This document shows positions 1-64,000 of a stretch of DNA of 64,000 nt, piece after piece. The notes under the pieces were generated by a model, which was not told where the DNA came from, did no database searches, and saw only the letters and a list, made by a program, of their open reading frames with translations. Position 1 is the stretch's first letter, and the number at the start of each line of letters is the position of its first letter. A program made the translations under genes and the position numbers. Origin of the DNA: Bdellovibrionales bacterium (GTDB lineage: Bacteria; Bdellovibrionota; Bdellovibrionia; Bdellovibrionales; JAMPXM01); assembly GCA_016713885.1 (NCBI GenBank), contig JADJOF010000007.1, forward strand, positions 175,206 through 239,205, written 5' to 3'.

Positions 1-2
1 GC

Positions 3-346
3 GGCATCTGGTCGACGCCGGCTCTCGATATAAAACGCGGACAAGTCATCGTCACCACTCACACTGGCGATCTTCTCGCTGTTGATCAAATGACGGGAAA
101 AGAAGTCTTCCGTAAAACTCTTGGTCATCACGAGTGGTCGTCACCCGTCATCGTCGACGATCACTTGCTCGTCGGTCGCTGTGCAAAAGGCGGATTTGAA
201 ATGTTTAACTTAAATCAGCGCGAAAACCCGAGCTACTCTGGAGTCACTCAAAACCAAGCGCCTGTGTTGAGTCAACTCCGGCTGTCTGGCGCGGGCGCAT
301 TTACGTCGGCTCCCGCGATGGGTACTTCTACGCCTTTGGCGACTAA
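3..346 (+). pseudogene. PQQ-like beta-propeller repeat protein, C-terminal part (5' end outside window), apparent frameshift
   Basis: Frame 3 reads GIWSTPALD..GDLLAVDQMTGKEVF..SSPVIVDDHLLVG. The canonical last blade ELLWSHS..VESTPAVWRGRIYVGSRDGYFYAFGD* is in frame 2 (209-346). The switch is at the A4C3 run 223-229. Confidence 0.55.
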
Positions 347-1888
347 GCGGCTCGCAAAGCGCTCGGCCAGTGCTGCGATCGTCAGACTGGGATTTACCCC
401 CAAATTTGACGGGATAACGCTGCCATCACACACGTATAGACCTCGATAGCCATGAACTTCGTGATCAGCATTTACGACACTGGTTCGTTCGTCGTCGCCT
501 AGCACACATCCACCAAGAATATGTGCCGTCGTCGGAGCCGCGAGTAAAACCTCAGGACTCACATTTTGAGGAACCCCATTTATCTGCTGCGCCAAGAAAA
601 CTGCCGCCTTTTGCGCTAGCGGCAAGTAGCTAGGAAGCGAATTCGCCGATACCCGCTTCAGTCGCCAGCCAAAAAATCCGCGTCTCCACGCGAGATCGAT
701 TTTTTCATCAAGACTCTGCATCACGAGAAGAATCACGCTGTTCCGCGCCCAGTCGCCAAAAGCGACTAGTTTCAAAAAATCGACCGGTTTTTTAAAAATC
801 TCAATCGCCAGTCGAAGTGGCCTCAAGAGTCGCCCACCCGATCCAGTGAGCGGCACCGCAAGCAAGCGCATCGCATTGCTCCCACTGGGATACTTAACGG
901 CCTCAACTTTAGTGACGTGGTCTGGATGAAGAGCCGCACCAATCGCGACCCCCTTCGAGTAATCAATATCTCGCCTGCGGCTTGTCGCACCGACAAGACT
1001 CTCACCGTTCGTTCGCACCTGCGCTCCGAGCGCATCCGAAAGCCGAGGCAAAAAGCCAAGCTGTTTCATCTTTGATAGCAGTGTTAATGATCCCGTGACG
1101 CCGGCCGAGACGATGACCTTGTCCGCTTGAATCCACTCCGACTTTGCAAAAATCGACCGTGTTCTTCGCAGACGAATTCGATAACCTTGTCCCACTGTCT
1201 CCGGCAATAGCCGATCGACCTTGCATTCGGAACGGATAACAGCACCCTTTTTTTCAGCGAACCAAAGATAGTTCTTAACAAGCGTATTTTTAGCACCCAC
1301 ACGACAACCCACCATACAGGCGCCGCAGGCATTGCACGGATCCCTGAGCGGCCCCGCGCCCTCAAAATAGGGATCGACAGCAGATCGCTCGCCAAAATAG
1401 ACACCGACGTCGGTTGCATGAAACGTCTCTGCACAGCCAAGCTTCTCCCCCAGCTTCTGCAGCTCTCGTTCCGCCGCACCGAAAATCGGATTCTGCGTTA
1501 CCCCTAGCATCTGCTTGGCCTTCAAAAAATACGGCGCAAGTTCGATCTCCCAATCGATCGACCGAGGCCATGCGCCCGACTGGAAAGCCGCCGATCTCGG
1601 CTGCATCAAAGTGTTCGCGTAGATTAGACTTCCGCCCCCAACACCCTTGCCATGCAAAAGCCACAAGCCGCTCAGTGGCGTGATGGCTTGAACACCAAAA
1701 CACCGAAGCCAAGGCGCCCAAAGATACCGGCGCAAATTCCAATTGGTCTTTGCAAAATCCTCGTCGCGAAATCTGAGGCCCTCTTCGAGCACAACGACGC
1801 GATAGCCCGCCTCCGCCAATCGCATCGCAGCGACCGACCCGCCAAAGCCACTGCCAATAATCGCGAAGTCAACGGCATGATCGTTCAT
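272..1888 (-). CDS. GMC-family FAD-dependent oxidoreductase (cholesterol-oxidase-like)
   Basis: 538 aa. N-terminal FAD Rossmann motif DFAIIGSGFGGSVAA..VVVLEEG. C-terminal GMC-type region HEVHGYRGLYVCDGSVIPSNLGVNPSLTIAALAER. Confidence 0.8.
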   Translation of the reverse strand: MNDHAVDFAIIGSGFGGSVAAMRLAEAGYRVVVLEEGLRFRDEDFAKTNWNLRRYLWAPWLRCFGVQAITPLSGLWLLHGKGVGGGSLIYANTLMQPRSAAFQSGAWPRSIDWEIELAPYFLKAKQMLGVTQNPIFGAAERELQKLGEKLGCAETFHATDVGVYFGERSAVDPYFEGAGPLRDPCNACGACMVGCRVGAKNTLVKNYLWFAEKKGAVIRSECKVDRLLPETVGQGYRIRLRRTRSIFAKSEWIQADKVIVSAGVTGSLTLLSKMKQLGFLPRLSDALGAQVRTNGESLVGATSRRRDIDYSKGVAIGAALHPDHVTKVEAVKYPSGSNAMRLLAVPLTGSGGRLLRPLRLAIEIFKKPVDFLKLVAFGDWARNSVILLVMQSLDEKIDLAWRRGFFGWRLKRVSANSLPSYLPLAQKAAVFLAQQINGVPQNVSPEVLLAAPTTAHILGGCVLGDDERTSVVNADHEVHGYRGLYVCDGSVIPSNLGVNPSLTIAALAERFASRLVAKGVEVPIAGADVNAPAPDSRS

Positions 1889-1899
1889 CTTGACGCGAA

Positions 1900-4800
1900 C
1901 TACGGCCGATAGACCGGCGCCAGAACTTCAGCCTGGCCGTCAGTGCCCAAGCCTCCGAACACACTCTGACCATCGGGATAAAGCATGAGGAGTCGCCCCT
2001 GATCGCCCCCTTTTACGAACGATACCGTCTTCGACTCACCGGCCTTGAGCGCAATGGACTCCGGCAGACCGACAAAAGAAGCACCCGAATCTTTGACATT
2101 CAACAATGCCCAATGCTTTGGATTCGTTGAAAAGAAGTCATCCGGCTCAATCGCCGATCCCGTCTGCGCGCTGGTTGCAATGCGAACCGAAAGTCCCGAG
2201 TTGGATCGAAGCCGAACAGAAGCCAGTGGCACTTCAACAATTGCGATCGATGAGTGCTCAAACGCCTGCATGGGCTGCAAGTCAACAATCGCAGACTTGA
2301 AGTCCAAAACCGGGGCCTTCTCTTCAGGCTTTCGCGGAGTCATCACAGCAACATCGTACTCTTTACGAAGACGCTTGGCCTCGTTCACGTCGAGTAACAT
2401 ACTGGCGTACGTTTTTGCAGTGAGTCCCTCTAAGTGATCTTGCTTTGCTCCAACCAGCTCCTGGTCTGCGAGCTTATCGCCATCGGCATCAATCAAAACC
2501 GAAATTTCACAAAGATCCCACGTCGTCATCGGCTCAAAGAGTTTGGCCGCAATTTGAAGCGTCGGAACTCCGGCCTTATCGATCACACGATACCCAGTCT
2601 CTGCCAAATCGCAGATAGTCGTCTGGAACTGATCAATCGTCGGATTGGCCTTTCGGCCGTCACGCGCGATAAAGTTAAACGGTAGCGCCAGTCCGTCATG
2701 ACGACTTTTGTTTTTCAATTTCAAATCAACGACCGCACCCTGACTATCAAGGCTCGACGTCGAACGCACCGCCAACTCCTCAGCACTGATACGCGATACC
2801 GAACGCACAACACTCAGAACCGGCACTCGCGCAAGCTCAGCCCCATTCGCATCAGTCAACACGACAAGTCCACCGACTTCACCAAAAGCTTCAATCTCAA
2901 AACGCAAAGAGACCCGTTGCTCGGAGTTCGCCTGCAGCTCTAGACCCTTCTGCGAAGCAAGCTTCAGCCCCACTGCGGCCTCACGAAGTTCGACGTGAAC
3001 TGAAACCGGATGCGGCGACTTGTTTTTTATAACGAGCTCACGCTGCATCGACCTTTTACTTTCAAGACCCATCACACCAAGCGAGATCGCCGATGGCTCT
3101 GTCAACAGTGTCTGCGCCAATGCTTTTTCAATCTGCACGCGACCGGCCCCTTGCCGGCTCAGGCTATAGGGCTTCTTTTCAGCGTCTTTAAGACTCCTGG
3201 CTGTCGACATCACAAGCGACTTGAGCTCAGCGGAAGTCAGACCTGGATTCTGCTGCTTGAGAAGTGCCATCACACCTGTCATGTGGGGCGCCGCCATCGA
3301 TGTCCCAGACATTTCAGTACCCGCAGCACCTCCGCCCATTTTTGCAGAAATGATCTTGGCTCCTGGGGCCGAAATCTCAGGTTTTAAAAGAGCATCAATC
3401 GACCGAGGGCCTCGCGAAGAGAAACTTGTGATCGTATCGATCAGTTCTGGCTTTTCAATCTTCTTCGTCGTCGTCAAATCAGCACGGACGGTTCCTTGAC
3501 CGAGCGCCGCCTTCAATTTGATACCCAGCACCTTACTGATCATGACTCCAGGAATTCCAAACTTTTCTCCGTCACCACCACCCATGACAAATGGCGCATC
3601 ATCTTGGCTATTGACAACAACAACGGCGATAGCGCCAGCCGCCTCACTGCGACGAATCTTATCCGCAAACGACACGCCCCCGCGATCAATGAGCGCAATA
3701 TGACCACTCAACGCAGCCGCCGTCTCAGGGGCAAAGTCTTGATCCGCTAGACCTGCGTAAAAGAGCTCTCCGACAAGACTTTGGATTTCACTGAGTGGCT
3801 TCGTGATCGCACCCTCGATCGCTTCGGTGTAAATTTCTGGATCATCAACCGTAGTGAACTTTGCCGCTCGAAACTTCCAGTTCTGATCCATATCATCAAC
3901 CGATGCCGCAACCGAAATCGCGTCGTCAGCAACCCCCGGAGATCCAACGATATACGGTGTATCTCCGCTATTTCCTCCGGAACAAACAACTACGGTTCCA
4001 GATCGAGAAAGGTTCTGAATCGCTTCCGTATAGAGGATGTGTCCATCGCCATATCCCGATCCGAGCGAAAGGTTCACGACATCAAGTCGATCCGAGGTAT
4101 CACCATCGCCATTCGGGTCTGCGGCGTACTCCATCGCGGCAACGACAACGGAATCATTTGTCGAACCATCAGCGCCAAACACTTTCAAAGCATAGAGGCT
4201 CGCATCTGGCGCCACGCCGTCATAGGTGCTCACGCCATCGCCACGCCCCGCAACAGTGCCCGCCACATGCGTGCCGTGCCCACCCTCATCAAGGGGATTC
4301 CCATCGACAATGGGAAGTCGTTTATTGAAGTCGACCGCCCCCGAGTCGTACTCGGTGCCGACGAAATCTAGCCCACCGACGACTTTTACCGACGGGAACA
4401 GTGTCGTTGCCTCGCCAGGTTTAATGTCTTTGTAGGCCTGCTCGGTTCCAACACCGCCAAACATTGAGTGCGTGTAGTCAATGCCACTATCAATGATTCC
4501 AATGCGCATTCCTTGACCGCGAACACCGCGCGCATGCGCCGCTTCGCCGCCAATAAACTTCACCGAGTTTCGCTCTTGGATCGCGCTTGCCAAAATCGAT
4601 TTATTTGTGACTTCAACCGCTGGTCGCGAGAAGAGACCCGCACTCTCCAGATGCGAGACCCCACCGATCGCACCGATCTTTTCCTCAAGAGCCACCGGCG
4701 CCACGATCGCAAAACCGTTCAGAACCAAGCGGTAGCGGTAGACGACTTTGATATCCGCCGACAACTCCGTCAGCGATTTCAAAACCAGATCCTGCTCAAC

Positions 4801-5052
4801 TGTGAGAGCCTGAATTTCATCAGCCGTCGGCTTTGTCGTTACGGTGAGGAGCGGCGCTGTTTTTAACTTCACCAGATAGAAGCCATGCGTTCCTGGCTCG
4901 GGGCGCGTGCTGAATATTCCCGTGTATCCTGGAGCGAGTTCATACGCTCTGGGCTCCGAGGATGTGTTTCCAAAAAAGGAACAACCCGCAGTCGTCAATA
5001 TCAACAATGCCTGGAGCCCGAGAACCAGAATTACATTTTTCGAAACGTGCAT
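1900..5052 (-). CDS. Subtilisin-like S8 serine peptidase, predicted lipoprotein, with PA-type insert
   Basis: 1050 aa. Lipobox LTTAGC. Catalytic triad motifs IGIIDSGID, GHGTHVAGTVAG and SGTSMAAPHMTGVMALL. Confidence 0.9.
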   Translation of the reverse strand: MHVSKNVILVLGLQALLILTTAGCSFFGNTSSEPRAYELAPGYTGIFSTRPEPGTHGFYLVKLKTAPLLTVTTKPTADEIQALTVEQDLVLKSLTELSADIKVVYRYRLVLNGFAIVAPVALEEKIGAIGGVSHLESAGLFSRPAVEVTNKSILASAIQERNSVKFIGGEAAHARGVRGQGMRIGIIDSGIDYTHSMFGGVGTEQAYKDIKPGEATTLFPSVKVVGGLDFVGTEYDSGAVDFNKRLPIVDGNPLDEGGHGTHVAGTVAGRGDGVSTYDGVAPDASLYALKVFGADGSTNDSVVVAAMEYAADPNGDGDTSDRLDVVNLSLGSGYGDGHILYTEAIQNLSRSGTVVVCSGGNSGDTPYIVGSPGVADDAISVAASVDDMDQNWKFRAAKFTTVDDPEIYTEAIEGAITKPLSEIQSLVGELFYAGLADQDFAPETAAALSGHIALIDRGGVSFADKIRRSEAAGAIAVVVVNSQDDAPFVMGGGDGEKFGIPGVMISKVLGIKLKAALGQGTVRADLTTTKKIEKPELIDTITSFSSRGPRSIDALLKPEISAPGAKIISAKMGGGAAGTEMSGTSMAAPHMTGVMALLKQQNPGLTSAELKSLVMSTARSLKDAEKKPYSLSRQGAGRVQIEKALAQTLLTEPSAISLGVMGLESKRSMQRELVIKNKSPHPVSVHVELREAAVGLKLASQKGLELQANSEQRVSLRFEIEAFGEVGGLVVLTDANGAELARVPVLSVVRSVSRISAEELAVRSTSSLDSQGAVVDLKLKNKSRHDGLALPFNFIARDGRKANPTIDQFQTTICDLAETGYRVIDKAGVPTLQIAAKLFEPMTTWDLCEISVLIDADGDKLADQELVGAKQDHLEGLTAKTYASMLLDVNEAKRLRKEYDVAVMTPRKPEEKAPVLDFKSAIVDLQPMQAFEHSSIAIVEVPLASVRLRSNSGLSVRIATSAQTGSAIEPDDFFSTNPKHWALLNVKDSGASFVGLPESIALKAGESKTVSFVKGGDQGRLLMLYPDGQSVFGGLGTDGQAEVLAPVYRP

Positions 5053-5236
5053 GATTTCCCCCTCGAAAGACCAACACCGCGCCTTGTTGAATCACGACTG
5101 ACGCCGCAATTCCAGGAACAAAATCATCCGATCTTTTTCGACAGGATTTGGGATTCAACGGGGCTTGGGCTAAGGTGACACCAGTTCCGCGGCGCAACGT
5201 CTCACTACCAGCGCCGATTCAAGAAGGAGGGCTCCC

Positions 5237-5677
5237 ATGCAGGTCATTTTGCTCCCAGTTCTTATGACATTGACGATGTCAGCGGCATCAGCGGCAACAA
5301 CCTCGGCACTTGCTAGCCAAACACCCCAATTGCAACCCGGCCTTTGGGAAACCAAGGCTGAAATGACACTGAATGGTATCGACCTTCCAGCCATGGACGA
5401 CAGTGATTGTGTTTCAGAAAAGTCGGCAAAGGATGCGCGGCGTTACGTCACTCGGTACCTTGAGGCCAATGATTGCCAAGTGACGGCATGGACCTACAAC
5501 GCCCCAGCGCTCAGTATCGGCGTTCGCTGCGACAACAATTTCGGCAAGGGATCGGGTCTATTAAAGGGAACGCTCACACTCAGTCAGTTTAAGATGAAAG
5601 GTGTGATCAAGACTTCGACGGACATGGAGTTTGGTCTCGACTTTAGCGGCCGCTACACGCGGACCTGCAAAAAATAG
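5237..5677 (+). CDS. Secreted protein of unknown function (possibly DUF3617-like)
   Basis: 146 aa. N-terminal signal peptide ending SAASAAT. AAGGAGG Shine-Dalgarno upstream. PGLWE motif early in the mature part. Confidence 0.5.
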   Translation: MQVILLPVLMTLTMSAASAATTSALASQTPQLQPGLWETKAEMTLNGIDLPAMDDSDCVSEKSAKDARRYVTRYLEANDCQVTAWTYNAPALSIGVRCDNNFGKGSGLLKGTLTLSQFKMKGVIKTSTDMEFGLDFSGRYTRTCKK

Positions 5678-5716
5678 CGTTTGCGAGCCCCAAACAGCAT
5701 CATTGTGCGACTCGCC

Positions 5717-6298
5717 TCACGACCATCGATCCAACGTCAACCACGGCCTTGGCGGCCCCAGATCGCCGTACTGGATCGCACGCGCTTCCTCCCGCGAAAC
5801 TCCCCACACCCCGCCTTCAATTTCGTTGAGATCGACGTAACGCCACACGCTCACGAACGCTCTTCCACTGGCGGCGACGAGCCTTGTCCACGGGCGCTGT
5901 AGCCAAAAACTCTCTGTTCTCGTCTGTCCCTCTTCCATCTTCACTAAAAGCGCAATCGCGCCGCTCACTGCTCTTAGGAAATTTTGAAAGCGCTCTTGCT
6001 CTCGACACTCGACGAGAAAATGCAGGTGATTGCCGGCATTCGCGAAGCGGTGAACGTGAACAAACTGGCGCTTCGCGTGTGCGGTAACCAACTGGGCGAC
6101 TCGCTTTCGTCGCCCACGCTTTAGAAGCGAAAATGCGCTGCGTGTCCGCATCACGACATGAATGGCAGCCCGTGGCGAGAAGGGCCGCTTTGTCTTTGCG
6201 TTCGACTTTTTGAGGAGATCGCCGCCAAAGGCCGTCGAGCCGAGCTCATTTGTCGAGAGCAGGCGCTGCTGTTTTGGCTTTCTATGGCCCAGATGCAA
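5717..6298 (-). CDS. Y1 (IS200/REP-associated RayT-like) tyrosine-transposase-like protein
   Basis: Motifs KRPFSPRAAIHVVMRT and FANAGNHLHFLVE (HxH-type Y1 core). The track ORF extends to 6388, but residues encoded by 6309-6388 lie inside the IS30 left end. The native start is possibly the TTG at 6298. Confidence 0.5.
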   Translation of the reverse strand: MHLGHRKPKQQRLLSTNELGSTAFGGDLLKKSNAKTKRPFSPRAAIHVVMRTRSAFSLLKRGRRKRVAQLVTAHAKRQFVHVHRFANAGNHLHFLVECREQERFQNFLRAVSGAIALLVKMEEGQTRTESFWLQRPWTRLVAASGRAFVSVWRYVDLNEIEGGVWGVSREEARAIQYGDLGPPRPWLTLDRWS

Positions 6299-6308
6299 CT
6301 TTGCCAGT

Positions 6309-7500
6309 GCGACAATTAGTTGAGTGAACCGCCTGTCTTCTTTCAGACTTCTTCTTGCGTAAAAATGAAGGGAGTTTGAGGTGCACATGCACAGAAGTTA
6401 CAGACGGCTCACTCGTGCTGATCGTTATCAAATGGAGAGGTTTTTAGCGAGGGGAAAAACCAAAGATTGGATTGCCCTCGAGATGGGGTTCCACCGGTCG
6501 ACAATTTACAGAGAGTTTGGTCGTGGCAAAGTTGTTAAAAGCACTACGACGAACGTTACGCCGCTTGGAGCATATTCGGCCTACAAAGCTGACTGCGATT
6601 GGAAGTCCAAAACATATCACCGTCGGGATTGTTTGTTTCGCGGATACAAAATTAAGGGCTGGGTTGAGGATCAGATTCGCATCAAGCTCTCGATGGGCTG
6701 GAGCCCGGAGCAGATTTCTGAGCGATTTTCGCTAGAGAAAAACCTCTCCATTAGCCATGAAGCCATCTACAAGTTCATTTCATCTTGCCAGAAAAAGGGC
6801 GAGACGCTTCATCACTATCTTCGACACTTTGGGCGAAGAAAACGACGTTTTAAACGCCGCAGTCGATACTGGGAACTTCAGCATCAACGTCGGAAGTCGA
6901 TTGAGGCACGGCCGAAAGAGGCAAATCAGAGAACTGAAGCGGGACACTTTGAAAGAGATCTGATGCTCGGTCTTCGCGGAACTGGCGCGGTTCTTACTAT
7001 TGTCGACCGTAAAACTCGCTACACGCTACTATCGAAAGTTGAGACGACGCATGCAGAAGTCGTGAACAGCGCAACGGCCGCAGCATGCGTTCACTCAAGA
7101 GCAAAAATTCGCACAATGACCAACGACAACGGCCATGAGTTCGGCGAGTTTTGGAAGTTGGAAGCGAATATGAAAGCACCAGTTTATTTCACACATCCAC
7201 TCTGTCCCTGGGAACGCGGAACAGTTGAAAATACGATTGGACTACTTCGGCAGTATTTGCCTAAGAGGACAGATCTCAGAACTATCGACGAGGAGACGCT
7301 CCAGGCCTGCCAGGACGCTCTCAATTCGCGGCCGCGAAAGTCGCTCGGATATCTAACGCCCGATGAAGCAAGGACCGGAAAGCGTCGAAAACTCATTACG
7401 TAAAAACGTATTGAAAATCCGAAACCTGAGTATTACGAGAAATATTATATGAACGAAGAAGAGATTAAGACTTGGCGATTTTCATAGCTAAACTTGTCGC
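6309..7500 (+). mobile_element. IS30-family insertion sequence (about 1.19 kb)
   Basis: Imperfect terminal inverted repeats: GCGACAATTAGTTGAGTGAA at 6309-6328, versus the reverse complement of 7481-7500, GCGACAAGTTTAGCTATGAA. They enclose the single IS30 transposase ORF. No target duplication could be called. Confidence 0.65.
6381..7403 (+). CDS. IS30-family DDE transposase
   Basis: 340 aa. N-terminal HTH (LTRADRYQMERFLARGKT..STIYREFGRG). DDE region with TNDNGHEF and PWERGTVENTIGLLRQYLPKRTDL. Confidence 0.9.
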   Translation: MHMHRSYRRLTRADRYQMERFLARGKTKDWIALEMGFHRSTIYREFGRGKVVKSTTTNVTPLGAYSAYKADCDWKSKTYHRRDCLFRGYKIKGWVEDQIRIKLSMGWSPEQISERFSLEKNLSISHEAIYKFISSCQKKGETLHHYLRHFGRRKRRFKRRSRYWELQHQRRKSIEARPKEANQRTEAGHFERDLMLGLRGTGAVLTIVDRKTRYTLLSKVETTHAEVVNSATAAACVHSRAKIRTMTNDNGHEFGEFWKLEANMKAPVYFTHPLCPWERGTVENTIGLLRQYLPKRTDLRTIDEETLQACQDALNSRPRKSLGYLTPDEARTGKRRKLIT

Positions 7501-7713
7501 GCTGGCCGGTTGAATTCGGCTTTTGCGCATTGGTAGCGATGGTTTACTTCCTGTCAAAGATGACGTCAAGAAGAACTGATTTGATTGATGATCTGTGGTC
7601 CAAATGCACGATATGGCCCACGATAGGCCGAGGTTTTGTCTTTTCTCTGAAGTCTTGCCCTGTAGCCGCCAGACGACGCCAAACCTCAAACAAAGCGTGT
7701 GCGCTCGCTCGAT

Positions 7714-9066
7714 TTAAAATTCAACGGTCTCAAGAAGGTCAGGAACACGAGCGCGCCAACCGAGCGTCGACTCGATGCGAAGCCGTAGCGCATCCGACGC
7801 CGGAAGCTCGCCATGAGTCACAAAGACTTGCTTTGGCATCTTCAGTCGCTTGAGCCACTGCATGATCTCATCGGAATCGGCATGCGCCGACAGCGATTCA
7901 AGATTCACGACCTCAGCCCGAACCGGCCACATTTGACCATGGATCTTGATCTCTTCAGAACCGCGAACCATGAGATCACCGCGCGTTCCACCAACCTGAA
8001 AGCCAGCAAAGACGACCGAGTTTCGCGGATCTCCCGCGAAGGCTTTGAGGTGATGGAGAATTCGCCCGCCCGTTGCCATCCCACTTGCCGCAACTACAAT
8101 CATCGGACTTGTCAGCTCGTTGATATGAATCGACTCTTCTTGGGTTTTAACAACGCGGGCCGTGCCACAGACAGCACGGGCCTCGACAAGAGATAGTCGT
8201 GTTTCGCGAGCATGCTTCATAAAGACATCATTCACTTTAGATGCCATCGGGCTATTGAGATACACTGGAACATCGGCAATCTCGCCGCGCTCTTTCAATT
8301 GGTGAATATAATAAAGAAGCAATTGCGCGCGTCCGACAGCAAATGATGGGATCAAAACAATACTACCGCGTTCGACAGTGCGATTGATGACATCGCGCAA
8401 CTCATCGAGTGGCTCAACAAGCGCATGGCGTTTATTGCCGTAGGTCGATTCCACAACCACGATATCAGCCGACTCCGGCGCCTCTGGCGCACGCATAACC
8501 GCATCATTCACACGGCCAAGATCGCCAGAAAAAAGAATCGAATCATTCTGGTATTGAAGCCGCACACTCGATGCACCCAAGATGTGACCGGCGGGAGTGA
8601 ACGTGATCTCAAGACCACTCTCTAAGCGAAAAGGCTTTCGCACGTCGACTGCGCGAAAGCGCTCAAGAGATTTTACCGCATCATCTTCTGTATAAAGTGG
8701 GAGTGCAGGCTTGTGTTTCGAAAATCGTTTGCGATTGGCGTAGGCTGCTTCCTCTTCCTGCAAGTAGCCGGCATCGGGGAGCATAATAGCACTCAAGTCA
8801 CAGGTTGCCTGTGTCGCAAACACATCGCCTTTAAATCCATTTTTAACAAGACACGGAATGTACCCGCTGTGATCGATATGAGCGTGAGTTAGAATCACCG
8901 CATCAAGCGTACTGGGATCAACCGGAAATGGCGCCCAGTTCTTCTCTCGAAAGTTCTTATAACCTTGAAACAGCCCACAGTCGATCAGGACTCTCGACGT
9001 GCCAAACTCAACAAGGTAGCGCGACCCAGTTACAGTCTGTGTCGCGCCAAGAAACTTTATTTTCAT
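7714..9066 (-). CDS. MBL-fold metallo-hydrolase of the beta-CASP (RNA-metabolising) type
   Basis: 450 aa. MKIKFLGATQTVTGSRYLV..LIDCGLFQG. HAHIDHSGYIP metal motif. C-terminal beta-CASP-like motifs (VVESTYG.., SAHAD). Confidence 0.8.
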   Translation of the reverse strand: MKIKFLGATQTVTGSRYLVEFGTSRVLIDCGLFQGYKNFREKNWAPFPVDPSTLDAVILTHAHIDHSGYIPCLVKNGFKGDVFATQATCDLSAIMLPDAGYLQEEEAAYANRKRFSKHKPALPLYTEDDAVKSLERFRAVDVRKPFRLESGLEITFTPAGHILGASSVRLQYQNDSILFSGDLGRVNDAVMRAPEAPESADIVVVESTYGNKRHALVEPLDELRDVINRTVERGSIVLIPSFAVGRAQLLLYYIHQLKERGEIADVPVYLNSPMASKVNDVFMKHARETRLSLVEARAVCGTARVVKTQEESIHINELTSPMIVVAASGMATGGRILHHLKAFAGDPRNSVVFAGFQVGGTRGDLMVRGSEEIKIHGQMWPVRAEVVNLESLSAHADSDEIMQWLKRLKMPKQVFVTHGELPASDALRLRIESTLGWRARVPDLLETVEF

Positions 9067-9440
9067 TATCCCTCGAAAACGTTGCGATGTTTGAAGAATG
9101 CATGTGCCTTCTTCTCAATCTCGCCGTCTGTTCCCTCTTCCATTCCATCCATGCCGACAATCTTGTCGCTGACTTTCTTGATCTTATGTTCTTCAAGATA
9201 GTGTTTGAATTCGGTCTTCGCTGTGCCCGAACCAATCACATAGATCTCTTTTGCAGGCTCAAGTGCATGCGCCAAATCCTTGCCGAATTTGTGCATTGCA
9301 GTTTTCTTTTCCTGATCAGTGTGATTGGTCTTGTGGTGATGATTTTCTTCCCGCTTCATCGTCACTCGCTCAACTTTTCCCGGAACGAAAGTGAAGAGCT
9401 TTGCGTGATTGTGATCCATCCAAACTGCGACGTATGCCAT
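9066..9440 (-). CDS. Small conserved protein of the 'translational machinery protein' (eRF1-domain-like) type often paired with beta-CASP hydrolases
   Basis: Start moved to MAYVAVWMDHNHAKLFTF (AGGGGG RBS upstream). His-rich middle region. 1-nt junction with the downstream MBL gene. Confidence 0.45.
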   Translation of the reverse strand: MAYVAVWMDHNHAKLFTFVPGKVERVTMKREENHHHKTNHTDQEKKTAMHKFGKDLAHALEPAKEIYVIGSGTAKTEFKHYLEEHKIKKVSDKIVGMDGMEEGTDGEIEKKAHAFFKHRNVFEG

Positions 9441-9609
9441 TTCTAACCCCCTGAATGTGGGGCGATTTTTACCCGAACGACCCACAAAGCCAACCCCGAA
9501 TGCGGTCTTAGCCCGTAGCATAAAAACGCCGGCAGACCTTTGACCAGAGTTGTCCCAGCGATCGAGACAGAAACTCCCGCCAAGTCTGTATTTAGTCGAC
9601 TATAGACAT

Positions 9610-10839
9610 ATGCTCAAACGCCTTGATTCGATCAGCCTCACCGCCTGGATATTCATCTGCCTCGGTCTTGGACTCGCCCTTGGCGTTTACTTTCCCGACG
9701 CCGCCCATGCCGTAAAACCATTTCGAAGTCTTTTTTTGCACGGCGTGAAGTGCATTATTGCACCACTGATTTTTGCATCGATTGTCAGCGGCATCAACTC
9801 ATCCGGCAGCACCAAGGGGCTTGGACGCCTCGGCTTTCGGTCTATCATTTGGTTTGAGATTGCAACGACCATGGCACTGGTGGTCGGTCTATTTTTTGTC
9901 AACTGGCTCCGCCCAGGGGATGGACTTTCAATTGGTACAACCATCGACCCCGTCGTCGCACAGGCCGCTCAGAACAAGATGACGGCCGCAGGTTTTATCG
10001 AGCACCTCTTACCAACCAATTTCGCAGAAGCGGTAGTGAAGGGCGACGTTCTGCAGATCGTTCTCTTCTCTGTAATCTTTGGTATCGCGGTGCTCATGGC
10101 AGGCCCAAAGGGCAAACCCATTGCTCATTTTTGCGAAGCGCTGAATCAGGTCATGTTTAAGTTCACTGAACTGATCATGAAGCTCGCACCAATCGGTGTC
10201 GGCGCTGCGATGGCCGGATCAATCGCCGAACACGGGCTTAGCGTTTTAGTGCCGATGGCCAAAATGGTCGGTACGCTCTACCTCGCACTGGCCGTCTTTG
10301 TTATTGTAGTTCTGATTCCTGGCCTTATCTGGGCAAAAGTAAAACTGCGACCATTTATTCTGGAGCTTCAGCCGAGTCTCGCTCTTGCTTTCGCAACGAC
10401 GTCGAGTGAATCAGCCTATCCCGGTGCCCTGCAAGCTCTCGAGAAAATGGGCGTATCGAATCGGATCGCAAGTTTTGTGCTGCCACTGGGCTACAGCTTT
10501 AATCTTGATGGCTCAACACTCTATCTCGCCATCGCCTCTGTGTTTATCGCGCAAGCGGCCCATATCGAACTCACGCTTCAGACCCAGCTCGCCATGATGC
10601 TCGCTCTCATGCTCACCACAAAAGGCGTTGCTGCTGTTCCGCGTGCCTCAATGGTCGTGCTCTCGGCAACACTCACAGCGTTTGGCCTACCGCTTGAGGG
10701 TGTCGTGCTTATTATGGGGGTCGATGAATTCATGGATATGGCACGAACATCCGTGAATCTTTTTGGCAACTGTGTCGCCACCACTGTTGTTTCGCGCTGG
10801 GAAGACGAGAAGCTTTCACGTGACTATCAGAATCATTAA
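9610..10839 (+). CDS. Dicarboxylate/amino acid:cation symporter (DAACS, GltP/DctA-like)
   Basis: Polytopic membrane protein. Family motifs FATTSSESAYPG and SFNLDGSTLY. The ATG at 9610 (MLKRLD) is preferred over the TTG at 9550. Confidence 0.85.
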   Translation: MLKRLDSISLTAWIFICLGLGLALGVYFPDAAHAVKPFRSLFLHGVKCIIAPLIFASIVSGINSSGSTKGLGRLGFRSIIWFEIATTMALVVGLFFVNWLRPGDGLSIGTTIDPVVAQAAQNKMTAAGFIEHLLPTNFAEAVVKGDVLQIVLFSVIFGIAVLMAGPKGKPIAHFCEALNQVMFKFTELIMKLAPIGVGAAMAGSIAEHGLSVLVPMAKMVGTLYLALAVFVIVVLIPGLIWAKVKLRPFILELQPSLALAFATTSSESAYPGALQALEKMGVSNRIASFVLPLGYSFNLDGSTLYLAIASVFIAQAAHIELTLQTQLAMMLALMLTTKGVAAVPRASMVVLSATLTAFGLPLEGVVLIMGVDEFMDMARTSVNLFGNCVATTVVSRWEDEKLSRDYQNH

Positions 10840-10958
10840 AGCGGCCCTCCCCGTCGCGATGCAAGCTACTCCCAAGCAGCGCAACCACACCGAGATCTCG
10901 CTATCAAAAAGCTAAAACGGGCTTGCCTGCGGCACCTAAACTGGATCAGCTTATACCC

Positions 10959-11348
10959 ATGGCGAATATTACAGTTTACGAGTACAGCGGCTGCAGTACG
11001 TGCAAAAAAGCATTGCGCTTTCTTGAGTCCAACAAAATGAAATTCGAACGGATCGCGATCGTCGACTCCCCGCCCTCGATCGCGGAACTCAAAACCATGC
11101 TCGAACTCATCAAGGCGGATGGCGGCAACATAAAGAACCTCTTCAATACCTCAGGAGTGCAATACCGCGAGCTGCAAATCTCCGACAAAATCAAAGACGG
11201 CCTCACCGAAGCCGACGCCATGAAGCTTCTTGCTCAAAATGGAAAGCTCATAAAACGCCCATTTTTATTGATCGATCAGAACGGAGAAAAATCCGGCACC
11301 GTCGGCTACGACGAGAAGCGCTGGAGTTCTCTTCTACTCTCCCGTTAA
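10959..11348 (+). CDS. ArsC/Spx/MgsR-family (YffB-like) thioredoxin-fold protein
   Basis: MANITVYEYSGCSTCKKALRFLESN.., later KRPFLLID. The ATG at 10959 is preferred over the upstream start. Confidence 0.7.
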   Translation: MANITVYEYSGCSTCKKALRFLESNKMKFERIAIVDSPPSIAELKTMLELIKADGGNIKNLFNTSGVQYRELQISDKIKDGLTEADAMKLLAQNGKLIKRPFLLIDQNGEKSGTVGYDEKRWSSLLLSR

Positions 11349-11354
11349 ACAGTT

Positions 11355-12632
11355 CTAAGCGGGCGGCTGACGAAGCGGCAAACTCAATAGAAACTGCGTG
11401 TGTGCCGCTTTTATTTGGTAGGCCAATGTTCCGTGGTGCGCTTCAGCGATACCCTTTGAAATACTCAGTCCTAAGCCGGTACCGCGTCCAACCTCTTTTG
11501 TCGTATAGAACGGCTGCATCATCTTATCAACAATAGTCGGCTCAATACCAGATCCTGAATCGACAACCGAAATCACCGCGTTCGCCGATTGTCGATACAC
11601 CGAAACCTCAATCCACTTTTCGTTGCGATTTTCGATGGCGTCATAGTTATTGTTAATAAGATTGACGAGGACCTGCTCGACCTCTGCTGAGCGGCACTCA
11701 AGCAAAAGGTCGTCAATAATCGAAACGCGCAGGTCAATCGAACGCTGGAAAAAACGCTCTCGACTTAACTCAACGACGTCTTCGACGATGCTACGGATAC
11801 TGACGATCTCCATTGGATCGCGTGACGAGTCTCGTGAAAAGGCTTTTAATCCTTTGATGATTCGCGCAATGCGATCTGTGGTGACCTGCATTCTGTACAG
11901 ATCACTTTTCAGACGTTCGGTTTCCACTGGGCCTGCTTCAAGTAGCGTCAAAAGGTGGTCGGCCCGACCTCGAATGATCGCGAGTGGATTATTGATCTCG
12001 TGAGCAACACCGCTGGCCATTTCTCCCAGTGCAGCCATCTTCGCAGCTGCGCTTGCCGACTGTCTTTGTGCCACAAGAATCTTCTCAGTCTCAATGCGAG
12101 CACGATCAAATGAGATCCCTATGCCGTAGGCAAAGCACGCTCCAACAGAGTAAACCAACGTTTTGTAGAATGTGTACTTGCTCGAGTCTACAAGCGGTAC
12201 GATCGCATCGTATTCCTCTGCGACTAAAAGCATGACCATTCCAAAAACCGTCAGTATGACTCCAGTACGCCCGCCGAATCGACCAAGCGACAGGTATCCC
12301 ACGAGCGGCAAAAGCACAAACGCCGCCGAGACTGGAGCTCGCAGACCCCCATTGTTAATTCCACTATTGACTGCAAGCGCAAAAATAGCGGCGAGCAACA
12401 GAAGACCACAAGCGCGCGTGCTCGCACTTTTTCGAATCAAGAAAAAATTGAAAATAAGCAGAAATGCGCTGATGAGATTGGGAATATACATTGCGGGCGT
12501 CATCGGAGAGATGAGTGCCCGCGGAACCATTGCTCCAACAGCCAACAACCCGAGCCACAAGGACACCTTTCCGGTCATGGACCTTCGAAATCGCCCCTCA
12601 GTCCACTCATCATTCTGCTGCATGCTCGGCAT
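11355..12632 (-). CDS. Membrane-bound sensor histidine kinase (no cognate response regulator adjacent)
   Basis: 425 aa. Multi-TM N-terminus. H-box SGVAHEINNPLAII. ATPase boxes NLINNNYDAI, DSGSGI and GTGLGLSIS. Confidence 0.8.
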   Translation of the reverse strand: MPSMQQNDEWTEGRFRRSMTGKVSLWLGLLAVGAMVPRALISPMTPAMYIPNLISAFLLIFNFFLIRKSASTRACGLLLLAAIFALAVNSGINNGGLRAPVSAAFVLLPLVGYLSLGRFGGRTGVILTVFGMVMLLVAEEYDAIVPLVDSSKYTFYKTLVYSVGACFAYGIGISFDRARIETEKILVAQRQSASAAAKMAALGEMASGVAHEINNPLAIIRGRADHLLTLLEAGPVETERLKSDLYRMQVTTDRIARIIKGLKAFSRDSSRDPMEIVSIRSIVEDVVELSRERFFQRSIDLRVSIIDDLLLECRSAEVEQVLVNLINNNYDAIENRNEKWIEVSVYRQSANAVISVVDSGSGIEPTIVDKMMQPFYTTKEVGRGTGLGLSISKGIAEAHHGTLAYQIKAAHTQFLLSLPLRQPPA

Positions 12633-12726
12633 ACTCTGATTTTAAGCAGCAGATACTCATTTGGTGTTTTACTTTCGGCCCGTTCTCGACCCTGGTCTTG
12701 CTTAATTTTAAGTGAAGCATGCAAGC

Positions 12727-14108
12727 TTAAACCGGAAAACCGAGCAGTAAGCTAAAGAGTCGCCAATTCAAGAGATACTCGCCGGGCAACGATCGTTCGA
12801 AAATACGAATGGCTGACCAATACAGTATAAATAAACCAATTCGTGCGAAGCGCAGGCGAAGAGGTGGCCTCACCTCAATGGTCTCCGACACACGCGCCCA
12901 CATAGATGGATAGAGGGCAATGGCAAGCAGAACCGCATAGGTGAGATAACAAACAAATCCTGTGCCATTCCGAAGGAGCAGCTCTTTGGGCTGCTTCCAC
13001 TCTCCACGAAACCACTCATAGCCAGTCGTCAAAAGTGAATTAAAAAGTCCTACAGATAAAAACAGCGCAAGAAAGACCCTGACCTTCTGACTTCGAAAAC
13101 GAAGCGAGATAAAGACAGGCCAAAAAACAACTCCAAATATGACATCATTAAAGTAAAAGAGACTTCTCTGAAAAAAGTCGAACATCGACGTCGCAGCAAA
13201 TGGTCGCCAGGTGTGGCGAAACAAATCAAGTCCCGCAAGGCGCAAAATGCCGACTGCCATCGCGCCCCATACCCAAGCGCGGAAAAAAAATCGAACCAAT
13301 CCAAAAGTACATAGCGCCAAGCCATCGCAATCGAAAATGGGGACTCCGCCTTCAGAAGCTTTAAGAGCTCTAGTATTGGAGAAACCGTTTGTGTCATCTC
13401 TTCCCTTGAGAACAAAGATGCACTCGTTCTTTGAGCAAGAACAACGACTGCTGTCCCCAACAACAGTTTCAAACCCTTTCTTTGCACACGAACCACTTCG
13501 TCAAGCACTCGAGCCTCTCGACTCTCCCAGCGAGCCAGAGCGCCAAACGGATGCTTGATTCCCAACGTCCATCCTTGACAGACAGAAGCCAACACTGACC
13601 AAAAAGACCTTTCAGATTGTGGAAGCGTAATGAGCGTCAGCAGCGCGCACGGGCCAAGCCAAACAAGCGCCCGGAGCGGCCAAGCAATCAAACGCGCATT
13701 CGTCGCATCCTCTATTGAGCTGGCTCCAACAAGACCGAGGCCAACAAGTACGACAAAGGCGCCGACAAGATAAATAAAATGCCGATTGCGTCCATTCTGA
13801 CCAAAGTATCTTACAGCGAGTGTCAATAAAACGGCCTCAACCACGATCAGACCTGATATCAGTACGCACTGAAAAAATGGTATATTCGGCAGCTTCCCCG
13901 TCAGCATAATATCCGGGAATGCGATCGACAAATTGAGGCGCATAAAGAAACTGGCAAGACCGGTGACAAATAGCACTTGGAACTTTGCCTTTGGCCACAG
14001 CAAAATGCCGCCGATCAGAAGCGGCAACAGAGGCCAATCCGACCGACTCATGTAAAAGCAAAGCGGCATAGCGACCGCAGAGCAGACGAACCACCAACGG
14101 AATCTCAT
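12727..14108 (-). pseudogene. MBOAT-like (AlgI/DltB-like) polytopic membrane protein, reading frame broken at an 8-nt homopolymer
   Basis: Two overlapping ORFs (13050-14294 and 12727-13320). Joining them at the A8 run 13283-13290 gives ..WRYVLLDWFDFFFRAWVWGAMAVGILRLAGLDLFRHTWRPFAATSMFDFFQRSL, which fits the MBOAT core pattern. The ATG at 14108 overlaps the upstream stop (ATGA). Confidence 0.45.
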
Positions 14109-15373
14109 GACGGAAAGATCCATAGAGCAAACACGCCAAAAAGAAGCAGCATTAAGGTGTGCGTCGCAACAATTGGCTCCCACCGCTGCCCCTCGGATCT
14201 GAAAAACGGCACTCGGTAGGTTAAAACAATTGCAGCAAGCAGCAGCGACCAAAGAATCAGACCCGTCGCAAACGATGAGAAAATCGACTCCCAAGCAAAC
14301 GGATCCGGCCGTGCCGAAAGCTCCAAAAAGCTGCGATAGATTGGGAATAGCAGCGTATAGATGATCGCGATAACCACGGGACTCCGTGTGAACCTTAAGA
14401 GATTAAAATAAACAAACCGAATCGAAAACTTGTAGGCATGAACATTCTCTCGTTTGAAAAAATCGAGCGGTGAAGATGCCAACCACAAATGATTGCTACA
14501 GTCCGGAATATTTAAAAAGTAAAGACGCCCAAGGCCCGTGATGAAGTTGGCGACGGCCGGTGCGATCAACAGATAGACCGCATACAAGCCCGAAGCTCGA
14601 ACAATACCCAATCCGCTCTCTGGAGACTGCGCCACGCTCAGGGAGAAGATAGTGGCGGCCACTGCCACGAGGAGAAAGCCTTTTACAATCTGAACAAGCC
14701 CACTACACCACACTCGGCTATCATCACGTTGGTAGAGGTTCTCTCCCTCCGGCAACGGGAACACCACCGGTACCGCCAAGTGAGCGGGGCTAAATACGAA
14801 CCGAAGCCGCTCGTCTACTCCCTTTAGAAACGAAGTCATCGCTAACCCGATCATGCCAACCGCGTAGTAGTTAAACTTCATGTAGGTCAGCCACGAGGAA
14901 TGAGGCACGGCACGAATCGTAACGATCACAATCGCAATAACGATCGCGAAATAGCAGAGTGCCCTTCGCCCCGAAGGGCGGTTCGGGCCTAAAAATACAA
15001 ACGTCACAATCCCCACAAGCGGAAACAGCAACAAAAGAGGAAGCGGCGGCCATTGCCCATAGTGAACGACCGCTAGGAAAACCCAACCAGAAACAGAAAT
15101 CAAAACCGAATAATACGCCCGTAGCCGCGGTTTAAGAAACAGCGCAACAGACGACAGCGCAACCAAGAAAACAAGCAACTGCAGCACTGCCACAATGCTG
15201 GGGTAATGCAGAATACTCATTTTGATCATATAAAAGACCGGTGTCATGAAAGCGAACACAGGCAGGAGCAGTATCAGAATCAATAACTGGAGCGGACGCC
15301 CACGAGCACTGAGCCAGTCTACAGCCTGTTCTTCGCGCCTATTCAAAAAGGCTTCACATTGCTCGGGTCTCAT
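14105..15373 (-). CDS. MBOAT-like polytopic membrane protein (paralogue of the downstream gene)
   Basis: 422 aa, more than 8 TM helices. Motif LASSPLDFFKRENVHAYKF resembles the MBOAT P..A.S..DFW.RW.H region with the His retained. Confidence 0.4.
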   Translation of the reverse strand: MRPEQCEAFLNRREEQAVDWLSARGRPLQLLILILLLPVFAFMTPVFYMIKMSILHYPSIVAVLQLLVFLVALSSVALFLKPRLRAYYSVLISVSGWVFLAVVHYGQWPPLPLLLLFPLVGIVTFVFLGPNRPSGRRALCYFAIVIAIVIVTIRAVPHSSWLTYMKFNYYAVGMIGLAMTSFLKGVDERLRFVFSPAHLAVPVVFPLPEGENLYQRDDSRVWCSGLVQIVKGFLLVAVAATIFSLSVAQSPESGLGIVRASGLYAVYLLIAPAVANFITGLGRLYFLNIPDCSNHLWLASSPLDFFKRENVHAYKFSIRFVYFNLLRFTRSPVVIAIIYTLLFPIYRSFLELSARPDPFAWESIFSSFATGLILWSLLLAAIVLTYRVPFFRSEGQRWEPIVATHTLMLLLFGVFALWIFPS

Positions 15374-16188
15374 ACCGACCGCGCGAAAAGTTGCTTCGTT
15401 GCCGACCAGATTGACTGTGCCGGAGTTCCGTCCTTCACTCGGTACTTCTCCAACTCATGAAATGGCACCGATGGATGGTCGTGATGAACGCCATGGAGAT
15501 GCGTCGAGCACGGTAAGAAAATCTCCATCACTAACGGATGACCCGAAATATTGCGCGAGTTTGCCGGCGACTCGAGCCCGTAGACCAAGCCGTGCTGAAG
15601 CGCACTGACAAAGTAGTAGTACGGAATCATCAACAGCAGCGGCAGAAACCAAATGCAGAGAAGCCAAACTCCACCCATTGTGAAGAGCAGCGCGACCAAC
15701 GACAAAACCGCAACTGTGTACTCGAGGTAGTCTCCCGTCCTCCAAGACTCACGAGTCGTCGAGCGCAAGAACTGATTGGCCGGAGTAAAGTATCGCAAAA
15801 AATCCATCAATAAATTGCCACTCAAGAAACTAACAAAAAGCCGCCGAATGAATTTTGTAAAACTCAAAGGATAAAAATTGTAGAGCTTCAAATCCGGATC
15901 GACGGGCCCACCCAAAAAACGGTGGTGTGCAATGTGATTGGTCTGATAGGCATAAAAAGAAACTGCAACCGGGTACAGACAAAGATACTTTGCAACAAGA
16001 CGATTCGCTCGCACATTCCGGCAGATTGCACCATGCAGACCATCGTGTCCGACAAGGTAGTTTGCAAATTGCCGATTCGAGATCACAAAAAACGTCAGTA
16101 AAAAAGCAGCTGGGTGCTGATACGTAATTCCGATGCTGAGAAGAATGATCACCCAATTCATCGCAAGATAGGCGACCGTTTTATTCAT
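15370..16188 (-). CDS. Membrane fatty-acid desaturase-family protein
   Basis: 272 aa. Three histidine boxes: HDGLHG, HIAHHRF and HGVHHDHP. 4-nt overlap with the downstream MBOAT-like gene. Confidence 0.8.
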   Translation of the reverse strand: MNKTVAYLAMNWVIILLSIGITYQHPAAFLLTFFVISNRQFANYLVGHDGLHGAICRNVRANRLVAKYLCLYPVAVSFYAYQTNHIAHHRFLGGPVDPDLKLYNFYPLSFTKFIRRLFVSFLSGNLLMDFLRYFTPANQFLRSTTRESWRTGDYLEYTVAVLSLVALLFTMGGVWLLCIWFLPLLLMIPYYYFVSALQHGLVYGLESPANSRNISGHPLVMEIFLPCSTHLHGVHHDHPSVPFHELEKYRVKDGTPAQSIWSATKQLFARSV

Positions 16189-16189
16189 C

Positions 16190-17577
16190 GCTTATCACCA
16201 AGCGGACTCCGGTAGCGTAAGAAAAAGTGTGTCCAAGCGGCTGCGTCAGGCTGACCAGCGAAAGGACATGAGCTATGAATTTCCAGATGGGAATCATCAA
16301 AGTTGAGATCAAGATTCCAGAGCTTGTTCAAGCGCTGGAGAGCTTCAAGGAGAATCGCGTCCACGCGCTTGAAGTATTGAGCCACGAAATCCGCAACGGT
16401 GTTGGTGACTTCGTGAACGCGCTTCTGCAAACCGAGATGGATTTATATCTTGGGCAAGCTGAACAATCCGCCAACAAAAGAAATGGCATCCGGGAACGAG
16501 AATACGCGATCAAGGGCGTGGGCCTTATTCGCATCAGAATGCCGACAGATCGGAAAAGATCGTTTCAGAGCGTGGTCGTGCCGCCTCACGAGCAAATCGA
16601 TCCACGGCTCAAAGAGGACATCGCAGTGCTTCATCTCGCGGGTCTTTCGAACCGGGTCATGGCTATGGTATCGAAGCGGATACTCGGAGTTGAGGTGTCG
16701 ACAGACACAGTCACGAAGTCACTCGACGTCATCGAAGATCGCGCGCTCGAGTGGCTTGAACGGCCTCTTGAGAAGAAGTACTGGGCTCTGTTCATCGATG
16801 GCACCAACTTCCGAATCCAGCGGAGAGGCTCGACTGAAAAGGAGCCATCGCTCGTCGTACTTGGCATCGATGCCGAGAGCCGTATGAGCATTTTAACGAT
16901 TCAACCCGGCCAAAAAGACAACGCCGAGTCTTGGCGCGAGGCCTTCAAGGATCTTATTAAGCGCGGACTTGATCCTGACGCGGTTCAGATCGGCGTGATG
17001 GATGGCCTTCCTGGTCTCGAAAACGCATTCAGAGAATCGTTCACAAAAGCAGTCACCGGAAGATGCTGGGTCCACTCGCTCAGGAATGCGATGGCGAAAG
17101 TTCCTGAGCGCCTCCGTGAGCCATTTAAAAAGCTCGCCCATCAAGTCATGTATGCCAACAGCGAAGCCTCGGCCAGAGCGGCGTTTGGAGCGCTAAAGGC
17201 AGAAATGAAAACTGACGCTGAGAGATCGGTTCGGGTTATCGAAAAAGATCTCGACTCACTTCTCGTTCACTACAAGTTCGAAAAGCGGTTCTGGCGAACT
17301 CTGCGAACGACGAACCCAATCGAGCGCGTGAACAAGGAGCTTAAGCGTCCAACAAAATCCATGGAGACACTGGGAGAAAGAACGCTCGAGGTGTTGGTTG
17401 CGTTCACCGCGATGAGGCTCGAGTACCACTGGATCAGGGTTCCGGTTGACTCTAGCCATCTTGAGAAGCTAGGAAGCTCGAAACGAAACAAGATTGAAGA
17501 AACTGTTCTGCAACTGATCCATTAATCAACCAGACACACAAAATCTAACGCTACCCGGACTCCCTTTGACCTTTATC
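16190..17577 (+). mobile_element. IS256-family insertion sequence (about 1.36-1.39 kb; ends approximate)
   Basis: Inverted repeats: GGACTCCGGTAGCGTAAGAAAAAGTGTGT at 16204-16232, versus the reverse complement of 17534-17563, GGAGTCCGGGTAGCGTTAGATTTTGTGTGT. The outer right end reads GATAAAGG.., like the IS256 termini. No target duplication was found. Confidence 0.7.
16275..17525 (+). CDS. IS256-family (Mutator-type) transposase
   Basis: 416 aa. LFIDGTNFRIQRRG, CWVHSLRNAMAKVP and LRTTNPIERVNKELKR are family-typical motifs. Confidence 0.9.
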   Translation: MNFQMGIIKVEIKIPELVQALESFKENRVHALEVLSHEIRNGVGDFVNALLQTEMDLYLGQAEQSANKRNGIREREYAIKGVGLIRIRMPTDRKRSFQSVVVPPHEQIDPRLKEDIAVLHLAGLSNRVMAMVSKRILGVEVSTDTVTKSLDVIEDRALEWLERPLEKKYWALFIDGTNFRIQRRGSTEKEPSLVVLGIDAESRMSILTIQPGQKDNAESWREAFKDLIKRGLDPDAVQIGVMDGLPGLENAFRESFTKAVTGRCWVHSLRNAMAKVPERLREPFKKLAHQVMYANSEASARAAFGALKAEMKTDAERSVRVIEKDLDSLLVHYKFEKRFWRTLRTTNPIERVNKELKRPTKSMETLGERTLEVLVAFTAMRLEYHWIRVPVDSSHLEKLGSSKRNKIEETVLQLIH

Positions 17578-17810
17578 TCCAGGAGTTTTGAAATTTCACG
17601 AATAGAACGGAATGTGTCGTAGCTGATATCTCGATTAGGAACCTCGAGGCCAAGACGCTTCTCAATGCCAATGATGAACTGTACGGTCGTCAGTGAATCC
17701 AGGATCCCAAGCTCATAAAGGTTGTCATCAAGGCCCACCGGCGCCTTCGAATAGGAATTGGCACTGACGTCTTTCAGAACGGCTCGAACATCCTTCTCGA
17801 GATCCACCAT
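17526..17810 (-). CDS. Acyl/peptidyl carrier protein (ACP/DltC-like); 3' end replaced by IS256 sequence
   Basis: 94 aa. Phosphopantetheine-attachment motif LGILDSLTTVQFI. The last 12-15 codons (..KGSPGSVRFCVSG*) are encoded by the IS256 right inverted repeat. Confidence 0.65.
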   Translation of the reverse strand: MVDLEKDVRAVLKDVSANSYSKAPVGLDDNLYELGILDSLTTVQFIIGIEKRLGLEVPNRDISYDTFRSIREISKLLEIKVKGSPGSVRFCVSG

Positions 17811-17873
17811 AAGTCTACTGTAGCAGACGAAAACTGAATTTCTACGACTCCAATACCAGACTTATGCGGCGCA

Positions 17874-20800
17874 TCAGCGGCTCCCCTGCTCCACTCTTAG
17901 AACAGCCTTGTCATCAGGCTTTACCCCGCGAATCACACGATTAAAGACATCGCGAAACCACTCTTCAAAGCGATCAATATAGAAGTACGCCGCCGGAATC
18001 ACCACCAAGGTCAAAAGCGTTGAACTGATCGTTCCGCCGATCACCGCAATCCCCAGACTCGTTCTTTGTTTCGACGCCTCATTAAGACCAATCGCAACAG
18101 GAACCATGCCCGCAATCATCGCAAAGCTCGTCATCAAAATCGGCCGCAGGCGCGAACGACCACCGGCAATCAGCGCCTCAACACGCTCCATGCCTTCGTG
18201 CTGACGTTCTTTGACAAAGTCGACAATCAAAATCGAGTTCTTGGTCGCAAGTCCCATCAGCGTCACACAGCCAATCATCGAGAACAGGTCAAGAGAGCTC
18301 CTCGTCACAAACAACGCAACAAATGCCCCACAGGCGGCAAGCGGAATCACCAGCATAATCGTAATGGGCGCAATGAAGGATTCATACAAACTCGCCAAAA
18401 CAAGATAGATAAAGAAAATCCCAAGACCCAGAGAAACCAGGATATTCGTCACAAGCTCTTTGAAGCGTTCGGCTTGACCGACGAACGCAAACTCGACTCC
18501 AACCGGCGGCTTGAGTTCAGAGTTCATGAGCTTCGTGATGTCCGACATTGCACCACCAAGACCTGGACCGCCAGGAGCGATGTCTGCCGAGAGCTGTACA
18601 TACTTGGCGCGGTTCTCGCGCAAAATCTCGGATGGCCCCTGTGCCTCAACCGGAGTCGCTAAAAGCGAAAGCGGTATGAGCTGATTGTTGATATTCGGGA
18701 TTCCAATCTTATTGAAATTCGACGCCAGCTCCCGCTGCTCAGGCCTCAAGCGGACGCGCACGTCGTAGTCGCGACCACTGACCTGCATTGTCGCCGGAAT
18801 CGAACCCTCTATATAGTTTCGAAGCTCTGAACCCAGGGTCTGAAGCGAGACCCCCGTCTCAAGCGCTCGCTCCGTATTCACCTTCACTTGAATCTCGGGT
18901 TTACCCACACGGTAAGAGGTATCGACCTCTTTTAAAGCCGGATGCGATTTGATTCGGTCAAACACCTTTGCTGCATACTCTTGAACCGCAACCAAATCAT
19001 TGCCTACGATATTCATGTTGAACTGTCGCTGACTCTGTCCGCTCGCATCAGGATCCGCAACTTTCAGATTGTACTTCTGAAACTCAGTTAGCCTCTCGCG
19101 CACGATGTCTTTCACTTGTGTCGTGCTCAAGCGTCGTCCCTCTTTTCGCGACTTTAGCCGCACGTAGAACGATCCCTTATGCGCCTGCGCCATGCGGTTA
19201 CCGACCCGCATGAGAGTAAACTCAACTGTATCAAGGTCGTTCAGAACTTTATTGATCTTGTCTCCGACCTCTTGTGTGGCATTTAAGCTCGCACCTTGAG
19301 GCAAATCAAAATCGACTCCGAATTCTCCGTTATCTTGAGGCGGCAAAAACGTAACCGGAACACCTTTTAACAGAAGCACGCTCAAAACAAAGGCCGCGAA
19401 TCCGGCACCAATGGTCATCTTAGGGAACTGGAGGCAGAGCTTCAGAAGTCGCTCGTATTCGTTTTCAAGTCGGGTCTGAAAGCGATCAAATGATTTTAGC
19501 AAACGCTCATTGTGGCGACCGATCACTGTCGTGGGCTTAAGCTTCTCGGCCGATCCGGCAAAGTAAGCCGAGAGCATCGGTGCGATCGTCAGAGCATCAA
19601 AAAGACTAATCGCCATCGCGAAACAAATTGTCAGTCCAAACTGCTTAAAGAACTGACCAATGATCCCCTGCAGGTTTCCGATTGGACCAAATACAGCAAG
19701 CACCGTGAGCGTGGTTGCGATCACCGCAAGCGTCACTTCATTCGTGCCCTTGAGTGCGGCCTCCATCGGCCCCATGCCCTGCTCGATCTTTCGATAGATA
19801 TTCTCACGCACGACAATCGCATCATCGACCAAAAGGCCAACCACAAGCGAGAGCGCAAGTAACGACATGATATTGATGGAAAACCCCATCCACGACATCA
19901 AGATGAACGCACCTAAAAGGGAGTTTGGAAGCGCAAGCCCCGTGATCACCGTCGAGCGAAAACTGCCGAGAAAAAAGTAAACAACAAGAACCGTGAGCAC
20001 AATACCGATCAGAATCGATTCCAACACGTCATCGACATTGGCCTCAATGATCCGTGACCGGTCATTCACAACCGTCACCTTGGGCGAGCCCTTTAGCGCA
20101 CCAAAACGCTCGTTGAGCTTCGCAACGGCCTTATGAACGTCCTTTGCCACTTGAACAGTGTTCGCTCCCGCCTGCCGATAGATCTGAAAAATAATGGCGC
20201 GCTTGCCTTGAAACCAACTGCGAGAGCTTTCATCCTCAAGTGAATCATTGATGTCCGCAACGTCGCCGACGGTAATCGGCCGTTCGCTACCCGTCATGCG
20301 AACGATATAGTAACGAATGGCATCGATTGAATCGAATTGTGCAAGGGTCCGATAGGTCTTTTCAATAAGGCCGTTTTCGACATCTCCCGCGGGAATATTC
20401 TTCCCCGCTCCTTGGAGCGCGCGGGTCACAGCTGACGCTGGAAGCTGAAAGTACTTGGCCTTATCGATATCGATTGTGACGTGCACTTCGCGCTTGCGGC
20501 CACCGATAATATCCACTCGGCCAACCTGATTGACCTGCTCAAAAAGCGGTCGCATTTTCTCGTCGGCCAAATCGAAGAGATCACCATCCGGAAGTTCGGC
20601 ATTGACCGCAATTTCCATAATCGGCGCGTCCGAGGGGCTGATCGAACGAATAACCGGTTGATCAATATCATCTGGAAGTTTTCGACGAACGTTATCGACC
20701 TTCGCTCGCACCTGCTGTTCGGCGTAGCGAATATCCATCTTCAAATCAAACTCCGCCGATACGGTGCTAAACCCCTCCCGACTGATCGAGGCCACTTTCT

Positions 20801-21032
20801 TTACACCAGAAATCGATGTGAGCTCATCTTCAATAACTTTTGAAACTTCTGTTTCAACTTCAGCCGGTCCTGCGCCAGGATAAACAGTTTCGATCATCAC
20901 TGTCGGAAACGACACATCGGGAAAAAGATCGACGGGCAGCCGACTCATGCTGATCAAGCCGAGCACAATCATCAAAATCACAAGGCACGAAATAAAGAAC
21001 GGACGTTTAATCGAAAGCAGAGCTGGTGACAT
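17874..21032 (-). CDS. RND-superfamily efflux transporter (AcrB/HAE-like inner-membrane subunit)
   Basis: About 1050 aa from MSPALLSIKRPFFISCLVILM. Twelve-TM, two-large-loop architecture. No adjacent MFP or OMF gene. Confidence 0.9.
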   Translation of the reverse strand: MSPALLSIKRPFFISCLVILMIVLGLISMSRLPVDLFPDVSFPTVMIETVYPGAGPAEVETEVSKVIEDELTSISGVKKVASISREGFSTVSAEFDLKMDIRYAEQQVRAKVDNVRRKLPDDIDQPVIRSISPSDAPIMEIAVNAELPDGDLFDLADEKMRPLFEQVNQVGRVDIIGGRKREVHVTIDIDKAKYFQLPASAVTRALQGAGKNIPAGDVENGLIEKTYRTLAQFDSIDAIRYYIVRMTGSERPITVGDVADINDSLEDESSRSWFQGKRAIIFQIYRQAGANTVQVAKDVHKAVAKLNERFGALKGSPKVTVVNDRSRIIEANVDDVLESILIGIVLTVLVVYFFLGSFRSTVITGLALPNSLLGAFILMSWMGFSINIMSLLALSLVVGLLVDDAIVVRENIYRKIEQGMGPMEAALKGTNEVTLAVIATTLTVLAVFGPIGNLQGIIGQFFKQFGLTICFAMAISLFDALTIAPMLSAYFAGSAEKLKPTTVIGRHNERLLKSFDRFQTRLENEYERLLKLCLQFPKMTIGAGFAAFVLSVLLLKGVPVTFLPPQDNGEFGVDFDLPQGASLNATQEVGDKINKVLNDLDTVEFTLMRVGNRMAQAHKGSFYVRLKSRKEGRRLSTTQVKDIVRERLTEFQKYNLKVADPDASGQSQRQFNMNIVGNDLVAVQEYAAKVFDRIKSHPALKEVDTSYRVGKPEIQVKVNTERALETGVSLQTLGSELRNYIEGSIPATMQVSGRDYDVRVRLRPEQRELASNFNKIGIPNINNQLIPLSLLATPVEAQGPSEILRENRAKYVQLSADIAPGGPGLGGAMSDITKLMNSELKPPVGVEFAFVGQAERFKELVTNILVSLGLGIFFIYLVLASLYESFIAPITIMLVIPLAACGAFVALFVTRSSLDLFSMIGCVTLMGLATKNSILIVDFVKERQHEGMERVEALIAGGRSRLRPILMTSFAMIAGMVPVAIGLNEASKQRTSLGIAVIGGTISSTLLTLVVIPAAYFYIDRFEEWFRDVFNRVIRGVKPDDKAVLRVEQGSR

Positions 21033-21209
21033 GCGCCCGAACCTCCTCCTCAGGCGTTCTGGAGTCAACTTCCGTGGGCACTTGGCCCACAATTTCGTCC
21101 ATAGTTTCGCGCAATAGTTCACACTCGGTCTTGACGCACACACGGATCAGAGCGAAAGGTGAACCCCTTTCGCTTTGTTTTTTCAATGTCGTCAACGAAG
21201 GAGCTCGTC

Positions 21210-21776
21210 ATGAAAGTCCTCGTTTTTGCCGCCTCGCTTAGAAAAGCATCGCTCAATCGCAAGCTCGCAGCACTGACCGCAAGCCTTCTCGAGCGCGACC
21301 CATCCCTTCAGATCGACCATGCCGACTACCGAGATTTTGAGATGCCTCTCTACGATGGCGATCTTGAGGAATCGTCAGGCCTCCCTTCCGGAAGTCGAGA
21401 GTTTATCAGTCGCATCCAGCAGGCTGGCGCCATCGTGATCTCAACTCCCGAGTACAACGGCAGTATTCCCGGCACTTTGAAAAACGCACTCGACTGGGCC
21501 TCACGCGCAAAGCCCAATCCACTCGATAAGAAACCCGTTCTACTCCTCGGAGCCTCGCCTGGCGCACTCGGCGCCATACGCGGCCTATGGCACACTCGCG
21601 TGCCACTTGAAGCTCTTGGCGCCTTTGTTTATCCGCAAATGCATGGACTCTCGAAAGCTCACGAGGCCTTTGACGACGCTGGCCAACTTCGCGATTCCAA
21701 GGATGCTGAACAGCTCATGAAGCTACTGCAAACCTTCGTTCAGTTTGCAAACGCGACGAACTCCACGGGGAAGTAG
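21210..21776 (+). CDS. NADPH-dependent FMN reductase family protein
   Basis: MKVLVFAASLRKASLNRKLA.. and ISTPEYNGSIPGTLKNALDW. AAGGAG RBS before the ATG at 21210. Confidence 0.75.
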   Translation: MKVLVFAASLRKASLNRKLAALTASLLERDPSLQIDHADYRDFEMPLYDGDLEESSGLPSGSREFISRIQQAGAIVISTPEYNGSIPGTLKNALDWASRAKPNPLDKKPVLLLGASPGALGAIRGLWHTRVPLEALGAFVYPQMHGLSKAHEAFDDAGQLRDSKDAEQLMKLLQTFVQFANATNSTGK

Positions 21777-21812
21777 CGCCCGCTCGTATTCTGGCGGCTG
21801 ATTGATTGAGCG

Positions 21813-22430
21813 CTAGGGCCTGGCGCACTGACCATGAAACTGACAGCGCACCATCTCATTGCGAAAACGGTGCAGCTCAAGCAACTCGTACTGAAGCTCG
21901 CGATCGTAGCCGTTCGCACCAGCACCTTTTTGACCGATCGTGATAAATTGAACGCTTGCACTAAATGCCGTTCGCTCAAAATGCATCGCGCTTGATGTCG
22001 AATAGAACTTCAATTCCTTGCTCGAACGAAGCGCCTTAACGAACCGGGCCCGCTGCTCTCGCGCTTTTTCAAGACCACCGTTGATGTCTTTCCAACATTT
22101 AACTTCGGCAATCTGAACGACGTTCTTCTGGTTCGTCTCGACGTCCGTCTTAAACACCACAACATCGAGCTCGCCAAGCGTCCCATTCTCATCGGCATAG
22201 CCAATGCCATTCAGCACTTCAATTTGAGCGTCCGGAAAATGCATTTCATATTCACGCTCGAGATCAAGACGCGCGATCTCTTCGCAAATGGCGCCAGAAT
22301 CCTCATACGAACGCGGATGATTCTTTAGCTGCTCAAAATCAGACGCCCAATCCGCACTCGCCGGAAGCGAAACCATCAGTGCCATCACAAAAAAGAACAC
22401 CTGCCGCATCGACCTTCTCCTCGACGTCAT
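21813..22430 (-). CDS. Secreted protein with a PD-(D/E)xK-like motif (possible nuclease fold)
   Basis: Signal peptide MRQVFFFVMALMVSLPASA. GELDVVVFK..(20 aa)..IAEVKCW fits D-x(n)-E-x-K. The start is uncertain (22430 or 22409). Confidence 0.35.
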   Translation of the reverse strand: MTSRRRSMRQVFFFVMALMVSLPASADWASDFEQLKNHPRSYEDSGAICEEIARLDLEREYEMHFPDAQIEVLNGIGYADENGTLGELDVVVFKTDVETNQKNVVQIAEVKCWKDINGGLEKAREQRARFVKALRSSKELKFYSTSSAMHFERTAFSASVQFITIGQKGAGANGYDRELQYELLELHRFRNEMVRCQFHGQCARP

Positions 22431-22586
22431 TGATGGCCGATGGCTACCTGGAATGTTCGAAAATTGCAATGCAATCTGCAAATCGCGAATCGGACTCGGC
22501 CCAAGCCAGCCGATTAACGCGACCATTCCCTCGTTGACACGATCAAGAGCCGTTCTATCCTCAAAGCGTCATGGGAGGACATCGTC

Positions 22587-22958
22587 ATGCTCAATAAGCT
22601 TTTCGTTTTCGGACTCGTTTCTCTCTCGCTTTCAACTGAAGCAAGCCCAGTCCATTTTGATTGCGAAAACCCCAGCGGCGACTCGCTCCAGATGAGCCTC
22701 GATGATTCATACTTTTCAACGTCAACACCGGCACCGGAAGCCGCCGACGTGGCCTTTCAATTGAACGGCTCAAGCTATCAGTGGCGCAAAACTCAGTACC
22801 TCTCGTTCCCGATGACCACCGGCGAAACCGCCACGCTGTTTCGTTACGATGCCGTGAACGAGGTCTATGTCCAGATGACTCGCGTATCCGAAGAGGCCTC
22901 GGTGAACCTGACTCATGAACGAGTGGACTACGAATTCACATGCAAGACGTCCTATTGA
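22587..22958 (+). CDS. Small secreted protein, unknown function
   Basis: 123 aa. Signal peptide MLNKLFVFGLVSLSLSTEA. Confidence 0.5.
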   Translation: MLNKLFVFGLVSLSLSTEASPVHFDCENPSGDSLQMSLDDSYFSTSTPAPEAADVAFQLNGSSYQWRKTQYLSFPMTTGETATLFRYDAVNEVYVQMTRVSEEASVNLTHERVDYEFTCKTSY

Positions 22959-23253
22959 GATCGCTCGCATCACAACACTGGTTTTGAATGGATAAAGACC
23001 TTCAATTCCTTTAGAAGACGCACCAACTCGAAGCCGATGGAGTCGCCTAAGGCTTGCTTGACACTGTTGCGCAGACGTTCTCACCTCACTTACGATTTGT
23101 TCCAAATGAAGCTGTGATGACGATGGAAGCGATGGCAGCTTGCAATGCGGTCTTTGCAAGATTTGGTTTTGGTCAGAAAATTTCCTAAGCAATTAGATTG
23201 AAGTTGTTCCGTAGGTCGAATATTTCAAGGCCTATCACGCAGGGAGGGTATCC

Positions 23254-23592
23254 ATGAAATTTCTAAGTGCATTATTATTAGTACTCGCGGCAAGCCAATC
23301 ATTCGCCAATGAATGTTTTGATTTATCGGCTGACGGAAAGACTTGGGATGCAAAGCCATTTACATTGTGTGTTGAGCAAAATACGGGCGGGACGTCCGAG
23401 TACAAACTAACTCTGTCCAGAGATAAGCGAAGCGTCGCTGTTTACTTTCTAAACTCTGTACCGGCGGGAGCAGATTCGCAGGTCTTTGGCGTCAACGCGA
23501 TGACCGGTTCGATCTTAGATGACAGCCTAACGATTTCTATCGGTTACGGTGAGATCAGTATTGGTGGCGGAAAGTACTTCTACAAAGAGTAG
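23254..23592 (+). CDS. Small secreted protein, unknown function
   Basis: 112 aa. Signal peptide MKFLSALLLVLAASQSFA. GGAGGG RBS. Followed by a hairpin terminator. Confidence 0.55.
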   Translation: MKFLSALLLVLAASQSFANECFDLSADGKTWDAKPFTLCVEQNTGGTSEYKLTLSRDKRSVAVYFLNSVPAGADSQVFGVNAMTGSILDDSLTISIGYGEISIGGGKYFYKE

Positions 23593-23630
23593 TCGAGGTT
23601 CCGTACCTATCGAATCACAGCTCGAATCAA

Positions 23631-23664
23631 AAGGCTCGTTGCCTGAAACCGACGAGCCTTTTGC
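23631..23664 (+). terminator. Rho-independent terminator-like hairpin
   Basis: Perfect 10-bp stem AAAGGCTCGT / ACGAGCCTTT with a 12-nt loop, running into a T tract, 40 nt after the stop of 23254-23592. Confidence 0.6.
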
Positions 23665-23846
23665 ATTCGTGACCGGTAAACACTAAATCGAGTCATTCCT
23701 GCCAGAGCGCCCAAGGGGCCCGCGACAGACTATGGGCGTTCAGACGATCGCCCACCACGAACTGAGAAGAACCCGAAGAACCTGAATGGAGCGACGTCAG
23801 AGCGACATTCTCCTAGGTAAACTTGTGTGATTCTAGTGGTTTGAAG

Positions 23847-23894
23847 TGGTCGGGGTGACAGGATTCGAACCTGCGACCTCTTGCTCCCGAAGCA
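23847..23894 (-). other. Orphan 3' half of tRNA-Pro(CGG): prophage attachment-site core
   Basis: The minus strand reads TGC-TTCGGGA-GCAAG-AGGTC-GCAGG-TTCGAAT-CCTGT-CACCCCG-A-CCA. The sequence 5' of it (ATCTATTTGATACTGCTGTCGATACC) cannot supply the CGGGGTG acceptor strand or a D arm. Confidence 0.75.
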
Positions 23895-23931
23895 TGAGGT
23901 ATCGACAGCAGTATCAAATAGATACGACCTA

Positions 23932-23951
23932 TGTCCCGCATTTGTCCCGCA
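23932..23951. promoter_or_regulatory. Tandem TGTCCCGCA x2 (11-bp phase) between att core and int: candidate integrase/RDF binding sites
   Basis: TGTCCCGCA at 23932-23940 and at 23943-23951. Confidence 0.35.
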
Positions 23952-23962
23952 ATGCTTTTTCA

Positions 23963-25009
23963 TCACACAGCACCGCCTATCTGAACGATGTCGGCAACGC
24001 CGCGAGTGTCTTCCTCGGTGAAATGAAGATATGTTTTCTGTGCCTCATCGAGAGAAAGTCCGGCGTAGTGACAGATCAGTGCCGGGTTCGCCGACGTTTT
24101 GAACGCACGCGTCAAGAACGAGTGACGCAAATCATGGAACCGGCCCGACACGAATGCCTTGTTCCGACACGTCTCCCACGCGCTCTTGTTGCCGTCCGAT
24201 CGCTGCCGCTGAGTCGGATCCACCGGTGACGGGAAAAGCCAAACTTGACCATTTCCGGCGCGCTCCTTGAGCCGCTCATAAACGACCGCCGAGATGCCAA
24301 ACTTGCGGGCCTTTCTGATCTTCGTGTCTTCTGCGCGAAGCGTTATCGTCCGCTTTCGCATGTCGATCCGATCCCAACCGAGCCCCATGATCTCGCCCTT
24401 TCGCATGCCCATCGTGACAGCCATGAGGATTTGAAGACTGAGGTCAGCGTCCGCGTTCGCCAAAAGAGCTGCGATCTCTTCGTCGGTGAATACCTTCCCG
24501 GCCGCTCGCTCCGGATCCGGATTGATCAGCTCCGGAGTTTTCTTGATAACGCCGAGTCGTTTGAGCGACAGCAAGAACATGGCAAGCCACTTCCGATCGT
24601 TGAAAAACTTCCGATCCTGCGTGGTCTCGTGCCTTTTCTGTGGAATATAAACGGCCTCCCACCACTTCTCGTCGATCTCTTCAGGCAACATCCGACCAAT
24701 GTACGGCTCAAGATGCTTCCATGAGTTCTCGATGCTGTAGACCGTGGCTGGCGACTTGATGCGCTTTTGATCGATCCATTCAGGAAAGAGCTCAGCGCAA
24801 AGCTTCCGACCGCGCCGAATAGTACCCTCGCCCAGAAACTCAAGACGATATCGGTCGGCAATGATCTTTGCCTGACCAAGTACCGTGGTCTTGGTTGACC
24901 ACTCAATGCGTCCTTTCCCTTTACGAGAAATGCGCAAGTAAATGATTTGAGACTCAGGGTGCCGAAATAGATTCTCGCACCCCTTGCCTTTAATCGGATC
25001 AAGTTTCAT
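23963..25009 (-). CDS. int: Tyrosine site-specific integrase (unit 1)
   Basis: 348 aa. GMRKGEIMGLGWDRI (Arg), HDLRHSFLTRA (HxxR) and QKTYLHF (Tyr). Confidence 0.9.
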   Translation of the reverse strand: MKLDPIKGKGCENLFRHPESQIIYLRISRKGKGRIEWSTKTTVLGQAKIIADRYRLEFLGEGTIRRGRKLCAELFPEWIDQKRIKSPATVYSIENSWKHLEPYIGRMLPEEIDEKWWEAVYIPQKRHETTQDRKFFNDRKWLAMFLLSLKRLGVIKKTPELINPDPERAAGKVFTDEEIAALLANADADLSLQILMAVTMGMRKGEIMGLGWDRIDMRKRTITLRAEDTKIRKARKFGISAVVYERLKERAGNGQVWLFPSPVDPTQRQRSDGNKSAWETCRNKAFVSGRFHDLRHSFLTRAFKTSANPALICHYAGLSLDEAQKTYLHFTEEDTRGVADIVQIGGAV

Positions 25010-25194
25010 TTGTTCGGAAACTTCTTAACAAAAGCCCGGACATCCTCAGGGTCAAAGAGGATCTTCTTTCCAGGCTTGTATGTTTTGATCTGCCCTTCGG
25101 CGACCTTCTGGTAGACCGTCGACTTTGGCATCTGCAAAAGCGCAGAGACCTCTTCGATTGAGAGATACCGCTCAAGCTGCTTCTCACCCATCAC
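25006..25194 (-). CDS. xis: Excisionase / AlpA-type HTH DNA-binding protein
   Basis: 62 aa. YLSIEEVSALLQMPKSTVYQKVAEGQI..YKPGKKILF. Overlaps the int start by 4 nt. Confidence 0.75.
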   Translation of the reverse strand: MMGEKQLERYLSIEEVSALLQMPKSTVYQKVAEGQIKTYKPGKKILFDPEDVRAFVKKFPNK

Positions 25195-25376
25195 TTAACC
25201 TCGATGCAAACTGTTCGAATCTCTTTGACGGTTCCATCCATCAGCTTTTTCAATTCACGCGCTGATGACTCACACGATTCTTTCGATTTGAATCCACTGA
25301 CATTCGTCAAAGCGTTGCTGTTCCCGCTGCCCATCAATCCAACGTGCATCGCTATCACTAAAACAAAACCCATCAC
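25191..25376 (-). CDS. Small exported or membrane protein, unknown function (absent from unit 2)
   Basis: 61 aa. Hydrophobic N-terminus MMGFVLVIAMHVGLMG. Confidence 0.4.
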   Translation of the reverse strand: MMGFVLVIAMHVGLMGSGNSNALTNVSGFKSKESCESSARELKKLMDGTVKEIRTVCIEVK

Positions 25377-27709
25377 ACCAACTCCATGCTTAGCTGTCCT
25401 TCAAGTGGCTCATCAATGATCTCGTCGTCATCCTCAACGATAGCGACTGGCTTGTTTCGATTGTGAAAGTTGACGGCTGCATCTCTAGGATTGACCGTCA
25501 CCTTGAATGAGTCTCGGTCACTCGTCCCATTGATGACTGCGTCTTCAGCGTGCGCAATCATCCGATAAGCTAAATCGAAATAGCTCCGCTTAAGTTCTGC
25601 ACCGACAAATCGACGTCCCATTTGAACCGAAACGACGCCTTCTGATCCGATACCAGTAAACGGCGAGAACACGAGGTCATCTTTCGCCGACCACAGGTCA
25701 AGGCACCGATGAATCAGATCAAGTTGAAGTGGCGCAATGTGACGCTCATCCTCATCTTCTCGGGCGATGCGGCCGTTAAGCGTGTTCGATTGCTTAATGT
25801 CAAACCACACTGGGCTTGCATAATGTTGCCATCTATCCACAGGGAACTCCTCAGGAGTGTGCGCGATCGGCTTCGTATTCACGCCGGGCTTTCGGAATGT
25901 GACCACGTAGTCAGGCAGACCTTGGCGGCTCATTGATGAGTCTTTCTTGATCTGCTTCCAGAGAAGTCCAAGCGCCTTGGTTCGCTGCATCGCCACGACT
26001 GGGTCTTTCCAAATACAGACCTCAGAATGATAGATGAACCCACGCTTTTGAAACTCACGGATGACATCACCTCTGAAATCACGAATGCCGATCACGCCGT
26101 CACGCTGCTTTGACGTTGTCAGATTCATGCAATGAATCGATACATTTCGACCTGGACGCATGATGCGAGCCATCTCATCAACCAAGAATCCGAAATGGAC
26201 CCAGAACTCGTCGTAGTTCTTTGAGTTTCCCATGTCCCGATCACTGTTTGAGTAAGTGTAAAGCGATGAGAACGGCGGCGAGAATACCGAGTAGTCGATT
26301 GAATCGGAATCAATTGAACGAGCGACCTCAACGCAATCACCGTTGTAAATATCAAACAGCCTGCCTGATTCACGGCGAAGATTATATGTCGAGACCTCGC
26401 GAGTGAGCTGTCTGACTTCGCGCTCTTGAAACTCTCTCATGTGCTCAACGAGTGACGCCGCCATTTCTTCGGCCTGCGCCTCTTTCCGTTTGATGTTCTC
26501 AAGGACTGGACCCTCAGCAGCGTGAGCGATCATGGTCACAGTCACGGGCCTAGTCTGACCGAAACGGTAGCAGCGGCGAATCGCCTGATATATCTGCTCA
26601 AAGGAATCACTTAAACCTACGAATGCCATTTGATTGCAGTGCTGCCAATTCAAACCAAACCCTGCGATTTTTGGCTTGCTGATTAGAACGCGAAGCCTGC
26701 CTTCTGCGAAATCAATCAAGGCCTTCTCTTTCTTCTCAAGCTTGTCAGATCCTTTGATCTCGACCGATCCCGGAATCAGACTAGCAAGCTTCTCACTCTC
26801 ATCGTTTCTATGGCACCACACGACGAACGGACCTTCGGACTTGTTGACCAAGTCAGCGCAAGCCGAGACGCGCTCGTCTACCGTTTCGCGCTTTACTTGT
26901 TGACGGGCCTGAATGCCGTACACTTCCGGCGCAGTCTCAGTCATCTCACCAACGCTATGCATATTCATGATGAGCTCTGGCAAGTCGTAGCCTTCAGCCG
27001 AGAACCCGATATCAGATGGCTTTTTGATAAATACAGACCATGTCGCAAGCCACTCCCAGAACTTCGCTTTGCCGTGACCTTTAAGCCGCCACTTTGAAGT
27101 CTCGCCCGAGTCATGGATGAAAAACATCGAGAGCATTTCAACTTGGCTCATGACGCCAAGAAACTCAGCTTGTGAGCCGAGCTCCATGAAGTCATTGGGC
27201 GATGGCGTCGCAGTACAGCTAAGCCTGTACGGTATCTTTGAGCAGAGCTCAATCACCTGCGCCCTGGTCTTTGAATCCTGATGCTTAATGATCGACGACT
27301 CATCAAGACAGACGCCGTCGAAGTATCCGCGCTCAATGCCATCTCTAAAGTTCTCGAGCATCTCGTAGTTCGTGATGTAAATGCCGGTCTCTTCGTCAAA
27401 CTCGCGCGCGTACTTGATCGGAATGCCAAGCTTGTCAGCTTCGCGTATCGTCTGCTGCGCAACGCAAAGAGGCGCCACGATCAACACTCGATTGCCAGTG
27501 TACTGATGAACAGCCTCAGCCCATGCGCTTTGGATGAATGACTTGCCTAGTCCAGTGTCGGCGAATACCGCTGCGCGCCCACGCTTTAAAGCCCATTTTA
27601 CGATTGCGGCTTGAAACGGAAACAGCATCTCAGGCAGTGGCATATTGGCGTCAAAGCCAGACGGCGCATCGTAGCGCGCTTTTGAGTTTAAGAATGTCTG
27701 ATAGTCCAT
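25373..27709 (-). CDS. SNF2-family helicase fused to a beta-class N4/N6 DNA methyltransferase
   Basis: Helicase motifs ADTGLGKS, CLDESS and QAIRRCYRFGQ. Methyltransferase motif IV FSPPFSSLY lies upstream of motif I FSPFTGIGSEG. The start was moved to MDYQTF (GGGGGGA RBS). Confidence 0.85.
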   Translation of the reverse strand: MDYQTFLNSKARYDAPSGFDANMPLPEMLFPFQAAIVKWALKRGRAAVFADTGLGKSFIQSAWAEAVHQYTGNRVLIVAPLCVAQQTIREADKLGIPIKYAREFDEETGIYITNYEMLENFRDGIERGYFDGVCLDESSIIKHQDSKTRAQVIELCSKIPYRLSCTATPSPNDFMELGSQAEFLGVMSQVEMLSMFFIHDSGETSKWRLKGHGKAKFWEWLATWSVFIKKPSDIGFSAEGYDLPELIMNMHSVGEMTETAPEVYGIQARQQVKRETVDERVSACADLVNKSEGPFVVWCHRNDESEKLASLIPGSVEIKGSDKLEKKEKALIDFAEGRLRVLISKPKIAGFGLNWQHCNQMAFVGLSDSFEQIYQAIRRCYRFGQTRPVTVTMIAHAAEGPVLENIKRKEAQAEEMAASLVEHMREFQEREVRQLTREVSTYNLRRESGRLFDIYNGDCVEVARSIDSDSIDYSVFSPPFSSLYTYSNSDRDMGNSKNYDEFWVHFGFLVDEMARIMRPGRNVSIHCMNLTTSKQRDGVIGIRDFRGDVIREFQKRGFIYHSEVCIWKDPVVAMQRTKALGLLWKQIKKDSSMSRQGLPDYVVTFRKPGVNTKPIAHTPEEFPVDRWQHYASPVWFDIKQSNTLNGRIAREDEDERHIAPLQLDLIHRCLDLWSAKDDLVFSPFTGIGSEGVVSVQMGRRFVGAELKRSYFDLAYRMIAHAEDAVINGTSDRDSFKVTVNPRDAAVNFHNRNKPVAIVEDDDEIIDEPLEGQLSMELV

Positions 27710-27729
27710 AGTCGTCCCCCCGGAAACAC

Positions 27730-27942
27730 TCACGGCTTCACCTCTATCCCCTCTAAGACTTCTCGCATTTCGGCGAGCGCTTTGGTTGATATATCGAAGC
27801 AAACATTCCTGTCGACAGTTTCGCACTGGCAATCGATCGAGATTCGCTCCAACGCTTTTATTGCCAACAACATCGCTTTACTGTGTGCAATGGCTGTCAA
27901 TTTAACGCCGTCTAGCATCTTAAGAATTTCGGTGTCGGTCAT
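27730..27942 (-). CDS. Hypothetical phage protein
   Basis: 70 aa. Tightly packed in the early leftward operon. Confidence 0.45.
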   Translation of the reverse strand: MTDTEILKMLDGVKLTAIAHSKAMLLAIKALERISIDCQCETVDRNVCFDISTKALAEMREVLEGIEVKP

Positions 27943-28175
27943 TTGAACACCAGTAAAATTATTGTGACGAGTACCACATGCCCAATAGCGACGACGAGAA
28001 ACGAAATTGGAGTTACCTCAATCACAGTTTCGCCTCGCAAGTATAGACCTTGTCTTTTATAACCATAAGGAATACCGTTCTCGAGGCGATCCTCGATCGC
28101 CAAAACAGCAAGGCCCATTCCAATAAGAACCGACACTACGCCAACCAAAATAACTGTTGGAACCTTAACACTCAC
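27939..28175 (-). CDS. Two-TM small membrane protein
   Basis: The GTG at 28175 overlaps the upstream TGA (GTGA). Hydrophobic segments VILVGVVSVLIGMGLAVLAI and ISFLVVAIGHVVLVTIILLVF. Confidence 0.45.
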   Translation of the reverse strand: MSVKVPTVILVGVVSVLIGMGLAVLAIEDRLENGIPYGYKRQGLYLRGETVIEVTPISFLVVAIGHVVLVTIILLVFK

Positions 28176-28435
28176 GACGCTGCCTCTTTCTCTTTCTCTT
28201 TCTCTGTAACTGTGTATCCGCACCCGCGAAGGTATTCCGCGAGCTCGTCATTGCCGTGAAACTCGATCACCTGATCAAGTGACGCATGCTTTTTTAAATA
28301 TTGAACCATGAGATCAACGCCGATCTCTTTCAGCAGGAGATCCATGTCGCTTAGGCACTTGTAGTATTCCGAGATCAGGCTCGGCGATAGCTGCTCAAGG
28401 ACGTCAGTCGGCTGAACGTAGATGTTGAGTCTCAT
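28172..28435 (-). CDS. Hypothetical phage protein (C-terminal EKEKEKE from a hexamer repeat)
   Basis: 87 aa. ATGA-type coupling on both sides. Confidence 0.45.
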   Translation of the reverse strand: MRLNIYVQPTDVLEQLSPSLISEYYKCLSDMDLLLKEIGVDLMVQYLKKHASLDQVIEFHGNDELAEYLRGCGYTVTEKEKEKEAAS

Positions 28436-28677
28436 TGCGCCCTCTGTTCTGGCTGAATTGCGCGATACGCACGAGAGAACTCTAAGCCGACCGCCTCTTG
28501 CAAGTTCACGCCACGCTCTTCTAAAGCAACGATTGCGTCGCCTGCGATCTTGCCTTCATGCGTGCGGTCTTCACCGTTCACATAGTGCGACACAAGCTCA
28601 ACGTCCTGAGAGAACCCAAAGACGTGCCGAGCTCCTTTGATTTCAAATTGTAGGTAGACGACTCGACGAAAAGTCAT
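28432..28677 (-). CDS. Hypothetical phage protein
   Basis: The ATG at 28677 overlaps the exonuclease stop (ATGA). Confidence 0.45.
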   Translation of the reverse strand: MTFRRVVYLQFEIKGARHVFGFSQDVELVSHYVNGEDRTHEGKIAGDAIVALEERGVNLQEAVGLEFSRAYRAIQPEQRAQ

Positions 28678-29366
28678 GCCCACTGATCTCCCCACTTAAA
28701 ATTAAGCTTTGCGAGCATCTCGTCCATATCTGAAACAAAGCGCGGAATGAGATCAGAAAACGCCTTCATTTTCTCTTCATCGCGGCGAACAGTCAGAACC
28801 TTGATCGGGTTCTTTTTCATGGCCGGATGGTATTGGACGAAGTCCCATGCGTCCGCGTCCATAACCCAAAGACAGAACTGATACTGCCAAACATACTCAG
28901 GCTTGATCTTGTCGTCGGTCGCAAAGCGGACGAAGTGCATTGGATTATACGGGCACTTGATTTCAACGCCGCGATAGCCTTCAAAGTCCTTGACCATGCC
29001 ATCAGGCGAACAGCCGATCCGAAACGAATCATCTTTGAAGACGAACGGCAGCTCCTCAACGATTGTGCCTTTCATGAACTCATACGATGAACGAGCCGCA
29101 TCCTCATGCTGATTGCCCCAATCAAGATACTTTGAATTGAGCTCTTCCATTTGGCCTGTGCAGACCTGAGACACAAGCTCAGCCATGTAGGTCGCCCGAG
29201 TCTCTGAATCAGCCTTGGCAACGACGCGAGCAGCATTGCTTGCCGAGATGACGCCAAGCTTTACGCGAAACCATTCAGCCGATGTTTGTTGAGCGAGGTT
29301 CGCGTTGAATCCGTAGCGCGTGGCGAATACGTCGTGAATCGCTGAAATCTGTTCTCTCGTTTTCAT
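28674..29366 (-). CDS. YqaJ/lambda-Exo-like recombination exonuclease
   Basis: 230 aa. AEWFRVKLGVISASNAARV near the N-terminus and GVEIKCPYNP (PD-(D/E)xK core). Lies directly downstream of RecT. Confidence 0.8.
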   Translation of the reverse strand: MKTREQISAIHDVFATRYGFNANLAQQTSAEWFRVKLGVISASNAARVVAKADSETRATYMAELVSQVCTGQMEELNSKYLDWGNQHEDAARSSYEFMKGTIVEELPFVFKDDSFRIGCSPDGMVKDFEGYRGVEIKCPYNPMHFVRFATDDKIKPEYVWQYQFCLWVMDADAWDFVQYHPAMKKNPIKVLTVRRDEEKMKAFSDLIPRFVSDMDEMLAKLNFKWGDQWA

Positions 29367-30292
29367 GTTTTCGCCTTCTGGTCTATAAACCCGTTAAGCA
29401 TAATGATTGATCTCTGAATCTCTTGATCTGTGAGCTCACCAAGTGATGCGATTTGACGGCTAAAGGTTCTGGCCGCGTGCTCGATGAACTTGTCTTCTGT
29501 TCGCCCGAGCTCTGAGAGCATTGAGCTAATCTGCGATAGCTTCTCATCACGGTCGGAACTAGGTGCCGCAATGGCCGGAGTATTGAAGTCGATCGGATCG
29601 GCTTCGTTTGAAACTGCAATCGCCTCATCAAATCTGCGATGGTCTGTCATCGGCCACGTTTTATAGGCCTTTCGGATCACCGTTTTCTTGATCATGTCAT
29701 GCTTGTCAGTTTGCCATGGCGTTGAGACGCCCTTTGCCTTGTGCGCTTTCCATGAATCGGAGCGATCGCGAATCGACTCGATCTCAATCATGTTCATCGT
29801 GGCAGTTAAGAACTCACCGTCAGTCGTCTTCGCAACGCAGTAGGCGCCGACCAAATCGCCGCGACTTTCGCTGAATGGATTGAACTCATGAATCGGCTTT
29901 ACGCCTGGGCCTCTTGATTCAAACTTATCGCCTGAGAACACAACGTCAGCGTGCGCCCACTTGATCGCACCGCAATCAGTCGCAAGCTTCAGGAGTCCGA
30001 TATACGACACCGCAAGGATGATCTTTTTGTCTCGTGGCAACAGATACGCAAGCTTGTGAACCGGGTTCAATGACAGGCCAATGGCCGCGACATTGATGAC
30101 TGCGCGTTTCAGAGAGTCAGGACTGCTTTGCGCAATGCCCGACAAGTATTGATTGTCCTTCAAGATGCCTATTGCAAACGATGCCTCACGCTCAAAGTTC
30201 ACAGCGCCATGGATCTGCGCAAGCTGTGCGAACTCAGCGCCGGCCGACTGTACGATTTGCCGCATGTTTTCGATTTGGGCTGGCAGACTCAT
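29363..30292 (-). CDS. recT: RecT-family single-strand annealing protein
   Basis: 309 aa. VINVAAIGLSLNPVHKLAYLLPR.. and VSYIGLLKLA. Paired with the YqaJ exonuclease. Confidence 0.8.
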   Translation of the reverse strand: MSLPAQIENMRQIVQSAGAEFAQLAQIHGAVNFEREASFAIGILKDNQYLSGIAQSSPDSLKRAVINVAAIGLSLNPVHKLAYLLPRDKKIILAVSYIGLLKLATDCGAIKWAHADVVFSGDKFESRGPGVKPIHEFNPFSESRGDLVGAYCVAKTTDGEFLTATMNMIEIESIRDRSDSWKAHKAKGVSTPWQTDKHDMIKKTVIRKAYKTWPMTDHRRFDEAIAVSNEADPIDFNTPAIAAPSSDRDEKLSQISSMLSELGRTEDKFIEHAARTFSRQIASLGELTDQEIQRSIIMLNGFIDQKAKT

Positions 30293-30549
30293 TTGCGTTC
30301 ACCTAGCGCCATGACTCGCACCCGCTCCTTGGCCATCCGAACTCGGTCAAACAGATCCTCAACAAGGAACCGAAGGTCCTCGTCGCTTTCGTCGATGAGA
30401 CTCTCCATCGATGCCCCTGCGAGCAGCTCAAGGAATATTCGCCGAGCTTCGGCAATGCCGTCCTGACGACCAAGAGCTTGCGCATCTTTGATCTCTTTCT
30501 TGTATAATTCGAAATCGAGAATGATGTCTTTCCGGCGCAGGTCGCTCAT
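30289..30549 (-). CDS. Hypothetical phage protein
   Basis: 86 aa, acidic. ATGA coupling. Confidence 0.45.
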   Translation of the reverse strand: MSDLRRKDIILDFELYKKEIKDAQALGRQDGIAEARRIFLELLAGASMESLIDESDEDLRFLVEDLFDRVRMAKERVRVMALGERK

Positions 30550-30653
30550 TTCAATCCTCTCAGTATTTTTCGAAGGTTTTCAGCCATGCCCCAGGCGCCC
30601 ATCGCCTCGAGCCTTTGGATCATCGCGTGGAGGCGCTCAACTGATTCGCTCAT
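30546..30653 (-). CDS. Unlisted 35-aa ORF (MSESVERLHAMIQRLEAMGAWGMAENLRKILRGLK)
   Basis: It exactly fills the gap between two genes, with an ATGA overlap at both ends. It is below the 60-aa cutoff of the ORF track. Confidence 0.4.
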   Translation of the reverse strand: MSESVERLHAMIQRLEAMGAWGMAENLRKILRGLK

Positions 30654-30865
30654 GACTCACCAATCCTTTCGCACCTTGAACATGCGCCATCGCTCCAGCA
30701 GCTATCAGTCGCGTGCATTTCGCCAAACTCATCGATAGGTCCGATTTGAAACTTCGTGCAGGCGCCGGCTTCCGCACAGCACATCTCAGCAGCGGCAGCA
30801 CTCATCGGCTGTTTTCCGCAAGCCACAAGCGACAGCGAAAGAAGAATGACAGCGATACGGATCAT
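30650..30865 (-). CDS. Small Cys-rich lipoprotein
   Basis: 71 aa. Lipobox LSLVACG. Seven Cys residues in the mature part. Confidence 0.55.
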   Translation of the reverse strand: MIRIAVILLSLSLVACGKQPMSAAAAEMCCAEAGACTKFQIGPIDEFGEMHATDSCWSDGACSRCERIGES

Positions 30866-31146
30866 CGATCACCGCCAGCTCTCAGCATGTCGAAGTCACG
30901 AATGCGATCGACCTCATCCATTGGATCTGGCGTGAGTGACTCATGCGTGCGCTTATTGGTTTTGAAGTATTGATCGAGCGCCCACTTCGAAAGATCCTGT
31001 CTTTCAACCGGTGTCAGAAAATCAGTGATGTCTGTCTCACGGCCGCTCATTCCCACTTTAAAAACGTACATATCCACGACGGCGCCATATTCGATTTGAG
31101 CTTCGATTCTGAGCGACATCTCAAGATCAGCGTATGTTTCGAACAT
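30862..31146 (-). CDS. Hypothetical phage early protein
   Basis: 94 aa. GGAGG RBS. Confidence 0.5.
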   Translation of the reverse strand: MFETYADLEMSLRIEAQIEYGAVVDMYVFKVGMSGRETDITDFLTPVERQDLSKWALDQYFKTNKRTHESLTPDPMDEVDRIRDFDMLRAGGDR

Positions 31147-31230
31147 TTGGCCTCCGGATTTCGGGTAAAGAATTCCCTCGCGCAGTTTTCACTGCACGGT
31201 TTTTAAGCATCTCTGTTATGGTGCGGAACT

Positions 31231-31274
31231 AACCGGCCTCTTCCTCCCGCTTCAGCGGGTGGAAAAAGCCGGTT
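31231..31274 (-). terminator. Nested GC-rich hairpin after the Cro-like gene (terminator or nut/boxB-like element)
   Basis: The minus strand reads AACCGGC-UUUUUCCA-CCCGC-UGAA-GCGGG-AGGAAGAG-GCCGGUU. Confidence 0.3.
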
Positions 31275-31284
31275 CTCAGGCACG

Positions 31285-31458
31285 CTAAGGACTCGGCACA
31301 AAGCAAGCCGAGTGCTCTGCTTTGCTGGTGCATGTCCTGGCCCGGACCCTGTGAATTGTCGTGGCCGAAACCCTGCTCTTGTATGCCAGTTGGGATACCC
31401 CATCTGGTCCGTTTGCATCTATCCAGCTGTCTAGTACCGACCGATCAACGCGTCTCAT
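31285..31458 (-). CDS. Cro-like HTH regulator (first gene of the leftward early operon)
   Basis: 57 aa from the ATG at 31458. HTH GVSQLAYKSRVSATTIHRV. Divergent from the cI-like gene. Confidence 0.5.
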   Translation of the reverse strand: MRRVDRSVLDSWIDANGPDGVSQLAYKSRVSATTIHRVRARTCTSKAEHSACFVPSP

Positions 31459-31552
31459 GATTAGTATAGTAAGCCTTTCGATATCAAAAGACAAGTCAAA
31501 TGATTAGTTTGGTCTGTTTTTTATCGAAAGGAAACACGTTAGGCTTATTTTG
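31459..31552. promoter_or_regulatory. Immunity switch region with dyad-symmetric operator candidates
   Basis: CCTTTCGATATCAAAAG (31474-31490) is a pseudo-palindrome around GATATC. TATCGAAAGG (31522-31531) is the inverted copy of CCTTTCGATA. Outer inverted pair AAGCCT (31471-31476) / AGGCTT (31541-31546). Confidence 0.55.
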
Positions 31553-31963
31553 ATGAGTGTTTACGGCGGATTAGCCGACAGAATAAGGGACCACAGAAAG
31601 GCCCTAAAATTGACCCAGAGCGGGCTTGCTGAGCGCGCGGGGCTGTCGTTTGCCACGATCCAGGCACTCGAACGAGGGGCATCAAATCCTGAGCGAAAGA
31701 CCTTAGCGGCCATCGCCACAGCCCTCGACATATCGATTGGCGATCTTTTGGGAGAAACCGTTGAGCCGGCACCTATGGCCGCTCGCTCGATCACCCAGGA
31801 GGCGGCGATGCACCCTACCCTAAAGGACGTCGTCGTGATCCTTGATAGGCTTGAATCGGTATCACCTGAGCGGCGGGCGGCGGCTCTTGCGATTCTTTTC
31901 GACGACTCTTCGCTTGCGCCAGAATCTTTCGATCTTGCTCAGCTTGCCTCAACAAAGCGTTAA
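31553..31963 (+). CDS. XRE-family HTH repressor (cI-like; no S24 peptidase domain evident)
   Basis: LKLTQSGLAERAGLSFATIQALERGASNPERKTLAAIATALDISIGDLL. Confidence 0.75.
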   Translation: MSVYGGLADRIRDHRKALKLTQSGLAERAGLSFATIQALERGASNPERKTLAAIATALDISIGDLLGETVEPAPMAARSITQEAAMHPTLKDVVVILDRLESVSPERRAAALAILFDDSSLAPESFDLAQLASTKR

Positions 31964-32102
31964 TTGCCTCGATCACGTCCCGCACAGTGCCGCCCTCAAT
32001 GTCCCAATCGGCTACATCCCAAGCGTCCTTTAGTGCTTAATTGGTTATGACATTTGATTAACAATTGATTGTTCAAGTCAGGCATCCATCAGGCCGATTT
32101 AA

Positions 32103-32612
32103 ATGAACAACCATGGAGGCTATGTGCAATTTGTCGTGATTCTGATCGCTCTCGTGATGGTTTTCGCAAATCAAGATGCAGAGGCTCAGAGCGCTGAAAC
32201 CCTCTGGAGAGCGCGATCCCTCGAGGCTAAGGACAATATCAAACGACTACTGGACTCCAAGAAAGTAGCAAAGAAAGTTGAGTGCGAGTTCCTTATCGAG
32301 CAGGCGTTTGAAGGCCTAAATGATCCAAAGTTCAAAGCGTTTTCAAAGACCGATAAGGGTGGGTTAACGGTACTGCTGACCATCGGCGACCCAAAGACAA
32401 AATCCTTACTCGGACTGGCCTTTCTATTCGGGGACGACAGCCGCAGGCCACTATTCATTCGTCCGATTTTCTTTGAAGACGCCAGCAAAACTGCTTGGAC
32501 ATTTGCAATTACGCCACTCACTTCGGGCGGCACTTTTGGTATAGAGACAAAGGACTGCGAATTTTTATTCTCCTCTGAGAACTATCTGAGTCCATCTGTG
32601 AAGGCCAAGTAG
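32103..32612 (+). CDS. Exported protein, unknown function (moron downstream of the repressor)
   Basis: 169 aa. Signal peptide VVILIALVMVFANQDAEA. Same strand as cI and opposite to all neighbouring phage genes. Confidence 0.45.
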   Translation: MNNHGGYVQFVVILIALVMVFANQDAEAQSAETLWRARSLEAKDNIKRLLDSKKVAKKVECEFLIEQAFEGLNDPKFKAFSKTDKGGLTVLLTIGDPKTKSLLGLAFLFGDDSRRPLFIRPIFFEDASKTAWTFAITPLTSGGTFGIETKDCEFLFSSENYLSPSVKAK

Positions 32613-32704
32613 TCCCGCACCGAGCCTTGATTCTGTCAGGCTTTGACAGATCATTTAAGAATCAGCCACAAGTCTGTTATTCTATGACAGCGGGCTAATC
32701 AAGG

Positions 32705-32983
32705 ATGAGAGGCTCGTTTTTCATGAAACTAAAAGGCGCATTTTTTCCAGAGATCCGAAAGGTCGCATCCGAAAAGCTTCAGATTGAGCTCGGCTGTAGT
32801 CCCGAAGTCGCAAAGATATTTCACCCGAGTATGCGGACCGATATCATCCCAGACGATTCAGCCGTTTGGATTCAAGCCTGCACGCTCCAGCAATGGGAAG
32901 AGTACGCAGGCGAATGGGAGCACGAGGCGGCCCATGGCTTTGAACTGGAAGTCGATCCGCCGCCAGCCTATTTGATGCACTGA
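32705..32983 (+). CDS. Small cytoplasmic protein, unknown function (moron)
   Basis: 92 aa (or 86 aa from the ATG at 32723). Same strand as cI. Confidence 0.4.
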   Translation: MRGSFFMKLKGAFFPEIRKVASEKLQIELGCSPEVAKIFHPSMRTDIIPDDSAVWIQACTLQQWEEYAGEWEHEAAHGFELEVDPPPAYLMH

Positions 32984-33117
32984 CGTTTCGCGATCATCTC
33001 GATTTCATCCTGAAGCCGCTTGATCTGCACAGCTTGGCTGAATGCCAAGTGCGCAAGTGGCAGCACCAGCGCCATGGCGAGAATCATCACAAGCACTGCG
33101 ACGCCAAGCCGGGTCAT
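32968..33117 (-). CDS. Unlisted 49-aa single-TM protein, last gene of the lysis cassette
   Basis: MTRLGVAVLVMILAMALVLPLAHLAFSQAVQIKRLQDEIEMIAKRQCIK. The ATG overlaps the upstream TGA (ATGA at 33114-33117). Confidence 0.4.
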   Translation of the reverse strand: MTRLGVAVLVMILAMALVLPLAHLAFSQAVQIKRLQDEIEMIAKRQCIK

Positions 33118-33395
33118 TCAGAGTCTCGCTGGTCAGCTTCATCCCTCTGGTCGGCGCGCATCTCTGCGAACCTGCCAGTGAGCTCTGCGCCGCCCGTACG
33201 ATTGAGCTCTTGCTCGAGAAGGATATTCTCGATCCGACGAATCTTCACGAACGCGCGCCTACGAGCCCCACGAAGTGCGATGATCACCCGAGAGAAGGCA
33301 GTCATCACCATTGCGGCCCCGCCACACAGCGCACCGACGACCTTCACGAAGTCATCGGCACCCATTCCAAACACGGCCGCGACTGTTTCGATCAC
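33114..33395 (-). CDS. i-spanin-like membrane protein
   Basis: The GTG at 33395 overlaps the endolysin TGA (GTGA). TM segment VVGALCGGAAMVMTAF is followed by a charged coiled region. Confidence 0.4.
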   Translation of the reverse strand: MIETVAAVFGMGADDFVKVVGALCGGAAMVMTAFSRVIIALRGARRRAFVKIRRIENILLEQELNRTGGAELTGRFAEMRADQRDEADQRDSE

Positions 33396-33820
33396 GCGTA
33401 CACCGGCATGAGAATGGCGACGACATCTTTCCGATGATTCCACGGTCTGATTCTGACAAACGCGTTCTGCTCAATCGCGTCCTTTTCAGTGAGCGTCTTC
33501 GAACCGCCGCCGCCAGCTTCAATGACGTGCTGATCATCGATCATGAATGCAATGTGAGTGATCTTGTCTGGCCTTAGGCCATAGAACACCAAGGCGCCAG
33601 GGCCTCTCATCTCACGCTCTGAAACGCTCAAGTAAAACTCAAACATTGCCTGCGCTGACTGATCACCTTTCGGGTCCATACCGACTGATGCAAGAATCTC
33701 TTGCACGAGGCCAGAGCAATCATAGCCACGCATCGGATCATCCCCGCCCCAAATGTATGGCCTACCGACAAAGTGCCACGCGTACTCGCAAGCAATCATC
33801 TTTTTGACCATCATCGCCAC
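33392..33820 (-). CDS. NlpC/P60-family cell-wall hydrolase (endolysin)
   Basis: 142 aa. YIWGGDDPMRGYDCSGLVQEIL (catalytic Cys) and HIAFMIDDQHVIEAGGG (His). Confidence 0.8.
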   Translation of the reverse strand: MAMMVKKMIACEYAWHFVGRPYIWGGDDPMRGYDCSGLVQEILASVGMDPKGDQSAQAMFEFYLSVSEREMRGPGALVFYGLRPDKITHIAFMIDDQHVIEAGGGGSKTLTEKDAIEQNAFVRIRPWNHRKDVVAILMPVYA

Positions 33821-34134
33821 GCCTCACATGATTGAAGTTTTGATTTCAAAAGCACAAGATTCTCTTGTGGCGAACAGAAGAAGTCGAAAAACATCGGCTC
33901 ATCACACTGCACCTTGTGCCCATCGCCGTTCACGATCATGCACTTGCCGTCTTTCTGCATAGGCAGATACACGTCTGGCTTCCAGTCAGGCTCATCGCCT
34001 GATCGCTTTAATGACACGCAAGCGACCGATGCCATGTATGCAAGCGCCAACAGAAAGGCTATAAGCGCAAGCGTCAGGTCATCTCTTCGTCTTGAACGCA
34101 TCTCGTAGTTCTTTCGCGGCTTTGATTTTGTCAT
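33811..34134 (-). CDS. Membrane-anchored Cys-rich protein in the lysis cassette (start uncertain)
   Basis: Basic N-terminus, then LTLALIAFLLALAYMASVAC. The weak lipobox-like SVAC leaves signal-anchor and lipoprotein unresolved. Confidence 0.35.
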   Translation of the reverse strand: MTKSKPRKNYEMRSRRRDDLTLALIAFLLALAYMASVACVSLKRSGDEPDWKPDVYLPMQKDGKCMIVNGDGHKVQCDEPMFFDFFCSPQENLVLLKSKLQSCEAWR

Positions 34135-34282
34135 CCTCAGTCCTTGCCATCTTTGCCTGTTCAACCAAAAGCCTGACCTGTTCAAGATCCGCTGCATTCG
34201 TGCGTTTCACCTGCGCTTCGATGATGAGATCGATCACGCGCTGAAGTGCGATGAGAAGCTCGATGATCTTGACTACGGTCAT
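34079..34282 (-). CDS. Hypothetical small protein (coiled, charged)
   Basis: 67 aa. The ATG overlaps the stop of the holin-like ORF (ATGA). Confidence 0.4.
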   Translation of the reverse strand: MTVVKIIELLIALQRVIDLIIEAQVKRTNAADLEQVRLLVEQAKMARTEDDKIKAAKELRDAFKTKR

Positions 34283-34431
34283 TCTGGTTTTGGCTCTTTG
34301 CCGAGTAGCTTTTTTGACACGTTGATCACGAACTGCAAAATGCCGTTCGACTTCAGTGCCGGGATAAGCGCAAGAGCCTCGCTCACTGCGAGAAGTGCTG
34401 CTAAGATGATGACCAGTGATTCATTTTCCAT
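34279..34431 (-). CDS. Unlisted 50-aa holin-like membrane protein
   Basis: MENESLVIILAALLAVSEALALIPALKSNGILQFVINVSKKLLGKEPKPE. AAGGAG RBS 6 nt upstream. Below the ORF-track cutoff. Confidence 0.5.
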   Translation of the reverse strand: MENESLVIILAALLAVSEALALIPALKSNGILQFVINVSKKLLGKEPKPE

Positions 34432-34460
34432 TGTTTACTCCTTTGAAGTTACGTGTTTAC
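34432..34460 (-). promoter_or_regulatory. Direct repeat GGAGTAAACA x2 (22-bp phase) upstream of the holin-like gene
   Basis: Plus-strand TGTTTACTCC at 34432-34441 and 34454-34463. The proximal copy doubles as the RBS. Confidence 0.35.
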
Positions 34461-34489
34461 TCCGACGATCCATTCAACGTGTGCCTTCA

Positions 34490-36310
34490 TTAGCGGGGTC
34501 CACTCAGGAAAACCGTTGCGGCAGCGGAAGTACACGCTGACCCGGAACAATAGTACGAAATCGTGCATGCCGTTGCCGACGTGCAATTTGCCGCCGGTTT
34601 TGTGTCATTCGCCGCATTGGCATTTAGATTTGTAACGATATCTGGCGCGGCGCTAAACTTGCCTGCTGCAAGTGTCAATGAGCATGTTCCAGACGAGATG
34701 TTTCCAATTGAGGAAATGAGTCCGCCAAGATCACGAGTGATTGAAGACGACGATGAGCATAGAACGGTTGCCGTGTCGAATACTCTTCCATTTGCTATTC
34801 CAGTGCTCACGCTGTTAGCGATTACAATCGCGGGGCTATTCTGCGACACGTTCTTGATCGAGATGTACGCTCCGGCCTCCGCGTAGCAAGTGCCATTGCC
34901 AGATACTCTCTGTCCACGAAGGACGACATTGATTGTTCCGGCACTCGAGAGCTGAAATAAACCCGTTATTGTAGCGACAGAGTCGTTACTTTCAACGCTG
35001 AGACCGCCAGGCGCAATAGCATAGACCGACGGTGAGTAGTTCGTCCCATCGTACCATCGGAATTCGCATATCGTTCTAGTCCCAGTTGTCGCCGCACTCG
35101 ATGCATAAAACTTTCCGGATGCTGTGACTTCGTACATTGCAGCGGGCGCCCCGGTCATTCGAATACCGAAGTCATTGGCTGTCGTCGGCGCAAGAGCCTG
35201 TCCTTCAAGCGTATTGGTCCCGAACCCTGCGACGTTGAATGTTGTGAGTGATCCACTCGTCACCGTTGATGAACCTGACGCAAACGAAATCGATCCGCGT
35301 TTCGAGATGGCGTCGATTGATGCTGTGGTCTGAGCGGTCCAGCCTACGATTGGGAACGACGCCTTTATGGTGACGCTATCACCGTTCGCAAATGTCTGAG
35401 GAGCCGCTTGGTTCAAGACACCGTTGTAAACATACGCTTCGTCACCGCCCATGCTCCGAGCAAGAAGCGAAGTTGTTGAATTGTATAGAACTTGCCCCGG
35501 ATAAGTTCGTGTTGCGCTGCTGTCATAAAAAGTAAGCTCTCCAAGAACTGTCTCAACCGATGAGGCAGTGAGCTTTGTCGTGTCAATCGTATAGCCGGAA
35601 GGGATATTGACCGTTAGAGACGCACTCGTTGGCGCTCCTGTCACATCGACCTTGATTTGAACGTACATCGTGTCGCCGTCACGCCGCCATTTTCCTTGAT
35701 AGGTCGTGTTTGTTGACCATGACCCGGTCGGAGTAAACGAAGCCCACTCACTGATAAGCTGCGTGCTGCCTACTCGCTTCGAGCGCCCGATATATCCAAC
35801 ATCAACCGCAATCAACGGCTCATCGGCGTTTGCGTATATTTGGAGCGCAATCGTGCCACTCTGCGGACAGGGGAAAGTTACGGGGTTCCATCTTGGGGTC
35901 GTTGACGAAATTATCGCTTGATAAGCTTGAACATTCGTCCCGTCATACGCGCGCACATAATGAGTCGCCGTGCCGCTTGGCACTTGCGCCAATATCTCAA
36001 CTTCGCAGTCAAGACCGTAGTAGCCCTTAGGAATGGTGATCGCCTGCGATGTTAGCGTCTGCCCCGATGCGCCTGCATCCCACGTGGCAGAACCTTTGCC
36101 AGCAAGTAAATTGGTGCCGCTTGTGACTGCCGCAAGCGTGCCGCCCGATGCGGTCCACTTGGCTTTGCCTGATTCGAATCCTGAGTTGTACGGTGCGAGC
36201 AGGTTCTCAAACGCAAGCTCCTGACGATCGAAGTCAGTCAGTGCCGCATTTGCGAGAATCGGATTGAGTACCGTTAGAAGAACCAAAAGCCATTGAGTTA
36301 TGAATCTCAT
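34490..36310 (-). CDS. Tail-fibre/receptor-binding-like protein with a signal-peptide-like N-terminus
   Basis: 606 aa, Ser/Thr/Gly-rich. N-terminus MRFITQWLLVLLTVLNPILANA|A. ATGA-coupled to the upstream tail-fibre gene. Confidence 0.45.
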   Translation of the reverse strand: MRFITQWLLVLLTVLNPILANAALTDFDRQELAFENLLAPYNSGFESGKAKWTASGGTLAAVTSGTNLLAGKGSATWDAGASGQTLTSQAITIPKGYYGLDCEVEILAQVPSGTATHYVRAYDGTNVQAYQAIISSTTPRWNPVTFPCPQSGTIALQIYANADEPLIAVDVGYIGRSKRVGSTQLISEWASFTPTGSWSTNTTYQGKWRRDGDTMYVQIKVDVTGAPTSASLTVNIPSGYTIDTTKLTASSVETVLGELTFYDSSATRTYPGQVLYNSTTSLLARSMGGDEAYVYNGVLNQAAPQTFANGDSVTIKASFPIVGWTAQTTASIDAISKRGSISFASGSSTVTSGSLTTFNVAGFGTNTLEGQALAPTTANDFGIRMTGAPAAMYEVTASGKFYASSAATTGTRTICEFRWYDGTNYSPSVYAIAPGGLSVESNDSVATITGLFQLSSAGTINVVLRGQRVSGNGTCYAEAGAYISIKNVSQNSPAIVIANSVSTGIANGRVFDTATVLCSSSSSITRDLGGLISSIGNISSGTCSLTLAAGKFSAAPDIVTNLNANAANDTKPAANCTSATACTISYYCSGSACTSAAATVFLSGPR

Positions 36311-37821
36311 GTGAAAGTTACCTCGCTTGAATATGGTGGGAACATCGCGTCGACCGTCGCCGTATCTGTCGCCGTATCGCGCGTGAGCCTGATCAAAATC
36401 AAATCACCGGCTGAAACTGAATCGCTGTTGATCTGGCCCGTTGATGAGGTCAAATCACAGACAAACGCATTCGGACGGTTCGCCGTAGTCGCAAGCGTCA
36501 CCGCTGAATTTGTCGACGTCCGTTGGTTCGTCGTACTCGACACTGCATCAGTGCCAGTGCGAATCAGAGTTGCAACCGTCTTCATAAGCACGGTGTTCGC
36601 CGTAGCGTTACCGTAGAAAAGCCCGCGAAGGTTGATCTGCCCGCCTGCTGTGTATGTCGACGGCACTCGCACTGCTGCGTAGAGGTATTGCGTCTCGCCA
36701 TCAGCGAATGCATAAACGCGTTGGCCGTATTCGCTCGATGCGACCGGCGCCAATGCGTCTTCAATCCAATTGAGTGACGAGCCGCCGCCGCCAGATCCTA
36801 CAGCGATGAGCGCTGCGCCAGTATCGACATACGCCTTCGCTTGATCTGTGGCGTAGACGATCGTGCCCTCTTTGCGCGTTAACGCATCGAGGTTCGCCTT
36901 CGTGTTCTTCGGAATCGTGATCCGCTGAGTGTTTGAAGCTGTGCCGCCATCAAAGTCAGCGGTGATTGTACCGCCAGTGATCGCGACCGCGCTCGCCGCC
37001 TGCGTTGCCATTGTGCCAAGACCAAGATTTGTCCTAGCTGTGCCGGCGTTCGCGAGATCAGAAAGATTCGATGCAATCTTGAGCTGAGCGTCGTTTGAGA
37101 CGTTTGAAAGTCCGACTTGCGTCTTTGTCACTGAATGCGGGTTTGAAGTGTTCGCAATATGCGTTGTCGCAGCTCCAGCCGAAGCGGCCGCCGCAGTCTC
37201 AGATAGCGCAGCAGCATCAGCCGATGCGTCAGCCGCCACAGCACTTGCGGCCGCATCCACGGCACTCGCCGCCGCCGCAATGGCCGACGCGTTCGCCTCT
37301 CCGGCTTTTGTTGTGGCAATCCCAGCTTGGGTCGTAGCGGTTGAGGCACTTGTCGAAGCATTGCTCGCTGAAGTTGAAGCGTTACTCGCCTGAGTCGTGG
37401 CTGTAGCAGCGCTCGCCGCAGCGTTTGTTTCAGCCGTTTCAGCATTCGTTTCGGCTGTCTCGGCGTTGTTCTCACTGACAAGTGCCGCAGCCGCACTGAT
37501 CGCAGCAGCAGCAGCACTCGCCGCCGCCGCCTCATCACTGCCATCAACTGGCTCAACGCGGATCTCATTGATCGTGTTGAGCGTCTGGTCGTTTGCATCC
37601 ATGATGATGAACTTATAGAGCCCGGCTGAGCACCATATCTCAGCTTCACCGGCCGAGTTTAATATGACTGGATTCGTGTTCTCAGTGTCTCCGGCCCGAT
37701 TGGTGTATGTCGCTTTTGGCGTTGTCGAGTTGGCCTCATAGGTCCAAATCTTCCCACCGACGAGCGGATCGCCGTTTTCATCGAAGAACTGCTGCTTAAT
37801 TTGCGGTATATTTTTCGCCAT
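36307..37821 (-). CDS. Tail fibre protein with an Ala-rich repeat shaft
   Basis: 504 aa. The N-terminal domain (QFFDENGDPLVGGKIWTYEANSTTPKATYTN..NPVILNSAGEAEIW) is shared with 38490-38924. Central AETAETN / SNASTSA repeats. Confidence 0.65.
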   Translation of the reverse strand: MAKNIPQIKQQFFDENGDPLVGGKIWTYEANSTTPKATYTNRAGDTENTNPVILNSAGEAEIWCSAGLYKFIIMDANDQTLNTINEIRVEPVDGSDEAAAASAAAAAISAAAALVSENNAETAETNAETAETNAAASAATATTQASNASTSASNASTSASTATTQAGIATTKAGEANASAIAAAASAVDAAASAVAADASADAAALSETAAAASAGAATTHIANTSNPHSVTKTQVGLSNVSNDAQLKIASNLSDLANAGTARTNLGLGTMATQAASAVAITGGTITADFDGGTASNTQRITIPKNTKANLDALTRKEGTIVYATDQAKAYVDTGAALIAVGSGGGGSSLNWIEDALAPVASSEYGQRVYAFADGETQYLYAAVRVPSTYTAGGQINLRGLFYGNATANTVLMKTVATLIRTGTDAVSSTTNQRTSTNSAVTLATTANRPNAFVCDLTSSTGQINSDSVSAGDLILIRLTRDTATDTATVDAMFPPYSSEVTFT

Positions 37822-37827
37822 AATTCC

Positions 37828-38924
37828 TCAGAGTTCGAATGCGATGAGTTTCCAGTTTTGCAGACCGATCGTGAACGCGGCGTCTGTGACTTTCGCTTGG
37901 ACGAGGTATGTGTAGGTGCCAGCCGCAGGGACATCGATCGTCCAAGGCCCAGACGGGCTGACCACTGTGCTACCTGCCGCACGGGTCGCAAGTGCTGAAA
38001 CGTACAACTCAGAAATGCTCGTACTGTCGCGAAGTATCTGAATGAGGCCATCCCATGCTCCGCTGAAGTCCTCGACGTCGCCCAATCGACTCTGAAGGTT
38101 AGCTATGACCTTGAGCACTGAATTGCCTTCGTCCTTTGACGCAAATCCATACGCAGTACCAGCCCCGGAACTGACGAAGTCCTGAATTGCATAGTCCGGC
38201 GTTACGGGCGCAGTGTGCGTCAATCCAGTCAGTGTCGACGGAGTATTGGCGCCAGGGCCTCCGATGCTGATGTAGGATTGCGAACCCTCGCCGCCAGCCG
38301 GAATCATCCCGACAAATACTGGGCGTCCGGTTGTCGTGATTGAAACTGAAAGATTGGTGACATTCCCAAATGTCGCGACGGATCGCGAGTACGTGCCGCA
38401 CGACGAGCTCACCTGCTGTCCAAGTGCAACGCGCTTTGCTTGAGTCAGAAAGCCATCGGCCATCTTCGCTCTGCCATCGGTGTCAGCGGTCAAAATGCCA
38501 GTCGCAAGCTTCGGAAGAGTGATGAACCCATCTTCCATCTTCGCCCGGCCTTCAGAAGTCGCCGACAAAAGCCGTCTTCCATTCTCGCTCGGCCAGCCGT
38601 ACTTGCGTGCAGAAGCACTGACGGCATCATCGCGAGCGTGATCGAGTTCGCATTGTTGTGCGCAACGCCGTCTTGCGTCCATTGAACGACGTCGTTCGAG
38701 TCCTTAAGCACAAGCTTATATGACCCGCTGCCAAGCCAGATCGTGCCGACGCCTTCGCTATCGAGGATCAATGGATTGTCGTTTGTCGTGCCCTCATCTC
38801 GATCAGTGTACGTGGCAAGCGGCGTCGAAGTCCCAGCCTCATAAGTGTAGAGTTTGCCAGCCGCCAGCGGATCACCGTTTGAGTCAAGAAACTGATAGCG
38901 CGGGTTTACGAATGGATGCGCCAT
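37828..38924 (-). pseudogene. Second tail-fibre gene, reading frame broken at a 4-nt homopolymer
   Basis: ORFs 38490-38924 and 37828-38682 overlap. Adding one T at the run 38567-38570 gives ..GRARMEDGFLSATSEGRAKMEDGFITLPKLA..GRAKMADGFLTQAKRVA, three in-frame repeats. Confidence 0.55.
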
Positions 38925-41617
38925 CAGTCACGCCCCTTTGAAAGTCGACTATTGAGTTTCGCCACAAGCTGATTCATGGCCTTCGACCCTGGTTTCAGAT
39001 CAGACGCTAGAACCAGCATCTCTTTTGCCTTCGGGTCCTGCATGATTGAATCGCGATCGATGCCAAGCTCTGGCGAGTGTTTTGAGATGTTGTCGAATCC
39101 ATCGTTCGCCCATTTCTCACGGCCGCGCTTTGGCGGCGGTGCCTTTGACCCATCTTTGTCGGAAGGACCTGGCTTTTGGGGCTCGTCTGGATAAACGCGG
39201 TACTGAGACGGCGTGCTCGAATCCATGTCGAGCTCTGACGGTGCCGATGGACCGGCGACTTTAGGAAGCGCTGTCTCGCCAGCATGTGCTGCTGCGGCTC
39301 GTCCAGCTAGGACAGTCGATTTGAATTGTTGAATCAGCTCAATCTTTAGAGGCTCGGGAATGTCTAGGGAGCGAATCGCATTTGGCGAAATCGTTCTCAT
39401 TTTCAAAACGCCGTCCAAGACCCTTTTTGTTACGGCCGGTCCGTAGACGTCCATCATCGCGCCGGTTACAGCGCCGAACGCCATGCCGACCGGACCGCCT
39501 AAAGCAAAGCCCGCTGCGCCGCCAGCGCCGCCCTTGCCCGCCGCTGACTGTGCCAGATTCCCGATCACAGACCACAAGTTAACATTCCGAGATCCATTAA
39601 ATGCGGTCTTCGTAAATGCTGCCGCGTCACTTGCAGCGCGAACCGCCTCGACGAAATCTTGATCGGACAGATCAGAAAGATCTTGAAGAGTCTTGGTTGC
39701 GAATTTCCGACCTTGGGCGACTTGCTTTAGTTTCGACTCGGCCGACTGCTCGCCGAATCCTTTGAATTTACCCGCCAGGTCCTTTGCGGTCTTTAATTTC
39801 GCTTGTGCAGACTTCTGATTAAAGAATGCCGCACTTCGTTCGATTGATTTTTGAATCTCCCTAGGCTTTGCCAAGCGTTTCGCGGACGCCGCCTGCATTT
39901 CTGATTGCCTGAGCATCGCGTTTTCTGGGAGAGATTGTCTAATGCCTTCAAGCTTCATCGGGCTTCTCAGCGTTCGCTGTGCTCCGACCATTTCATCAAC
40001 GGTTCGCGGCAATGCGCCGCCTTGTTTTTGAGCAAGCTTCTGCAGCGTCTCGAGCTCGTACTTTGCCGACGGCTTGCCAATACTTTGAAGCCGATTGAAC
40101 CGAGCCGAATCAGCTCCGAATTGTTTCGTCGCGTTCGACAAAACTCCAGTATCATCGGCGACGGTAAGCATCTTTTCTTTGTACGCCGGATTCTGCTTTA
40201 GCTGTTCATCGAGTCCGCCTCGAATCGATTTGAATGCTCTCTGAACGTCGTTAGTGAAGAGGCGAGAATCATAGATGATCTTTTCGGCCTGATCGATTTG
40301 TTGGATTATTTGCTTTGCGTCAGCCGCGCTCATGCTTGACGGCAACTTCCCGAGCGTGTCGCGAAGCCCTCGAATTTCTGCCTGAGCAGCTCGTGCCTGC
40401 GGAGTTGATGGCGCAACGCCTGCAACATTCAAGCTCTCTTCAGCTTTTTTCAGCCCATCCCAAGTACCCTTGAAGTTGATCGGCTCTTTCTGTTGTCGCA
40501 ATATTTCGTAGGACTCGTTTGAGCCCTTTACGACCTTCTCTTTTAAGTTATCAATTGCATCGCCGATCATCGGCTCAACACGCGAAGGCGATGCTTTTTC
40601 TGTTAACACCTGCTTTTGTGAGCTGAATGATTCATCGAGAAGCGTCCGAGCTTTCTGGACCTCTTCCATCGCCTTAGCTTTACCCTCGACGCGTGAATCT
40701 TTAATGCCTGCGGCGACTTCGTCGAGTTTTGACTTCGCTGAATCGTAGCCGATTTTGGCGTTATCAAGATCGTCGCCCAGTCCATTCACGACCTTAGTCA
40801 CTTGCTCATAGAGCTCATCAAATGTGCTGGCGTTTCGAATGCGCTCTGGGTTTTGAAGGTACGAGTCAATGACCTCTTCTTTGACGCCACCGACCGCGCT
40901 CAGTATCTTCTTTGGCGCCGCCGCTGCGAGCTTTCCAGCGCCCTTTAATACTTTGCCGCCGACGTGCAAAGCGCCTGGCATCAGGGCGCCAGTGACTCCG
41001 TTGATTGCCGCATTCTTCGCGCGAGCGCCGACATCGGTAAACCCAGTTTCAGGAGTGTATGCGGTACCGAGCAGAACGCCTTCAGCACCAAGCCGTGCGC
41101 TTTGAGCCCCTATGCTTGATCCAGATGCGAATCGTGCAGCTTTCTCTAAAGCATTAACCCCTGCAGCACCTTTGATCCCTGCGCCAACTGCCTTGGACGC
41201 AGCCGATCCAGGCACGACAAAGCCAGCGAATTGACCGCCCATGGCATAGCCTGGTGCCTTTTCTTGAAGATCCTTGCCTTGCTGTCTGAATTTATTTACG
41301 CGATCAGAGAATTTCGTTTCATCTGCATCTGATCCGCTTAGCGCTTGCGATGCCATGTCCGATAGAACTTCGCCGCCTGCTTTCAAATATGGGAGCGTCC
41401 CGATTGATGCGCTCTCGGCATAGCCCTCTGTTGCCGCGCGAAGCTTGTCGCCAGCACTCGGTACCGATGGCTCCGTAGACGAATCGGTCGGCGCCCACTG
41501 GTCTTGACCAATCTTTTTATAGACCTCACCGGTTTTCGCCGTGCGCGTTACTGGCTCCCAGTGATCAGGGCCAACTTGGTGATAGAATGTCCCGTCTTTT
41601 GCCTGGCGCTCCATCAT
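38924..41617 (-). CDS. Large virion-associated protein (ejection/internal-protein or tape-measure-like), function unknown
   Basis: 897 aa, Ala/Gly/Lys-rich. Gly-rich hydrophobic segment GKGGAGGAAGFALGGPVGMAFGAVTGAMM. Sits between tail and fibre genes. Confidence 0.35.
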   Translation of the reverse strand: MMERQAKDGTFYHQVGPDHWEPVTRTAKTGEVYKKIGQDQWAPTDSSTEPSVPSAGDKLRAATEGYAESASIGTLPYLKAGGEVLSDMASQALSGSDADETKFSDRVNKFRQQGKDLQEKAPGYAMGGQFAGFVVPGSAASKAVGAGIKGAAGVNALEKAARFASGSSIGAQSARLGAEGVLLGTAYTPETGFTDVGARAKNAAINGVTGALMPGALHVGGKVLKGAGKLAAAAPKKILSAVGGVKEEVIDSYLQNPERIRNASTFDELYEQVTKVVNGLGDDLDNAKIGYDSAKSKLDEVAAGIKDSRVEGKAKAMEEVQKARTLLDESFSSQKQVLTEKASPSRVEPMIGDAIDNLKEKVVKGSNESYEILRQQKEPINFKGTWDGLKKAEESLNVAGVAPSTPQARAAQAEIRGLRDTLGKLPSSMSAADAKQIIQQIDQAEKIIYDSRLFTNDVQRAFKSIRGGLDEQLKQNPAYKEKMLTVADDTGVLSNATKQFGADSARFNRLQSIGKPSAKYELETLQKLAQKQGGALPRTVDEMVGAQRTLRSPMKLEGIRQSLPENAMLRQSEMQAASAKRLAKPREIQKSIERSAAFFNQKSAQAKLKTAKDLAGKFKGFGEQSAESKLKQVAQGRKFATKTLQDLSDLSDQDFVEAVRAASDAAAFTKTAFNGSRNVNLWSVIGNLAQSAAGKGGAGGAAGFALGGPVGMAFGAVTGAMMDVYGPAVTKRVLDGVLKMRTISPNAIRSLDIPEPLKIELIQQFKSTVLAGRAAAAHAGETALPKVAGPSAPSELDMDSSTPSQYRVYPDEPQKPGPSDKDGSKAPPPKRGREKWANDGFDNISKHSPELGIDRDSIMQDPKAKEMLVLASDLKPGSKAMNQLVAKLNSRLSKGRD

Positions 41618-42693
41618 TCAGCCCAATCAATTTCGTTTGTTTTAAAAACCTTCGGTGCAGGTGCGGCATTTGCCCTGTCAATGCCATATGCTGAGTCGTC
41701 TCCCTTTTTCATTTTGCTAATATCAACATCGGCAACGCCTACCTCTTGCGGATTGAATCCTAGAGTCCCGAGTCTGGACCTCATTTCGCTCTGCAAGTAT
41801 TCAAGTTTCTTCTTCTGAATTGCCGGGCTATCGCGCCACGTCGGTGCCATTGCCTTGAATCTCTCCTCCTCTGGTTTTGAAATTGCGCCGCCGGACTGCA
41901 TTCGACCGAGTGATTCTTCAAAGAGCGCACGTTGCTGCGTGAAGTCGTTATCTCCAATAACTGAGAATGTGTTTTGATCGTTACGAAGAAGGGCATCGGC
42001 CATGCCCTGCACGGTTTTCAATCCAAGTTTGGCGTTGTCGAAACGCTGCTTTCCTTCGGCACCAAGCCCCTGCAGTCGACCTTCCGGCGTTTTCTTGAAC
42101 GCTGCTTCTTCCTGCTTGCGCCTGTGGTCAGCCAATCGCTGATACTTCATTTCGTCCGCAAACGGATCGCCAGCGCCCTTGCGCATAGCTTCCATTTCTC
42201 TAATTTTGAGTTCTCGCTCTTTATTTTGTTGCGACATTCGATCTTGAATTGTCAGCGCACGTCCGCGAAGCGAGTTCACCAAGCCCGGATCGTATTGCAT
42301 CGGAACCTGAGAAACGTCGAGGCCCATCGTTTTCGCTTGGCCCAGAGCACTTTCCCAAGACGGCTGATCCTTAACGTCAGCCGTGAGCTGCGCGATCATC
42401 CCGGCTTGCTTGAACTGATCATCAAGCTTTGAGCGCTTATCAGCGTCGGCTTGCCGGGTGAGCTCATTCGCCTCTTTCCCGAAGCCGCCTTTCGCAAGCG
42501 CCGATGCTGTCAGAGATGGATCAAACGTCGTTTTGCCATCAGGGCCAACGACTGCTCCGGCCTTGTACGCTTCGCGCTGAGCCTCTTGATCGCGACGTTG
42601 CTTGATCATGTCGCTCATCTTCATGCCCTCTTGCCTTGCGGCGCCAAGGTCAAGACCTCTCATGTTCGAATACATTGAGTTATCGATCGGCAT
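41614..42693 (-). CDS. Virion-associated protein, unknown function
   Basis: 359 aa, charged and coiled. ATGA-coupled. Confidence 0.35.
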   Translation of the reverse strand: MPIDNSMYSNMRGLDLGAARQEGMKMSDMIKQRRDQEAQREAYKAGAVVGPDGKTTFDPSLTASALAKGGFGKEANELTRQADADKRSKLDDQFKQAGMIAQLTADVKDQPSWESALGQAKTMGLDVSQVPMQYDPGLVNSLRGRALTIQDRMSQQNKERELKIREMEAMRKGAGDPFADEMKYQRLADHRRKQEEAAFKKTPEGRLQGLGAEGKQRFDNAKLGLKTVQGMADALLRNDQNTFSVIGDNDFTQQRALFEESLGRMQSGGAISKPEEERFKAMAPTWRDSPAIQKKKLEYLQSEMRSRLGTLGFNPQEVGVADVDISKMKKGDDSAYGIDRANAAPAPKVFKTNEIDWAE

Positions 42694-42696
42694 TGC

Positions 42697-43572
42697 TTAG
42701 CCCTCCGCCATCGTTGCAAGGAAAAGCATCAAGACACGAGAAAGGTCGATCAGCTTCACACCGTCAGCGTCTTCATAGACGAGAGTTTTCCCGAGTTTTG
42801 ACTTCTCGAGGTCCTGCGCCATCACGCCGACATAGTCGCCCGATCCATGGATTGGTGACTTGTAATTGAACGAGTAGGCTTTGAGATGAGACTTCATTTC
42901 AGCCAAATCTTCTTTTGAAACCGGCTGAATGTTCGTTTTCACGCGCTCGTCACAGAAGGCCAGACTTGCAGCGCCCTGGATGAACTGTTGCCTCTGACCG
43001 GCCTGACCCATCGCCTGCGCAGCTACGGCATTTGCACCGCCTTGCACGTTCTGGCTATATGCGTTCGCATAGTTCTGCCCGGCTTGAGCAACTTGAGTGT
43101 TCGCAGTCTGTCCAACGCCGGCGATCTGCGATAGCCGTCCGAACCTGCGATCACGGTCAGCATTAAAACGGTTGTATGCGTTGTTGTATTCTTCGGACGC
43201 CATGCCCTGATTCTGGCGCATGAGTTCTTTCATGAATCGACCAGACGTTAAACCGCCGCGAGCGGCCGATGACCGCTCAAGCGCTTTACTCGCCTCATCC
43301 ATTCGAAACTGATATCCAGGGTCTTGTTGAAAGTCAGACGCTGTGAAGTCTCGCTGATAGTCAGCATCTTGAAGACCCGTGAGCGCCTTTGCTCCAGCGT
43401 CTCGCCACGGCTGAGCATCCGCGCGCTGCTGATCAAACATATAGCGCTGAGTATTGTTTGAATCGCGCACTGCACCTTGCTGAGCCGAAAGCGCCTGGTC
43501 ACTGCCAGACGAGTCGCTCAGGTTCATACCCGTTACGTCTTCAATTAATCCACCGACTCCGCCGCTACCCAT
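42697..43572 (-). CDS. Gln/Ala/Asn-rich protein with a C-terminal S74-type intramolecular-chaperone domain
   Basis: The C-terminal 85 aa start at FCDERVKTNIQPV..AYSFNYK..YVGVMAQDLE..LIDLSRV, matching the (S)DxRxKxNI autocleaving chaperone pattern. Confidence 0.55.
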   Translation of the reverse strand: MGSGGVGGLIEDVTGMNLSDSSGSDQALSAQQGAVRDSNNTQRYMFDQQRADAQPWRDAGAKALTGLQDADYQRDFTASDFQQDPGYQFRMDEASKALERSSAARGGLTSGRFMKELMRQNQGMASEEYNNAYNRFNADRDRRFGRLSQIAGVGQTANTQVAQAGQNYANAYSQNVQGGANAVAAQAMGQAGQRQQFIQGAASLAFCDERVKTNIQPVSKEDLAEMKSHLKAYSFNYKSPIHGSGDYVGVMAQDLEKSKLGKTLVYEDADGVKLIDLSRVLMLFLATMAEG

Positions 43573-43573
43573 G

Positions 43574-43927
43574 TCATTGCTCCTTTAGCTTCAGTGAAAT
43601 CAAAAGCACGTCTTGACCAGACTTCGAGACCTCAAAGCCGCATGAAATTGCAGCAATCAATGTCTTATTTGCGTTCTGGTCCCATAGATGAATATTTGCC
43701 GTCACCACGTCGCAACCATTGCCTTTGGCGATATCGACTAGGTCATTGAGTAGCTTTCGCCCGTTTCCGAGCGTTCTCTTCTCGCGATGAATGAACATCT
43801 CAGCGATGAAACATTCCTTGTTTGACATCTTGTAAGCGATGAATCCGAAATCACGCCACAGGCTCGATTGCCCCATGCGCTCGTAGATATATTGAGAGTA
43901 AAGTCTATCCTCATTGCTCATGTGCAT
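43574..43927 (-). CDS. GNAT-family N-acetyltransferase embedded in the tail module
   Basis: 117 aa. Acetyl-CoA motif A HREKRTLGNGRKLLNDLVDIAKGNG (RxxGxG). Confidence 0.6.
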   Translation of the reverse strand: MHMSNEDRLYSQYIYERMGQSSLWRDFGFIAYKMSNKECFIAEMFIHREKRTLGNGRKLLNDLVDIAKGNGCDVVTANIHLWDQNANKTLIAAISCGFEVSKSGQDVLLISLKLKEQ

Positions 43928-44259
43928 TCTCGTCCTGACATTCTGATGATGACCGCACTGGAAAGACTGACCTCGACATTCACAATGTCACCAGCGGCTA
44001 AGATCTGATTCTGCATTTGAGTGATGTCTTTGGTTTCGGCGGCCGTGATCGAGAGCGTTTTCACTATCTTGTTTGAACCGCCGTAAGAGCCGCCGCTTGG
44101 AATGATATGAATCGATATCGTTTGCGCGCTCGCATCGGTATTCGTTGCCGTGAACTTATCGATGATCGTTCGAGTTGACGCTGGCGCCGTGTATTCGGTC
44201 TGCTGTGCGTTCGCCGCGTACTTTGCGTTGATTAGTACCTTTGCCGTGACTGCCATCAA
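43918..44259 (-). CDS. Hypothetical structural protein
   Basis: 113 aa, beta-rich composition, in the tail module. Confidence 0.4.
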   Translation of the reverse strand: MMAVTAKVLINAKYAANAQQTEYTAPASTRTIIDKFTATNTDASAQTISIHIIPSGGSYGGSNKIVKTLSITAAETKDITQMQNQILAAGDIVNVEVSLSSAVIIRMSGRECT

Positions 44260-44555
44260 AGCACCGGGCCTTGGTTAAGATCATTGATCTGAGTCGTGTG
44301 AGTTGAAATGGTCGTGCCTTGGCTTGTCGTGAGTAGCTGAAGTGCTGCGATGTCTGATTCAGTCGCAGTCACTCGCGCCTCAACTGCCGCAAGTTCAAGA
44401 GCCGGAAGATCAGCAAGCTCAGTGTTTGAGAGTGCTGACGTGCCGCCAATTCTTAAAAAGAATTGCTTAAACCACGCAGTCCACGCAGGAGCGAGATAGC
44501 CTTTGGCGTCGAGCACTGGCGCTTTGTATGGAACCGGAGGGAGAACGACTGCCAT
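44256..44555 (-). CDS. Small tail-associated protein
   Basis: 99 aa. The N-terminal PAWTAWFKQFFLRIGG motif resembles adaptor-binding N-termini of podovirus fibre proteins. Confidence 0.35.
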   Translation of the reverse strand: MAVVLPPVPYKAPVLDAKGYLAPAWTAWFKQFFLRIGGTSALSNTELADLPALELAAVEARVTATESDIAALQLLTTSQGTTISTHTTQINDLNQGPVL

Positions 44556-45985
44556 CAGGCGCCTCCAGGTACGGCGTTTATTTCAGCGCCAATGAGAATG
44601 ACCTTCACAGGATCAGTGATCGTGACGCTATAGACGCGGTCTCGGGACATCCCGAGCCTTCTCCACAGCGCGCGGATCTTCCTTTGACCGATACGGCCGC
44701 AATCAACCCACTTCTCGTTTGACCAAACGTGACCGCCGTCGTCTGAAAACTTCATCATGACTTGCGGGTCAATGCCCTGGCCTGAGCCATCGAGACCGAC
44801 GCCGACTTCCATATCGAGTTGAAAGCTATTGTGGCGAACGAGCTTAAGGCCCGATGTCGCATGAGGCGCAATTCTAGTCCGCGAGATCTCATCGCCCGCA
44901 TCGGAGTAAACAGAACTCGACATCGAGTAGAGCTTGCCGTTTGCATAATCGCCCACAATATGCGTCGAATATGCATAAGCGTGACACTGGGCGCGATGGC
45001 GTTCAAAGACGCCTTCGTTTGTATAGACGCGCTCATGCCACATACCGGTTGATGAATCAAAAACCCACGTAGTCGAAGCGTTCGGGCAATTCAGAACATA
45101 GAAAAAATGACCATTTTCCTGATATGTAAACGCGCAAGCTGTTGAAATGTCACCGTACCCGCGAAGCGCTTCTTCAACTGCGTGCGTTGAAACCCGCTGC
45201 GGCTGATAGCCCGTTGCCATGTAGACGATGCCAGCACCGCGCTCATCTTGGCCAAGCCAGAAAACAGTGTTATTCATCTTTGCAACAGAGAATGCGGCAG
45301 CGCACCCATGCTCGATGAACGCACCTTGAACGCGCTCAAAAGGAAAGTCAGCATTGCCGGAGTTGAAAAAGACCTCTGTCGTTTTCGCGTTAAAGATCCA
45401 AAGATCGCGGTGATCTGACATCACGGCCACGACGTTGTCTGGATTCCCCTCGCTCGTTGCGATGTCGAGCGCATCGAATGCCGTTGAGTTAAGGCCAGAG
45501 ATGAAAAACCGGCCAGTGTCAGGCTCATTGAAAATGAAATAGCCATCTTGGAATGTGACCTGATCAGCGCCTGGGAAATCGACGTCTACGATTTCAGCGA
45601 AGGCATCGGTCGCAAGCGTCACGACATAACCGTCAGTGCCATCAACCATGCAAAGATGCGTGCCGTTGTCGGCCATTGAGACAGGACCAGTTGATGAATT
45701 GAGCGTGCCTAATTCAGTCGCAGACCAAGCCGATGAGACCTTGTAGCACTTCGCCCCGTAGACCGCGTAAAGGATGCCGTTTGTCGCAGTCCACATCCCA
45801 CGACACACACTCGCGGCCATTGTCGCAAGCGTTGAGAGCCCAGGCGTACCGATCAGGTAGGCGACTTCGCGCTCTTTGCCGGTGCCGAGCTCGTTCATTT
45901 CAGGATACAAGTTAATGCAGCGCTGACAGTCGACGTTGACTGATTTCAGCGTGTAACTTGGACCAATGAAACCAGCGAACCGCAT
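44555..45985 (-). CDS. Phage stabilisation protein (P22 gp10-like)
   Basis: 476 aa. N-terminus MRFAGFIGPSYTLKSVNVDCQRCINLYPE. Size and position after the coat/adaptor genes fit. Confidence 0.5.
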   Translation of the reverse strand: MRFAGFIGPSYTLKSVNVDCQRCINLYPEMNELGTGKEREVAYLIGTPGLSTLATMAASVCRGMWTATNGILYAVYGAKCYKVSSAWSATELGTLNSSTGPVSMADNGTHLCMVDGTDGYVVTLATDAFAEIVDVDFPGADQVTFQDGYFIFNEPDTGRFFISGLNSTAFDALDIATSEGNPDNVVAVMSDHRDLWIFNAKTTEVFFNSGNADFPFERVQGAFIEHGCAAAFSVAKMNNTVFWLGQDERGAGIVYMATGYQPQRVSTHAVEEALRGYGDISTACAFTYQENGHFFYVLNCPNASTTWVFDSSTGMWHERVYTNEGVFERHRAQCHAYAYSTHIVGDYANGKLYSMSSSVYSDAGDEISRTRIAPHATSGLKLVRHNSFQLDMEVGVGLDGSGQGIDPQVMMKFSDDGGHVWSNEKWVDCGRIGQRKIRALWRRLGMSRDRVYSVTITDPVKVILIGAEINAVPGGA

Positions 45986-45990
45986 CGGAT

Positions 45991-46689
45991 CTATTCTCCG
46001 GTTAAGATGTTGAAGCTAACGCCACGACTCAAAAGTGCTGAGTCACAGCCAATAAATTCAGGTTGGACGTTCTTTCGTTTGATTGAGGCTTTCGAGTCTG
46101 TCGCGATCGTTGCGACTTCGGCCGTGATCGACTGACCGAAATCAGGCGCCAAGCGGATTGCGAGGTTGAAAACAAGCGCCTCCTCGTATCCTGGAAGGAA
46201 AGCAAGATCAGTCGACGCACTTGTGAATGTCGTGAGCCGTTTTTCTGAATACAGAACAAGCGTCACCGAGCCAGAAGGCACTGGTGAGAAATAGATCGTG
46301 CCGGTTGGATTGCCGTCCTCGAAATAGATCTTTGTCAGCAGGCTTGAGGTCGAATCCTTATTTGAAACTGCGGCCCATTGATCAGCCGTTAAGACCTCGA
46401 CAGGCGTTTCATTGCCTGATGCGTCCATTGTTGCGGCCGCATGAATCCTGACAGGGCGAGCCGTGTTGAAGTTACCGCCAACGCCAATTGTGCGCGAAGC
46501 TTGCGCGGCCGTGATCGAGAACTCTTCTCTGACTCTGACCGGAACAGTGAGACCCTCAATCGACCAAGAGTCGAGCATCATGTTGAGCGCAGAGATCCCG
46601 TCTTGAATCTCTTCAGCCGATGGCGTCTCGCCTGTCGCAATGGCGCCAATCTTTCGCATCGAGCTCTTGATCAGGTCTCTGGCTGTCAT
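45991..46689 (-). CDS. Head-to-tail adaptor-like protein (gp4-like position)
   Basis: 232 aa. Called from synteny only. Confidence 0.3.
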   Translation of the reverse strand: MTARDLIKSSMRKIGAIATGETPSAEEIQDGISALNMMLDSWSIEGLTVPVRVREEFSITAAQASRTIGVGGNFNTARPVRIHAAATMDASGNETPVEVLTADQWAAVSNKDSTSSLLTKIYFEDGNPTGTIYFSPVPSGSVTLVLYSEKRLTTFTSASTDLAFLPGYEEALVFNLAIRLAPDFGQSITAEVATIATDSKASIKRKNVQPEFIGCDSALLSRGVSFNILTGE

Positions 46690-46692
46690 CGG

Positions 46693-46938
46693 TTACTTCC
46701 TTGACCGCTTGGGTTTCTTTGGCTCATCGAGATCAAGCTTGAACTCTGGCATTTCTGAAACGTCCTCGGCCTGTAGCTCTTGTGACTCGATCTGTGGCTC
46801 GACAACGGCCTGAAAGAACTTCGCAGGCGTATCAACCCAGCCGGGGCCAAGTGCCGCGAGCTCAGCAGGAGAATTGACGATCAGTCCTTCTGGACTCTTT
46901 GACTCGTGATAGATCCACGTCGGAAAGATTTGAGACAT
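46693..46938 (-). CDS. Hypothetical head-module protein
   Basis: 81 aa, acidic with a basic tail KKPKRSRK. Confidence 0.4.
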   Translation of the reverse strand: MSQIFPTWIYHESKSPEGLIVNSPAELAALGPGWVDTPAKFFQAVVEPQIESQELQAEDVSEMPEFKLDLDEPKKPKRSRK

Positions 46939-47021
46939 TGAAAACTCCAGGCAAAAGGCGGACGCGCGCGGTCACGTTTGGATCGAAGGAATCCATTCGC
47001 GCCACACGCGCCCAAAGATGA

Positions 47022-47288
47022 TTAGTTGGCATCAACCGCGTTGAGACCTTCGAGAATCGCCTCGACCTCGAGAAGTCGAACTTGAAGGTTTGCGACGACC
47101 TTCAAGAGTGACCGAGCTTCGTCGGCTGTGACGAATCCATAAGGCGACGAGTTCGTCGGAGCTTGGATCGCGTAGTCGGGCGTTCCGGGTTCCGAATAAG
47201 TGATTGTGGTGAGCTGCGCAGTCATCGCGGCTGGCTGACTGCCTGTCACCGGAAGCTTTACTGCAAGTGAATCTGTAGCTGTGTTCAT
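47022..47288 (-). CDS. Small protein downstream of the coat gene, sharing a 55-aa motif with the tail fibre
   Basis: 88 aa from MNTATDSL (AAGGAGAA RBS). TPDYAIQ..YGF..DE..LKVVANLQVRLLEVE matches tail-fibre residues encoded at 38065-38226. Confidence 0.5.
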   Translation of the reverse strand: MNTATDSLAVKLPVTGSQPAAMTAQLTTITYSEPGTPDYAIQAPTNSSPYGFVTADEARSLLKVVANLQVRLLEVEAILEGLNAVDAN

Positions 47289-47380
47289 TTCTGTTCTCCT
47301 TGGAGAAAATTTGGTTTTGAAAAAGAAGAGAGACAAAGAACTGTGGCCCAATCACTCAGGCCACAGCGTCAAGCGTTTGG

Positions 47381-48616
47381 TTACGCGGGCTGACCGACAA
47401 CTCGGCAAGCAAGTTCTGGATAGATACATTTCCATCCGCCAAGCCAGTCGAGACGAGTCACTGTGCGATAGTTCACAATGTCGAACTGCGAAGTCATCGT
47501 GAGCGACAGACCTGCATCTGGATCAACTGCGCGCGAAGCTTGAACGCCGCCAGAAGGAAGTTCGAAGTCCACAGACGCGAGCGCGAATGCTGCCTTGTGG
47601 AATACGAGATTCTGCGGAGCGACGATCGCCGAGTACGAGTTCGCATGACCGAACACCGATACCAGCGCATCGTTCAAAGGCAATGCGTTGACGTTCTGGT
47701 ACTGACCAGACGCATAGATTGCGCGGTCAATAGTGATTGTCATTGCGCCAGCGGTATCGCTGATGTCGGCCGCAACCACGAACTGAGCGAGTTCGCCAGT
47801 TGATTGGCGAGTCTGTGGGTTAACCGCATAAACTCCGGCGATCGTGATAACGTCACCCTGTTTCAGCGAGTTCACACCGCTTGACCATCCGTCAGTGACG
47901 AGAGTCGTAGCGCCAGCAGCAGTCGTGCCGTTCATCGCACCAGCGGCCGATGTGAGCGTTCCGATTGTGTGCTTTGGCACGTTCTGGCTCATCATGAACT
48001 TCGAACCAGCGGCCCGACCCATGATGCCCTCTTCGTACTGCTTTGAAATCTGATCCGAAGATTGGAACAGACCCTTCAAGCCCTCAACGAGCGACGCTTC
48101 AACCAATGGATCAACGATCGCAATCGTCTGACCTTTTGGCGCACCAGCAAGTGCCATCTTTGCACGAGCGAGCGTGAAGCCTTTTAGCGTGCTTGGCAAA
48201 GCCGATGCTGAAGGAACGCCAACCGAGTGGAATACGTTCTTGTACATCTCAGCGATGAAGGCGCTATCGATCTTGTTTGCCAGAGCGATTGCTGCGGGCT
48301 CGATATAGCGCTCGCGGAACTTGTCGACTGAAAGCGTGCGGTCTTTCTCCGCAAACGCCATGCCGACATGGTAGTGCTTGTCAGCAGTCAAAGCGACTGA
48401 CTGATCTTGCGAATCCTGAATATTCAGAGACGCGCCCTCGGTCACTTCATAGCGAAGTGGCTTTCGGATGTTGATCGAAGCACCTTTCTTGGCGCCGCTT
48501 TGAGCGAATTGATCGCTGTATTCTGTCGTCACGTTCTTTGAGAACGACAGATGGTTTTTGAGACTCATCATGGTCTCTTTTAAGATCACGCTGTCTGTTA
48601 ACAGTGAGTTTGCCAT
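47381..48616 (-). CDS. Major capsid protein (P22 coat-like)
   Basis: 411 aa from MANSLLTDSVILKETMMSLKNHLSF (AGGAG RBS). Size and position between the scaffold and adaptor genes fit. Confidence 0.65.
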   Translation of the reverse strand: MANSLLTDSVILKETMMSLKNHLSFSKNVTTEYSDQFAQSGAKKGASINIRKPLRYEVTEGASLNIQDSQDQSVALTADKHYHVGMAFAEKDRTLSVDKFRERYIEPAAIALANKIDSAFIAEMYKNVFHSVGVPSASALPSTLKGFTLARAKMALAGAPKGQTIAIVDPLVEASLVEGLKGLFQSSDQISKQYEEGIMGRAAGSKFMMSQNVPKHTIGTLTSAAGAMNGTTAAGATTLVTDGWSSGVNSLKQGDVITIAGVYAVNPQTRQSTGELAQFVVAADISDTAGAMTITIDRAIYASGQYQNVNALPLNDALVSVFGHANSYSAIVAPQNLVFHKAAFALASVDFELPSGGVQASRAVDPDAGLSLTMTSQFDIVNYRTVTRLDWLGGWKCIYPELACRVVGQPA

Positions 48617-48670
48617 TTCCGACTCCTGGCCCCTGAGTATATGGGGCAAAGTTTTGGCTCTAAGCTTTCA

Positions 48671-49627
48671 TCAATCCTGTTGCGCCATCTGTGCGCGGCG
48701 AAGCTTCTCGTAGTCTCGCTGCGACATATTGGCGACGGCCGGGTCATAGATCGACTTCGGTGAAGAATTCGACCGCTGCCCGACTGGATTGATTGGAGCT
48801 GGAGCGTTTGATTTTTTTACTTCTGGTTTTTTCGCTTCAGTTTGTTTCGCGATGCGTGCTGTGAACTGACCCATGGCAAAAGCGGCGTCTTTCGCGTTCA
48901 TACGGCAAATGCGCTCGTAGTTCTTGCGATCTTTCGCCAGCTCATACATGAGTTCGGCACCGTTCTCAGCGTCGAGGAGTATGTCTTGAACGATTGGCGA
49001 CATCTGAACATCGTCAACGGCCTCGATCACGTCCGCGAAATCATCGTGAGTTTCTTGAAAGGTTTTGACCTGTGTTCGGAACGAATCAGTGCGCTTTTGA
49101 TACTCGGTCTTTATGCGAGTCTCTTGCTCACGCTGATCGCGCTCCTTTTGCTTCTGCTCGACTTTCCAATCCGTTAACGCTTCGACATAGTCGGCGTGCG
49201 TATCGAAATCATCGGGCGTTGGCTTGCCATCAGTTGAAGCGGCTTGCTTTGGCGGTGTCTTGGCGGCTGGCTCTTTTTCAGTGTCACCACTGCGCTTTAA
49301 AGCCTCTTGCCTCCAATATTCGAGCTCCTGTTCTTTCGCCGAAAGGCGAGAGTTCAGTTTGTCGATCCGCTTTTTAAAGCCGTTCTTCTTGGGCTTGTGG
49401 TCTTCCTTTGCCTCAAGACTCTCATCTTGATCGTCGTCTGATTCGGTCTCAGTCGACTCCGCATCGTTTTCCGACGTGTCCGATTCGTCAGTGATTTCAT
49501 CCGAAGCCTCAAGAGCCTCAGACGCGGACTTGGTTTCGTCTACCTTCACGGGCTGAGCGGCGCCTTTTGCTGCGTCAGCAGCTACGCTCTCTTTTGTGTC
49601 AGAAGTTGAAACGACTGTGATTGCCAT
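48671..49627 (-). CDS. Scaffolding protein
   Basis: 318 aa, very acidic N-terminal half and helical charged remainder. Lies between the portal and coat genes. Confidence 0.5.
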   Translation of the reverse strand: MAITVVSTSDTKESVAADAAKGAAQPVKVDETKSASEALEASDEITDESDTSENDAESTETESDDDQDESLEAKEDHKPKKNGFKKRIDKLNSRLSAKEQELEYWRQEALKRSGDTEKEPAAKTPPKQAASTDGKPTPDDFDTHADYVEALTDWKVEQKQKERDQREQETRIKTEYQKRTDSFRTQVKTFQETHDDFADVIEAVDDVQMSPIVQDILLDAENGAELMYELAKDRKNYERICRMNAKDAAFAMGQFTARIAKQTEAKKPEVKKSNAPAPINPVGQRSNSSPKSIYDPAVANMSQRDYEKLRRAQMAQQD

Positions 49628-49632
49628 GGTGT

Positions 49633-51831
49633 TTACTCCACGAATTGACCGGGTGATAAGCCGCCCGTAGCTGGTTGATCGGATGGCTGAGCGCCCATTT
49701 CTGGACCCTCGGCCATTTCAAAATCTTGGTTTTCTTGTGATTCATCCTCGATCGGCTCGTTTTGCCGAAGGAGATTCATGCGCCGCTCAAGCTGAGCCAT
49801 CTCGGCCTTGAAAAGCGCCAGTGAGTCGGTGGCGTCGATCTTTGCCATCTCGATTTGGAGTTGAACTTGAAGCTTCTGCATCTCGATGCGCTCGCGCGAC
49901 TCAAGCTCGATGGTCTTATTCTCAAGCTTGTCCATTGCTTCGTTATGCTTAGCTGTGAGCTGCTCGATGATTTGATTCATCTGAGCCATCTGCGCTTGTG
50001 CTTCAGGCGGCAATGGCTGTTTCTTCGGATCGTCGGCAAGTCCTGGCGGCAGCGTTTTTCTGAGACGCTCGGCCAACTCCTGAGCTCCAGGGAGATCGAG
50101 GTTCTTAACGATAAGATCCGGTGCGGCTGTGCCCATTGCTGGAACCGATTTCGCAAGTTCGAGCATTGAGCTCGCGGCTTCTTGGCGCTTAGTCGCGTAA
50201 CTTGGACCAGTCTCAATCGACACGTCGTATTTTCCGACGCCAAGATTGAACTGCGTTTTCTTCCCGTTTCGCTCGAACATCTCGTTAATGCGAACGATCT
50301 CCTCTGTGCCGTCTTCGCCTAGGATGCGAACCGCGCGACCCGTATCCATGACCTTTGGGATCAGCTCAACGAGCTGACGGCCGCAGTGACGAATCGAGCG
50401 AGAAAGATTGTCGACGAAATGGAAGTTTGAAGTCTGCGCCTGGTTCGCTCTGCGCTGGATAGCAACGCCTGATTGCTCATTTGAACGCTGACCAAGAGCT
50501 GCGTCATAGACGCCGGTCGTGGCCTTCATATCTTCACTCGCCATCATGCCGGCTTGAGTGATCGCCTGAATCGGCGGCTCAAACACGTTACGCTGAGGCG
50601 GTCCTACCGGTTGGCCATTGAGTGAGACCGGCTTATAAGGAAGGTACGCATGCGATTGTACGTTCGCTGTCTTCCAGATCTGTTTATAGTCTTCGATCTG
50701 GCCTTCGGCTACGATCCACGGCGCCTTTGGGGCCATCGCGATCGTCTCGGTCTCAGCCGACTTCCAATAGTTGTACATTCGCTGCGAGTCTTTCGCGTGG
50801 CGAATGATGCCCTCAAGAACGCGCTTTCCTTCAATGTCGAGCTCTTCGCCAAGGACTGGAATGATTGGAATCCATCGCCCTGGCCAATCGGTCTTTTCTA
50901 AGGCCTCGACTGCGTTTATTTTGCACCAACGAACTACTGGCACCTTTGATTTTCGCTCACCAATGACTTGAAGTGGCTGGCCGTCGGCCGATGGCGGGAA
51001 TATCGTCTCTTCTGATTCGACGAGCACTGGAAACCCATCGTCGCCAATCGCCTCAGTCACGACCTTCGTCTTCTCGAGATCCTCTTTGATGACAGTGCTG
51101 CCATCGGACATTTTGAGAAGCGTGACGTCTCGGTAGTCTTTGTAGAAATATTCGGCAATGCGAACCGTATCATCTGCGATCCAGCCAACGCGGTGCTGAC
51201 CGATAGCGTCCCAGCTATCCATCGACGAGAGTTCGCTATCAGGATAGAGGCGCTTGTACTCTTCGTGTGGAACGTCATCAAAGATGAATCCCCACTCAGC
51301 ATCAGAGCCGTCTGGCATTTTGTACGATGGGTCAAGGTAGGCCGAGAATCGGTTCTTTATCGGCTCGATTCTGATATCGAGATCAAATGACATTGGATCG
51401 CTGTAGGCCGTGCGGATTCTGAAATATCCAAAGCCAGTGCGAACAGCGGAATCAAACGCCGTGTCATAAGCGACATCGGCGTCAGAGGAGTTTTCAACGT
51501 GGCGAATGATCCCTTGCAGAATCTTCGCTGTTTCAATATCGGCTTTGTCGTCGACAGGTGAGACCTTAACGGAAGGTCTATTTTGACGCTGATCATTTAC
51601 GATCTGGCGAATGAATTGTGGTAGGCGATTGATAGTTAAGCACGGCCGACGATCAAGCTCGCGCTGGTCTTTATCGCGCAGGTCCCACTGTTCACCTGCT
51701 CCGAATTTGAGATCCTCAAGAGCGAGCTCTCTGACCTCGCGTTCGGCCTCAGCCGCTAGGTCAAAGCGCGCCCTTGCGATCTCGAGAAGCTTCGATTCAT
51801 CTTGATTCTGATTCTCTTTTTCGGATTGCAC
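49633..51831 (-). CDS. Portal protein (large, P22-like, with a long C-terminal coiled barrel)
   Basis: 732 aa. C-terminal heptad-rich QMNQIIEQLTAKHNEAMDKLENKTIELESRERIEMQKLQVQLQIEMAKI. GTG start. Follows terL. Confidence 0.7.
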   Translation of the reverse strand: MQSEKENQNQDESKLLEIARARFDLAAEAEREVRELALEDLKFGAGEQWDLRDKDQRELDRRPCLTINRLPQFIRQIVNDQRQNRPSVKVSPVDDKADIETAKILQGIIRHVENSSDADVAYDTAFDSAVRTGFGYFRIRTAYSDPMSFDLDIRIEPIKNRFSAYLDPSYKMPDGSDAEWGFIFDDVPHEEYKRLYPDSELSSMDSWDAIGQHRVGWIADDTVRIAEYFYKDYRDVTLLKMSDGSTVIKEDLEKTKVVTEAIGDDGFPVLVESEETIFPPSADGQPLQVIGERKSKVPVVRWCKINAVEALEKTDWPGRWIPIIPVLGEELDIEGKRVLEGIIRHAKDSQRMYNYWKSAETETIAMAPKAPWIVAEGQIEDYKQIWKTANVQSHAYLPYKPVSLNGQPVGPPQRNVFEPPIQAITQAGMMASEDMKATTGVYDAALGQRSNEQSGVAIQRRANQAQTSNFHFVDNLSRSIRHCGRQLVELIPKVMDTGRAVRILGEDGTEEIVRINEMFERNGKKTQFNLGVGKYDVSIETGPSYATKRQEAASSMLELAKSVPAMGTAAPDLIVKNLDLPGAQELAERLRKTLPPGLADDPKKQPLPPEAQAQMAQMNQIIEQLTAKHNEAMDKLENKTIELESRERIEMQKLQVQLQIEMAKIDATDSLALFKAEMAQLERRMNLLRQNEPIEDESQENQDFEMAEGPEMGAQPSDQPATGGLSPGQFVE

Positions 51832-51855
51832 GCTCTAAGAGTCGACGTGCTCCGA

Positions 51856-51894
51856 TGTTTACTCTACGTATACAAAAGTTTACTTTGCGTTTAC
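51856..51894 (-). promoter_or_regulatory. GTAAAC x3 array upstream of the portal gene (paralogue of the terS-upstream array)
   Basis: Plus-strand GTTTAC at 51857, 51878 and 51889. It shares TGTTTACTCTAYGT and GTTTACTTTG with 54481-54512. Confidence 0.4.
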
Positions 51895-52151
51895 TTCGAT
51901 GCCGACAAAGGCCCCGCGACTTCCGGCTGAGCGCCGACGCTGTATCGGATCTTTTCGGCAAAGTTTCCCTCTTTCATCGCGACCGAACGAATGCCAAAGA
52001 ACATCGCCTCTTCAAGCTTCGTCTTAAAGATCGCTTTCTCTCGACCTTCGGGCATGATCTTGAGCACAGCTTCAACTGCCTCAGTCATGATCATCTTGAT
52101 CGCCTTCACTTCATCGAAGCCTTTGTCGTTCAGTTTGTACGTTTCAAACAT
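51891..52151 (-). CDS. Hypothetical phage protein
   Basis: 86 aa. Confidence 0.4.
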   Translation of the reverse strand: MFETYKLNDKGFDEVKAIKMIMTEAVEAVLKIMPEGREKAIFKTKLEEAMFFGIRSVAMKEGNFAEKIRYSVGAQPEVAGPLSASK

Positions 52152-52470
52152 GACTTGCTCCTTTTGATTGCAGTTGACGAATAACCCGAATCATCTCCCT
52201 AACTTTTCGCGCCTCATCTATTGGAAGTGTAGACGGCTGTGAGTCGAGATGACAGTTTTTAAACTTCTTTCCGCTGTCACACGGGCATGGCTCATTTCGT
52301 CCGTAGCCTAGAAGCGGATTCCATTCCGTTCCTGGATTTGGCGTGTAGTGATACTTCGCTCCAGACAGAATTTTCTCTCTGTTCTCATTGGCCTCTTTTT
52401 GCATCTTTTGGACGATAGCCCGATGCCTGAGACCAACGATAAACGCGATGATGAACTTGATAAGCTTCAT
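52144..52470 (-). CDS. Membrane-anchored protein with a SEC-C metal-binding motif
   Basis: 108 aa. N-terminal TM segment LIKFIIAFIVGL. CPCDSGKKFKNCH motif. Confidence 0.5.
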   Translation of the reverse strand: MKLIKFIIAFIVGLRHRAIVQKMQKEANENREKILSGAKYHYTPNPGTEWNPLLGYGRNEPCPCDSGKKFKNCHLDSQPSTLPIDEARKVREMIRVIRQLQSKGASHV

Positions 52471-52473
52471 ATT

Positions 52474-53934
52474 CTACCCCATCCAACTGCCGCCGTTGCC
52501 AAAGTTCGACAGCTCTTGATGTTCTTTCGCTCTTGATTTGCCAGTGACCGGCACTGCAAAACTCAGAGCCAAAGCATCGGCTCTGTTTGGACTTGGCAGG
52601 CCGCGCGCCTTCATGTCTTTCTTCGACTCAAGCTGAAGCTTCCCGTCCATTCGTGGCACTGTTTCAGGCCCGGTGAGTTCCATGTGGAGCTTGTTGTCGC
52701 CGTTGATTGAGCCGCCTTCTTTGAGCCAATCGCGCGTGAGCTTCCACATTTCAGCCCGTTTATTGAGACATCCCTCGTCATTCGGCGCACCTGAAAACCA
52801 AATCAAATGCCAATTGCGACGCATGGTTTTGCCGGCCGAGACGATGCCAGTTCCATAGCCTGCATCAACGATCACAGCGTCGGCTTTCTCTTCGTCTTCG
52901 ATCGAGGCGATAAGCGACGCCATTTGAAGGTCATTGTCGTTCTTTGGAATCGTGCGCATGATCTTAAACGACAAGCCTTGCCTCATGCCTATCACGAACT
53001 CATCGTCACCTTCCCACGCAGGATCGACAGTGATGATCTTAGGCGCAAAGTCGAACTGCTTTGTCTCAAGCTTTAGCGAAAGTGCTCGGTCAGCATCCTC
53101 TGTCGAAATGAATTGCTTCATCGACATATTCGGGAACAGCCCGCGAACGCGAACCTTCACAAAGTCAGAGTCTTCGCCGTAGTCTTCAACCCACTTCTGG
53201 ATCTGAGCCTTATTTGTACCTTTGACAGTCCTGGAATCGATCTGCCACGTCCGCCATCGATGGCGAAGCCTGCCGAAACAGTCCTTAAATCGCCCGGTGT
53301 TTCTCGTTGGGTTTCCGAATGCGATCCAGACGATCTCGGTCTCTTCGTCGGTGAGAGCGCCTTCTGTCACATCCCAGACCTTATCTGAGATCGCCGATGC
53401 CTCATCGAATATGACGATGATTCTCTTTTTCTTGTTGTGAAGACCGGCAAACGCTTCAGTATTGTTGTCAGACCACGTCACCTGATCGGCGCGCCAAGTC
53501 TTCTCATGCCCCGTCTCGATTGAATGAACGGCCGTTGCTGTTGTTTTAAACCAGTGTGATGTGATCGATCGCCTGGTCCAAGTTGTGAGCTCTGGCCAAG
53601 TCTTAGTCCTGAGCTGCGTTTCAGTGTTCGCGGTGATCACGACCTTGCAATCTTCACAAGTCGAAAGGCCCCAATTGACGATGATTGAAATGAGCGCTGA
53701 TTTCCCGATCCCGTGACCTGAGGCAACGGCTAAAAGCAGCGGCATGAATCTAGTTTCAGTATTTTGAAGATGCTCGTCGATTGCGCACAAGACTTCGTCT
53801 TGCCATTCTCTTGGCCCGTCTTCTTGGTCTAGTTCAGCCTCGCCCCATGAATACGAGAAACGCGCAAAGCCGCGCGAATCGTGAGTGAACCGCGCCATCT
53901 CCTCGATGAGCTCAATCTCTGCGTCATTCGCCAC
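52474..53934 (-). CDS. terL: Terminase large subunit
   Basis: 486 aa. Walker A-like VASGHGIGKSALI. Walker B IIVIFDEASAI. C-terminal nuclease region with acidic residues. Confidence 0.8.
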   Translation of the reverse strand: MANDAEIELIEEMARFTHDSRGFARFSYSWGEAELDQEDGPREWQDEVLCAIDEHLQNTETRFMPLLLAVASGHGIGKSALISIIVNWGLSTCEDCKVVITANTETQLRTKTWPELTTWTRRSITSHWFKTTATAVHSIETGHEKTWRADQVTWSDNNTEAFAGLHNKKKRIIVIFDEASAISDKVWDVTEGALTDEETEIVWIAFGNPTRNTGRFKDCFGRLRHRWRTWQIDSRTVKGTNKAQIQKWVEDYGEDSDFVKVRVRGLFPNMSMKQFISTEDADRALSLKLETKQFDFAPKIITVDPAWEGDDEFVIGMRQGLSFKIMRTIPKNDNDLQMASLIASIEDEEKADAVIVDAGYGTGIVSAGKTMRRNWHLIWFSGAPNDEGCLNKRAEMWKLTRDWLKEGGSINGDNKLHMELTGPETVPRMDGKLQLESKKDMKARGLPSPNRADALALSFAVPVTGKSRAKEHQELSNFGNGGSWMG

Positions 53935-54457
53935 GGACGCGCTTTCTGGCCTTCGCCAATCGATCAGAGATCGTGACTGATCCGCTGACCTCGACCTTGT
54001 CTGTGAGAAGCTTCAAATGCCTTGCGAGAATCTCAAGCGACTTCGGCTTATCCCAGAACTTCACCTCGCGGACTTCGCCGATCTTCACTCTGTCGGCGCC
54101 GAATCCTTCGAACTCCTCAAAGACCTTGACCCCGGACATCGCGCGCCTGGTGTCTTCTGGTATTTCATGGATCGGCTTGAGTCTGCCTTGCTCATCGTAG
54201 GCCCCGGAAAGATCAGCCGTTGCGATTCGCATGAGTTCTTTTAGGACATTGTCGGCGGTGATGTTGGTTCGCTTTGAGCGTTTGTCCATTTCGGCTTGGA
54301 TTGCGGCCGCTACTTCTGGTTTCTTGAGGTTTTCAGAGCCAATTTTTTCAGCGGTCTTCTCTGAATACTTCGCCCTGATCGCCGCCTGCGTCGCATTAAG
54401 ATCGATGAGGTACTCTTCAACAAAGCGTTTCTGTTTGGGCGTGAGGTCGCTTGCCAT
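53924..54457 (-). CDS. terS: Terminase small subunit
   Basis: 177 aa. LTPKQKRFVEEYLIDLNATQAAIRAKYSEKTAEKIGSENLKKPEV is typical of Terminase_2-type small subunits. Confidence 0.7.
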   Translation of the reverse strand: MASDLTPKQKRFVEEYLIDLNATQAAIRAKYSEKTAEKIGSENLKKPEVAAAIQAEMDKRSKRTNITADNVLKELMRIATADLSGAYDEQGRLKPIHEIPEDTRRAMSGVKVFEEFEGFGADRVKIGEVREVKFWDKPKSLEILARHLKLLTDKVEVSGSVTISDRLAKARKRVRGE

Positions 54458-54480
54458 GGCTCAATTGTCCACGTCTTAAA

Positions 54481-54509
54481 TGTTTACTCTATGTTTACGT
54501 TGTGTTTAC
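54481..54509. promoter_or_regulatory. Three TGTTTAC repeats at exact 11-bp phase in the terS / RHH divergent intergenic region
   Basis: TGTTTAC at 54481-54487, 54492-54498 and 54503-54509. Confidence 0.5.
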
Positions 54510-54550
54510 TTTGTCCCTAGATAGGCTCTTGCTGTGATGAGGGGGCTCTC

Positions 54551-54766
54551 GTGGGAAAGAATCAGTCAGCCAATGAATTTGACTTCAACCAGATCAAAGA
54601 ATTCGACATCAATGACCGACTGATCACGATTCGCGTCCCTGACGAGTACAAGACGAAGTATGACATCATCCAGGCGATGTCTCGAAAGCGCTTCGCCGAT
54701 CACCTTCGGCAGCTTATCGTTGCGGCAATCGACCGCGTTGACCTTGATTCAACCAAGGCTTGTTAA
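54551..54766 (+). CDS. Ribbon-helix-helix (Arc/Mnt/CopG-like) DNA-binding protein
   Basis: 71 aa. Beta-strand LITIRVPDE followed by two helices (YKTKYDIIQAM, RKRFADHLRQLIVAAI). GTG start with a GAGGGGG RBS. It is the only plus-strand gene between 33 and 61.6 kb. Confidence 0.45.
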   Translation: MGKNQSANEFDFNQIKEFDINDRLITIRVPDEYKTKYDIIQAMSRKRFADHLRQLIVAAIDRVDLDSTKAC

Positions 54767-55201
54767 GTCAACCCCGAAAGCCTTAAGTGCGGCCATACAG
54801 ATCACGTGAGGCGCAGATTCTCCAGATTCAAACTCCAGGTAGGCGTCTGGACCGACTGTCCACAGAGAGCGGCCATGCCACTTGCGATCAAAGCAAGCGA
54901 ACCAGTCTTTTACAGTGTCGGTCGGCGAGTAGAGTGAAAAGCAGTCGCTGTTAGATACTGGATCGCGCATCTTTTTGACCACTTCCCACGCTGCGGCGAT
55001 GTCCGTGGAATATGGCGCTGGAAATGAACACTCATCTCCGATCCAGAAATCATGCGATGTTCCTTCACATCCGCACTTTGGTCCACATCTACGAAGATGT
55101 TCATACTCGCTTTGCGAAAGCCCTTCGTCAGTCGCTCGCAGGACTTTGCATCCGAAGACTTTCTCGGCGACGAGCACGTCTAGTTCTATTCCTGTTTTCA
55201 T
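54749..55201 (-). CDS. Phage ABA-sandwich-domain-like protein
   Basis: 150 aa. LDVLVAEKVFG.. and PYSTDIAAAWEVVKKM. Confidence 0.4.
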   Translation of the reverse strand: MKTGIELDVLVAEKVFGCKVLRATDEGLSQSEYEHLRRCGPKCGCEGTSHDFWIGDECSFPAPYSTDIAAAWEVVKKMRDPVSNSDCFSLYSPTDTVKDWFACFDRKWHGRSLWTVGPDAYLEFESGESAPHVICMAALKAFGVDLTSLG

Positions 55202-55530
55202 TTCAAAGCCTCCCTCATTAGCGCGCCGAGCAAGTACGCATGCGGCTCGTCGTTCATTGGATCAAACTTGTAGCCTCGCTCGGACAGCATCCAGTTAGTC
55301 ACATGCAGACACTCGTGAGCTACAATTGATGCGTCTTTGGAAATTGTCCAAATCAAGTACCGACTTTCGTCACCACGATCCATAACTAAAGCTCTGCCTT
55401 TCGCCGCTCCGATGTTCGCGCTATGTCCATATGTTTTTAAAACATACTTCTCGAAATCAGCAGGCTTCCAGCCAATGAAGAAATAAAAGTTCTGCCGCCA
55501 TGTCGGGCAGTAGTACCACTTCGGCTTCAT
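55198..55530 (-). CDS. Small putative zinc metallopeptidase-like protein (HExxH)
   Basis: 110 aa from MKPKWYY (ATGA coupling). VAHECLHVTNW contains HExxH. Confidence 0.35.
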   Translation of the reverse strand: MKPKWYYCPTWRQNFYFFIGWKPADFEKYVLKTYGHSANIGAAKGRALVMDRGDESRYLIWTISKDASIVAHECLHVTNWMLSERGYKFDPMNDEPHAYLLGALMREALK

Positions 55531-55748
55531 CGCCTCATCTCCTCGCACCAACGGTCGTACTCTTGCCACTGTCGCATGGTCAGCGTTCCCATCGGCACAT
55601 CAGAGACAGCGGGGTCAGTGAGCAGCAACAGTGCTTTGAGCTTCTCGACCTTCATCTCTGCGATCTGCGAGCGCTTCATGTACTCGCCCCATTTGAGGAA
55701 GTTGTACTGGCTTTCGCGGACCTTTGCTTTCCAGCCTGTGTCGCTCAT
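55527..55748 (-). CDS. Hypothetical phage protein
   Basis: 73 aa. Confidence 0.4.
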   Translation of the reverse strand: MSDTGWKAKVRESQYNFLKWGEYMKRSQIAEMKVEKLKALLLLTDPAVSDVPMGTLTMRQWQEYDRWCEEMRR

Positions 55749-55978
55749 TGTGGTAGCTTCTCCACTCGGTATTGATTCCCATCTAAGACAAACGGTCGAC
55801 CGCTAGACAAGAGCGCCTCAATTTTAACCCGACGGCTCATCTCCTCAAACCTAGCACGGCGAAACTCATCAATCTGTGCCTTGGTGTCCATAAACTTGCT
55901 ATCTCTAAACAACGAAAAACCAATAAAAAATCCATTAGTTACAACGTAAAATGTTGCTAGATGCTCTATGTAGCTCAC
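55745..55978 (-). CDS. Hypothetical small membrane protein
   Basis: 77 aa. Hydrophobic segment ATFYVVTNGFFIGFSLF. Confidence 0.4.
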   Translation of the reverse strand: MSYIEHLATFYVVTNGFFIGFSLFRDSKFMDTKAQIDEFRRARFEEMSRRVKIEALLSSGRPFVLDGNQYRVEKLPQ

Positions 55979-56325
55979 GCCTCACCTCTCTCGATTTCTG
56001 CGATTTCTGCTTCAAACTTTTTAATTTTCTCTTTGTACTTAGCCAAAGATTGGCCGTGATGTCTGTCCGCTGCTCGATTTCGTTGTTCTGTTAACTTCTC
56101 AATCACCTTCGCCTGCTTGGCGATGGTCTGTTCATCTTGAAGGCATTGATTATCAACATCTCGAAGGATTCTCTTTAGTTCCTCAACCTCCGCCCTCAGC
56201 TTAGCAACGATGCTGTCGTGCTTCGGAGCTTGTATGAATTCAGCTCCCGCCACAAATCCGCCAAGCTTGCAGCACATTGAGGCTATTTCTCCTGCTGTCC
56301 ACAGTTTCGGCTCATCGTTATTCAT
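55975..56325 (-). CDS. Coiled-coil protein
   Basis: The start MNNDEPKLW at 56325 is ATGA-coupled. Confidence 0.4.
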   Translation of the reverse strand: MNNDEPKLWTAGEIASMCCKLGGFVAGAEFIQAPKHDSIVAKLRAEVEELKRILRDVDNQCLQDEQTIAKQAKVIEKLTEQRNRAADRHHGQSLAKYKEKIKKFEAEIAEIERGEA

Positions 56326-56585
56326 TGTCGACCACCTCTTGTGATTAAAAATACAAATCCGATTCCGCACGACACGACAAAGAAGCTAACAAAAATAAGA
56401 CCGAAGTCGATCCCGCCGCTCTCTTGAACAACAGCCGGGTCAGTAAGAACAGCGCGGCTTTCAGATACGAGCGTGCCAGTATCGAAGAGCAGTTTCCCGT
56501 TCTTCGTCTTATGAATGACCGACTTGTATTCGTATGTTCCTGGCTCAAGGTTGCGCGGGATATCGATGATAATTTGATCGGTCAT
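56322..56585 (-). CDS. C-terminally membrane-anchored small protein
   Basis: The start MTDQIIID at 56585 is ATGA-coupled. C-terminal TM segment LIFVSFFVVSCGIGFVFLI. Confidence 0.4.
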   Translation of the reverse strand: MTDQIIIDIPRNLEPGTYEYKSVIHKTKNGKLLFDTGTLVSESRAVLTDPAVVQESGGIDFGLIFVSFFVVSCGIGFVFLITRGGRQ

Positions 56586-57031
56586 GGCTTGGTCTCCATA
56601 GCGTCGTGACCGCACAATGGCTTACTGCACTCATCAAGCAATTCACCTAGCGTGCTAGTTTTTACCTCAACAGCTTTTCCCGATGAAGTATCAAACCATT
56701 TTTCACAGCCGCAATCACACTGGCGAATATTTTCCGGCATCTTTCCGAATGTGAGCTTATTTTGAATTATCTCTCTGTCGTGATATATCTTGCCGCGAAC
56801 AAAGCTCATCCCTGCCCCGCAATCTCGTCTCTCCACATAGACGGTTGAGTGCTGAGCGAAATGCTTCCAAAAATTGGCACATTCAAACTCAGATACCCAT
56901 AGCCGTTCGTTGAATCGTAGTGCAGCTTTGGCAACACAAATAACTTTCGCGGCAGTGAGTACCATATCGACCATCGCCACGTTATAGAATCGGGATGATG
57001 GTACGCCGCCACGACATACGATCCTCGACAA
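56582..57031 (-). CDS. Cys-rich (zinc-finger-like) protein; the 5' end is possibly displaced by a frameshift
   Basis: CDCGCEKW and CSKPLCGH motifs. An ATGA-coupled start at 57111 in another frame suggests the true gene is 56582-57111. Confidence 0.4.
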   Translation of the reverse strand: MSRIVCRGGVPSSRFYNVAMVDMVLTAAKVICVAKAALRFNERLWVSEFECANFWKHFAQHSTVYVERRDCGAGMSFVRGKIYHDREIIQNKLTFGKMPENIRQCDCGCEKWFDTSSGKAVEVKTSTLGELLDECSKPLCGHDAMETKP

Positions 57032-57107
57032 TTTGTTTTCTTGAATAGATGAACCGCGTAAATAAGCTTTCTGACTTTCAATTTCAGTTCGTCATGCTTG
57101 GAATTAC

Positions 57108-57404
57108 TCATCCCTTCCCCACAATCTCGTCGAGTTCTTCATCATCTTCGTCTGACCACTCTTCTGCCGGCCCAATCCAATGATCAACGTCGCCATTTTG
57201 CACGCTCTTGTATGCGTGCGAGCGCTGCTCCTTCAGCTTCTCGATTATCGCGAGGAGCTTCGGAACTGCGTCTTCGACATAGAATTGATACTCGCCGGAC
57301 TCCCAACATAGTAGCGCTTGAGTGTCATGACCGAAGTCATCCGACCGCTTCACGACTTCGCTTCGCTCCTTCACCTGCTTCAAAAACTCTTCATGCTTCG
57401 CCAC
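57108..57404 (-). CDS. Hypothetical acidic protein
   Basis: 98 aa. C-terminus EEWSDEDDEELDEIV. Confidence 0.4.
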   Translation of the reverse strand: MAKHEEFLKQVKERSEVVKRSDDFGHDTQALLCWESGEYQFYVEDAVPKLLAIIEKLKEQRSHAYKSVQNGDVDHWIGPAEEWSDEDDEELDEIVGKG

Positions 57405-57642
57405 GTTTCACCGCCTCTCTATACATGAGCACAGCGAGCTGCCGCGCTAGTTGTGACTCGAAGTCATATTCAAACATCTCCGGCAGCATTATTGAGGTGT
57501 CTACAAAGTCCGCATAATGAAGGAGGGCGCTATCACCACAGTATTTCTCAACGGCGGTGCATGAATACCTATGAGGTCCTTGAACCCGTAGACTCTCAGC
57601 CGCACGCATGAGCCTGTCGAGTCGTTCACGCTTAGTCATCAA
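57391..57642 (-). CDS. Hypothetical phage protein
   Basis: 83 aa. Confidence 0.4.
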   Translation of the reverse strand: MMTKRERLDRLMRAAESLRVQGPHRYSCTAVEKYCGDSALLHYADFVDTSIMLPEMFEYDFESQLARQLAVLMYREAVKRGEA

Positions 57643-58129
57643 GCACCTCTGTCAAATTCAAATTAGCAAACTCTCCGAAAAGGTTTCTTGCCGCCGCGTC
57701 ATATGCCTTCGCTGCGTCTTCTCTTTGCTCGAATAACCCTAAGTTAAACCTGTCCCCATTGTGCGTGATGATCGCACGCCATTTGTTACGAACTGCATAG
57801 ACGCCCTTGATTCCAGAAGTGCTATTCAGGTACTTCCGCTTGTTCATCATGTTTTGCGCGCTAGAGCATACCCTCAGGTTTGATCGGCGGTTATTCAACC
57901 CGTTCCCGTCTATATGATCCACCTGGAGTTTTGATTCGGTGACTCCGAGAATTAACCTGTGCAGTCGGATCGTCTTCTGTTTTCCGTTCTCATATATAGA
58001 AGTTCCAGCGTAAGACGAACGGGGAGACTTCATCACATACCAAGCATGTTTTCTCACGAGGTCAAAATCAGCCTCATCGATCAGTGTGACCGCACCTTTT
58101 GTAAGTTGAATTTCCATCGGCTTATTCAT
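57632..58129 (-). CDS. HNH homing-type endonuclease with an AP2 DNA-binding domain
   Basis: LHRLILGV..QVDHIDGNGLNNRRSNLRV (HNH_3-type). IKGVYAVRNKWRAIITHNGDRFNLGLFEQREDAAKAYDAAA (AP2). Confidence 0.75.
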   Translation of the reverse strand: MNKPMEIQLTKGAVTLIDEADFDLVRKHAWYVMKSPRSSYAGTSIYENGKQKTIRLHRLILGVTESKLQVDHIDGNGLNNRRSNLRVCSSAQNMMNKRKYLNSTSGIKGVYAVRNKWRAIITHNGDRFNLGLFEQREDAAKAYDAAARNLFGEFANLNLTEVLDD

Positions 58130-58424
58130 TTTCTAAACTCTCGATAAACTTCACGCACGCGATGCGGTCCTTGCAGGCGTTCTTGTCGGCAAACTCTTTC
58201 GAGTCGTAAAGTTGAATCACATGATGGCCGTCGATCGTTTTATTGTATTCATTGCCCCACAGCACTCGCGGCTCGCGCTTCTCTTTCCACTCGCCGAAAA
58301 CCATTTCGTATGACCAGTCCCCAATTGAGTCAGAATCGAACTCGTCCTTGTCGAACGCAAGGCCATTAGGGCCAATCACCGTCTTGCCAGCCATCGCCGC
58401 TTCTCTTGCTTCAATTATGTTCAC
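58122..58424 (-). CDS. Hypothetical phage protein
   Basis: The GTG at 58424 behind a GAGGAG RBS is preferred over the ATG at 58466. Confidence 0.4.
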   Translation of the reverse strand: MNIIEAREAAMAGKTVIGPNGLAFDKDEFDSDSIGDWSYEMVFGEWKEKREPRVLWGNEYNKTIDGHHVIQLYDSKEFADKNACKDRIACVKFIESLENE

Positions 58425-58594
58425 CCTCACTCCTCTCAAGTGCCCCGTTTTGCCGGGGCCACGCATTCGCCGATTCCTGGATCTGACGGGCGACCTCGCC
58501 TAATTACGCATAGCCAGTTTGCGGAGGGTTTTGTATCCGAACTTTTCACCCTCATTCTGTTCGCAAGCGGCTCGGACAGAATAAAATTTTAAAA

Positions 58595-58762
58595 GACCTC
58601 TCCGCCCGTGCCCCGCGCGACTGTGGCCATGACGCTTCATAAGTCGGGACGTCATCGACGCTCACGTCATCCGTTCTTGCTCGTGCACTTCTCTAGTGGC
58701 ACCTCGGCCCGACCAATCGGGCTGGCACTCCACAGCTTCCAGTGCTGACGAGCGGGGAGGTC
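58595..58762. other. 168-nt nested-hairpin element in a 340-bp coding gap (candidate small RNA or origin)
   Basis: Closing helix GACCTCTCCGC (58595-58605) / GCGGGGAGGTC (58752-58762). Internal hairpins GCCCGA-CCAA-TCGGGC (58707-58722) and GCACT..AGTGC (58725-58745). TGACG repeats. Flanked by the AT-rich AATAAAATTTTAAAA. Confidence 0.3.
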
Positions 58763-58766
58763 AAAA

Positions 58767-59177
58767 TCATTCAACAGATTGGGTTTCAGACTCAGACGCG
58801 CAGTGAGCGTAACCTCCGCTTGGAACTGCCACTTGCCGACTGAAAGACTTGATCACAGTCGGATTTCTAAACGCGGCCATTGCCAGCTCTCGGATCTCTC
58901 TCGAGATACACTTCTGCGACTCAAGCTCGTACTTCAGTTTCTCGATCTCGAATTTTCTTTTTACATCAGCAGCGTCAGATATTTCTGTCTCAGCTTTTGC
59001 AATCTTGCTCCGAACAGATGAAAGATCTATTTCAAGGCGATTGTTTTTCTCTCTTAAAACGCTGTTTTCTGAAAGCACGGCGTCGTACTTACTGGCTTTC
59101 TCGAGGTCTTTTCTCAAGACTTCCATTTGCATTGATGGCAGCGACTTCTCGATTGCATCCATTATTTCTTTTGTCAT
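58767..59177 (-). CDS. Coiled-coil protein
   Basis: 136 aa. GGAGGAAGA RBS. Confidence 0.45.
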   Translation of the reverse strand: MTKEIMDAIEKSLPSMQMEVLRKDLEKASKYDAVLSENSVLREKNNRLEIDLSSVRSKIAKAETEISDAADVKRKFEIEKLKYELESQKCISREIRELAMAAFRNPTVIKSFSRQVAVPSGGYAHCASESETQSVE

Positions 59178-59186
59178 TCTTCCTCC

Positions 59187-59294
59187 TCAGTTAAACTTCA
59201 AAACCAGATTCGCGAATCCAACCCACACGCCAACGCCGAATGCGAAGAGTGCGGCCCAGATCAATTTAAAAATAAAGTTGTCAAAAGTATTCAT
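59187..59294 (-). CDS. Unlisted 35-aa single-TM ORF (MNTFDNFIFKLIWAALFAFGVGVWVGFANLVLKFN)
   Basis: The ATG overlaps the upstream TGA (ATGA at 59291-59294). Its stop lies just before the RBS of the next gene. Confidence 0.4.
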   Translation of the reverse strand: MNTFDNFIFKLIWAALFAFGVGVWVGFANLVLKFN

Positions 59295-59512
59295 CCCAAC
59301 ACCAGCGCAGCTTCACCGACTGTGTATCTCGATTTATTAAGCCAAGACTTCGCTTGATTGCAGAGTACCTTCACTGCGTAGTGACCGTTTCTGTCTGGCC
59401 CGTTTAGTATTTCAACCGGAACAGGTGCCGTTGCTATCGGATGCCCGTAGCATTTGGCTCTTGCTTTGACTGGCTTCCAGATTGCGCGTGTGCCTTTCTG
59501 AAATGTGCTCAT
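59291..59512 (-). CDS. Hypothetical phage protein
   Basis: 73 aa. Confidence 0.4.
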   Translation of the reverse strand: MSTFQKGTRAIWKPVKARAKCYGHPIATAPVPVEILNGPDRNGHYAVKVLCNQAKSWLNKSRYTVGEAALVLG

Positions 59513-59937
59513 TTCTCTTCTCCTGAAGGCGTTGGGATATCCCCAACGGTTGATTGATTTTCTTCAATTCGTGCGATCTCAATTTCGACTCTTGCCTCAC
59601 CGCCGAACGACTTCGACGCGTGCAGGATGTGGATAAGTTTGTCGTCTTCAATGACGCCTGACTTCTGGAGCGCGTCGCTTACACCTTCAACGAGGTTCGA
59701 TGTGTCGGCCTCGCCTTGCCGGTTGACGAAGAAGAACCGGTATCGGACTTCGAGCGGGTCTGCGATTGGCTCACGTCCGGCCCATTGCCGTTTCATGTGA
59801 AGCATTGCGATTCGTTCCCAAGCGATGAATTTGGGCGAATAGATCGCGTGCTTTCGTGAGCCCGAGCCTACAATGCGCTGCGTGTTTTTCTTTACGATGA
59901 CGCGGCCAGGGATTGAGCAGGTGAAGAGTGGGGTCAT
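59509..59937 (-). CDS. rusA: RusA-family Holliday-junction resolvase
   Basis: 142 aa. IPGRVIVKKNTQRIV and GEADTSNLVEGVSDALQKSGVIEDDKLI. Confidence 0.75.
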   Translation of the reverse strand: MTPLFTCSIPGRVIVKKNTQRIVGSGSRKHAIYSPKFIAWERIAMLHMKRQWAGREPIADPLEVRYRFFFVNRQGEADTSNLVEGVSDALQKSGVIEDDKLIHILHASKSFGGEARVEIEIARIEENQSTVGDIPTPSGEEK

Positions 59938-60833
59938 GCGCCCGCCTTTCCAAATCGAGTTTGGATTTCTTGCTTCAGCCGCGCAGCCTGTTCCGCAGAA
60001 AGTGGCGGCGGAGACTGGGCCTGGTCTGGTTGTGACGAGGATTGGGCGGGCGGCGCGTAAAGCTGAGCCCTAGGGGTGCAACGGTACTCCCCCTCCATGA
60101 CGGCAATATGCGTCCGTGGGCGAGTGAGGAAATCAAATGTCGCCAACCACTCCCGGTCGTTCTTGCCACGGCAAAACTCCGACCTCGCGATTCTGTCGAT
60201 GACATCGACCCACCTTGCTCGATCAGGCTCCTCGCAGATTCTTGCAGATGCAGCTTTCCAGCGTTCTTGTGTTTTTTTGAATCGGCCCATATCCACTAGC
60301 GGCATTGGCTTTCCCGCCACAGACTTCATCCCCGACATTCTCGCGTTCCAAAGTTGAGCGAGCTCGGGCGGCTCAAAAGTTTCTCCCGTACCCTCTTCAA
60401 AAGAATCTACTACACAACACTCCACTACACTTGGAGTGTCGGGTGACACTTCGGTAAGTGTCGGTGAAGTGTCGGGTGACACTCTAGGTACCTTTAAATT
60501 CGAGTCCATAAGACCAAGTCTCTGAAGTTTGTTGACGGCCGCCTGCTTAGCGCGGAAGCCATCCTTCGACTCGCCGTATTGAAACTCGAAGAACGTGACG
60601 AGGAAGAACTTGTCTGTATCAAATTTGATAACCTTCTCGCCAAACCACTCAGTCAGATTTGACTCTGTGACAGGAAATCCAAGATGAAAAGACATCTGAG
60701 GAAAGTCGCCGGGCCATATTCCGGCGTGATCGCACTGGTCGCAAAGATACAGAAACGCAAGCTTTGCCTTGAACGGTAGCTCACGGAACGACGGCCGCTT
60801 CCACTTGTCGGTGTCGGTGAATCGCTTAGGCAT
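59934..60833 (-). CDS. Replisome-organiser-like replication protein
   Basis: 299 aa. N-terminal FTDTDKWKRPSFRELPFKAKLAFLYLCDQCDHAGIW is typical of phage replisome-organiser N-domains. Confidence 0.45.
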   Translation of the reverse strand: MPKRFTDTDKWKRPSFRELPFKAKLAFLYLCDQCDHAGIWPGDFPQMSFHLGFPVTESNLTEWFGEKVIKFDTDKFFLVTFFEFQYGESKDGFRAKQAAVNKLQRLGLMDSNLKVPRVSPDTSPTLTEVSPDTPSVVECCVVDSFEEGTGETFEPPELAQLWNARMSGMKSVAGKPMPLVDMGRFKKTQERWKAASARICEEPDRARWVDVIDRIARSEFCRGKNDREWLATFDFLTRPRTHIAVMEGEYRCTPRAQLYAPPAQSSSQPDQAQSPPPLSAEQAARLKQEIQTRFGKAGA

Positions 60834-61623
60834 CGATCACCTCTGCCATCGAATCATTAAACTGCATGATGCCAGTCGAATTCATGACGTTTGCCGAAAT
60901 GAGATCGAGCGATAGGCCATGTTTTTCGTGGTACGTTAAAATGTCACGATGGAGTGACTGCCTATTGCAATGATACCAACGCTTTGATGCAAGACCGACG
61001 ATGCGATTTACCTGCGCAATCATCGGATTCTCGCGTTCCAGTTTCTGCCAATAGCAGATCCTTGGGATGTAGTAAAGGAATGCGTCAACAGACTGAGTCG
61101 AGGTGTCCTTCAGGTAGGTCATAACCGATTTGTCGATAGCCGAATAAATGTCTTCAACGGAGTAACGCCGGAGCATATTGCGTATGTCCGATAGATACGT
61201 GTCTGATATTTTGAATTCCGAACTTCTGAGGTTACGATTTATATAGTCAGCGATAGACTTGATAGCGTTCTCCTCGAGACCGACCATCGAGTTTCGCCAC
61301 TCTGCCATCATCGCGAGCTGTTCTTGCCTTAAGCTGATCGCCTTCATTTGATCGAGCTGCTTTTTGACGACGGTAGAGTCACTGAGAGTCCTGGCGCCCT
61401 TTCCTAGATTGCAGGAAACGCAGGAGGTGACGAGGTTTAGAACTTCGTTCTGGCCACCGGCCGCGACCGGATTGATATGATCGACGTGAAGGATTGCATC
61501 CGGCGCTGACATGCCACAATACTGGCAAGTAAAGGCATCACGTTTAAATACCTCAAAACGAAGCTTTTTCGAGATCGCCTTTCTGCTTACCTTCTTCTCA
61601 TTCTGAATCGGATCTTGTTCCAT
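60826..61623 (-). CDS. HNH endonuclease-domain protein with a C-terminal domain of unknown function
   Basis: 265 aa. FKRDAFTCQYCG..LHVDHINPVAAGGQNEVLNLVTSCVSCNLGKG. Confidence 0.7.
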   Translation of the reverse strand: MEQDPIQNEKKVSRKAISKKLRFEVFKRDAFTCQYCGMSAPDAILHVDHINPVAAGGQNEVLNLVTSCVSCNLGKGARTLSDSTVVKKQLDQMKAISLRQEQLAMMAEWRNSMVGLEENAIKSIADYINRNLRSSEFKISDTYLSDIRNMLRRYSVEDIYSAIDKSVMTYLKDTSTQSVDAFLYYIPRICYWQKLERENPMIAQVNRIVGLASKRWYHCNRQSLHRDILTYHEKHGLSLDLISANVMNSTGIMQFNDSMAEVIDA

Positions 61624-61649
61624 TACCTGCCCCCCGGCGGTGCAAAACT

Positions 61650-61670
61650 TTGTTGAGTTCTTGTTGAGTT
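61650..61670. repeat. Tandem TTGTTGAGTT x2 (11-bp period)
   Basis: 61650-61659 and 61661-61670, followed by a T7 run. Confidence 0.5.
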
Positions 61671-61740
61671 TTTTTGATATGATGACGATGAGTGGTGCGC
61701 GCGACTGCGCCCGAACAGCCTCAAAACAACACCCGAAAAG

Positions 61741-61757
61741 TTCACCAGTTTTTCACC
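61741..61757 (+). promoter_or_regulatory. Arm-type repeat TTCACCAGTTTTTCACC (copy 1)
   Basis: An identical 17-mer recurs at 61978-61994. The two copies bracket the tRNA-Arg half. Confidence 0.45.
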
Positions 61758-61890
61758 AGATACTTCTCTGTTTCGTCGTTTTTGATTGTACTTAGCTGGA
61801 CTCTCAAAATGATGGTCAAACCATTGATAGGCTTGGGTTTCAGCGGAATGATTCGGGTTCTTCGGATTTGGTGCCTTACGTCTGGAACAG

Positions 61891-61936
61891 CCTTCTAAGC
61901 AGAGGGTCGCAGATTCGAGTTCTGCCGGGGCCACCA
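61891..61936 (+). other. Orphan 3' half of tRNA-Arg(UCU): attP-like core of unit 2
   Basis: CCTTCTAA-GCAGA-GGGTC-GCAGA-TTCGAGT-TCTGC-CGGGGCC-A-CCA. The T arm is perfect. The upstream 45 nt lack the GGCCCCG acceptor strand and a D arm. Confidence 0.65.
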
Positions 61937-61977
61937 TAGCGTCAGGGCCAGTTGTCGGAAATTGAGAAAAATGGCAT

Positions 61978-61994
61978 TTCACCAGTTTTTCACC
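61978..61994 (+). promoter_or_regulatory. Arm-type repeat TTCACCAGTTTTTCACC (copy 2)
   Basis: Identical to 61741-61757. It overlaps the int2 stop codon. Confidence 0.45.
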
Positions 61995-63102
61995 CCACAC
62001 TTTCGCGTCCTGTTCCGAGGCGGAAGTGCGCCGCAACTGCGTTTAATTGCTTCTCGTCGAATCGGATGTAGTGCTTCATCGCGACCTTCATCGACATGCC
62101 TAGAGCTGAACAGACCACGACAGGGTTGAGCGCAGGATTTGAAAACGCCCGCGTCGCATAGCTCGCGCGGAAGTCATGGAATCGGCCGTCGATACCGAGC
62201 GCCTGCCTAAGCTTTGTCCACGGTTTCTTGAATCCGCCCTTGTCCATAGGGCGCTTTTCGTCCCACGCGTTCGGGAAAACATACGGGCTTTTCGGATAGT
62301 CGGCGCACTGTTTCTTCAGCGCCTCAATGACCTCGGAATGGATCGGAACCACACGACTCTGTCCGGTCTTCGTGTCTGTTTTCTTGAGCCTGATGCAGCC
62401 TGCGCCCCAGTCCATTCGGTCTTTGGCGAGCTGCGTAATTTCACTCGACCGCATGCCCATGTACTGGGCCATGATGATCCAAAGCCTGACGGCCTGTTCC
62501 GGGGCCTGGACGCCATCCTTGCCGTCGCGGAACTGCATCAACTGCTCGTCTGTGTACGACTTCCCGACGCCATCGTCCTCGTCGTACTCTGCATCAGGGT
62601 TGTAAATGTCAGGCGCACGAATGATATACCCGACAGCAAGGCACCAACTAAAGAACCCGGAAAGGTACTTCCAATGGTTCAAAAACTTGGTCGCGTCCCC
62701 TGACTTCGACTTCTCTTTGACGTGGGCCATGTACTCAACCCAAGCGTCACCCGTGATCTGATCAACGCGCATCGATCCAAAGAATGGTTTATACCATCGC
62801 TCTCCGAAGTGAATGTATTCCTTGATCGTGCGCTCACGGACCTTCGCAATGCCTCGAACCTTGCCCGTGGCCTTCGCTTCGATGAACTCTTCCCACGCGT
62901 CTTCAAAGATCTCTTTTTCACGACGCCAGTCCTCACCAAGAAGGATCGCCTTCTCGATGTCTTCAGCAAGCTTTTGCGCAACGGCAAAGTTCTTTGTGTT
63001 CAGCGCTTTCTGCACACGTTGGCCCTTGCAAGAAAACCTTGCATGGTACCACTCGCCGATGCGCTTGATGCGGCTGTCTCTGGTGTCCTGATAGTGATTC
63101 AT
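61990..63102 (-). CDS. int: Tyrosine site-specific integrase (unit 2; not similar to int of unit 1)
   Basis: 370 aa. GMRSSEITQLAKDRM, HDFRASYATRA and AMKHYIRF. Confidence 0.9.
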   Translation of the reverse strand: MNHYQDTRDSRIKRIGEWYHARFSCKGQRVQKALNTKNFAVAQKLAEDIEKAILLGEDWRREKEIFEDAWEEFIEAKATGKVRGIAKVRERTIKEYIHFGERWYKPFFGSMRVDQITGDAWVEYMAHVKEKSKSGDATKFLNHWKYLSGFFSWCLAVGYIIRAPDIYNPDAEYDEDDGVGKSYTDEQLMQFRDGKDGVQAPEQAVRLWIIMAQYMGMRSSEITQLAKDRMDWGAGCIRLKKTDTKTGQSRVVPIHSEVIEALKKQCADYPKSPYVFPNAWDEKRPMDKGGFKKPWTKLRQALGIDGRFHDFRASYATRAFSNPALNPVVVCSALGMSMKVAMKHYIRFDEKQLNAVAAHFRLGTGRESVG

Positions 63103-63311
63103 GACGCGTTCTTACGCTTGATCCATTTCCTAATTTCGTCCGGATCAAATCGACGATGCCGCCCGATCTTGATTGACGGTATCTGATTCGTCGCAACGTA
63201 GAGCTTCAATGTCGATATTGGAATCGACGTGAACTCGCGAACGTCTTCGATCAACCAAAGTCGCTCCATCTTTTGCTGTGAAATCTTTGATGATTTTCTC
63301 TCTTCCATCAC
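63099..63311 (-). CDS. xis: Excisionase / HTH_17-type DNA-binding protein (unit 2)
   Basis: 70 aa. WLIEDVREFTSIPISTLKLYVATNQIPSIKIGRHRRFDPDEI. Confidence 0.75.
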   Translation of the reverse strand: MMEERKSSKISQQKMERLWLIEDVREFTSIPISTLKLYVATNQIPSIKIGRHRRFDPDEIRKWIKRKNAS

Positions 63312-64000
63312 ACCAACTCCATGCTTAGCTGTCCTTCAAGTGGCTCATCAATAATCTCGTCACCATCCTCAACGATAGCGACTGGCTTGTTTCGATTGTG
63401 AAAGTTGACGGCTGCATCTCTAGGATTGACCGTCACCTTGAACGAGTCTCGGTCATTCGTGCCGTTCATGACTGCGTCTTCAGCGTGCGCAATCATTCTA
63501 TGAGCAAGATCAAAGTAGCTCCGCTTAAGTTCTGCACCGACAAATCGACGTCCCATTTGAACCGAAACGACGCCTTCTGATCCGATACCAGTAAACGGCG
63601 AGAACACGAGGTCATCTTTCGCCGACCACAGGTCAAGGCACCGATGAATCAGATCAAGTTGAAGTGGTGCGATGTGACGCTCGTCCTCATCTTCGCGAGC
63701 AATGCGGCCGTTGAGAGTATTTGACTGCTTGATGTCAAACCACACTGGGCTTGCATAGTGCTGCCATCTATCCACAGGGAACTCCTCAGGAGTGTGCGCG
63801 ATCGGCTTCGTATTCACGCCGGGCTTTCGGAATGTGACCACGTAGTCAGGCAGACCTTGGCGGCTCATAGATGAGTCTTTCTTGATCTGCTTCCATAGAA
63901 GTCCAAGCGCCTTTGTCCGTTGCATCGCAACGACTGGATCTTTCCAAATACACACCTCAGAGTGATAGATGAATCCACGCTTTTGAAACTCACGGATGAC
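63305..64000. repeat. Long direct repeat, partner at 25370-26065 (offset 37,935 bp)
   Basis: Colinear by eye, with about one mismatch per 15-20 nt. Homology starts abruptly at CATCACACCAACTCC and runs to the window end. Confidence 0.85.
63308..64000 (-). CDS. DNA methyltransferase C-terminal part of a second helicase-methylase gene (5' end outside window)
   Basis: 214 residues align to the C-terminus of 25373-27709 with only 4 substitutions (Y/H, I/M, S/N, D/G). Confidence 0.85.
   Translation of the reverse strand, partial: VIREFQKRGFIYHSEVCIWKDPVVAMQRTKALGLLWKQIKKDSSMSRQGLPDYVVTFRKPGVNTKPIAHTPEEFPVDRWQHYASPVWFDIKQSNTLNGRIAREDEDERHIAPLQLDLIHRCLDLWSAKDDLVFSPFTGIGSEGVVSVQMGRRFVGAELKRSYFDLAHRMIAHAEDAVMNGTNDRDSFKVTVNPRDAAVNFHNRNKPVAIVEDGDEIIDEPLEGQLSMELV

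Follow-up and report, generated by a model that had tools for sequence, protein, structure and literature searches.

Coupling between DNA methylases and SNF2-type ATPases has precedents (PMC5512222) and has already been noted in phages by comparative-genomics reviews. The ATPases of the SNF2 family track along duplex DNA without unwinding it (summarised in PMC5512222). The DarB protein of phage P1, a single polypeptide in which a DNA methylase is combined with helicase motifs related to SNF2, has a documented anti-restriction role (PMC5512222). DarB is carried within the virion, and its action on the injected DNA is in cis. In fungi, Dnmt5 of Cryptococcus neoformans likewise unites a DNA methyltransferase with an SNF2 ATPase in one polypeptide, and methylation by this enzyme needs ATP hydrolysis by the SNF2 domain and is nucleosome-independent (10.1101/2020.01.05.895227); this is the only characterised mechanism that can be cited for such a fusion. 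Beta-class amino-methyltransferases act as dimers (PMC7544214, PMC10406627). TTHA0409 of Thermus thermophilus HB8 (M.TthA0409, PDB entry 2zie) crystallises as such a dimer (PMC7544214, PMC10406627), and in the Type III restriction-modification systems EcoP15I and EcoPI a beta-class Mod dimer works with a DNA-moving SF2 ATPase, Res (PMC7544214). Among phages, fusions of an SNF2 motor with a beta-class methylase are catalogued as PHROG 16, with members in Synechococcus phage S-CBS3 (annotated 'DNA methylase'), the Flavobacterium columnare phages FCV/FCOV, Arthrobacter phage Gorpy (gp73) and mycobacteriophages of the Cheoctovirus group. Full-text searches of the literature for characterised members or direct analogues found no experimentally tested representative of this fusion family.

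We have analysed a PHROG 16 member encoded on a 64,000-nucleotide stretch of Bdellovibrionales DNA, hereafter the window, which contains two prophage units (Table 1). The original prediction was of one 778-aa polypeptide with the SNF2 motifs ADTGLGKS, LDESS and QAIRRCYRFGQ, and all three are located, at residues 50, 135 and 375, respectively. The longest version of the open reading frame, 25373..27832 on the minus strand, has a TTG start and would encode 819 aa. The ATG at 27709, which has GGGGGGA 6 nt upstream, yields 778 aa and an N-terminus that agrees with those of the homologues (MDYQ, MEYS or MNYK). The deposited protein MBK7892807.1, annotated as 'helicase', is identical to this product. 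The PHROG 16 profile gives a single match across both halves (residues 24-722, E 1.5e-73), and the three Pfam domains, SNF2-rel_dom, Helicase_C and N6_N4_Mtase, all score over their curated cut-offs. The AF2 model consists of two RecA lobes, a linker helix and a methylase fold (pLDDT 78.5); its pTM is 0.66 and the inter-domain geometry is a prediction only. Searches with Pfam, PHROG, NCBIfam and PADLOC reveal no nuclease domain in the fusion, PADLOC returning only generic methyltransferase models, and there is no extra folded domain in the AF2 model. In 49 homologues, no catalytic residue of either half varies. The fusion is a real and intact single polypeptide, in which an SNF2 motor is followed by a beta-class amino-methyltransferase.

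Table 1. Coordinates of the fusion gene, its parts and its neighbours in the window (aa, residues of the 778-aa protein)
Feature	Position	Strand	Basis or remark
Tyrosine integrase, unit 1	23963..25009	-	phrog_1, 1.4e-30
Excisionase, unit 1	25006..25194	-	phrog_66, phrog_2907
61-aa ORF between fusion and xis, unit 1 only	25191..25376	-	start overlaps fusion stop (TGATG)
SNF2 motor / beta-class methyltransferase fusion gene	25373..27709	-	complete, including stop; 778 aa; ORF list, Pfam, PHROG 16
Acidic C-terminal tail, aa 727-778	25376..25531	-	predicted disordered; AF2
Beta-class amino-methyltransferase, aa 446-726	25532..26374	-	Pfam, PDB match, invariant residues
Methylase motif I (FTGIG), aa 684	25646-25660	-	motif coordinates
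Methylase motif IV (SPPF), aa 477	26270-26281	-	motif coordinates
Linker, aa 401-445, chiefly one long helix (402-433)	26375..26509	-	AF2 secondary structure
SNF2-type ATPase motor, aa 31-400	26510..27619	-	motifs, 49-homologue invariance, AF2, Foldseek
Motor motif VI (QAIRRCYRFGQ)	26555-26587	-	motif coordinates
Motor motif V	26642-26668	-	motif coordinates
Motor TATP	27203-27214	-	motif coordinates
Motor DESS	27293-27304	-	motif coordinates
Motor Walker A (ADTGLGKS)	27539-27562	-	motif coordinates
YqaJ-type exonuclease	28674-29366	-	phrog_149, 5.3e-43; upstream of fusion, same strand
RecT annealing protein	29363-30292	-	phrog_148, 9.1e-52; upstream of fusion, same strand
RusA, unit 1 replication module	59509-59937		phrog_140
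Replication initiator, O-like/DnaD-like helicase-loader domain, unit 1	59934..60833	-	phrog_10469 1.6e-10, phrog_19658, phrog_345
Tyrosine integrase, unit 2	61990..63102	-	phrog_1, 9e-43
Excisionase-like HTH protein, unit 2	63099..63311	-	phrog_66, phrog_597; start overlaps fusion stop (TGATG)
Second fusion copy, last 230 codons and stop, cut by window end	63308..64000	-	self-comparison of window

The N-terminal half belongs to the SNF2 family by profile score, motifs and its two-lobe RecA fold. Pfam SNF2-rel_dom matches with 1.8e-08 (34.3 bits against a cut-off of 24.9) and Helicase_C with 3.8e-07 (30.8 bits against 23.5). The motifs that define the family (Walker A GxGK[ST], DExx, [ST]ATPxxN, a GGxGLN-like motif V and QAxxRxxRxGQ as motif VI) form a complete set here, reading ADTGLGKS, DESS, TATPSPN, AGFGLNWQ and QAIRRCYRFGQ; they are invariant or nearly so in the 49 homologues, with residues K56, D136, E137, R379 and R382 invariant. 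The top Foldseek matches of the motor in the PDB are Mot1, CSB, Rad26, Chd1, RapA, ISWI, Ino80 and SsoRad54, with E values down to 4e-17.

These structural neighbours, all of them translocases that follow duplex DNA without opening it, weigh against the idea that the fusion is a replicative helicase standing in for DnaB. That idea drew on the claim that the phage otherwise lacks DnaB, primase or loader genes. The claim is borne out in so far as PHROG and Pfam scans of unit 1 find no DnaB or primase gene; it fails for the loader, as unit 1 encodes an O/DnaD-like initiator, which can recruit the DnaB of the host. Moreover, a phage with a 92%-identical copy of the fusion (L014), which shares the layout and the RecT/exonuclease order, encodes a DnaB_C helicase of its own at the corresponding position, and other carriers have DnaB, DUF927 or primase genes. 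We consider a replicative helicase role extremely improbable.

The linker between the halves, with a mean identity of 0.52, ranks among the most weakly conserved segments and is the point where the versions of other phages are split or interrupted. In the C-terminal half, Pfam N6_N4_Mtase (PF01555) matches residues 472-715 with 2.7e-15 (57.3 bits against a cut-off of 26.7), and the best PDB match is TTHA0409, both by sequence (E 2e-17) and by fold (TM 0.77). Motif IV (SPPF) precedes motif I (FTGIG), the order that had been taken to indicate the beta class, and residues S477, P478, P479, F480, F684 and G686 are invariant in the 49 homologues. SPP[FY] is retained in all relatives examined, down to about 43% identity. 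Since motif IV reads SPPY in an N4-cytosine enzyme and DPPY in CcrM (PMC10406627), the family-wide retention of SPPF/SPPY suggests, in line with the original prediction, that the target base is probably N4 of cytosine, the contrast being a tendency and not a rule. NCBIfam gives weak matches to adenine enzymes, confined to the SAM-binding end. In the C-terminal tail, mean identity falls to 0.23, and pLDDT is below 50 for residues 732-778.

The best-conserved part of the protein is neither catalytic core (mean identity 60-70%) but residues 566-655, at about 80%, the place where beta-class enzymes bear their target-recognition region. That a normally variable segment should be conserved best, and this across phages of diverse hosts, argues against specificity tailored host by host; the target is therefore likely to be shared, either as one short site or through little specificity. 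Such conservation would also fit a single fixed target, as expected of a regulatory, epigenetic methylase that times packaging, origin firing or the lysis-lysogeny switch at a few sites, with the motor serving site search. Phage orphan methylases can indeed regulate, an example being the Dam sites annotated in the cre regulatory region of P1. However, the hosts of the family (archaea, Firmicutes, Actinobacteria, cyanobacteria and Proteobacteria) have unrelated regulatory circuits, which makes a common regulatory site unlikely, and no candidate site was identified. A regulatory role thus seems improbable.

The window contains part of a second copy of the gene. Self-BLAST finds one internal repeat, 25370-26065 against 63305-64000 (94.4% identity over 696 nt), and nothing outside the fusion gene; the integrases of the two units accordingly share no nucleotide similarity. 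Across the 230 codons in common, the copies differ at 39 nucleotides and four amino acids, with a dN/dS of 0.036. Three of the four replacements (I727M, S731N and D762G) lie in the tail, and the fourth, Y716H, falls at the end of the methyltransferase segment. The original count of four changes amid many silent ones was correct, its denominator being 230 and not 214, and the substitution pattern indicates strong purifying selection on the gene. In its full length, the second copy is deposited as MBK7892864.1 from the same 259.5-kb contig and is identical at 773 of 778 positions (5 differences).

The gene had been placed directly next to xis and int in both units. This is exact for unit 2; in unit 1 a single 61-aa ORF with no PHROG or Pfam match intervenes. 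The fusion gene belongs to an early recombination operon that is well separated from the head module, and no terminator-like site is seen on the minus strand between the fusion and int. The '+'-strand ORFs at 32103-33437 and the small ORFs upstream of the fusion have no PHROG or Pfam match, scans with the same two collections identify no repressor in unit 1, and ARAGORN and Rfam find no RNA genes, the att regions containing tRNA 3' fragments only. As a separate observation, the window represents tandem P22-like prophages with unrelated integrases in a Bdellovibrio-like predator; to our knowledge, few temperate tailed phages have been described for such hosts.

The surroundings of the gene bear on whether it could be a prophage defence or exclusion module, that is, a nuclease-less relative of Type III, Type ISP or DISARM systems that tags DNA as self while a partner nuclease attacks other phages. 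Type III systems are built from a helicase-like motor and a beta-class methylase (PMC7544214; the Mod protein of EcoP15I is of the beta class), the fusion gives weak, partial matches to the DrmD and DpdE models, and two HNH genes are found elsewhere in unit 1. However, the fusion itself lacks a nuclease domain, no nuclease gene adjoins it in either unit and no restriction nuclease was found among the scanned nearby ORFs; the DrmD and DpdE matches (E about 1e-6) are limited to about 70-90 residues of a generic helicase motif. Moreover, the gene sits in a lytic early operon and not in the position of lysogen-expressed cargo, and 303 phage genomes bear the fusion in replication modules. A defence function is, in our view, very unlikely.

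The distribution of the family shows that the fusion, which had been treated as unusual, is among the commoner phage early proteins. Homologues with at least 80% query coverage occur in 303 deposited phage records and have the full architecture, some being annotated 'DNA helicase/methylase', and a metagenome search yields at least 8000 matches, of which the best 120 are all full-length fusions. The architecture is not new, and as a gene call the present one adds little to what PHROG 16 and such annotations already record. Adjacency to xis and int is a local feature and not a family property: among 113 neighbouring ORFs from 12 other loci there is only one integrase match. What is conserved around the fusion across the family are genes of recombination and replication such as RecT, ERF and SSB, the neighbour census also containing Gp157, AAA_24, DnaB_C and primase Zn-ribbon matches, and RecT or ERF adjoins the fusion in six loci (L003, L010, L014, L017, L018 and phi297).

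Several relatives break the pattern of a single intact fusion. In Mycobacterium phage Yorick the halves are separate adjacent genes, gp65 and gp66, 6 nt apart, and in a Janthinobacterium prophage they are split by a GIY-YIG-type insert; together with the fused state in the 303 genomes, we count this arrangement in support of the two halves working together. In phi297 gp10, on a divergent branch, SIPF and FGGIM replace SPPF and FxGxG with most motor motifs kept, and methylation may thus not be a conserved function everywhere in the family. Firmicutes phages carry stand-alone homologues of the N-terminal half (H77-H88; phrog_62), annotated as helicases of the replication module.

These observations lend some weight to a different division of labour, in which the protein would be primarily an accessory motor of recombination or replication, a Rad54-like partner of RecT, ERF or Sak4 that remodels or branch-migrates duplex DNA, during recombination-dependent replication, with the methylase as a passenger that marks DNA just synthesised or as a DNA-binding module. 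Besides the degenerate methylase of phi297 and the stand-alone motors, the location of the fusion beside RecT, ERF or AAA-ATPase genes in the window, in Yorick and in the six loci listed above speaks for it. On the branch to which the window protein belongs, however, the methylase is conserved no less well than the motor, with every catalytic residue invariant; the accessory-motor and tethered-methylase readings can also both hold, and an interaction with RecT is a supposition. We regard a primary role as accessory motor as possible, though doubtful.

The reading that we favour, with somewhat more confidence than not, is that the fusion is an orphan phage DNA methyltransferase tethered covalently to its own SNF2-type dsDNA translocase; of the roles originally suggested for it, a self-protecting or replication-coupled modifier is the best remaining reading. 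The lack of a nuclease domain and of a nearby restriction nuclease is counted in support of its orphan status. The gene shares a one-strand early operon, connected by stop/start overlaps, with RecT and YqaJ upstream and xis and int downstream, and from this layout it is expected to be expressed after infection or induction and not in the quiescent lysogen. By analogy with their families, the N-terminal motor would bind duplex DNA and track along it at the expense of ATP without unwinding, and the C-terminal domain would use S-adenosylmethionine to methylate an exocyclic amino group, presumably N4 of cytosine. As a member of the beta class, whose enzymes are dimeric, the fusion probably forms a dimer by way of its methylase. 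Carried by the motor, the methylase would be able to search phage DNA during replication or recombination and modify it rapidly; the motor might, in addition, displace bound proteins or alter the DNA so that bases can be flipped. Progeny genomes would then leave the cell already modified and be protected from restriction in the next host. Besides the divergent motifs of phi297 gp10 and the weak NCBIfam matches to adenine enzymes, further points weigh against this tethered methylase: the gene lies outside the virion module, which argues against packaging and thus against DarB-style protection of DNA at first entry, and the steady association with annealing modules suits a primary recombination role equally well.

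A stronger form of the proposal, which we put forward as speculative and rather unlikely, is that the whole family consists of ATP-driven, processive methylases with one target that is universal or almost independent of sequence, possibly N4-cytosine, acting as partners of single-strand-annealing recombination. The conserved recognition segment would fit a motor-carried writer that coats replicating phage DNA with methyl groups.

The value of the present locus is as a pointer to a very abundant phage early protein whose role is so far a predicted one, and cultured carriers exist among the Cheoctovirus-group phages of Mycobacterium smegmatis, the phages of Flavobacterium columnare and of Arthrobacter, and Synechococcus phage S-CBS3. 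Should the motor be needed for methylation, the family would provide a prokaryotic example of ATP-coupled DNA methylation, and the fusion could be useful as a non-specific or processive m4C/m6A writer for chromatin footprinting.

How, then, does the window protein compare with the described systems? With the PHROG 16 phages it shares the order of SNF2 motor, linker and PF01555, a length of about 730-800 aa, SPP[FY] as motif IV together with the motor motifs, a sequence identity of 43-53% across more than 90% of its length and placement in early replication/recombination modules. It differs from them in its host, a Bdellovibrionales MAG, in its position at the end of a lambda-like early-left operon, just before xis-int, and in its presence in two tandem prophages with unrelated integrases. 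TTHA0409 has the same beta-class order and SPPY, and aligns from end to end including the middle segment; it is, in contrast, a stand-alone, motorless chromosomal protein of 297 aa, labelled a putative methylase by its depositors. Membership in Type III or Type ISP systems was rejected, as the fusion has no PD-(D/E)xK or Mrr-like nuclease domain; the Res protein of Type III systems is a separate, nuclease-bearing subunit whose ATPase is not of the SNF2 type, and no nuclease lies near the fusion. DISARM, for which DrmA/DrmB (a DUF1998 helicase pair) and DrmC are expected beside DrmD and a methylase, was rejected as well: there is only a weak partial DrmD match (1e-6, about 70 aa), and the surroundings consist of RecT, YqaJ, xis, int and small ORFs.

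The parallel with P1 DarB drawn in the original prediction amounts to analogy. DarB is a protein of 2255 aa whose methylase, of the N6_Mtase/Eco57I type (PF02384/PF07669, aa 145-290), is N-terminal to the helicase (SNF2 849-911, Helicase_C 1455-1517), whereas in the window protein PF01555 follows the helicase. Membership in the DarB group was rejected for this different methylase family and reversed order, the best BLASTP HSP between the two reaching only 22.7 bits (E 0.25). Dnmt5, too, has the opposite domain order and a methylase without homology to that of the fusion, being a C5-cytosine enzyme that performs maintenance methylation in a eukaryote and is specific for hemimethylated CpG. If the processive, universal-target reading were true, the phage fusion would nevertheless be a prokaryotic counterpart of Dnmt5 and, at the same time, a broad-spectrum anti-restriction device.

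The 778 amino acid fusion is read from an ATG that has the ribosome-binding sequence GGGGGGA 6 nt upstream, and the N-termini of homologues agree with this start. Every motif quoted in the original prediction is present in the single polypeptide and in the order described, SNF2 motifs first, then SPPF and then FxGxG, and the polypeptide also has TATPSPN and AGFGLNWQ as SNF2-type motifs III and V. In the methylase half motif IV lies ahead of motif I, the permutation that marks the beta class. The profile and structure checks that had been proposed agree: three Pfam domains score above their curated cut-offs, and an AlphaFold2 model built with 49 homologues as input (mean pLDDT 78.5, pTM 0.66) shows both motor and methylase folds: a long helix links the two RecA lobes to a methyltransferase fold, and the acidic tail is disordered. 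The PDB matches of the N-terminal half in Foldseek are SNF2 translocases (Mot1, CSB/Rad26, Chd1, RapA, ISWI, Ino80 and SsoRad54). The C-terminal half matches TTHA0409 (PDB 2zie), a stand-alone putative methylase of Thermus thermophilus (TM 0.77) that is also its best sequence match and likewise has SPPY at motif IV. Taken at sequence level, the gene clearly appears to be functional.

Features of the window, of the fusion protein (aa) and of two related loci
Feature	Position	Strand	Remarks
IS256-family transposase	16275-17525	+	host flank
tRNA 3'-end fragment	23847-23893	-	
61-aa ORF	25191-25376	-	unit 1 only
Fusion ORF	25373..27832	-	ATG at 27709
'+' block of unit 1	32103-33437	+	three ORFs, 169, 92 and 131 aa
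O/DnaD-like replication initiator	59934-60833	-	unit 1
HNH-like gene	60826-61623	-	unit 1, highest coordinates
tRNA 3'-end fragment	~61895-61935	+	
Internal repeat	25370-26065 and 63305-64000		94.4% identity
ADTGLGKS	aa 50		
SNF2-rel_dom	aa 57-186		Pfam, above curated cut-off
LDESS	aa 135		
Helicase_C	aa 282-384		Pfam, above curated cut-off
QAIRRCYRFGQ	aa 375		
Linker helix	aa 402-433		
N6_N4_Mtase	aa 472-715		Pfam, above curated cut-off
SPPF	aa 477		motif IV
Recognition-region equivalent	aa 566-655		between motifs VIII and X
FTGIG	aa 684		motif I
Inserted ORF, L004 (Janthinobacterium lividum MAG)	7140-8078		GIY-YIG-like motif YIYALIDPETDLIRYIG
phi297 gp10, L020 (Pseudomonas)	4992-7622		31% identity to the fusion

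A single phage protein family, PHROG 16 ('DNA helicase'), matches the protein in a single uninterrupted span, aa 24-722 (E 1.5e-73). A tblastn search of 50,697 phage records with the fusion matched 398, 303 of them with at least 80% query coverage. The main groups were Mycobacterium (147), Flavobacterium (85), Arthrobacter (27), Pseudomonas (23) and Streptococcus (23), and Synechococcus S-CBS3 was among the best full-length matches; in some records, such as those sampled from Streptococcus, Staphylococcus and Liberibacter, the helicase half alone was matched. Among the representative genomes that carry a copy are Methanobacteriota, Actinomycetes, cyanobacteria, Janthinobacterium, Thauera, Ruminococcus, Saccharibacteria and Parachlamydia. 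Metagenome proteins gave at least 8000 matches, the best 120 of which are all 730-820 aa long, with 89-100% query coverage and both methylase and helicase domains. Several phage records are already annotated 'DNA helicase/methylase', and a comparative-genomics paper has described a widespread coupling of SWI2/SNF2 ATPases with methylases in phages and plasmids, either in one polypeptide or as neighbours (PMC5512222). The literature searched yielded no experimental study of the SNF2 motor-beta-class methylase architecture. By its sequence, the fusion is a member of a known and abundant phage family.

Of more interest than family membership is the segment aa 566-655, which yields a testable hypothesis. 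It occupies the place of the target-recognition region of beta-class enzymes and is, unexpectedly, the best-conserved part of the protein: identity to the query averages 0.80 here, 0.61-0.70 in the two RecA lobes with their intervening insert, and 0.65-0.67 in the methylase cores, and the segment leads the ranking in most of the distant genomic relatives too. This argues for one shared target or for low sequence specificity. A bolder proposal built on it, doubtful as yet, is that the fusion would be an ATP-driven processive methylase with a universal or nearly sequence-independent target, working with the annealing recombination of the phage. As to the base, SPP[FY] is retained in all relatives examined, down to ~43% identity, and the motif reads SPPY in an N4-cytosine enzyme but DPPY in CcrM, an adenine enzyme (PMC10406627); N4-cytosine is thus the better guess, and only a guess. 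The divergent phi297/Mycobacterium F-type branch does not share the conservation pattern of the segment. Its Pseudomonas representative, phi297 gp10, has the methylase motifs SIPF and FGGIM and the motor motif VI QSIHRLHRFLQ, and methyltransferase activity may have been altered or lost in the phi297 branch.

The two halves are occasionally found apart. In the Mycobacterium phage Yorick they are neighbouring genes, gp65 for the helicase and gp66 for the methyltransferase, separated by 6 nt and carrying the same motifs as the fusion; in a prophage of Janthinobacterium the linker is interrupted exactly by a GIY-YIG-type ORF, so that the helicase gene has 462 aa and the methylase gene 309 aa, and a ParB-like gene is situated immediately upstream. 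Two parts that are joined in most lineages and split in a few typically form one functional unit, as which the motor and the methylase would act.

All genes of unit 1, the first of two tandem prophage units, lie on the minus strand save those of the short '+' block. Going down from the HNH-like gene and the initiator, RusA and a terminase-associated HNH gene are followed by terS, a probable terL, portal, scaffold, major head protein and P22-like connector, ejection and tail genes. The '+' block separates the tail genes from the early operon, with small ORFs below it; its three ORFs have no Pfam or PHROG match and could be a repressor or lysogeny cargo. The lower end reads RecT, YqaJ exonuclease, four small ORFs, fusion, the 61-aa ORF, xis, int and a tRNA 3' fragment, and the minus strand from fusion to int holds no terminator-like site. 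In both units the fusion stop codon overlaps the following start codon (TGATG). The placement directly next to xis/int, originally predicted for both units, holds for unit 2, where xis comes next; in unit 1 the 61-aa ORF intervenes. This ORF has a hydrophobic N-terminus, is translationally coupled on both sides and has no PHROG match.

The metagenomic contig L014, whose fusion is 92% identical, carries RecT, YqaJ, two small ORFs, fusion, xis, int, two ORFs, a DnaB_C helicase and RusA. It follows from this order that in the free phage the early operon continues through attP into the replication module, and this close relative has a replicative helicase of its own. The fusion had been argued to be the only helicase of the phage. 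SNF2 enzymes do not unwind DNA, unit 1 has an initiator/loader able to recruit host DnaB, and the replication module can be exchanged as a cassette; the argument therefore fails.

Integrase adjacency is local: it is seen in the window, in the related loci L014/L015 and loosely in L016, and elsewhere once among the 113 ORFs within ~6 kb of the fusion at 12 other genomic loci (from L001-L013). The recurring context is a recombination/replication module. RecT or ERF adjoins the fusion in L003, L010, L014, L017, L018 and phi297, and the 113-ORF census includes SSB, ERF, Gp157, AAA_24, DnaB_C, DUF927 and primase Zn-ribbon proteins. An accessory role in recombination is the main rival to DNA modification, and we consider it rather improbable. 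The census also holds other DNA-modification genes, C5 methylases and PAPS-reductase-like genes. The commonest neighbour is the YopX family (6/113), and C5 cytosine methylases account for 3/113; some carriers thus stack several DNA-modification genes.

The sole internal repeat of the window joins the two fusion copies. Over their shared 230 codons, and not 214 as noted originally, they differ at 39 nt and 4 aa (dN/dS 0.036); at full length the deposited proteins, MBK7892807.1 (the window fusion, named 'helicase') and MBK7892864.1, are identical at 773/778 positions. Both units lie on one Bdellovibrionales MAG contig of 259.5 kb with two fusion and two RecT genes, and an accession offset of 57 within each pair fits two similarly arranged copies. 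DNA similarity ends 3 nt after the fusion stop codon, beyond which the xis/int modules are unrelated as DNA (~27% protein identity to each other's relatives): a classic, sharp mosaic joint at a gene border. Positions 23900-64000 and beyond hold two related P22-like temperate phages in tandem; few descriptions of temperate tailed phages are known for Bdellovibrio-like predators. Two different tRNA 3'-end fragments each lie just downstream of one integrase gene, oriented opposite to it, and ARAGORN and Rfam find no intact tRNA gene at either. The first resembles the attL of the prophage array; the second may be the intact attP of phage 2, in which case the tandem would have arisen by homologous recombination and not through the second integrase. 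The protein of the IS256-family transposase in the host flank is identical on many short metagenomic contigs.

Taken together, we lean slightly towards reading the fusion as an orphan methylase of the beta class that is tethered to a motor, belongs to the early module of the phage and most likely modifies phage DNA in lytic growth. The original interpretation survives in this core and loses the only-helicase argument, and its parallel with P1 DarB holds as an analogy, not as a kinship. DarB (2255 aa) carries a methylase of another type, N6_Mtase/Eco57I, at its N-terminus, ahead of SNF2 motifs (849-911) and Helicase_C (1455-1517), and BLASTP against the fusion gives E 0.25. Membership in Type III, Type ISP or DISARM systems was rejected because nuclease or partner genes are missing. 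The closest mechanistic precedents are Type III Mod-Res, where a beta-class methylase dimer works with a separate SF2 ATPase subunit (PMC7544214), and the fungal enzyme Dnmt5, whose methylation requires ATP hydrolysis by the SNF2 domain (10.1101/2020.01.05.895227).

Follow-up and report, generated by a model that had tools for sequence, protein, structure and literature searches.

A small gene divergent from terS co-varies with phased hexamer arrays at two late gene starts and may encode their repressor

The window, by which we mean the whole 64-kb stretch of DNA analysed here, contains the packaging and late genes of a P22-type phage element that also carries integrase genes. The first gene of the packaging/late operon is terS, which encodes the small terminase subunit. 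A gap of 93 bp (54458-54550) lies between terS and a small gene that is read in the opposite direction. The portal gene lies further on, on the same strand as terS, and its product is approximately 40% identical to the portals of proteobacterial podophages. These genes, with the ribosome-binding site of the small gene, are as follows:

54551-54766, plus strand: small gene, 71 amino acids, GTG start, encoding a predicted strand-helix-helix DNA-binding protein
54540-54546, plus strand: Shine-Dalgarno-like GAGGGGG, about 5 nt upstream of the small-gene GTG, read directly from the sequence
53924-54457, minus strand: terS, small terminase subunit (Pfam Terminase_2, E 1.9e-44)
49633-51831, minus strand: P22-type portal gene (Pfam P22_portal, E 5.6e-194), the first gene behind array 2

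The small gene had been described in a first-pass annotation as the only plus-strand gene of its block. The description is correct between about 34.4 and 64 kb, a region that is tiled by minus-strand ORFs, and in the database gene calls of the sister contigs the small gene is again the only plus-strand gene. It is monocistronic and its 3' end overlaps the convergent gene by 18 nt. At the other loci where that end was read, it overlaps or abuts the convergent gene.

We found about 32 distant homologues of the small protein, which range from 70 to 96 amino acids. The family is characterised by the motif ITxWxPxxYKxKYDxIQxxSxxxFxKxLRExxxxAIDxV, and a second conserved motif of acidic and hydrophobic residues, (L/I)D(S/D)(I/V)(L/I)xxF, is found at the N-terminus, outside the DNA-binding core. 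In all lineages examined the small gene is the sole opposite-strand gene and is transcribed away from the gene that opens the packaging module. This first gene is of several types, encoding a Terminase_2 TerS, a GP3_package TerS, an HTH_23 TerS-like protein or a ParB-like methylase. Judged by this comparison, the 71-aa ORF is a genuine, conserved gene. Searches of 50,697 GenBank phage records at the DNA and the protein level gave no relative of the small gene, and none was found in IMG/VR with single-protein queries or in the GTDB representative genomes.

The gap between terS and the small gene contains an array of short repeats, and a second array lies 2.6 kb away in front of the portal gene. 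A possible third site is found before the lysis cassette:

54481-54509, plus strand: array 1, TGTTTAC three times (54481-54487, 54492-54498, 54503-54509) in 11-bp steps
51856-51894, plus strand: array 2, four units upstream of the portal gene in the same orientation as array 1 (TGTTTAC at 51856, CGTATAC at 51867, AGTTTAC at 51877, CGTTTAC at 51888), in steps of 11, 10 and 11 bp
34432-34460, plus strand: possible third, weak site with two copies of TGTTTAC
34279-34431, minus strand: holin-like ORF of 50 amino acids, directly downstream of the weak third site, which starts the lysis cassette
33392-33820: NlpC/P60, in the lysis cassette region

The three copies of TGTTTAC in array 1 have the exact 11-bp phase that had been reported for them. 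On the minus strand the unit reads GTAAACA and points towards terS, and the sequence of the array is unchanged in six sister contigs. The related array that had been placed at 51832-51894 is real, and consists of the four units listed above. The one that had been placed at 34432-34463 is weaker: the two copies of TGTTTAC are exact, but they are 22 bp apart and each sits in the GGAGTAAACA ribosome-binding-site context before the holin-like ORF.

TGTTTAC occurs 13 times in the window, where 3.35 occurrences are expected, and this number was reached in 0 of 100 shuffles. The two-unit phased pattern, with up to two mismatches allowed, is found four times compared with an expectation of 0.17. The 64 kb contain just two chains of three or more GTTTAC-like hexamers in steps of 10-12 bp (shuffle mean 0.085). 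One chain precedes terS and the other the portal gene, and both are on one strand. For any 7-mer that is repeated three times exactly in 11-bp steps, our own arithmetic gives about 2e-4 expected occurrences per 64 kb of random sequence.

In each genome examined the terS and portal arrays are the only arrays of such a kind. A generic test for phased 6-mers, which has moderate power only, found chains of at least three units in seven of 14 lineages, and about half of the distant family members have no clear 11-bp array. A scan of IMG/VR for three units of GTTTAC-N5 returned more than 120 loci with mixed 11-bp tandem arrays. The family HMM found no member at any of these loci, so the IMG/VR arrays are unrelated to the system described here and lend it no support. 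A role of the array at the RNA level was considered and rejected, as the minus-strand RNA folds worse than shuffles (z +1.56). The window contains neither an Rfam family nor a tRNA.

The arrays were compared with those of two closely related phages, which we call L127 and L147. TerS is 98-99% identical among the window phage, L127 and L147, and 176/177 and 173/177 of its residues are identical in phages whose repeat cores differ. The same three phages carry three alleles of the small protein that are mutually 51-56% identical, and the differences between the alleles fall in the predicted strand. Both arrays follow the allele. In L127 array 1 is replaced by GTTAAC-type units, as is array 2. In L147 array 2 consists of three GTATAC units and one GTTTAC unit. 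The flanks of array 2 are unchanged in both phages. The strands LITIRVP, ILSVRIP and VFTIRIP are paired with GTTTAC or GTATAC in all 19 of 19 phased units. The strand MIAIKLP is paired with GTTAAC, GATAAC, GTTATC and similar cores in eight of nine units, counted over both arrays. The allele difference is small, comprising the two central bases of the core, and the GTTAAC-type terS array is degenerate.

Across 5.4 kb aligned between the window and L127, the 40-column identity is below 0.75 in four places only, namely a patch within the portal gene, the array in front of it, an accessory gene, and the gap together with the first 50 or so codons of the small gene. When the window is compared with L147, the gap and the small gene are low again, as is the accessory gene that is low against L127. 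Two of the four portal-array cores are changed in L147, and the coat/scaffold region is also divergent.

The pairing of protein and repeats that had been proposed from the window therefore has strong comparative support, since both arrays change with the allele in near-identical phages. TerS is not the reader of the repeats, because it is near-identical in phages whose repeat cores differ. The small protein is very probably the reader of the TGTTTAC-type repeats. Two of the cores, GTATAC and GTTAAC, are perfect palindromes, of which GTTTAC is a hybrid; such symmetry suits a two-fold symmetric dimer.

The proposed DNA-reading strand of the small protein is LITIRVP (residues 23-29). The strand-helix-helix layout that had been read from the translation is reproduced by AlphaFold, which gives an extended segment and two helices (core pLDDT 93.2). 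In the core model, built with 31 sequences, residues 1-11 are extended and are followed by a helix at 12-24, a loop, and a helix at 29-42. The helices are of 13 and 14 residues with a basic loop between them, and the full-length model agrees; both are models of monomers, in which the strand is not assigned and a beta-ribbon lies outside what is modelled.

The further claim that this is a ribbon-helix-helix (RHH) protein agrees with the predicted layout, but no significant sequence or fold match to RHH was found. Pfam and PHROG give zero matches for the window protein. Among the 32 family members one matches the Pfam family RHH_1 (E 0.16), and three match a RelB-like antitoxin model of NCBIfam below threshold (best E 0.011). 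Profile searches of the PDB returned nothing relevant, only spurious L18 matches, and hhalign of the family against approximate sequences of Arc and CopG returned nothing. Foldseek with the core model gave a single PDB match, SvtR (2kel), which covers 45 of 48 residues and is not significant (E 6.1; TM 0.56/0.58 and rmsd 3.1 on superposition). The full-length model gave zero PDB matches, and its BFVD matches were non-significant. Taking the predicted structure as a guide, the small protein is most likely an RHH-type DNA-binding protein.

Promoter-like elements are found within and beside the arrays:

54486-54491, minus strand: putative -35-like hexamer of a terS promoter, TAGAGT, overlapping unit 1 of array 1
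54464-54469, minus strand: putative -10-like hexamer of the terS promoter, GACAAT, 6 nt upstream of the ATG
51838-51866, minus strand: putative portal promoter, with TAGAGT (51861-51866), a 17-nt spacer and GACTCT (51838-51843)
54518-54525, plus strand: tentative candidate for the -10 element of the small gene's own promoter, TAGATAGG

The genes terS and portal are without a normal Shine-Dalgarno sequence, and their neighbouring genes have one. The GACTCT sits 6 nt upstream of the portal GTG start at 51831, and the equivalents of the terS GACAAT are GATATT in L127, GACGCT in L130 and TACTTT in L147. Four alleles share the layout T[TAG]GAGT-N16/17-NAnnnT-N6-ATG/GTG, between the elements of which the intervening sequence differs. 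The distance from T[TAG]GAGT to the start codon is 28-29 nt in the four alleles and in both operons. The same layout was found independently upstream of the portal GTG in a distant relative, L138. From these arrangements we infer that the arrays overlap late-gene promoters in front of terS and portal.

The position of GACAAT, 6 nt before the ATG, implies that the terS mRNA would be leaderless or near-leaderless; in Proteobacteria it is unusual for a GTG start to be leaderless. Some of the -35-like hexamers are weak (3/6 for TAGAGT), and a simple sigma-70 scan called nothing at the arrays. In L147 an additional unit overlaps the -10-like hexamer. On the small-gene side, GATAG within the TAGATAGG region is retained in the L127 and L147 alleles. 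A terminator scan found none between the early genes and terS.

We propose that the product of the 71-aa gene is a small dimeric protein of RHH type, one dimer of which would read one near-palindromic core of six bases, GTTTAC or GTATAC in the window phage. With the cores spaced by one helical turn, several dimers would line up next to each other along the same side of the helix. The targets would be the two arrays, with three units in the gap between terS and the small gene and four just upstream of portal. Transcription from the promoter-like elements would start at or beside the start codons of terS and portal, both of which lack a Shine-Dalgarno sequence. Such a start would place the centres of the units near -28, -39 and -50, and in the portal array also near -61. 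The units in the terS gap would in addition cover the small gene's own promoter, which would lie back to back with that of terS. Bound in this way, the protein would repress both late promoters as well as its own, and would gate the expression of packaging and head genes in the prophage or in early infection. For release we can offer a speculation, namely that leftward early transcription, meeting no terminator, runs antisense through the small gene, by which the gene would be turned off and the gate opened. On balance we favour this complete scheme, an autoregulated RHH-like repressor that gates two late promoters. That the small protein acts as a repressor is a slightly firmer proposal, and both its sign and its autoregulation are read from geometry.

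The geometry also bears on the opposite sign. The last two bases of the -35-like hexamer fall within unit 1, which continues into the spacer, and a protein centred at about -28 usually blocks polymerase; the further unit of L147, which overlaps the -10-like hexamer, also counts against activation. An activator would use the same protein and the same sites, with dimers near -39, -50 and -61 recruiting polymerase to two weak late promoters, and the gene would be a late-gene timer that does the job of RinA in Gram-positive phages. The -35- and -10-like hexamers are indeed weak enough to be missed by the sigma-70 scan. The arrays reach upstream from the -35 region, like the sites of class I/II activators, and an activator, too, would use units placed upstream of a weak -35 element. 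The motif at the N-terminus could contact another protein. Known phage regulators that are encoded beside terS activate (PMC3152322, PMC3753634), and the archaeal viral RHH protein AvtR activates and represses, although repression is the rule, with few exceptions, among the RHH regulators that have been characterised (PMC5569661, and textbook knowledge). RinA-type proteins are unrelated to the small protein, which has no Pfam match to them. We regard activation as the main rival reading, and as clearly the less probable sign.

The repeats immediately precede terS, and in some phages the terminase sites are phased repeats near this gene, as in SPP1 pac and lambda cosB. The arrays could then be a packaging signal, for pac cleavage or terminase loading, with TerS as its reader or with the small protein as a specificity factor. 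This is very unlikely. TerS cannot be the specificity partner, as it keeps its identity in phages with changed cores. A single pac site is also inadequate to account for a second co-varying array at the portal gene, and the fixed distance to the start codons points to gene expression.

More unlikely still is a reading in which a host winged-helix response regulator of the PhoP/OmpR/PhoB type recognises the repeats as its boxes and the small ORF has nothing to do with them. TGTTTA-N5-TGTTTA resembles the enterobacterial PhoP box, (T/G)GTTTA-N5-(T/G)GTTTA. Regulators of this type bind direct repeats in 10-11-bp steps, and 11-bp direct repeats would suit their head-to-tail dimers. However, both arrays follow the allele of the adjacent phage protein in near-identical phages, and of the three types of core two are perfect palindromes, which suits a symmetric dimer and not a head-to-tail one. 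The window is also not E. coli DNA. Least probable of all is a centromere binder like ParR, ParG or omega, or a type II antitoxin, with the repeats as centromere or operator: ParR is typically an RHH protein that binds 10-11-bp direct repeats (PMC9426499), ParG binds arrays of short boxes (PMC3130281) and three of the 32 members have the sub-threshold RelB-like antitoxin matches, but the small gene is monocistronic and its overlap with the convergent gene means that no partner ATPase or toxin gene can follow, ParA/ParM domains are absent from the ORFs scanned, the element has integrase genes, and the arrays are of 3-5 units only and stand at gene starts.

Repression by the small protein remains our preferred reading. 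An immI-like module had been suggested for the locus. This is not borne out, as the neighbourhood has neither an antirepressor gene nor another RHH gene, and it is terS and portal that lie behind the arrays. A likelier primary immunity repressor than the small gene is found elsewhere in the window:

31550-31963: Cro/C1-type HTH gene

The small gene might instead provide a second, allele-specific layer of immunity in temperate P22-type phages, a proposal that we consider doubtful. The prophage would express the lone antisense gene, and the protein so made would shut down the leaderless late promoters both in the resident phage and in any incoming phage with the same allele. Diversifying selection would give rise to heteroimmune alleles (GTTTAC/GTATAC versus GTTAAC) in a packaging module that is otherwise constant. 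Release would come from head-on early transcription, the early/late boundary being terminator-free, through convergent transcription combined with a protein roadblock.

Most of what is known about late control in tailed phages concerns activators and antiterminators, including Q, Ogr/Delta, C, RinA and ArpU. What would be new here is a different and simple design, comprising a 71-aa protein of an unannotated family, encoded by a lone reversed gene at the boundary of early and packaging genes, with matched arrays on what are probably two late promoters. The natural alleles, in which TerS is constant and the strand and the cores are changed, are a ready specificity-swap system for the reading of central base pairs by a ribbon. 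The family would also let annotators name a hypothetical gene that recurs beside terS in metagenomic phages, and it could yield small orthogonal repressor/operator pairs. If the promoters close to the start codons are real, there would be leaderless late genes in a P22-type phage.

Arc and Mnt of P22 (immI) are RHH repressors of the late region that act at divergent, overlapping promoters, and the Arc operator binds two dimers about one helical turn apart. The small gene has in common with them a P22-type phage and a position inside the late region. Arc and Mnt target the antirepressor gene ant, whereas here terS and portal are behind the sites and there is no ant. Their operators are single palindromes, in contrast to the arrays of 3-5 hexamers described here, and the hhalign comparison of the small-protein family with the approximate Arc sequence found nothing.

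SvtR, CopG, NikR and MetJ are described as RHH repressors; SvtR also represses its own promoter and that of a virion gene, which is probably thereby held back until late (PMC5569661). F55 of SSV1 binds tandem repeats with an 11-nt consensus (PMC5569661). SvtR (SIRV1, PDB 2kel) and F55 are small viral regulators, with the RHH fold that is proposed for the small protein, but they belong to archaeal viruses and act at archaeal promoters. The sites of SvtR are imperfect inverted repeats. Neither protein has detectable sequence similarity to the small protein, and the fold match to SvtR is at the non-significant E value given above.

The partition systems ParR/parC, ParG/parH and omega place cooperative RHH dimers on 10-11-bp direct repeats, and protein and repeats co-vary in them as they do here. 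ParR of R1 needs at least two 11-bp repeats (PMC9426499), and ParR proteins and their repeats co-vary between related replicons (PMC9426499, PMC3130281). These systems have a partner ATPase, which the small gene is without. The arrays described here are short and stand at the starts of late phage genes, and the element integrates and does not partition.

RinA, ArpU, LtrC and Alt belong to activator families of Gram-positive hosts that are unrelated to the small protein, and to our knowledge phased hexamer arrays have not been described for them. The small protein and its homologues have no Pfam or PHROG membership in these families. Only the role at the terS promoter is analogous: these regulators work from the promoter just ahead of terS and in this way control packaging, morphogenesis and lysis genes (PMC3152322, PMC3753634).

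The stoperators of Cluster A mycobacteriophages are asymmetric sites that have one orientation to transcription, and their motif co-varies with the repressor and determines immunity specificity (PMC6550527). The Cluster A repressor is not RHH-like, it acts at about 30 single 13-bp sites across the genome, and its block of elongation has been demonstrated. Like the system described here, it combines one small phage protein with several sites in the same orientation, and site and protein co-vary.

The phased repeats described in the first-pass annotation, three TGTTTAC copies between terS and a divergent small gene, are present on the plus strand at 54481, 54492 and 54503, at steps of exactly 11 bp. 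They form array 1, and the related array that it had placed at 51832-51894 proved to be a second phased chain, of four units (array 2), flanked by an Acb2/Tad1-hairpin-like gene and a P22-type portal gene.

49633-51831, minus: P22-type portal gene
51856, 51867, 51877, 51888: array 2 units TGTTTAC, CGTATAC, AGTTTAC, CGTTTAC
53924-54457, minus: terS (Pfam Terminase_2, E 1.9e-44)
54458-54550: 93-bp gap between terS and the small gene, holding array 1
54551-54766, plus: small gene, a 71-aa ORF with a GTG start preceded by GAGGGGG

The two arrays share orientation, and the minus-strand end of both is an identical TAGAGTAAACAT. In the window TGTTTAC occurs 13 times (3.35 expected) and the two-unit phased pattern four times (0.17 expected); runs of three or more GTTTAC-like hexamers spaced 10-12 bp apart are confined to these two places in 64 kb (shuffle mean 0.085). 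With counts so far above expectation, a chance origin is ruled out. A third array, claimed at 34432-34463, holds up only as two exact copies; it is weaker, with the copies 22 bp apart and both embedded in GGAGTAAACA as part of a ribosome-binding context, and the 50-aa holin-like ORF that they precede begins a lysis cassette. Because GGAGTAAACA serves as Shine-Dalgarno sequence and spacer, for the holin-like gene (34429-34441) and for the scaffold gene (49625-49639), single copies of the putative operator core GTAAAC are present within ribosome-binding sites as well.

The 71-aa protein has no match in Pfam or PHROGs, and a word-indexed search returned only a 99% identical cluster. An exhaustive HMMER search identified 32 distant homologues of 70-96 aa, which have in common the motif ITxWxPxxYKxKYDxIQxxSxxxFxKxLRExxxxAIDxV; searches of cultured phages and of GTDB representative genomes found no member of the family. 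AlphaFold, run with the homologue alignment, predicts a disordered N-terminus, an extended segment at residues 21-30 (pLDDT 86) and two helices at 31-44 and 48-61 (pLDDT 90-94), the second preceded by a basic loop, SRKRF; the trimmed core gave the same layout at pLDDT 93.2. Residues 8-20, before the DNA-binding core and predicted to be disordered, carry an acidic/hydrophobic motif, (L/I)D(S/D)(I/V)(L/I)xxF(D)L, conserved in most family members (alignment A2). The first-pass annotation had assigned the protein to the ribbon-helix-helix (RHH) class; the predicted topology and size are those of an RHH monomer, but no RHH match was significant. Pfam RHH_1 matches one of the 32 members (E 0.16) and the NCBIfam RelB-like antitoxin model three, sub-threshold (best E 0.011), neither profile searches of the PDB nor hhalign comparisons with Arc and CopG gave a match for the family, and when Foldseek compared the core model with the PDB it returned a single structure, the SIRV1 RHH repressor SvtR (E 6.1; 45 of 48 residues aligned, TM 0.56/0.58). 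Since the evidence ends at topology, size and non-significant matches, we describe the protein, as modelled, as RHH-like and not as a demonstrated RHH member.

Phages that are otherwise nearly the same carry three alleles of the small protein (window type, P0034 and P0002), 51-56% identical in pairs. Each is listed here with its loci, the residues of its predicted DNA-reading strand and its repeat cores, followed by a more distant allele.

Window type (window, L001-L006), LITIRVP: terS side GTTTAC three times; portal side GTTTAC, GTATAC, GTTTAC, GTTTAC
P0034 (L146-L149), ILSVRIP: terS side GTTTAC, GTATAC, GTTTAC, GTTTAC; portal side GTATAC three times, GTTTAC; exact 11-bp steps in both
P0002 (L127, L128), MIAIKLP: terS side GATAAC, GTTAAC, GTTAC, GTAAAC, GTTTAAC, a degenerate array; portal side GTTAAC, GTTAAC, GTTATC, GTTGAC
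P0004 (L130, more distant), VFTIRIP: terS side GTATAC three times at exact 11-bp steps, then GTTTAC

Strands with T or S and R pair with GT(T/A)TAC in 19 of 19 phased units and those with A and K with GTTAAC-type cores in eight of nine. Caution is due on two counts, since the allele difference is limited to the two central bases and the P0002 array at terS is degenerate. Between the window and L127, identity over 40 columns falls below 0.75 in only four places along 5.4 kb: a patch within portal, array 2, the SEC-C gene, and the gap together with the opening ~50 codons of the small gene. Against L147 it is again low at the gap and small gene and at the SEC-C gene; two of the four portal-array cores differ and the coat/scaffold region is broadly diverged. 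Linkage alone cannot explain the joint change, because the portal array lies 2.6 kb from the small gene with highly conserved terS and terL between. It is thus very probable, from this covariation, that the small protein reads the repeats. Of the cores, GTATAC and GTTAAC are perfect palindromes, with GTTTAC a hybrid of the two; a dimer with two-fold symmetry would require such sites in order to read one major groove. The one-turn spacing would place successive dimers on the same face of the DNA, an arrangement seen in CopG, Arc and omega complexes. It is also seen with ParR (PMC9426499).

TerS itself is excluded as the reader, near-identical proteins (176/177 and 173/177 residues shared with the window TerS) occurring with differing cores, and a pac site is rejected on the same constancy of TerS while the repeats change.

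On the minus strand T[TAG]GA invariably stands before the gene-proximal unit (unit 1), giving T[TAG]GAGT 28-29 nt from the start codon, and a hexamer NAnnnT always lies exactly 6 nt ahead of the start codon; the sequence between the two elements varies among alleles.

Window terS: GACAAT
Portal of the window, L127 and L147: GACTCT
L127 terS: GATATT
L130: GACGCT
L147 terS: TACTTT

A regular expression derived from the initial cases matches the window only at its terS and portal sites (0.04 expected) and, in 155 kb of related loci, also at the portal GTG of a distant relative, L138 (TAGAGT-17-GAAAAT-6-GTG), where three GTWWAC-like units precede. No usable Shine-Dalgarno sequence precedes terS or portal, unlike the small gene and the holin-like and scaffold genes. 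We infer that the elements are weak sigma-70-like promoters with their start at or adjacent to the start codon, which would centre the units near -28, -39 and -50, and at the portal also near -61; a simple promoter scan made no call at either site. A leaderless GTG start would be unusual in Proteobacteria. Array 1 may also overlap a back-to-back promoter of the small gene in the terS gap, whose candidate -10, GATAG(G/T) at 54518-54525, is kept in three alleles. L147 has an extra core of the P0034 allele (7923-7928), inverted, 15 bp from unit 1 and out of phase, overlying the putative -10 hexamer of terS.

The setting of the module is as follows.

1 to ~23,000: genes of host-like appearance (GMC oxidoreductase, subtilase, IS element, beta-CASP nuclease, dicarboxylate symporter, histidine kinase, AcrB)
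23963-25009, minus: integrase, a tyrosine recombinase
25373-27832, minus: 819-aa SNF2/DEAD helicase and N6/N4 DNA methylase fusion adjoining the integrase, followed by YqaJ/RecT
31550-31963, plus: Cro/C1-type HTH_3 gene (E 2.6e-13), divergent from small minus-strand ORFs and probably encoding the primary immunity repressor
32103-33437, plus: three further ORFs without family hits
34.4 kb to window end, minus: unbroken gene block

The small gene is, as claimed, alone on the plus strand of this last block. The early part of the block holds a methylase, a second tyrosine recombinase, HNH, RusA, HNH-AP2 and an ABA-sandwich protein; then follow, in order of transcription, terS, terL, a SEC-C-motif gene and an Acb2-like gene, the genes for portal, scaffold, P22-type coat and tail, and last the holin-like gene and an NlpC/P60 lysin. 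The 3' ends of the small gene and the upstream ABA-sandwich gene overlap by 18 nt, and a scan found no terminator-like site between the early genes and terS. The two small accessory genes between terL and portal (51891-52470), with array 2 directly after them, encode a 108-aa SEC-C-motif protein, its gene missing or replaced in L127 and L147, and an 86-aa protein with an Acb2/Tad1 hairpin domain (Pfam E 2e-7), possibly an anti-CBASS/Thoeris sponge. The second recombinase (61990-63102, minus), 38 kb from the first and within the early block, is present too in sister contig L146; either one element carries both or two elements are adjacent. The window has no tRNA gene. HNH endonuclease genes, one of them a fusion with an AP2 DNA-binding domain, lie in the early block at 57632-58129 and 60826-61623. 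Mosaicism among sister contigs is high in the early region, and the terS/small-gene module remains linked.

Every recovered locus has a homologue, always as the one gene on the opposite strand and divergent from whichever gene comes first in the packaging module.

Terminase_2 TerS: window, L001-L006, L127, L146-L149, L136
P22 gp3-type TerS: L129
HTH_23 TerS-like protein: L132, L133
ParB-like methylase: L130, L135

Because this first gene varies, the small gene is tied to the start of the late/packaging operon and not to one terminase.

We lean, with modest confidence, towards a model in which a dimeric RHH-like repressor would bind both arrays cooperatively, occlude the terS and portal promoters and limit its own synthesis. 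Repression is suggested because unit 1 overlaps the -35-like hexamer and spacer, because L147 carries its extra unit over the -10-like hexamer, because the promoter elements are complete, though weak, and because the RHH regulators SvtR, CopG, NikR and MetJ are described as repressors. SvtR represses its own promoter too, and is thought to keep a virion gene off until late (PMC5569661). More speculatively, lytic early transcription could silence the small gene and so open the gate, since the early genes run head-on into it without a terminator.

The main rival, which we consider unlikely, is that the protein works instead as an activator of two weak promoters, acting through the units at -39, -50 and -61. 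This would give it the role of the RinA-type activators that act at terS promoters (PMC3152322, PMC3753634), and the conserved N-terminal motif, outside the DNA-binding core, could be a contact surface; the position of unit 1 and the completeness of the promoter elements speak for repression. Host response-regulator boxes are hard to reconcile with repeats that change with the phage allele. A partition centromere or antitoxin is rejected, the small gene having no partner gene, as is RNA structure, the region being less structured than shuffles.

When the gaps of 14 lineages were examined for phased 6-mers of any sequence, seven of them (window, L147, L130, L131, L135, L140 and L143) showed three or more units in a row, the L135 units being GTTTTAAGAAA, CTTTAAACAAA and CTTTTAACTTT; in the remaining lineages there are AGTTT(T)A-like motifs with different spacing, or no clear motif. 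GTTTAC repeats at exact 11-bp steps also occur in more than 120 IMG/VR contigs (L007-L126), and no member of the small-protein family was found in them, so these arrays are set aside as unrelated. Many adjoin a minus-strand start codon, and ~25 contigs have the block CCGGTTTACTACCGGTTTACTACCGGTTTACCGGTTTAC in common.

The system belongs to a known kind, that of small, autoregulated RHH regulators which viruses or plasmids encode and which use tandem operators, as in Arc/Mnt, CopG, omega, ParR, SvtR and F55. What is new is a protein family absent from Pfam and PHROGs, with NCBIfam hits only below threshold; the constant placement of its gene, alone on the opposite strand where early and late genes of tailed phages meet; the pair of matched arrays at putative start-codon-proximal promoters of terS and portal; and the predicted specificity alleles, which occur naturally while the packaging module stays constant.

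Follow-up and report, generated by a model that had tools for sequence, protein, structure and literature searches.

A terminator-like hairpin and a translation leader appear to form a non-coding junction cassette in a Bdellovibrionales prophage

Introduction

Phages of the T4 type contain PeSL elements, which are terminator stem-loops with a Shine-Dalgarno sequence and have been proposed to act as linkers for gene shuffling (PMC2839356, PMC4122927). Here we describe a non-coding gap in the early operon of a prophage from the Bdellovibrionales that shares several properties with these elements. Like a PeSL, for which termination has been shown, it is a short conserved intergenic composite with a stem-loop and with a Shine-Dalgarno sequence and start codon at its 3' edge (PMC2839356, PMC4122927). 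Both are found in variable, non-essential regions, where they border genes that differ between related phages, and both are proposed linkers for homologous recombination. On the other hand, PeSL elements have a strong sigma-70 promoter and are present in about 50 copies per genome, while we found no promoter in our cassette and just one cassette per phage. The two are unrelated in sequence, and the cassette's stem-loop is far longer, with an apex that accepts inserts of 110–135 nt. Because the cassette is promoterless and single-copy, we consider it to be PeSL-like in part and not a member of that family.

Another parallel is the nin region of lambdoid phages. Located between the replication genes and the late regulator, this dispensable region has termination signals, and N antitermination allows it to be read through (PMC10695390; Cheng, Court and Friedman 1995, cited there). 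The nin terminators tR2–tR4 and the cassette both lie in a dispensable region downstream of replication genes and share a transcript with the genes behind them, and in both cases downstream expression would need read-through. Also, a RusA gene is near the cassette in its P22-like prophage, which is a further likeness to the nin region. As for differences, no N- or Q-type antiterminator was identified in the cassette's prophage, and lambda's tR2 is much smaller than the cassette's hairpin.

Two other kinds of element are similar in form. The RNase III sites among the early genes of phage T7 are formed by irregular hairpins that span about 60 nt, contain an internal loop, and lie between cistrons. 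The cassette's hairpin appears similar, but unlike the T7 hairpins, it always has a T tract after it. ERIC and Correia elements, like the cassette, have terminal inverted repeats, are transcribed within operons, and come in short and long versions due to internal insertions. However, they are multi-copy and dispersed, whereas the cassette is single-copy, stays in one place, and had no match among representative bacterial genomes.

The cassette is a non-coding element of a familiar kind that had not been described before. It shows that phages other than the T4 group can have short, conserved non-coding blocks at the exact points of gene entry and exit. The genes exchanged there include DNA methylases, an Acb2/Tad1-like anti-defense gene, and homing endonucleases. 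The cassette also gives a first look at regulatory punctuation in the phages of the predatory Bdellovibrionales, which are almost unstudied.

Results

A 342-nt gap in the early operon of a P22-like prophage

The window (the 64-kb stretch of DNA that we analyzed, as a whole) is a P22-like prophage in a metagenome-assembled Bdellovibrionales genome. The portal and coat proteins are of the P22 type, and the prophage also encodes a small terminase, RecT/YqaJ, and an integrase. Nearly all of the prophage genes are on the minus strand, which we refer to as the sense strand. In the direction of transcription, the gene order is integrase, HNH-domain protein, O/DnaD-like replication protein, RusA, and several small genes, followed by a 136-aa gene, the gap, a 100-aa gene, an HNH-AP2 endonuclease gene, small genes, and terminase. 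The cassette is located after the O-like and RusA genes, in an accessory region that is dispensable and separates the genes for replication from those for packaging.

The original prediction, which was made from the DNA sequence alone, described positions 58425–58766 as a gap in an otherwise tight operon. We agree: given that the minus-strand genes around it overlap or almost touch, the gap of 342 nt is real, and it contains no gene. The other sequence features that had been listed were also all found where they had been placed, and they are included with ours in Table 1.

The proteins that flank the gap carry consecutive NCBI accessions. The TGA stop codon of the upstream gene (58767–58769) adjoins the TTTT that precedes the hairpin. 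On the other side, comparison to homologs indicates that the 100-aa gene starts with the GTG at 58424, not with the ATG at 58466. A look-up for another copy of the 100-aa gene in this assembly had no result.

Table 1. Features of the gap and its flanking genes, in the direction of transcription
Feature	Position	Strand	Description
Upstream gene	58767..59177	-	136-aa coiled-coil protein, no assigned function; exact protein MBK7892856.1
Block A	58732..58766	-	TTTT, 5' arm of the lower stem (58748-58762), invariant strand CAGCACTGGAAGC(TGT)
Apical variable region	58624..58734	-	111-nt insert of the long form; contains the predicted inner hairpins and TGACG repeats
Block B	58591..58628	-	GGCCACAGTCGCGCGG (long forms only), 3' arm of the lower stem (58595-58609), TTTT (58591-58594)
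Optional spacer	58467..58590	-	about 120 nt; AT tract, hairpins H1 and H2, plus-strand promoter-like site
AT tract	58580-58590		within the spacer
Promoter-like TTCGCA-16-TAAAAT	58560-58587	+	within the spacer
Hairpin H1	58554-58582		within the spacer
Hairpin H2	58524-58553		within the spacer
Block C (leader)	58425..58466	-	hairpin GGCCCCG-GCAAAA-CGGGGC (58440-58462) and Shine-Dalgarno GAGGAG (58430-58435)
Downstream gene	58122..58424	-	100-aa protein (MNIIEAREAAMAGKTV...), no assigned function; identical to MBK7892855.1 (NCBI 100-aa form)

Three conserved blocks with optional sequence between them

Because DNA searches gave almost nothing, we reached relatives of the element through the neighboring proteins. 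A DNA similarity search of the GenBank phage collection found no match, and scans for exact patterns had matches in just two IMG/VR contigs and one metagenome contig. A 21-mer from block A and a 25-mer from block C (with one degenerate position) had no match in 185,579 representative genomes, and patterns from the insert and from block D (see below) had no match in viral contigs. The neighboring proteins led us to seven distinct versions of the element, which we describe on the strand that matches the window's minus strand.

The element contains three near-invariant blocks (A, B, and C), and everything between them is optional. Block A, or TTTTGACCTCCCCGCTCGTCAGCACTGGAAGC, is identical in the window and in L019, L035, L001, L003, and L025; it has one change in L026 and two in L032. 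The 3' arm within block B, GCACGGGCGGAGAGGTC, is identical in five of the variants and has 1–2 changes in L026 and L032. Block C, GCGTGGYCCCGGCAAMACGGGGCACTTGAGAGGAG, is present in nine distinct contigs. The insert at the apex of the hairpin and the spacer between B and C vary in presence independently of each other. The entire cassette is missing from L022, L005, and L016, and the flanking genes overlap there. The minimal unit is thus about 120 nt long, and the window's gap consists of this unit and two dispensable inserts.

Each phage locus has one copy each of A, B, and C, always in the same relative position, and we found no further copies of the cassette within the 64-kb window. L032 also has an extra, solitary B arm, which truncates a fragment of a Dcm gene.

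The genes that border the cassette differ between phages on both sides. The phages are mosaics: the window and L019 are 100% identical over the 387-nt junction and over the HNH-AP2 gene, and about 50% identical in between. The breakpoints of this mosaicism fall repeatedly at the edges of A, B, and C and of the first 45 nt or so of the 100-aa gene. This beginning of the gene (block D) is 91–100% identical across the relatives, while the remainder of the gene has diverged. The conservation of the blocks is weak evidence of selection because mosaic phages may share recent ancestry. The recurrence of breakpoints at the block edges is more informative, and PeSL elements are described as behaving in this way (PMC2839356, PMC4122927).

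A hairpin after the stop codon, with a T tract on the sense strand

Block A starts 0–4 nt past the stop codons of five different upstream genes, or overlaps them. The gene just upstream is the 136-aa gene in the window, a gene for a 35-aa membrane protein in L019, L003, L026, and L032, and an Acb2/Tad1-like gene in L025. Although L019 is a close relative, it lacks the 136-aa gene, and the 35-aa gene adjoins the hairpin instead.

The 11-bp closing helix of the original prediction was borne out, and it extends to 15 nt per arm, with 13 of the 15 positions complementary. When 300 random sequences were generated with the composition and size of the gap, about 1% contained a comparably good helix, and both arms recur in the seven variants from other phages. 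The helix had been described as fully paired on the plus strand; this is correct for the outer 11 bp but not for the 15-bp helix. With one wobble and one mismatch over 15 bp on either strand, the helix alone does not indicate which strand is relevant.

The sequence beyond the helix is asymmetric. Block B is followed directly by T3–T7 in all seven variants, and also at the solitary copy of B, on the sense strand only. The tract is T3 in L003, T4 in most variants, and T7 in L035, where it reads TTTTTTTGATT; in most of the others, A/G- and T-rich sequence comes after T4. Beyond the helix on the plus strand, the sequence is AAAATCAT, with no U tract.

In its short form (L001, L026, and L032), the hairpin is 65–67 nt, with a folding energy of -24 to -34 kcal/mol. 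Above the lower stem, it has an internal loop and then a short upper stem, CUGU(G)/(C)ACAG, which is capped by a small loop. Long-form hairpins are 168–192 nt. The window has a long form of 168 nt, with the two arms 138 nt apart, and the closing helix is present in both the minimum-free-energy fold and the centroid fold of this form. The lower stem is mostly G-C pairs, and as in an intrinsic terminator, a stable hairpin lies on the transcribed strand 3' of a stop codon. A scan with a simple terminator consensus does not report the hairpin because it is much longer than a canonical terminator. One strand of the internal loop, the 12-nt CAGCACTGGAAGC, is invariant even though it is predicted to be unpaired.

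Compensatory changes in homologs had been suggested as a check on the predicted structure, but we saw none in the closing helix among the variants that we compared. There are no compensatory double changes in the lower stem across the variants, and 3 of the 5 observed changes break a pair. Stem position 7 is mismatched on the sense strand in every variant. L026 has a C to A change at this position, which leaves the sense strand mismatched; on the antisense strand, a G-U pair would be lost. Position 12 on the sense strand is U-G in most variants and U-A in L026. The lower stem of L032 has three mismatches out of 15.

A leader with a Shine-Dalgarno sequence at a nearly fixed distance from the start codon

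Block C is found ahead of at least six different genes. These include the 100-aa gene, a Dcm methylase, a Dam-like methylase, and others without an assigned function (66, 78, 91, and 114 aa). In the window, GAGGAG is 5 nt ahead of the GTG start codon. The distance from GAGGAG to the start codon (ATG, GTG, or TTG) is 5–6 nt in 8 of the 9 contigs and 11 nt in L033. A Shine-Dalgarno sequence at so constant a distance is probably a functional signal.

The alignment of the block C hairpin has 97% of its cells in pairs. The sole variation that maintains a pair is C-G to U-G (4 of the 9 contigs), which pairs on the sense strand only. The stem has one uncompensated break each in L025 and L035.

The spacer between B and C is missing from L035 and L003, in which B adjoins C. 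In L035, the window's insert is followed by ...GGTCTTTTTTTGATT, which runs straight into block C. The spacers of L001 and L025 are unrelated to the window's spacer, while those of L019 and L032, and part of that of L026, are homologous to it. As a separate observation, the stem of H2 differs from that of L032 by two compensatory double substitutions, and its 18-nt loop is identical; this covariation lies in a dispensable spacer, and we count it among the unexplained points.

The apical inserts

In the short forms (L001, L026, and L032), the apex is a loop region of just 9–12 nt. The window's 111-nt insert is also present in L019 and L035, identical except for one nearby base. The apices of L003 and L025 are 132- and 135-nt sequences that are unrelated to it. 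The three types of insert cannot be aligned to each other, and their single common motif is the 9-mer GAGAAGTGC (58685–58693 in the window), which is complementary to GCACUU in block C.

The nested hairpins that had been proposed inside the closing helix did not stand up, as the 111-nt interior folds like shuffled sequences. On the sense strand, the interiors of the three types of insert have z-scores of +0.28 (window), +0.19, and -1.20; the antisense values are -1.32 (window), +0.02, and -2.46. Folding of 58590–58770 gives z = -3.95 for the plus strand and z = -1.91 for the minus strand, and these low values arise because the closing helix alone supplies the signal. What was described as 168 nt of nested hairpins is one simple hairpin whose apical insert is inert. 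For annotation, this means that a long gap with nested hairpins can be a simple hairpin plus inert inserts.

We rejected two other ideas about the origin of the inserts. They are not an inverted or invertible segment: the inserts of different phages are unrelated rather than inverted copies. They also do not appear to be vestiges of block C and the start of the downstream gene, as local alignments match those of shuffled sequences (p > 0.15).

Coding potential, promoters, and known RNA families

We considered a conserved small ORF and rejected it, as the open frames differ between the variants. These frames include an arginine-rich frame that is in phase with the downstream gene and a frame that reads LEKC. 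Six-frame comparison of the variants showed no preferred frame, with both strands alike, which is as expected for conservation at the nucleotide level. Substitutions relative to L032 showed no synonymous bias in any consistent ORF, and none of the gap's small ORFs was found among 15 billion predicted proteins.

The sigma70-like site, TTCGCA-16-TAAAAT, that was predicted upstream of the helix on the plus strand is the sole promoter-like match in 2 kb, and 2.0 ± 1.5 matches are expected by chance; we do not consider it to be significant. On the sense strand, no promoter-like site follows the hairpin in any of the variants that we scanned. We also looked for sigma-54 and sigma-70 promoters in the blocks and spacers, by eye and by scanning, and found nothing conserved.

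A search of Rfam with the whole window, at the gathering threshold, and a permissive search with the region, L003, and L025 had chance-level matches only, so the suggestion that Rfam might reveal a known RNA was not fruitful. We found no tRNA or tmRNA genes. An attC site of an integron was rejected because the R''/R' core sites (RYYYAAC ... GTTRRRY) are absent; the ends of the hairpin are GACCTC...GAGGTC. The only recombinase nearby is a phage-type integrase. A retron RNA was rejected as well: neither an integron integrase nor a reverse transcriptase is present among the neighboring proteins that we scanned or in the annotations of the contigs.

Discussion

A proposed role as punctuation and linker

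The gap is most likely a non-coding junction cassette with a terminator-like hairpin, a dispensable spacer, and a conserved leader that includes a ribosome-binding site. It is probably not a small RNA gene or a replication origin. The original prediction had offered these two and a terminator or processing structure, and the last of the three fits best, with the strand now assigned as minus (sense): the hairpin follows stop codons and has T3–T7 after it on that strand only. The placement after stop codons, the T tract, and the spacing of the Shine-Dalgarno sequence together suggest punctuation of the sense transcript.

More specifically, we propose that the cassette combines a sense-strand terminator or attenuator, a translation leader, and a recombination linker within the prophage's early operon. 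On the sequence evidence, we would give this full reading about an even chance of being correct. Right after the stop codon, the transcript would form a long imperfect hairpin (a 15-bp lower stem with one constant mismatch, the internal loop, and a short upper stem), followed by a U tract. The hairpin is most likely an intrinsic terminator or attenuator, or equally a hairpin that protects the 3' end, and would punctuate the operon. The 111-nt apical insert would have been gained in the window's phage; it has no detectable function of its own and probably weakens termination. The dispensable 120-nt spacer would come next. The leader, with its small hairpin and GAGGAG, would then provide translation initiation for whichever gene follows. 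Finally, blocks A, B, and C may double as homology patches for gene swapping because they are common to otherwise unrelated phage segments.

No promoter follows the hairpin, and we did not recognize any antiterminator genes (N-, Q-, or gp24-like) with Pfam or PHROGs, although N-like proteins are small and diverge quickly. Read-through must therefore occur if the downstream genes are to be expressed. The short or weak U tracts, and the inserts in the long forms, would ease read-through. In particular, the 168-nt long form, with its arms 138 nt apart, should terminate poorly. The tracts (U3 in L003, and U4 and then A or G in most variants) are also short next to the U-rich stretch of about 7–9 nt that directly follows the compact hairpin of an intrinsic terminator, which counts against termination, and a plain terminator leaves the invariant CAGCACTGGAAGC and the 9-mer that is common to the inserts unexplained.

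Alternative explanations

An RNase III site, a neutral or selfish linker, and a nut-like site are less likely readings. The first of these would make the hairpin a site for RNA processing or stability (cut by RNase III or blocking a 3' exonuclease), with block C as the 5' end of the downstream message. On the sense strand, the irregular 65-nt hairpin (lower stem, internal loop, and upper stem) is intercistronic, L003 has a weak U tract, and since no promoter follows, the downstream genes must be on the same transcript; all of this is consistent with processing. However, a processing site does not need a T tract, and the tract is kept in every variant (up to T7 in L035). Also, the upper part of the hairpin is drastically altered in the long forms. 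Overall, we view processing as unlikely.

The cassette might instead have no regulatory role: it could be a selfish or neutral inverted repeat, similar to a MITE, or a homology patch that survives through recombination among mosaic phages. It does have imperfect 15-bp terminal inverted repeats (13/15 complementary) with TTTT on both sides and a variable interior, and it is dispensable in relatives. The uncompensated decay of the stem in L032, the Dcm gene fragment that is truncated by the solitary B arm, and the mosaic junctions at the edges of the blocks also point in this direction. But we found no dispersed copies with target duplications. The constancy of the flanking TTTT marks it as belonging to the element rather than as a duplicated target. 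The cassette has one copy per phage at a constant relative position, without a second one in the window, and the lack of matches to the 21-mer and the 25-mer in representative genomes is not what a mobile repeat would predict. A linker without a role would also not account for the near-constant distance from the Shine-Dalgarno sequence in block C to the start codons. We consider this explanation to be somewhat less likely still.

Returning to the terminator-like hairpin, we can only speculate about its invariant parts. The lower stem and the internal-loop strand might be a scaffold for unrelated apical inserts of 110–135 nt. Or, together with the block C hairpin, they might be recognized in the RNA by a so far undescribed factor for antitermination or processing that these Bdellovibrionales phages use, with GAGAAGTGC-GCACUU as a functional contact. 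Either idea is a long shot.

A related possibility is that the hairpin and block C are recognition sites for antitermination in the RNA, similar to nut or put sites. The invariant internal-loop strand and the block C hairpin, with its GC stem and A-rich loop, would serve to load RNA polymerase with a factor. To the eye, the hairpin in block C, GCCCCG-GCAAAA/GCAACA-CGGGGC, resembles a boxB-type stem-loop; the 12-nt unpaired CAGCACTGGAAGC is invariant; and a P22-like prophage with genes in one direction makes antitermination plausible. But besides the lack of a recognizable N-, Q-, or gp24-like gene, the order (a terminator-like hairpin and then a boxB-like hairpin) differs from that of nut sites relative to the terminator just upstream. 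Also, some relatives lack the whole cassette, and the stem breaks of block C in L025 and L035 are uncompensated. A nut-like site is thus very unlikely.

We likewise see very little chance, and less than for a nut-like site, that the cassette encodes a trans-acting small RNA, made either from the plus strand or, on the sense strand, out of the upstream gene's 3' UTR, in which the 9-mer would be the seed. The original prediction had suggested a phage small RNA that is possibly antisense to the operon. The fold of the plus strand from 58590 to 58770, the promoter-like site 7 nt upstream of the helix, and the presence of GAGAAGTGC in three otherwise unrelated inserts would fit this idea. However, the promoter-like site is not beyond chance, and the spacer around it is optional, not conserved, and missing from L035, which has the same insert. 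There is no terminator after the helix on the plus strand, and the closing helix alone gives the low z-score, with interiors that fold like shuffles. The short forms leave no space for the body of an RNA. We found neither a conserved promoter and terminator of its own, as expected for a small RNA gene, nor a covarying helix or an Rfam family.

The weakest candidate is a replication origin with TGACG iterons and an AT-rich tract, which we regard as extremely improbable. ACGTCATC does occur twice, 15 nt apart and with an inverted copy near; there is a 15-nt AT tract at 58580–58594, and the replication genes are 1.2 kb away. TGACG/CGTCA is present four times in all, but 59% of random sequences contain at least one 5-mer that attains this number, so the count is not significant once the motif is treated as a post hoc choice. 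Nor are the repeats and the AT-rich region conserved, as they would be for an iteron-type origin: the inserts of L003 and L025 and all of the short forms lack the repeats, the AT tract is replaced in L035, and some relatives lack the entire cassette. Instead, the O/DnaD-like gene has 2–3 copies of AGTGTCACCCGACACT at 60430–60485, where it encodes a linker, which is the classic position of a lambdoid origin. These iteron-like repeats inside the O-like gene appear to be a better candidate for the origin than the gap is.

Covariation in the optional spacer

The non-coding cassette contains an optional spacer between its blocks B and C, and the second of the two hairpins in this spacer (H2) varies in a way that maintains pairing. 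Its 6-bp stem is GAGGGT/ACCCTC in the window and GGGAGT/ACTCCC in L032, a contig from a related metagenomic phage, so the two stems differ by two compensatory double substitutions. The 18-nt loop (GAAAAGTTCGGATACAAA) is the same in both. A hairpin resembling H2 is also found in another related contig, L026. The H2 stem is the only place in the cassette region where we found true covariation.

Features of the prophage and of related phage contigs
Feature	Location	Coordinates	Strand	Remarks
Hairpin H2	window	58524-58553	minus	inside optional spacer
Block D, MNIIEAREAAMAGKTV	window	58380-58424		first ~45 nt of 100-aa gene
HNH-AP2 endonuclease gene	window	57632-58129
Palindromic repeat AGTGTCACCCGACACT	window	60430-60485		2-3 copies, within O/DnaD-like replication gene
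696-bp direct repeat	window	25370-26065; 63305-64000		94% identical
25-nt direct repeat, TTCACCAGTTTTTCACC...	window	61741-61765; 61978-62002		copies 237 nt apart
68-nt shared stretch	window; L035	25183-25250; 3-70		100% identical
Dcm methylase fragment	L032	4973-5278
Acb2/Tad1-like gene	L025	3849-4256
Mtd_N-domain genes	L025	8556-10279

Sequence conservation downstream of the cassette

The start of the 100-aa gene, directly downstream of the cassette, is well conserved: across more than 12 distinct contigs, block D is 91-100% identical at the DNA level, while amino-acid identity drops to 43-76% in the rest of the gene. Block D is either a recombination patch or under nucleotide-level constraint. 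The HNH-AP2 gene is 100% identical between the window and the related contig L019, yet the adjoining upstream gene is only ~50% identical; the endonuclease gene is absent from L001. In these comparisons, it behaves like a mobile homing endonuclease gene.

Repeats elsewhere in the prophage

The copies of AGTGTCACCCGACACT fall where the O/DnaD-like gene encodes a repeated SPDT linker, and by analogy with lambda, they are a candidate replication origin.

The 696-bp repeat corresponds to the 3' end of a gene for a SNF2-helicase/N6-N4 DNA methylase fusion, and a further accession for the 100-aa protein, MBK7892906.1, maps some 50 genes away. Taken together, the two observations suggest that two related prophage units lie in tandem, with the second extending past the window's right end.

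The 25-nt repeat is located in the interval that separates the integrase gene from the first early gene, and could represent operators or integrase arm-type sites. The 68-nt stretch lies just left of the prophage unit in the window and at the integrase-proximal end of L035, possibly as the core of an attachment site or as a phage-end sequence.

Genes beside the cassette blocks in related phages

The Dcm methylase fragment in L032 ends straight after the ENV motif, where it is interrupted by a solitary block B (one of the cassette's hairpin arms) and T5, and an IS1595-family transposase gene is found just downstream. In L025, the gene immediately upstream of the cassette hairpin resembles Acb2/Tad1, a family of anti-defence sponges. 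Further downstream in L025, three genes contain Mtd_N domains, which occur in targets of diversity-generating retroelements.
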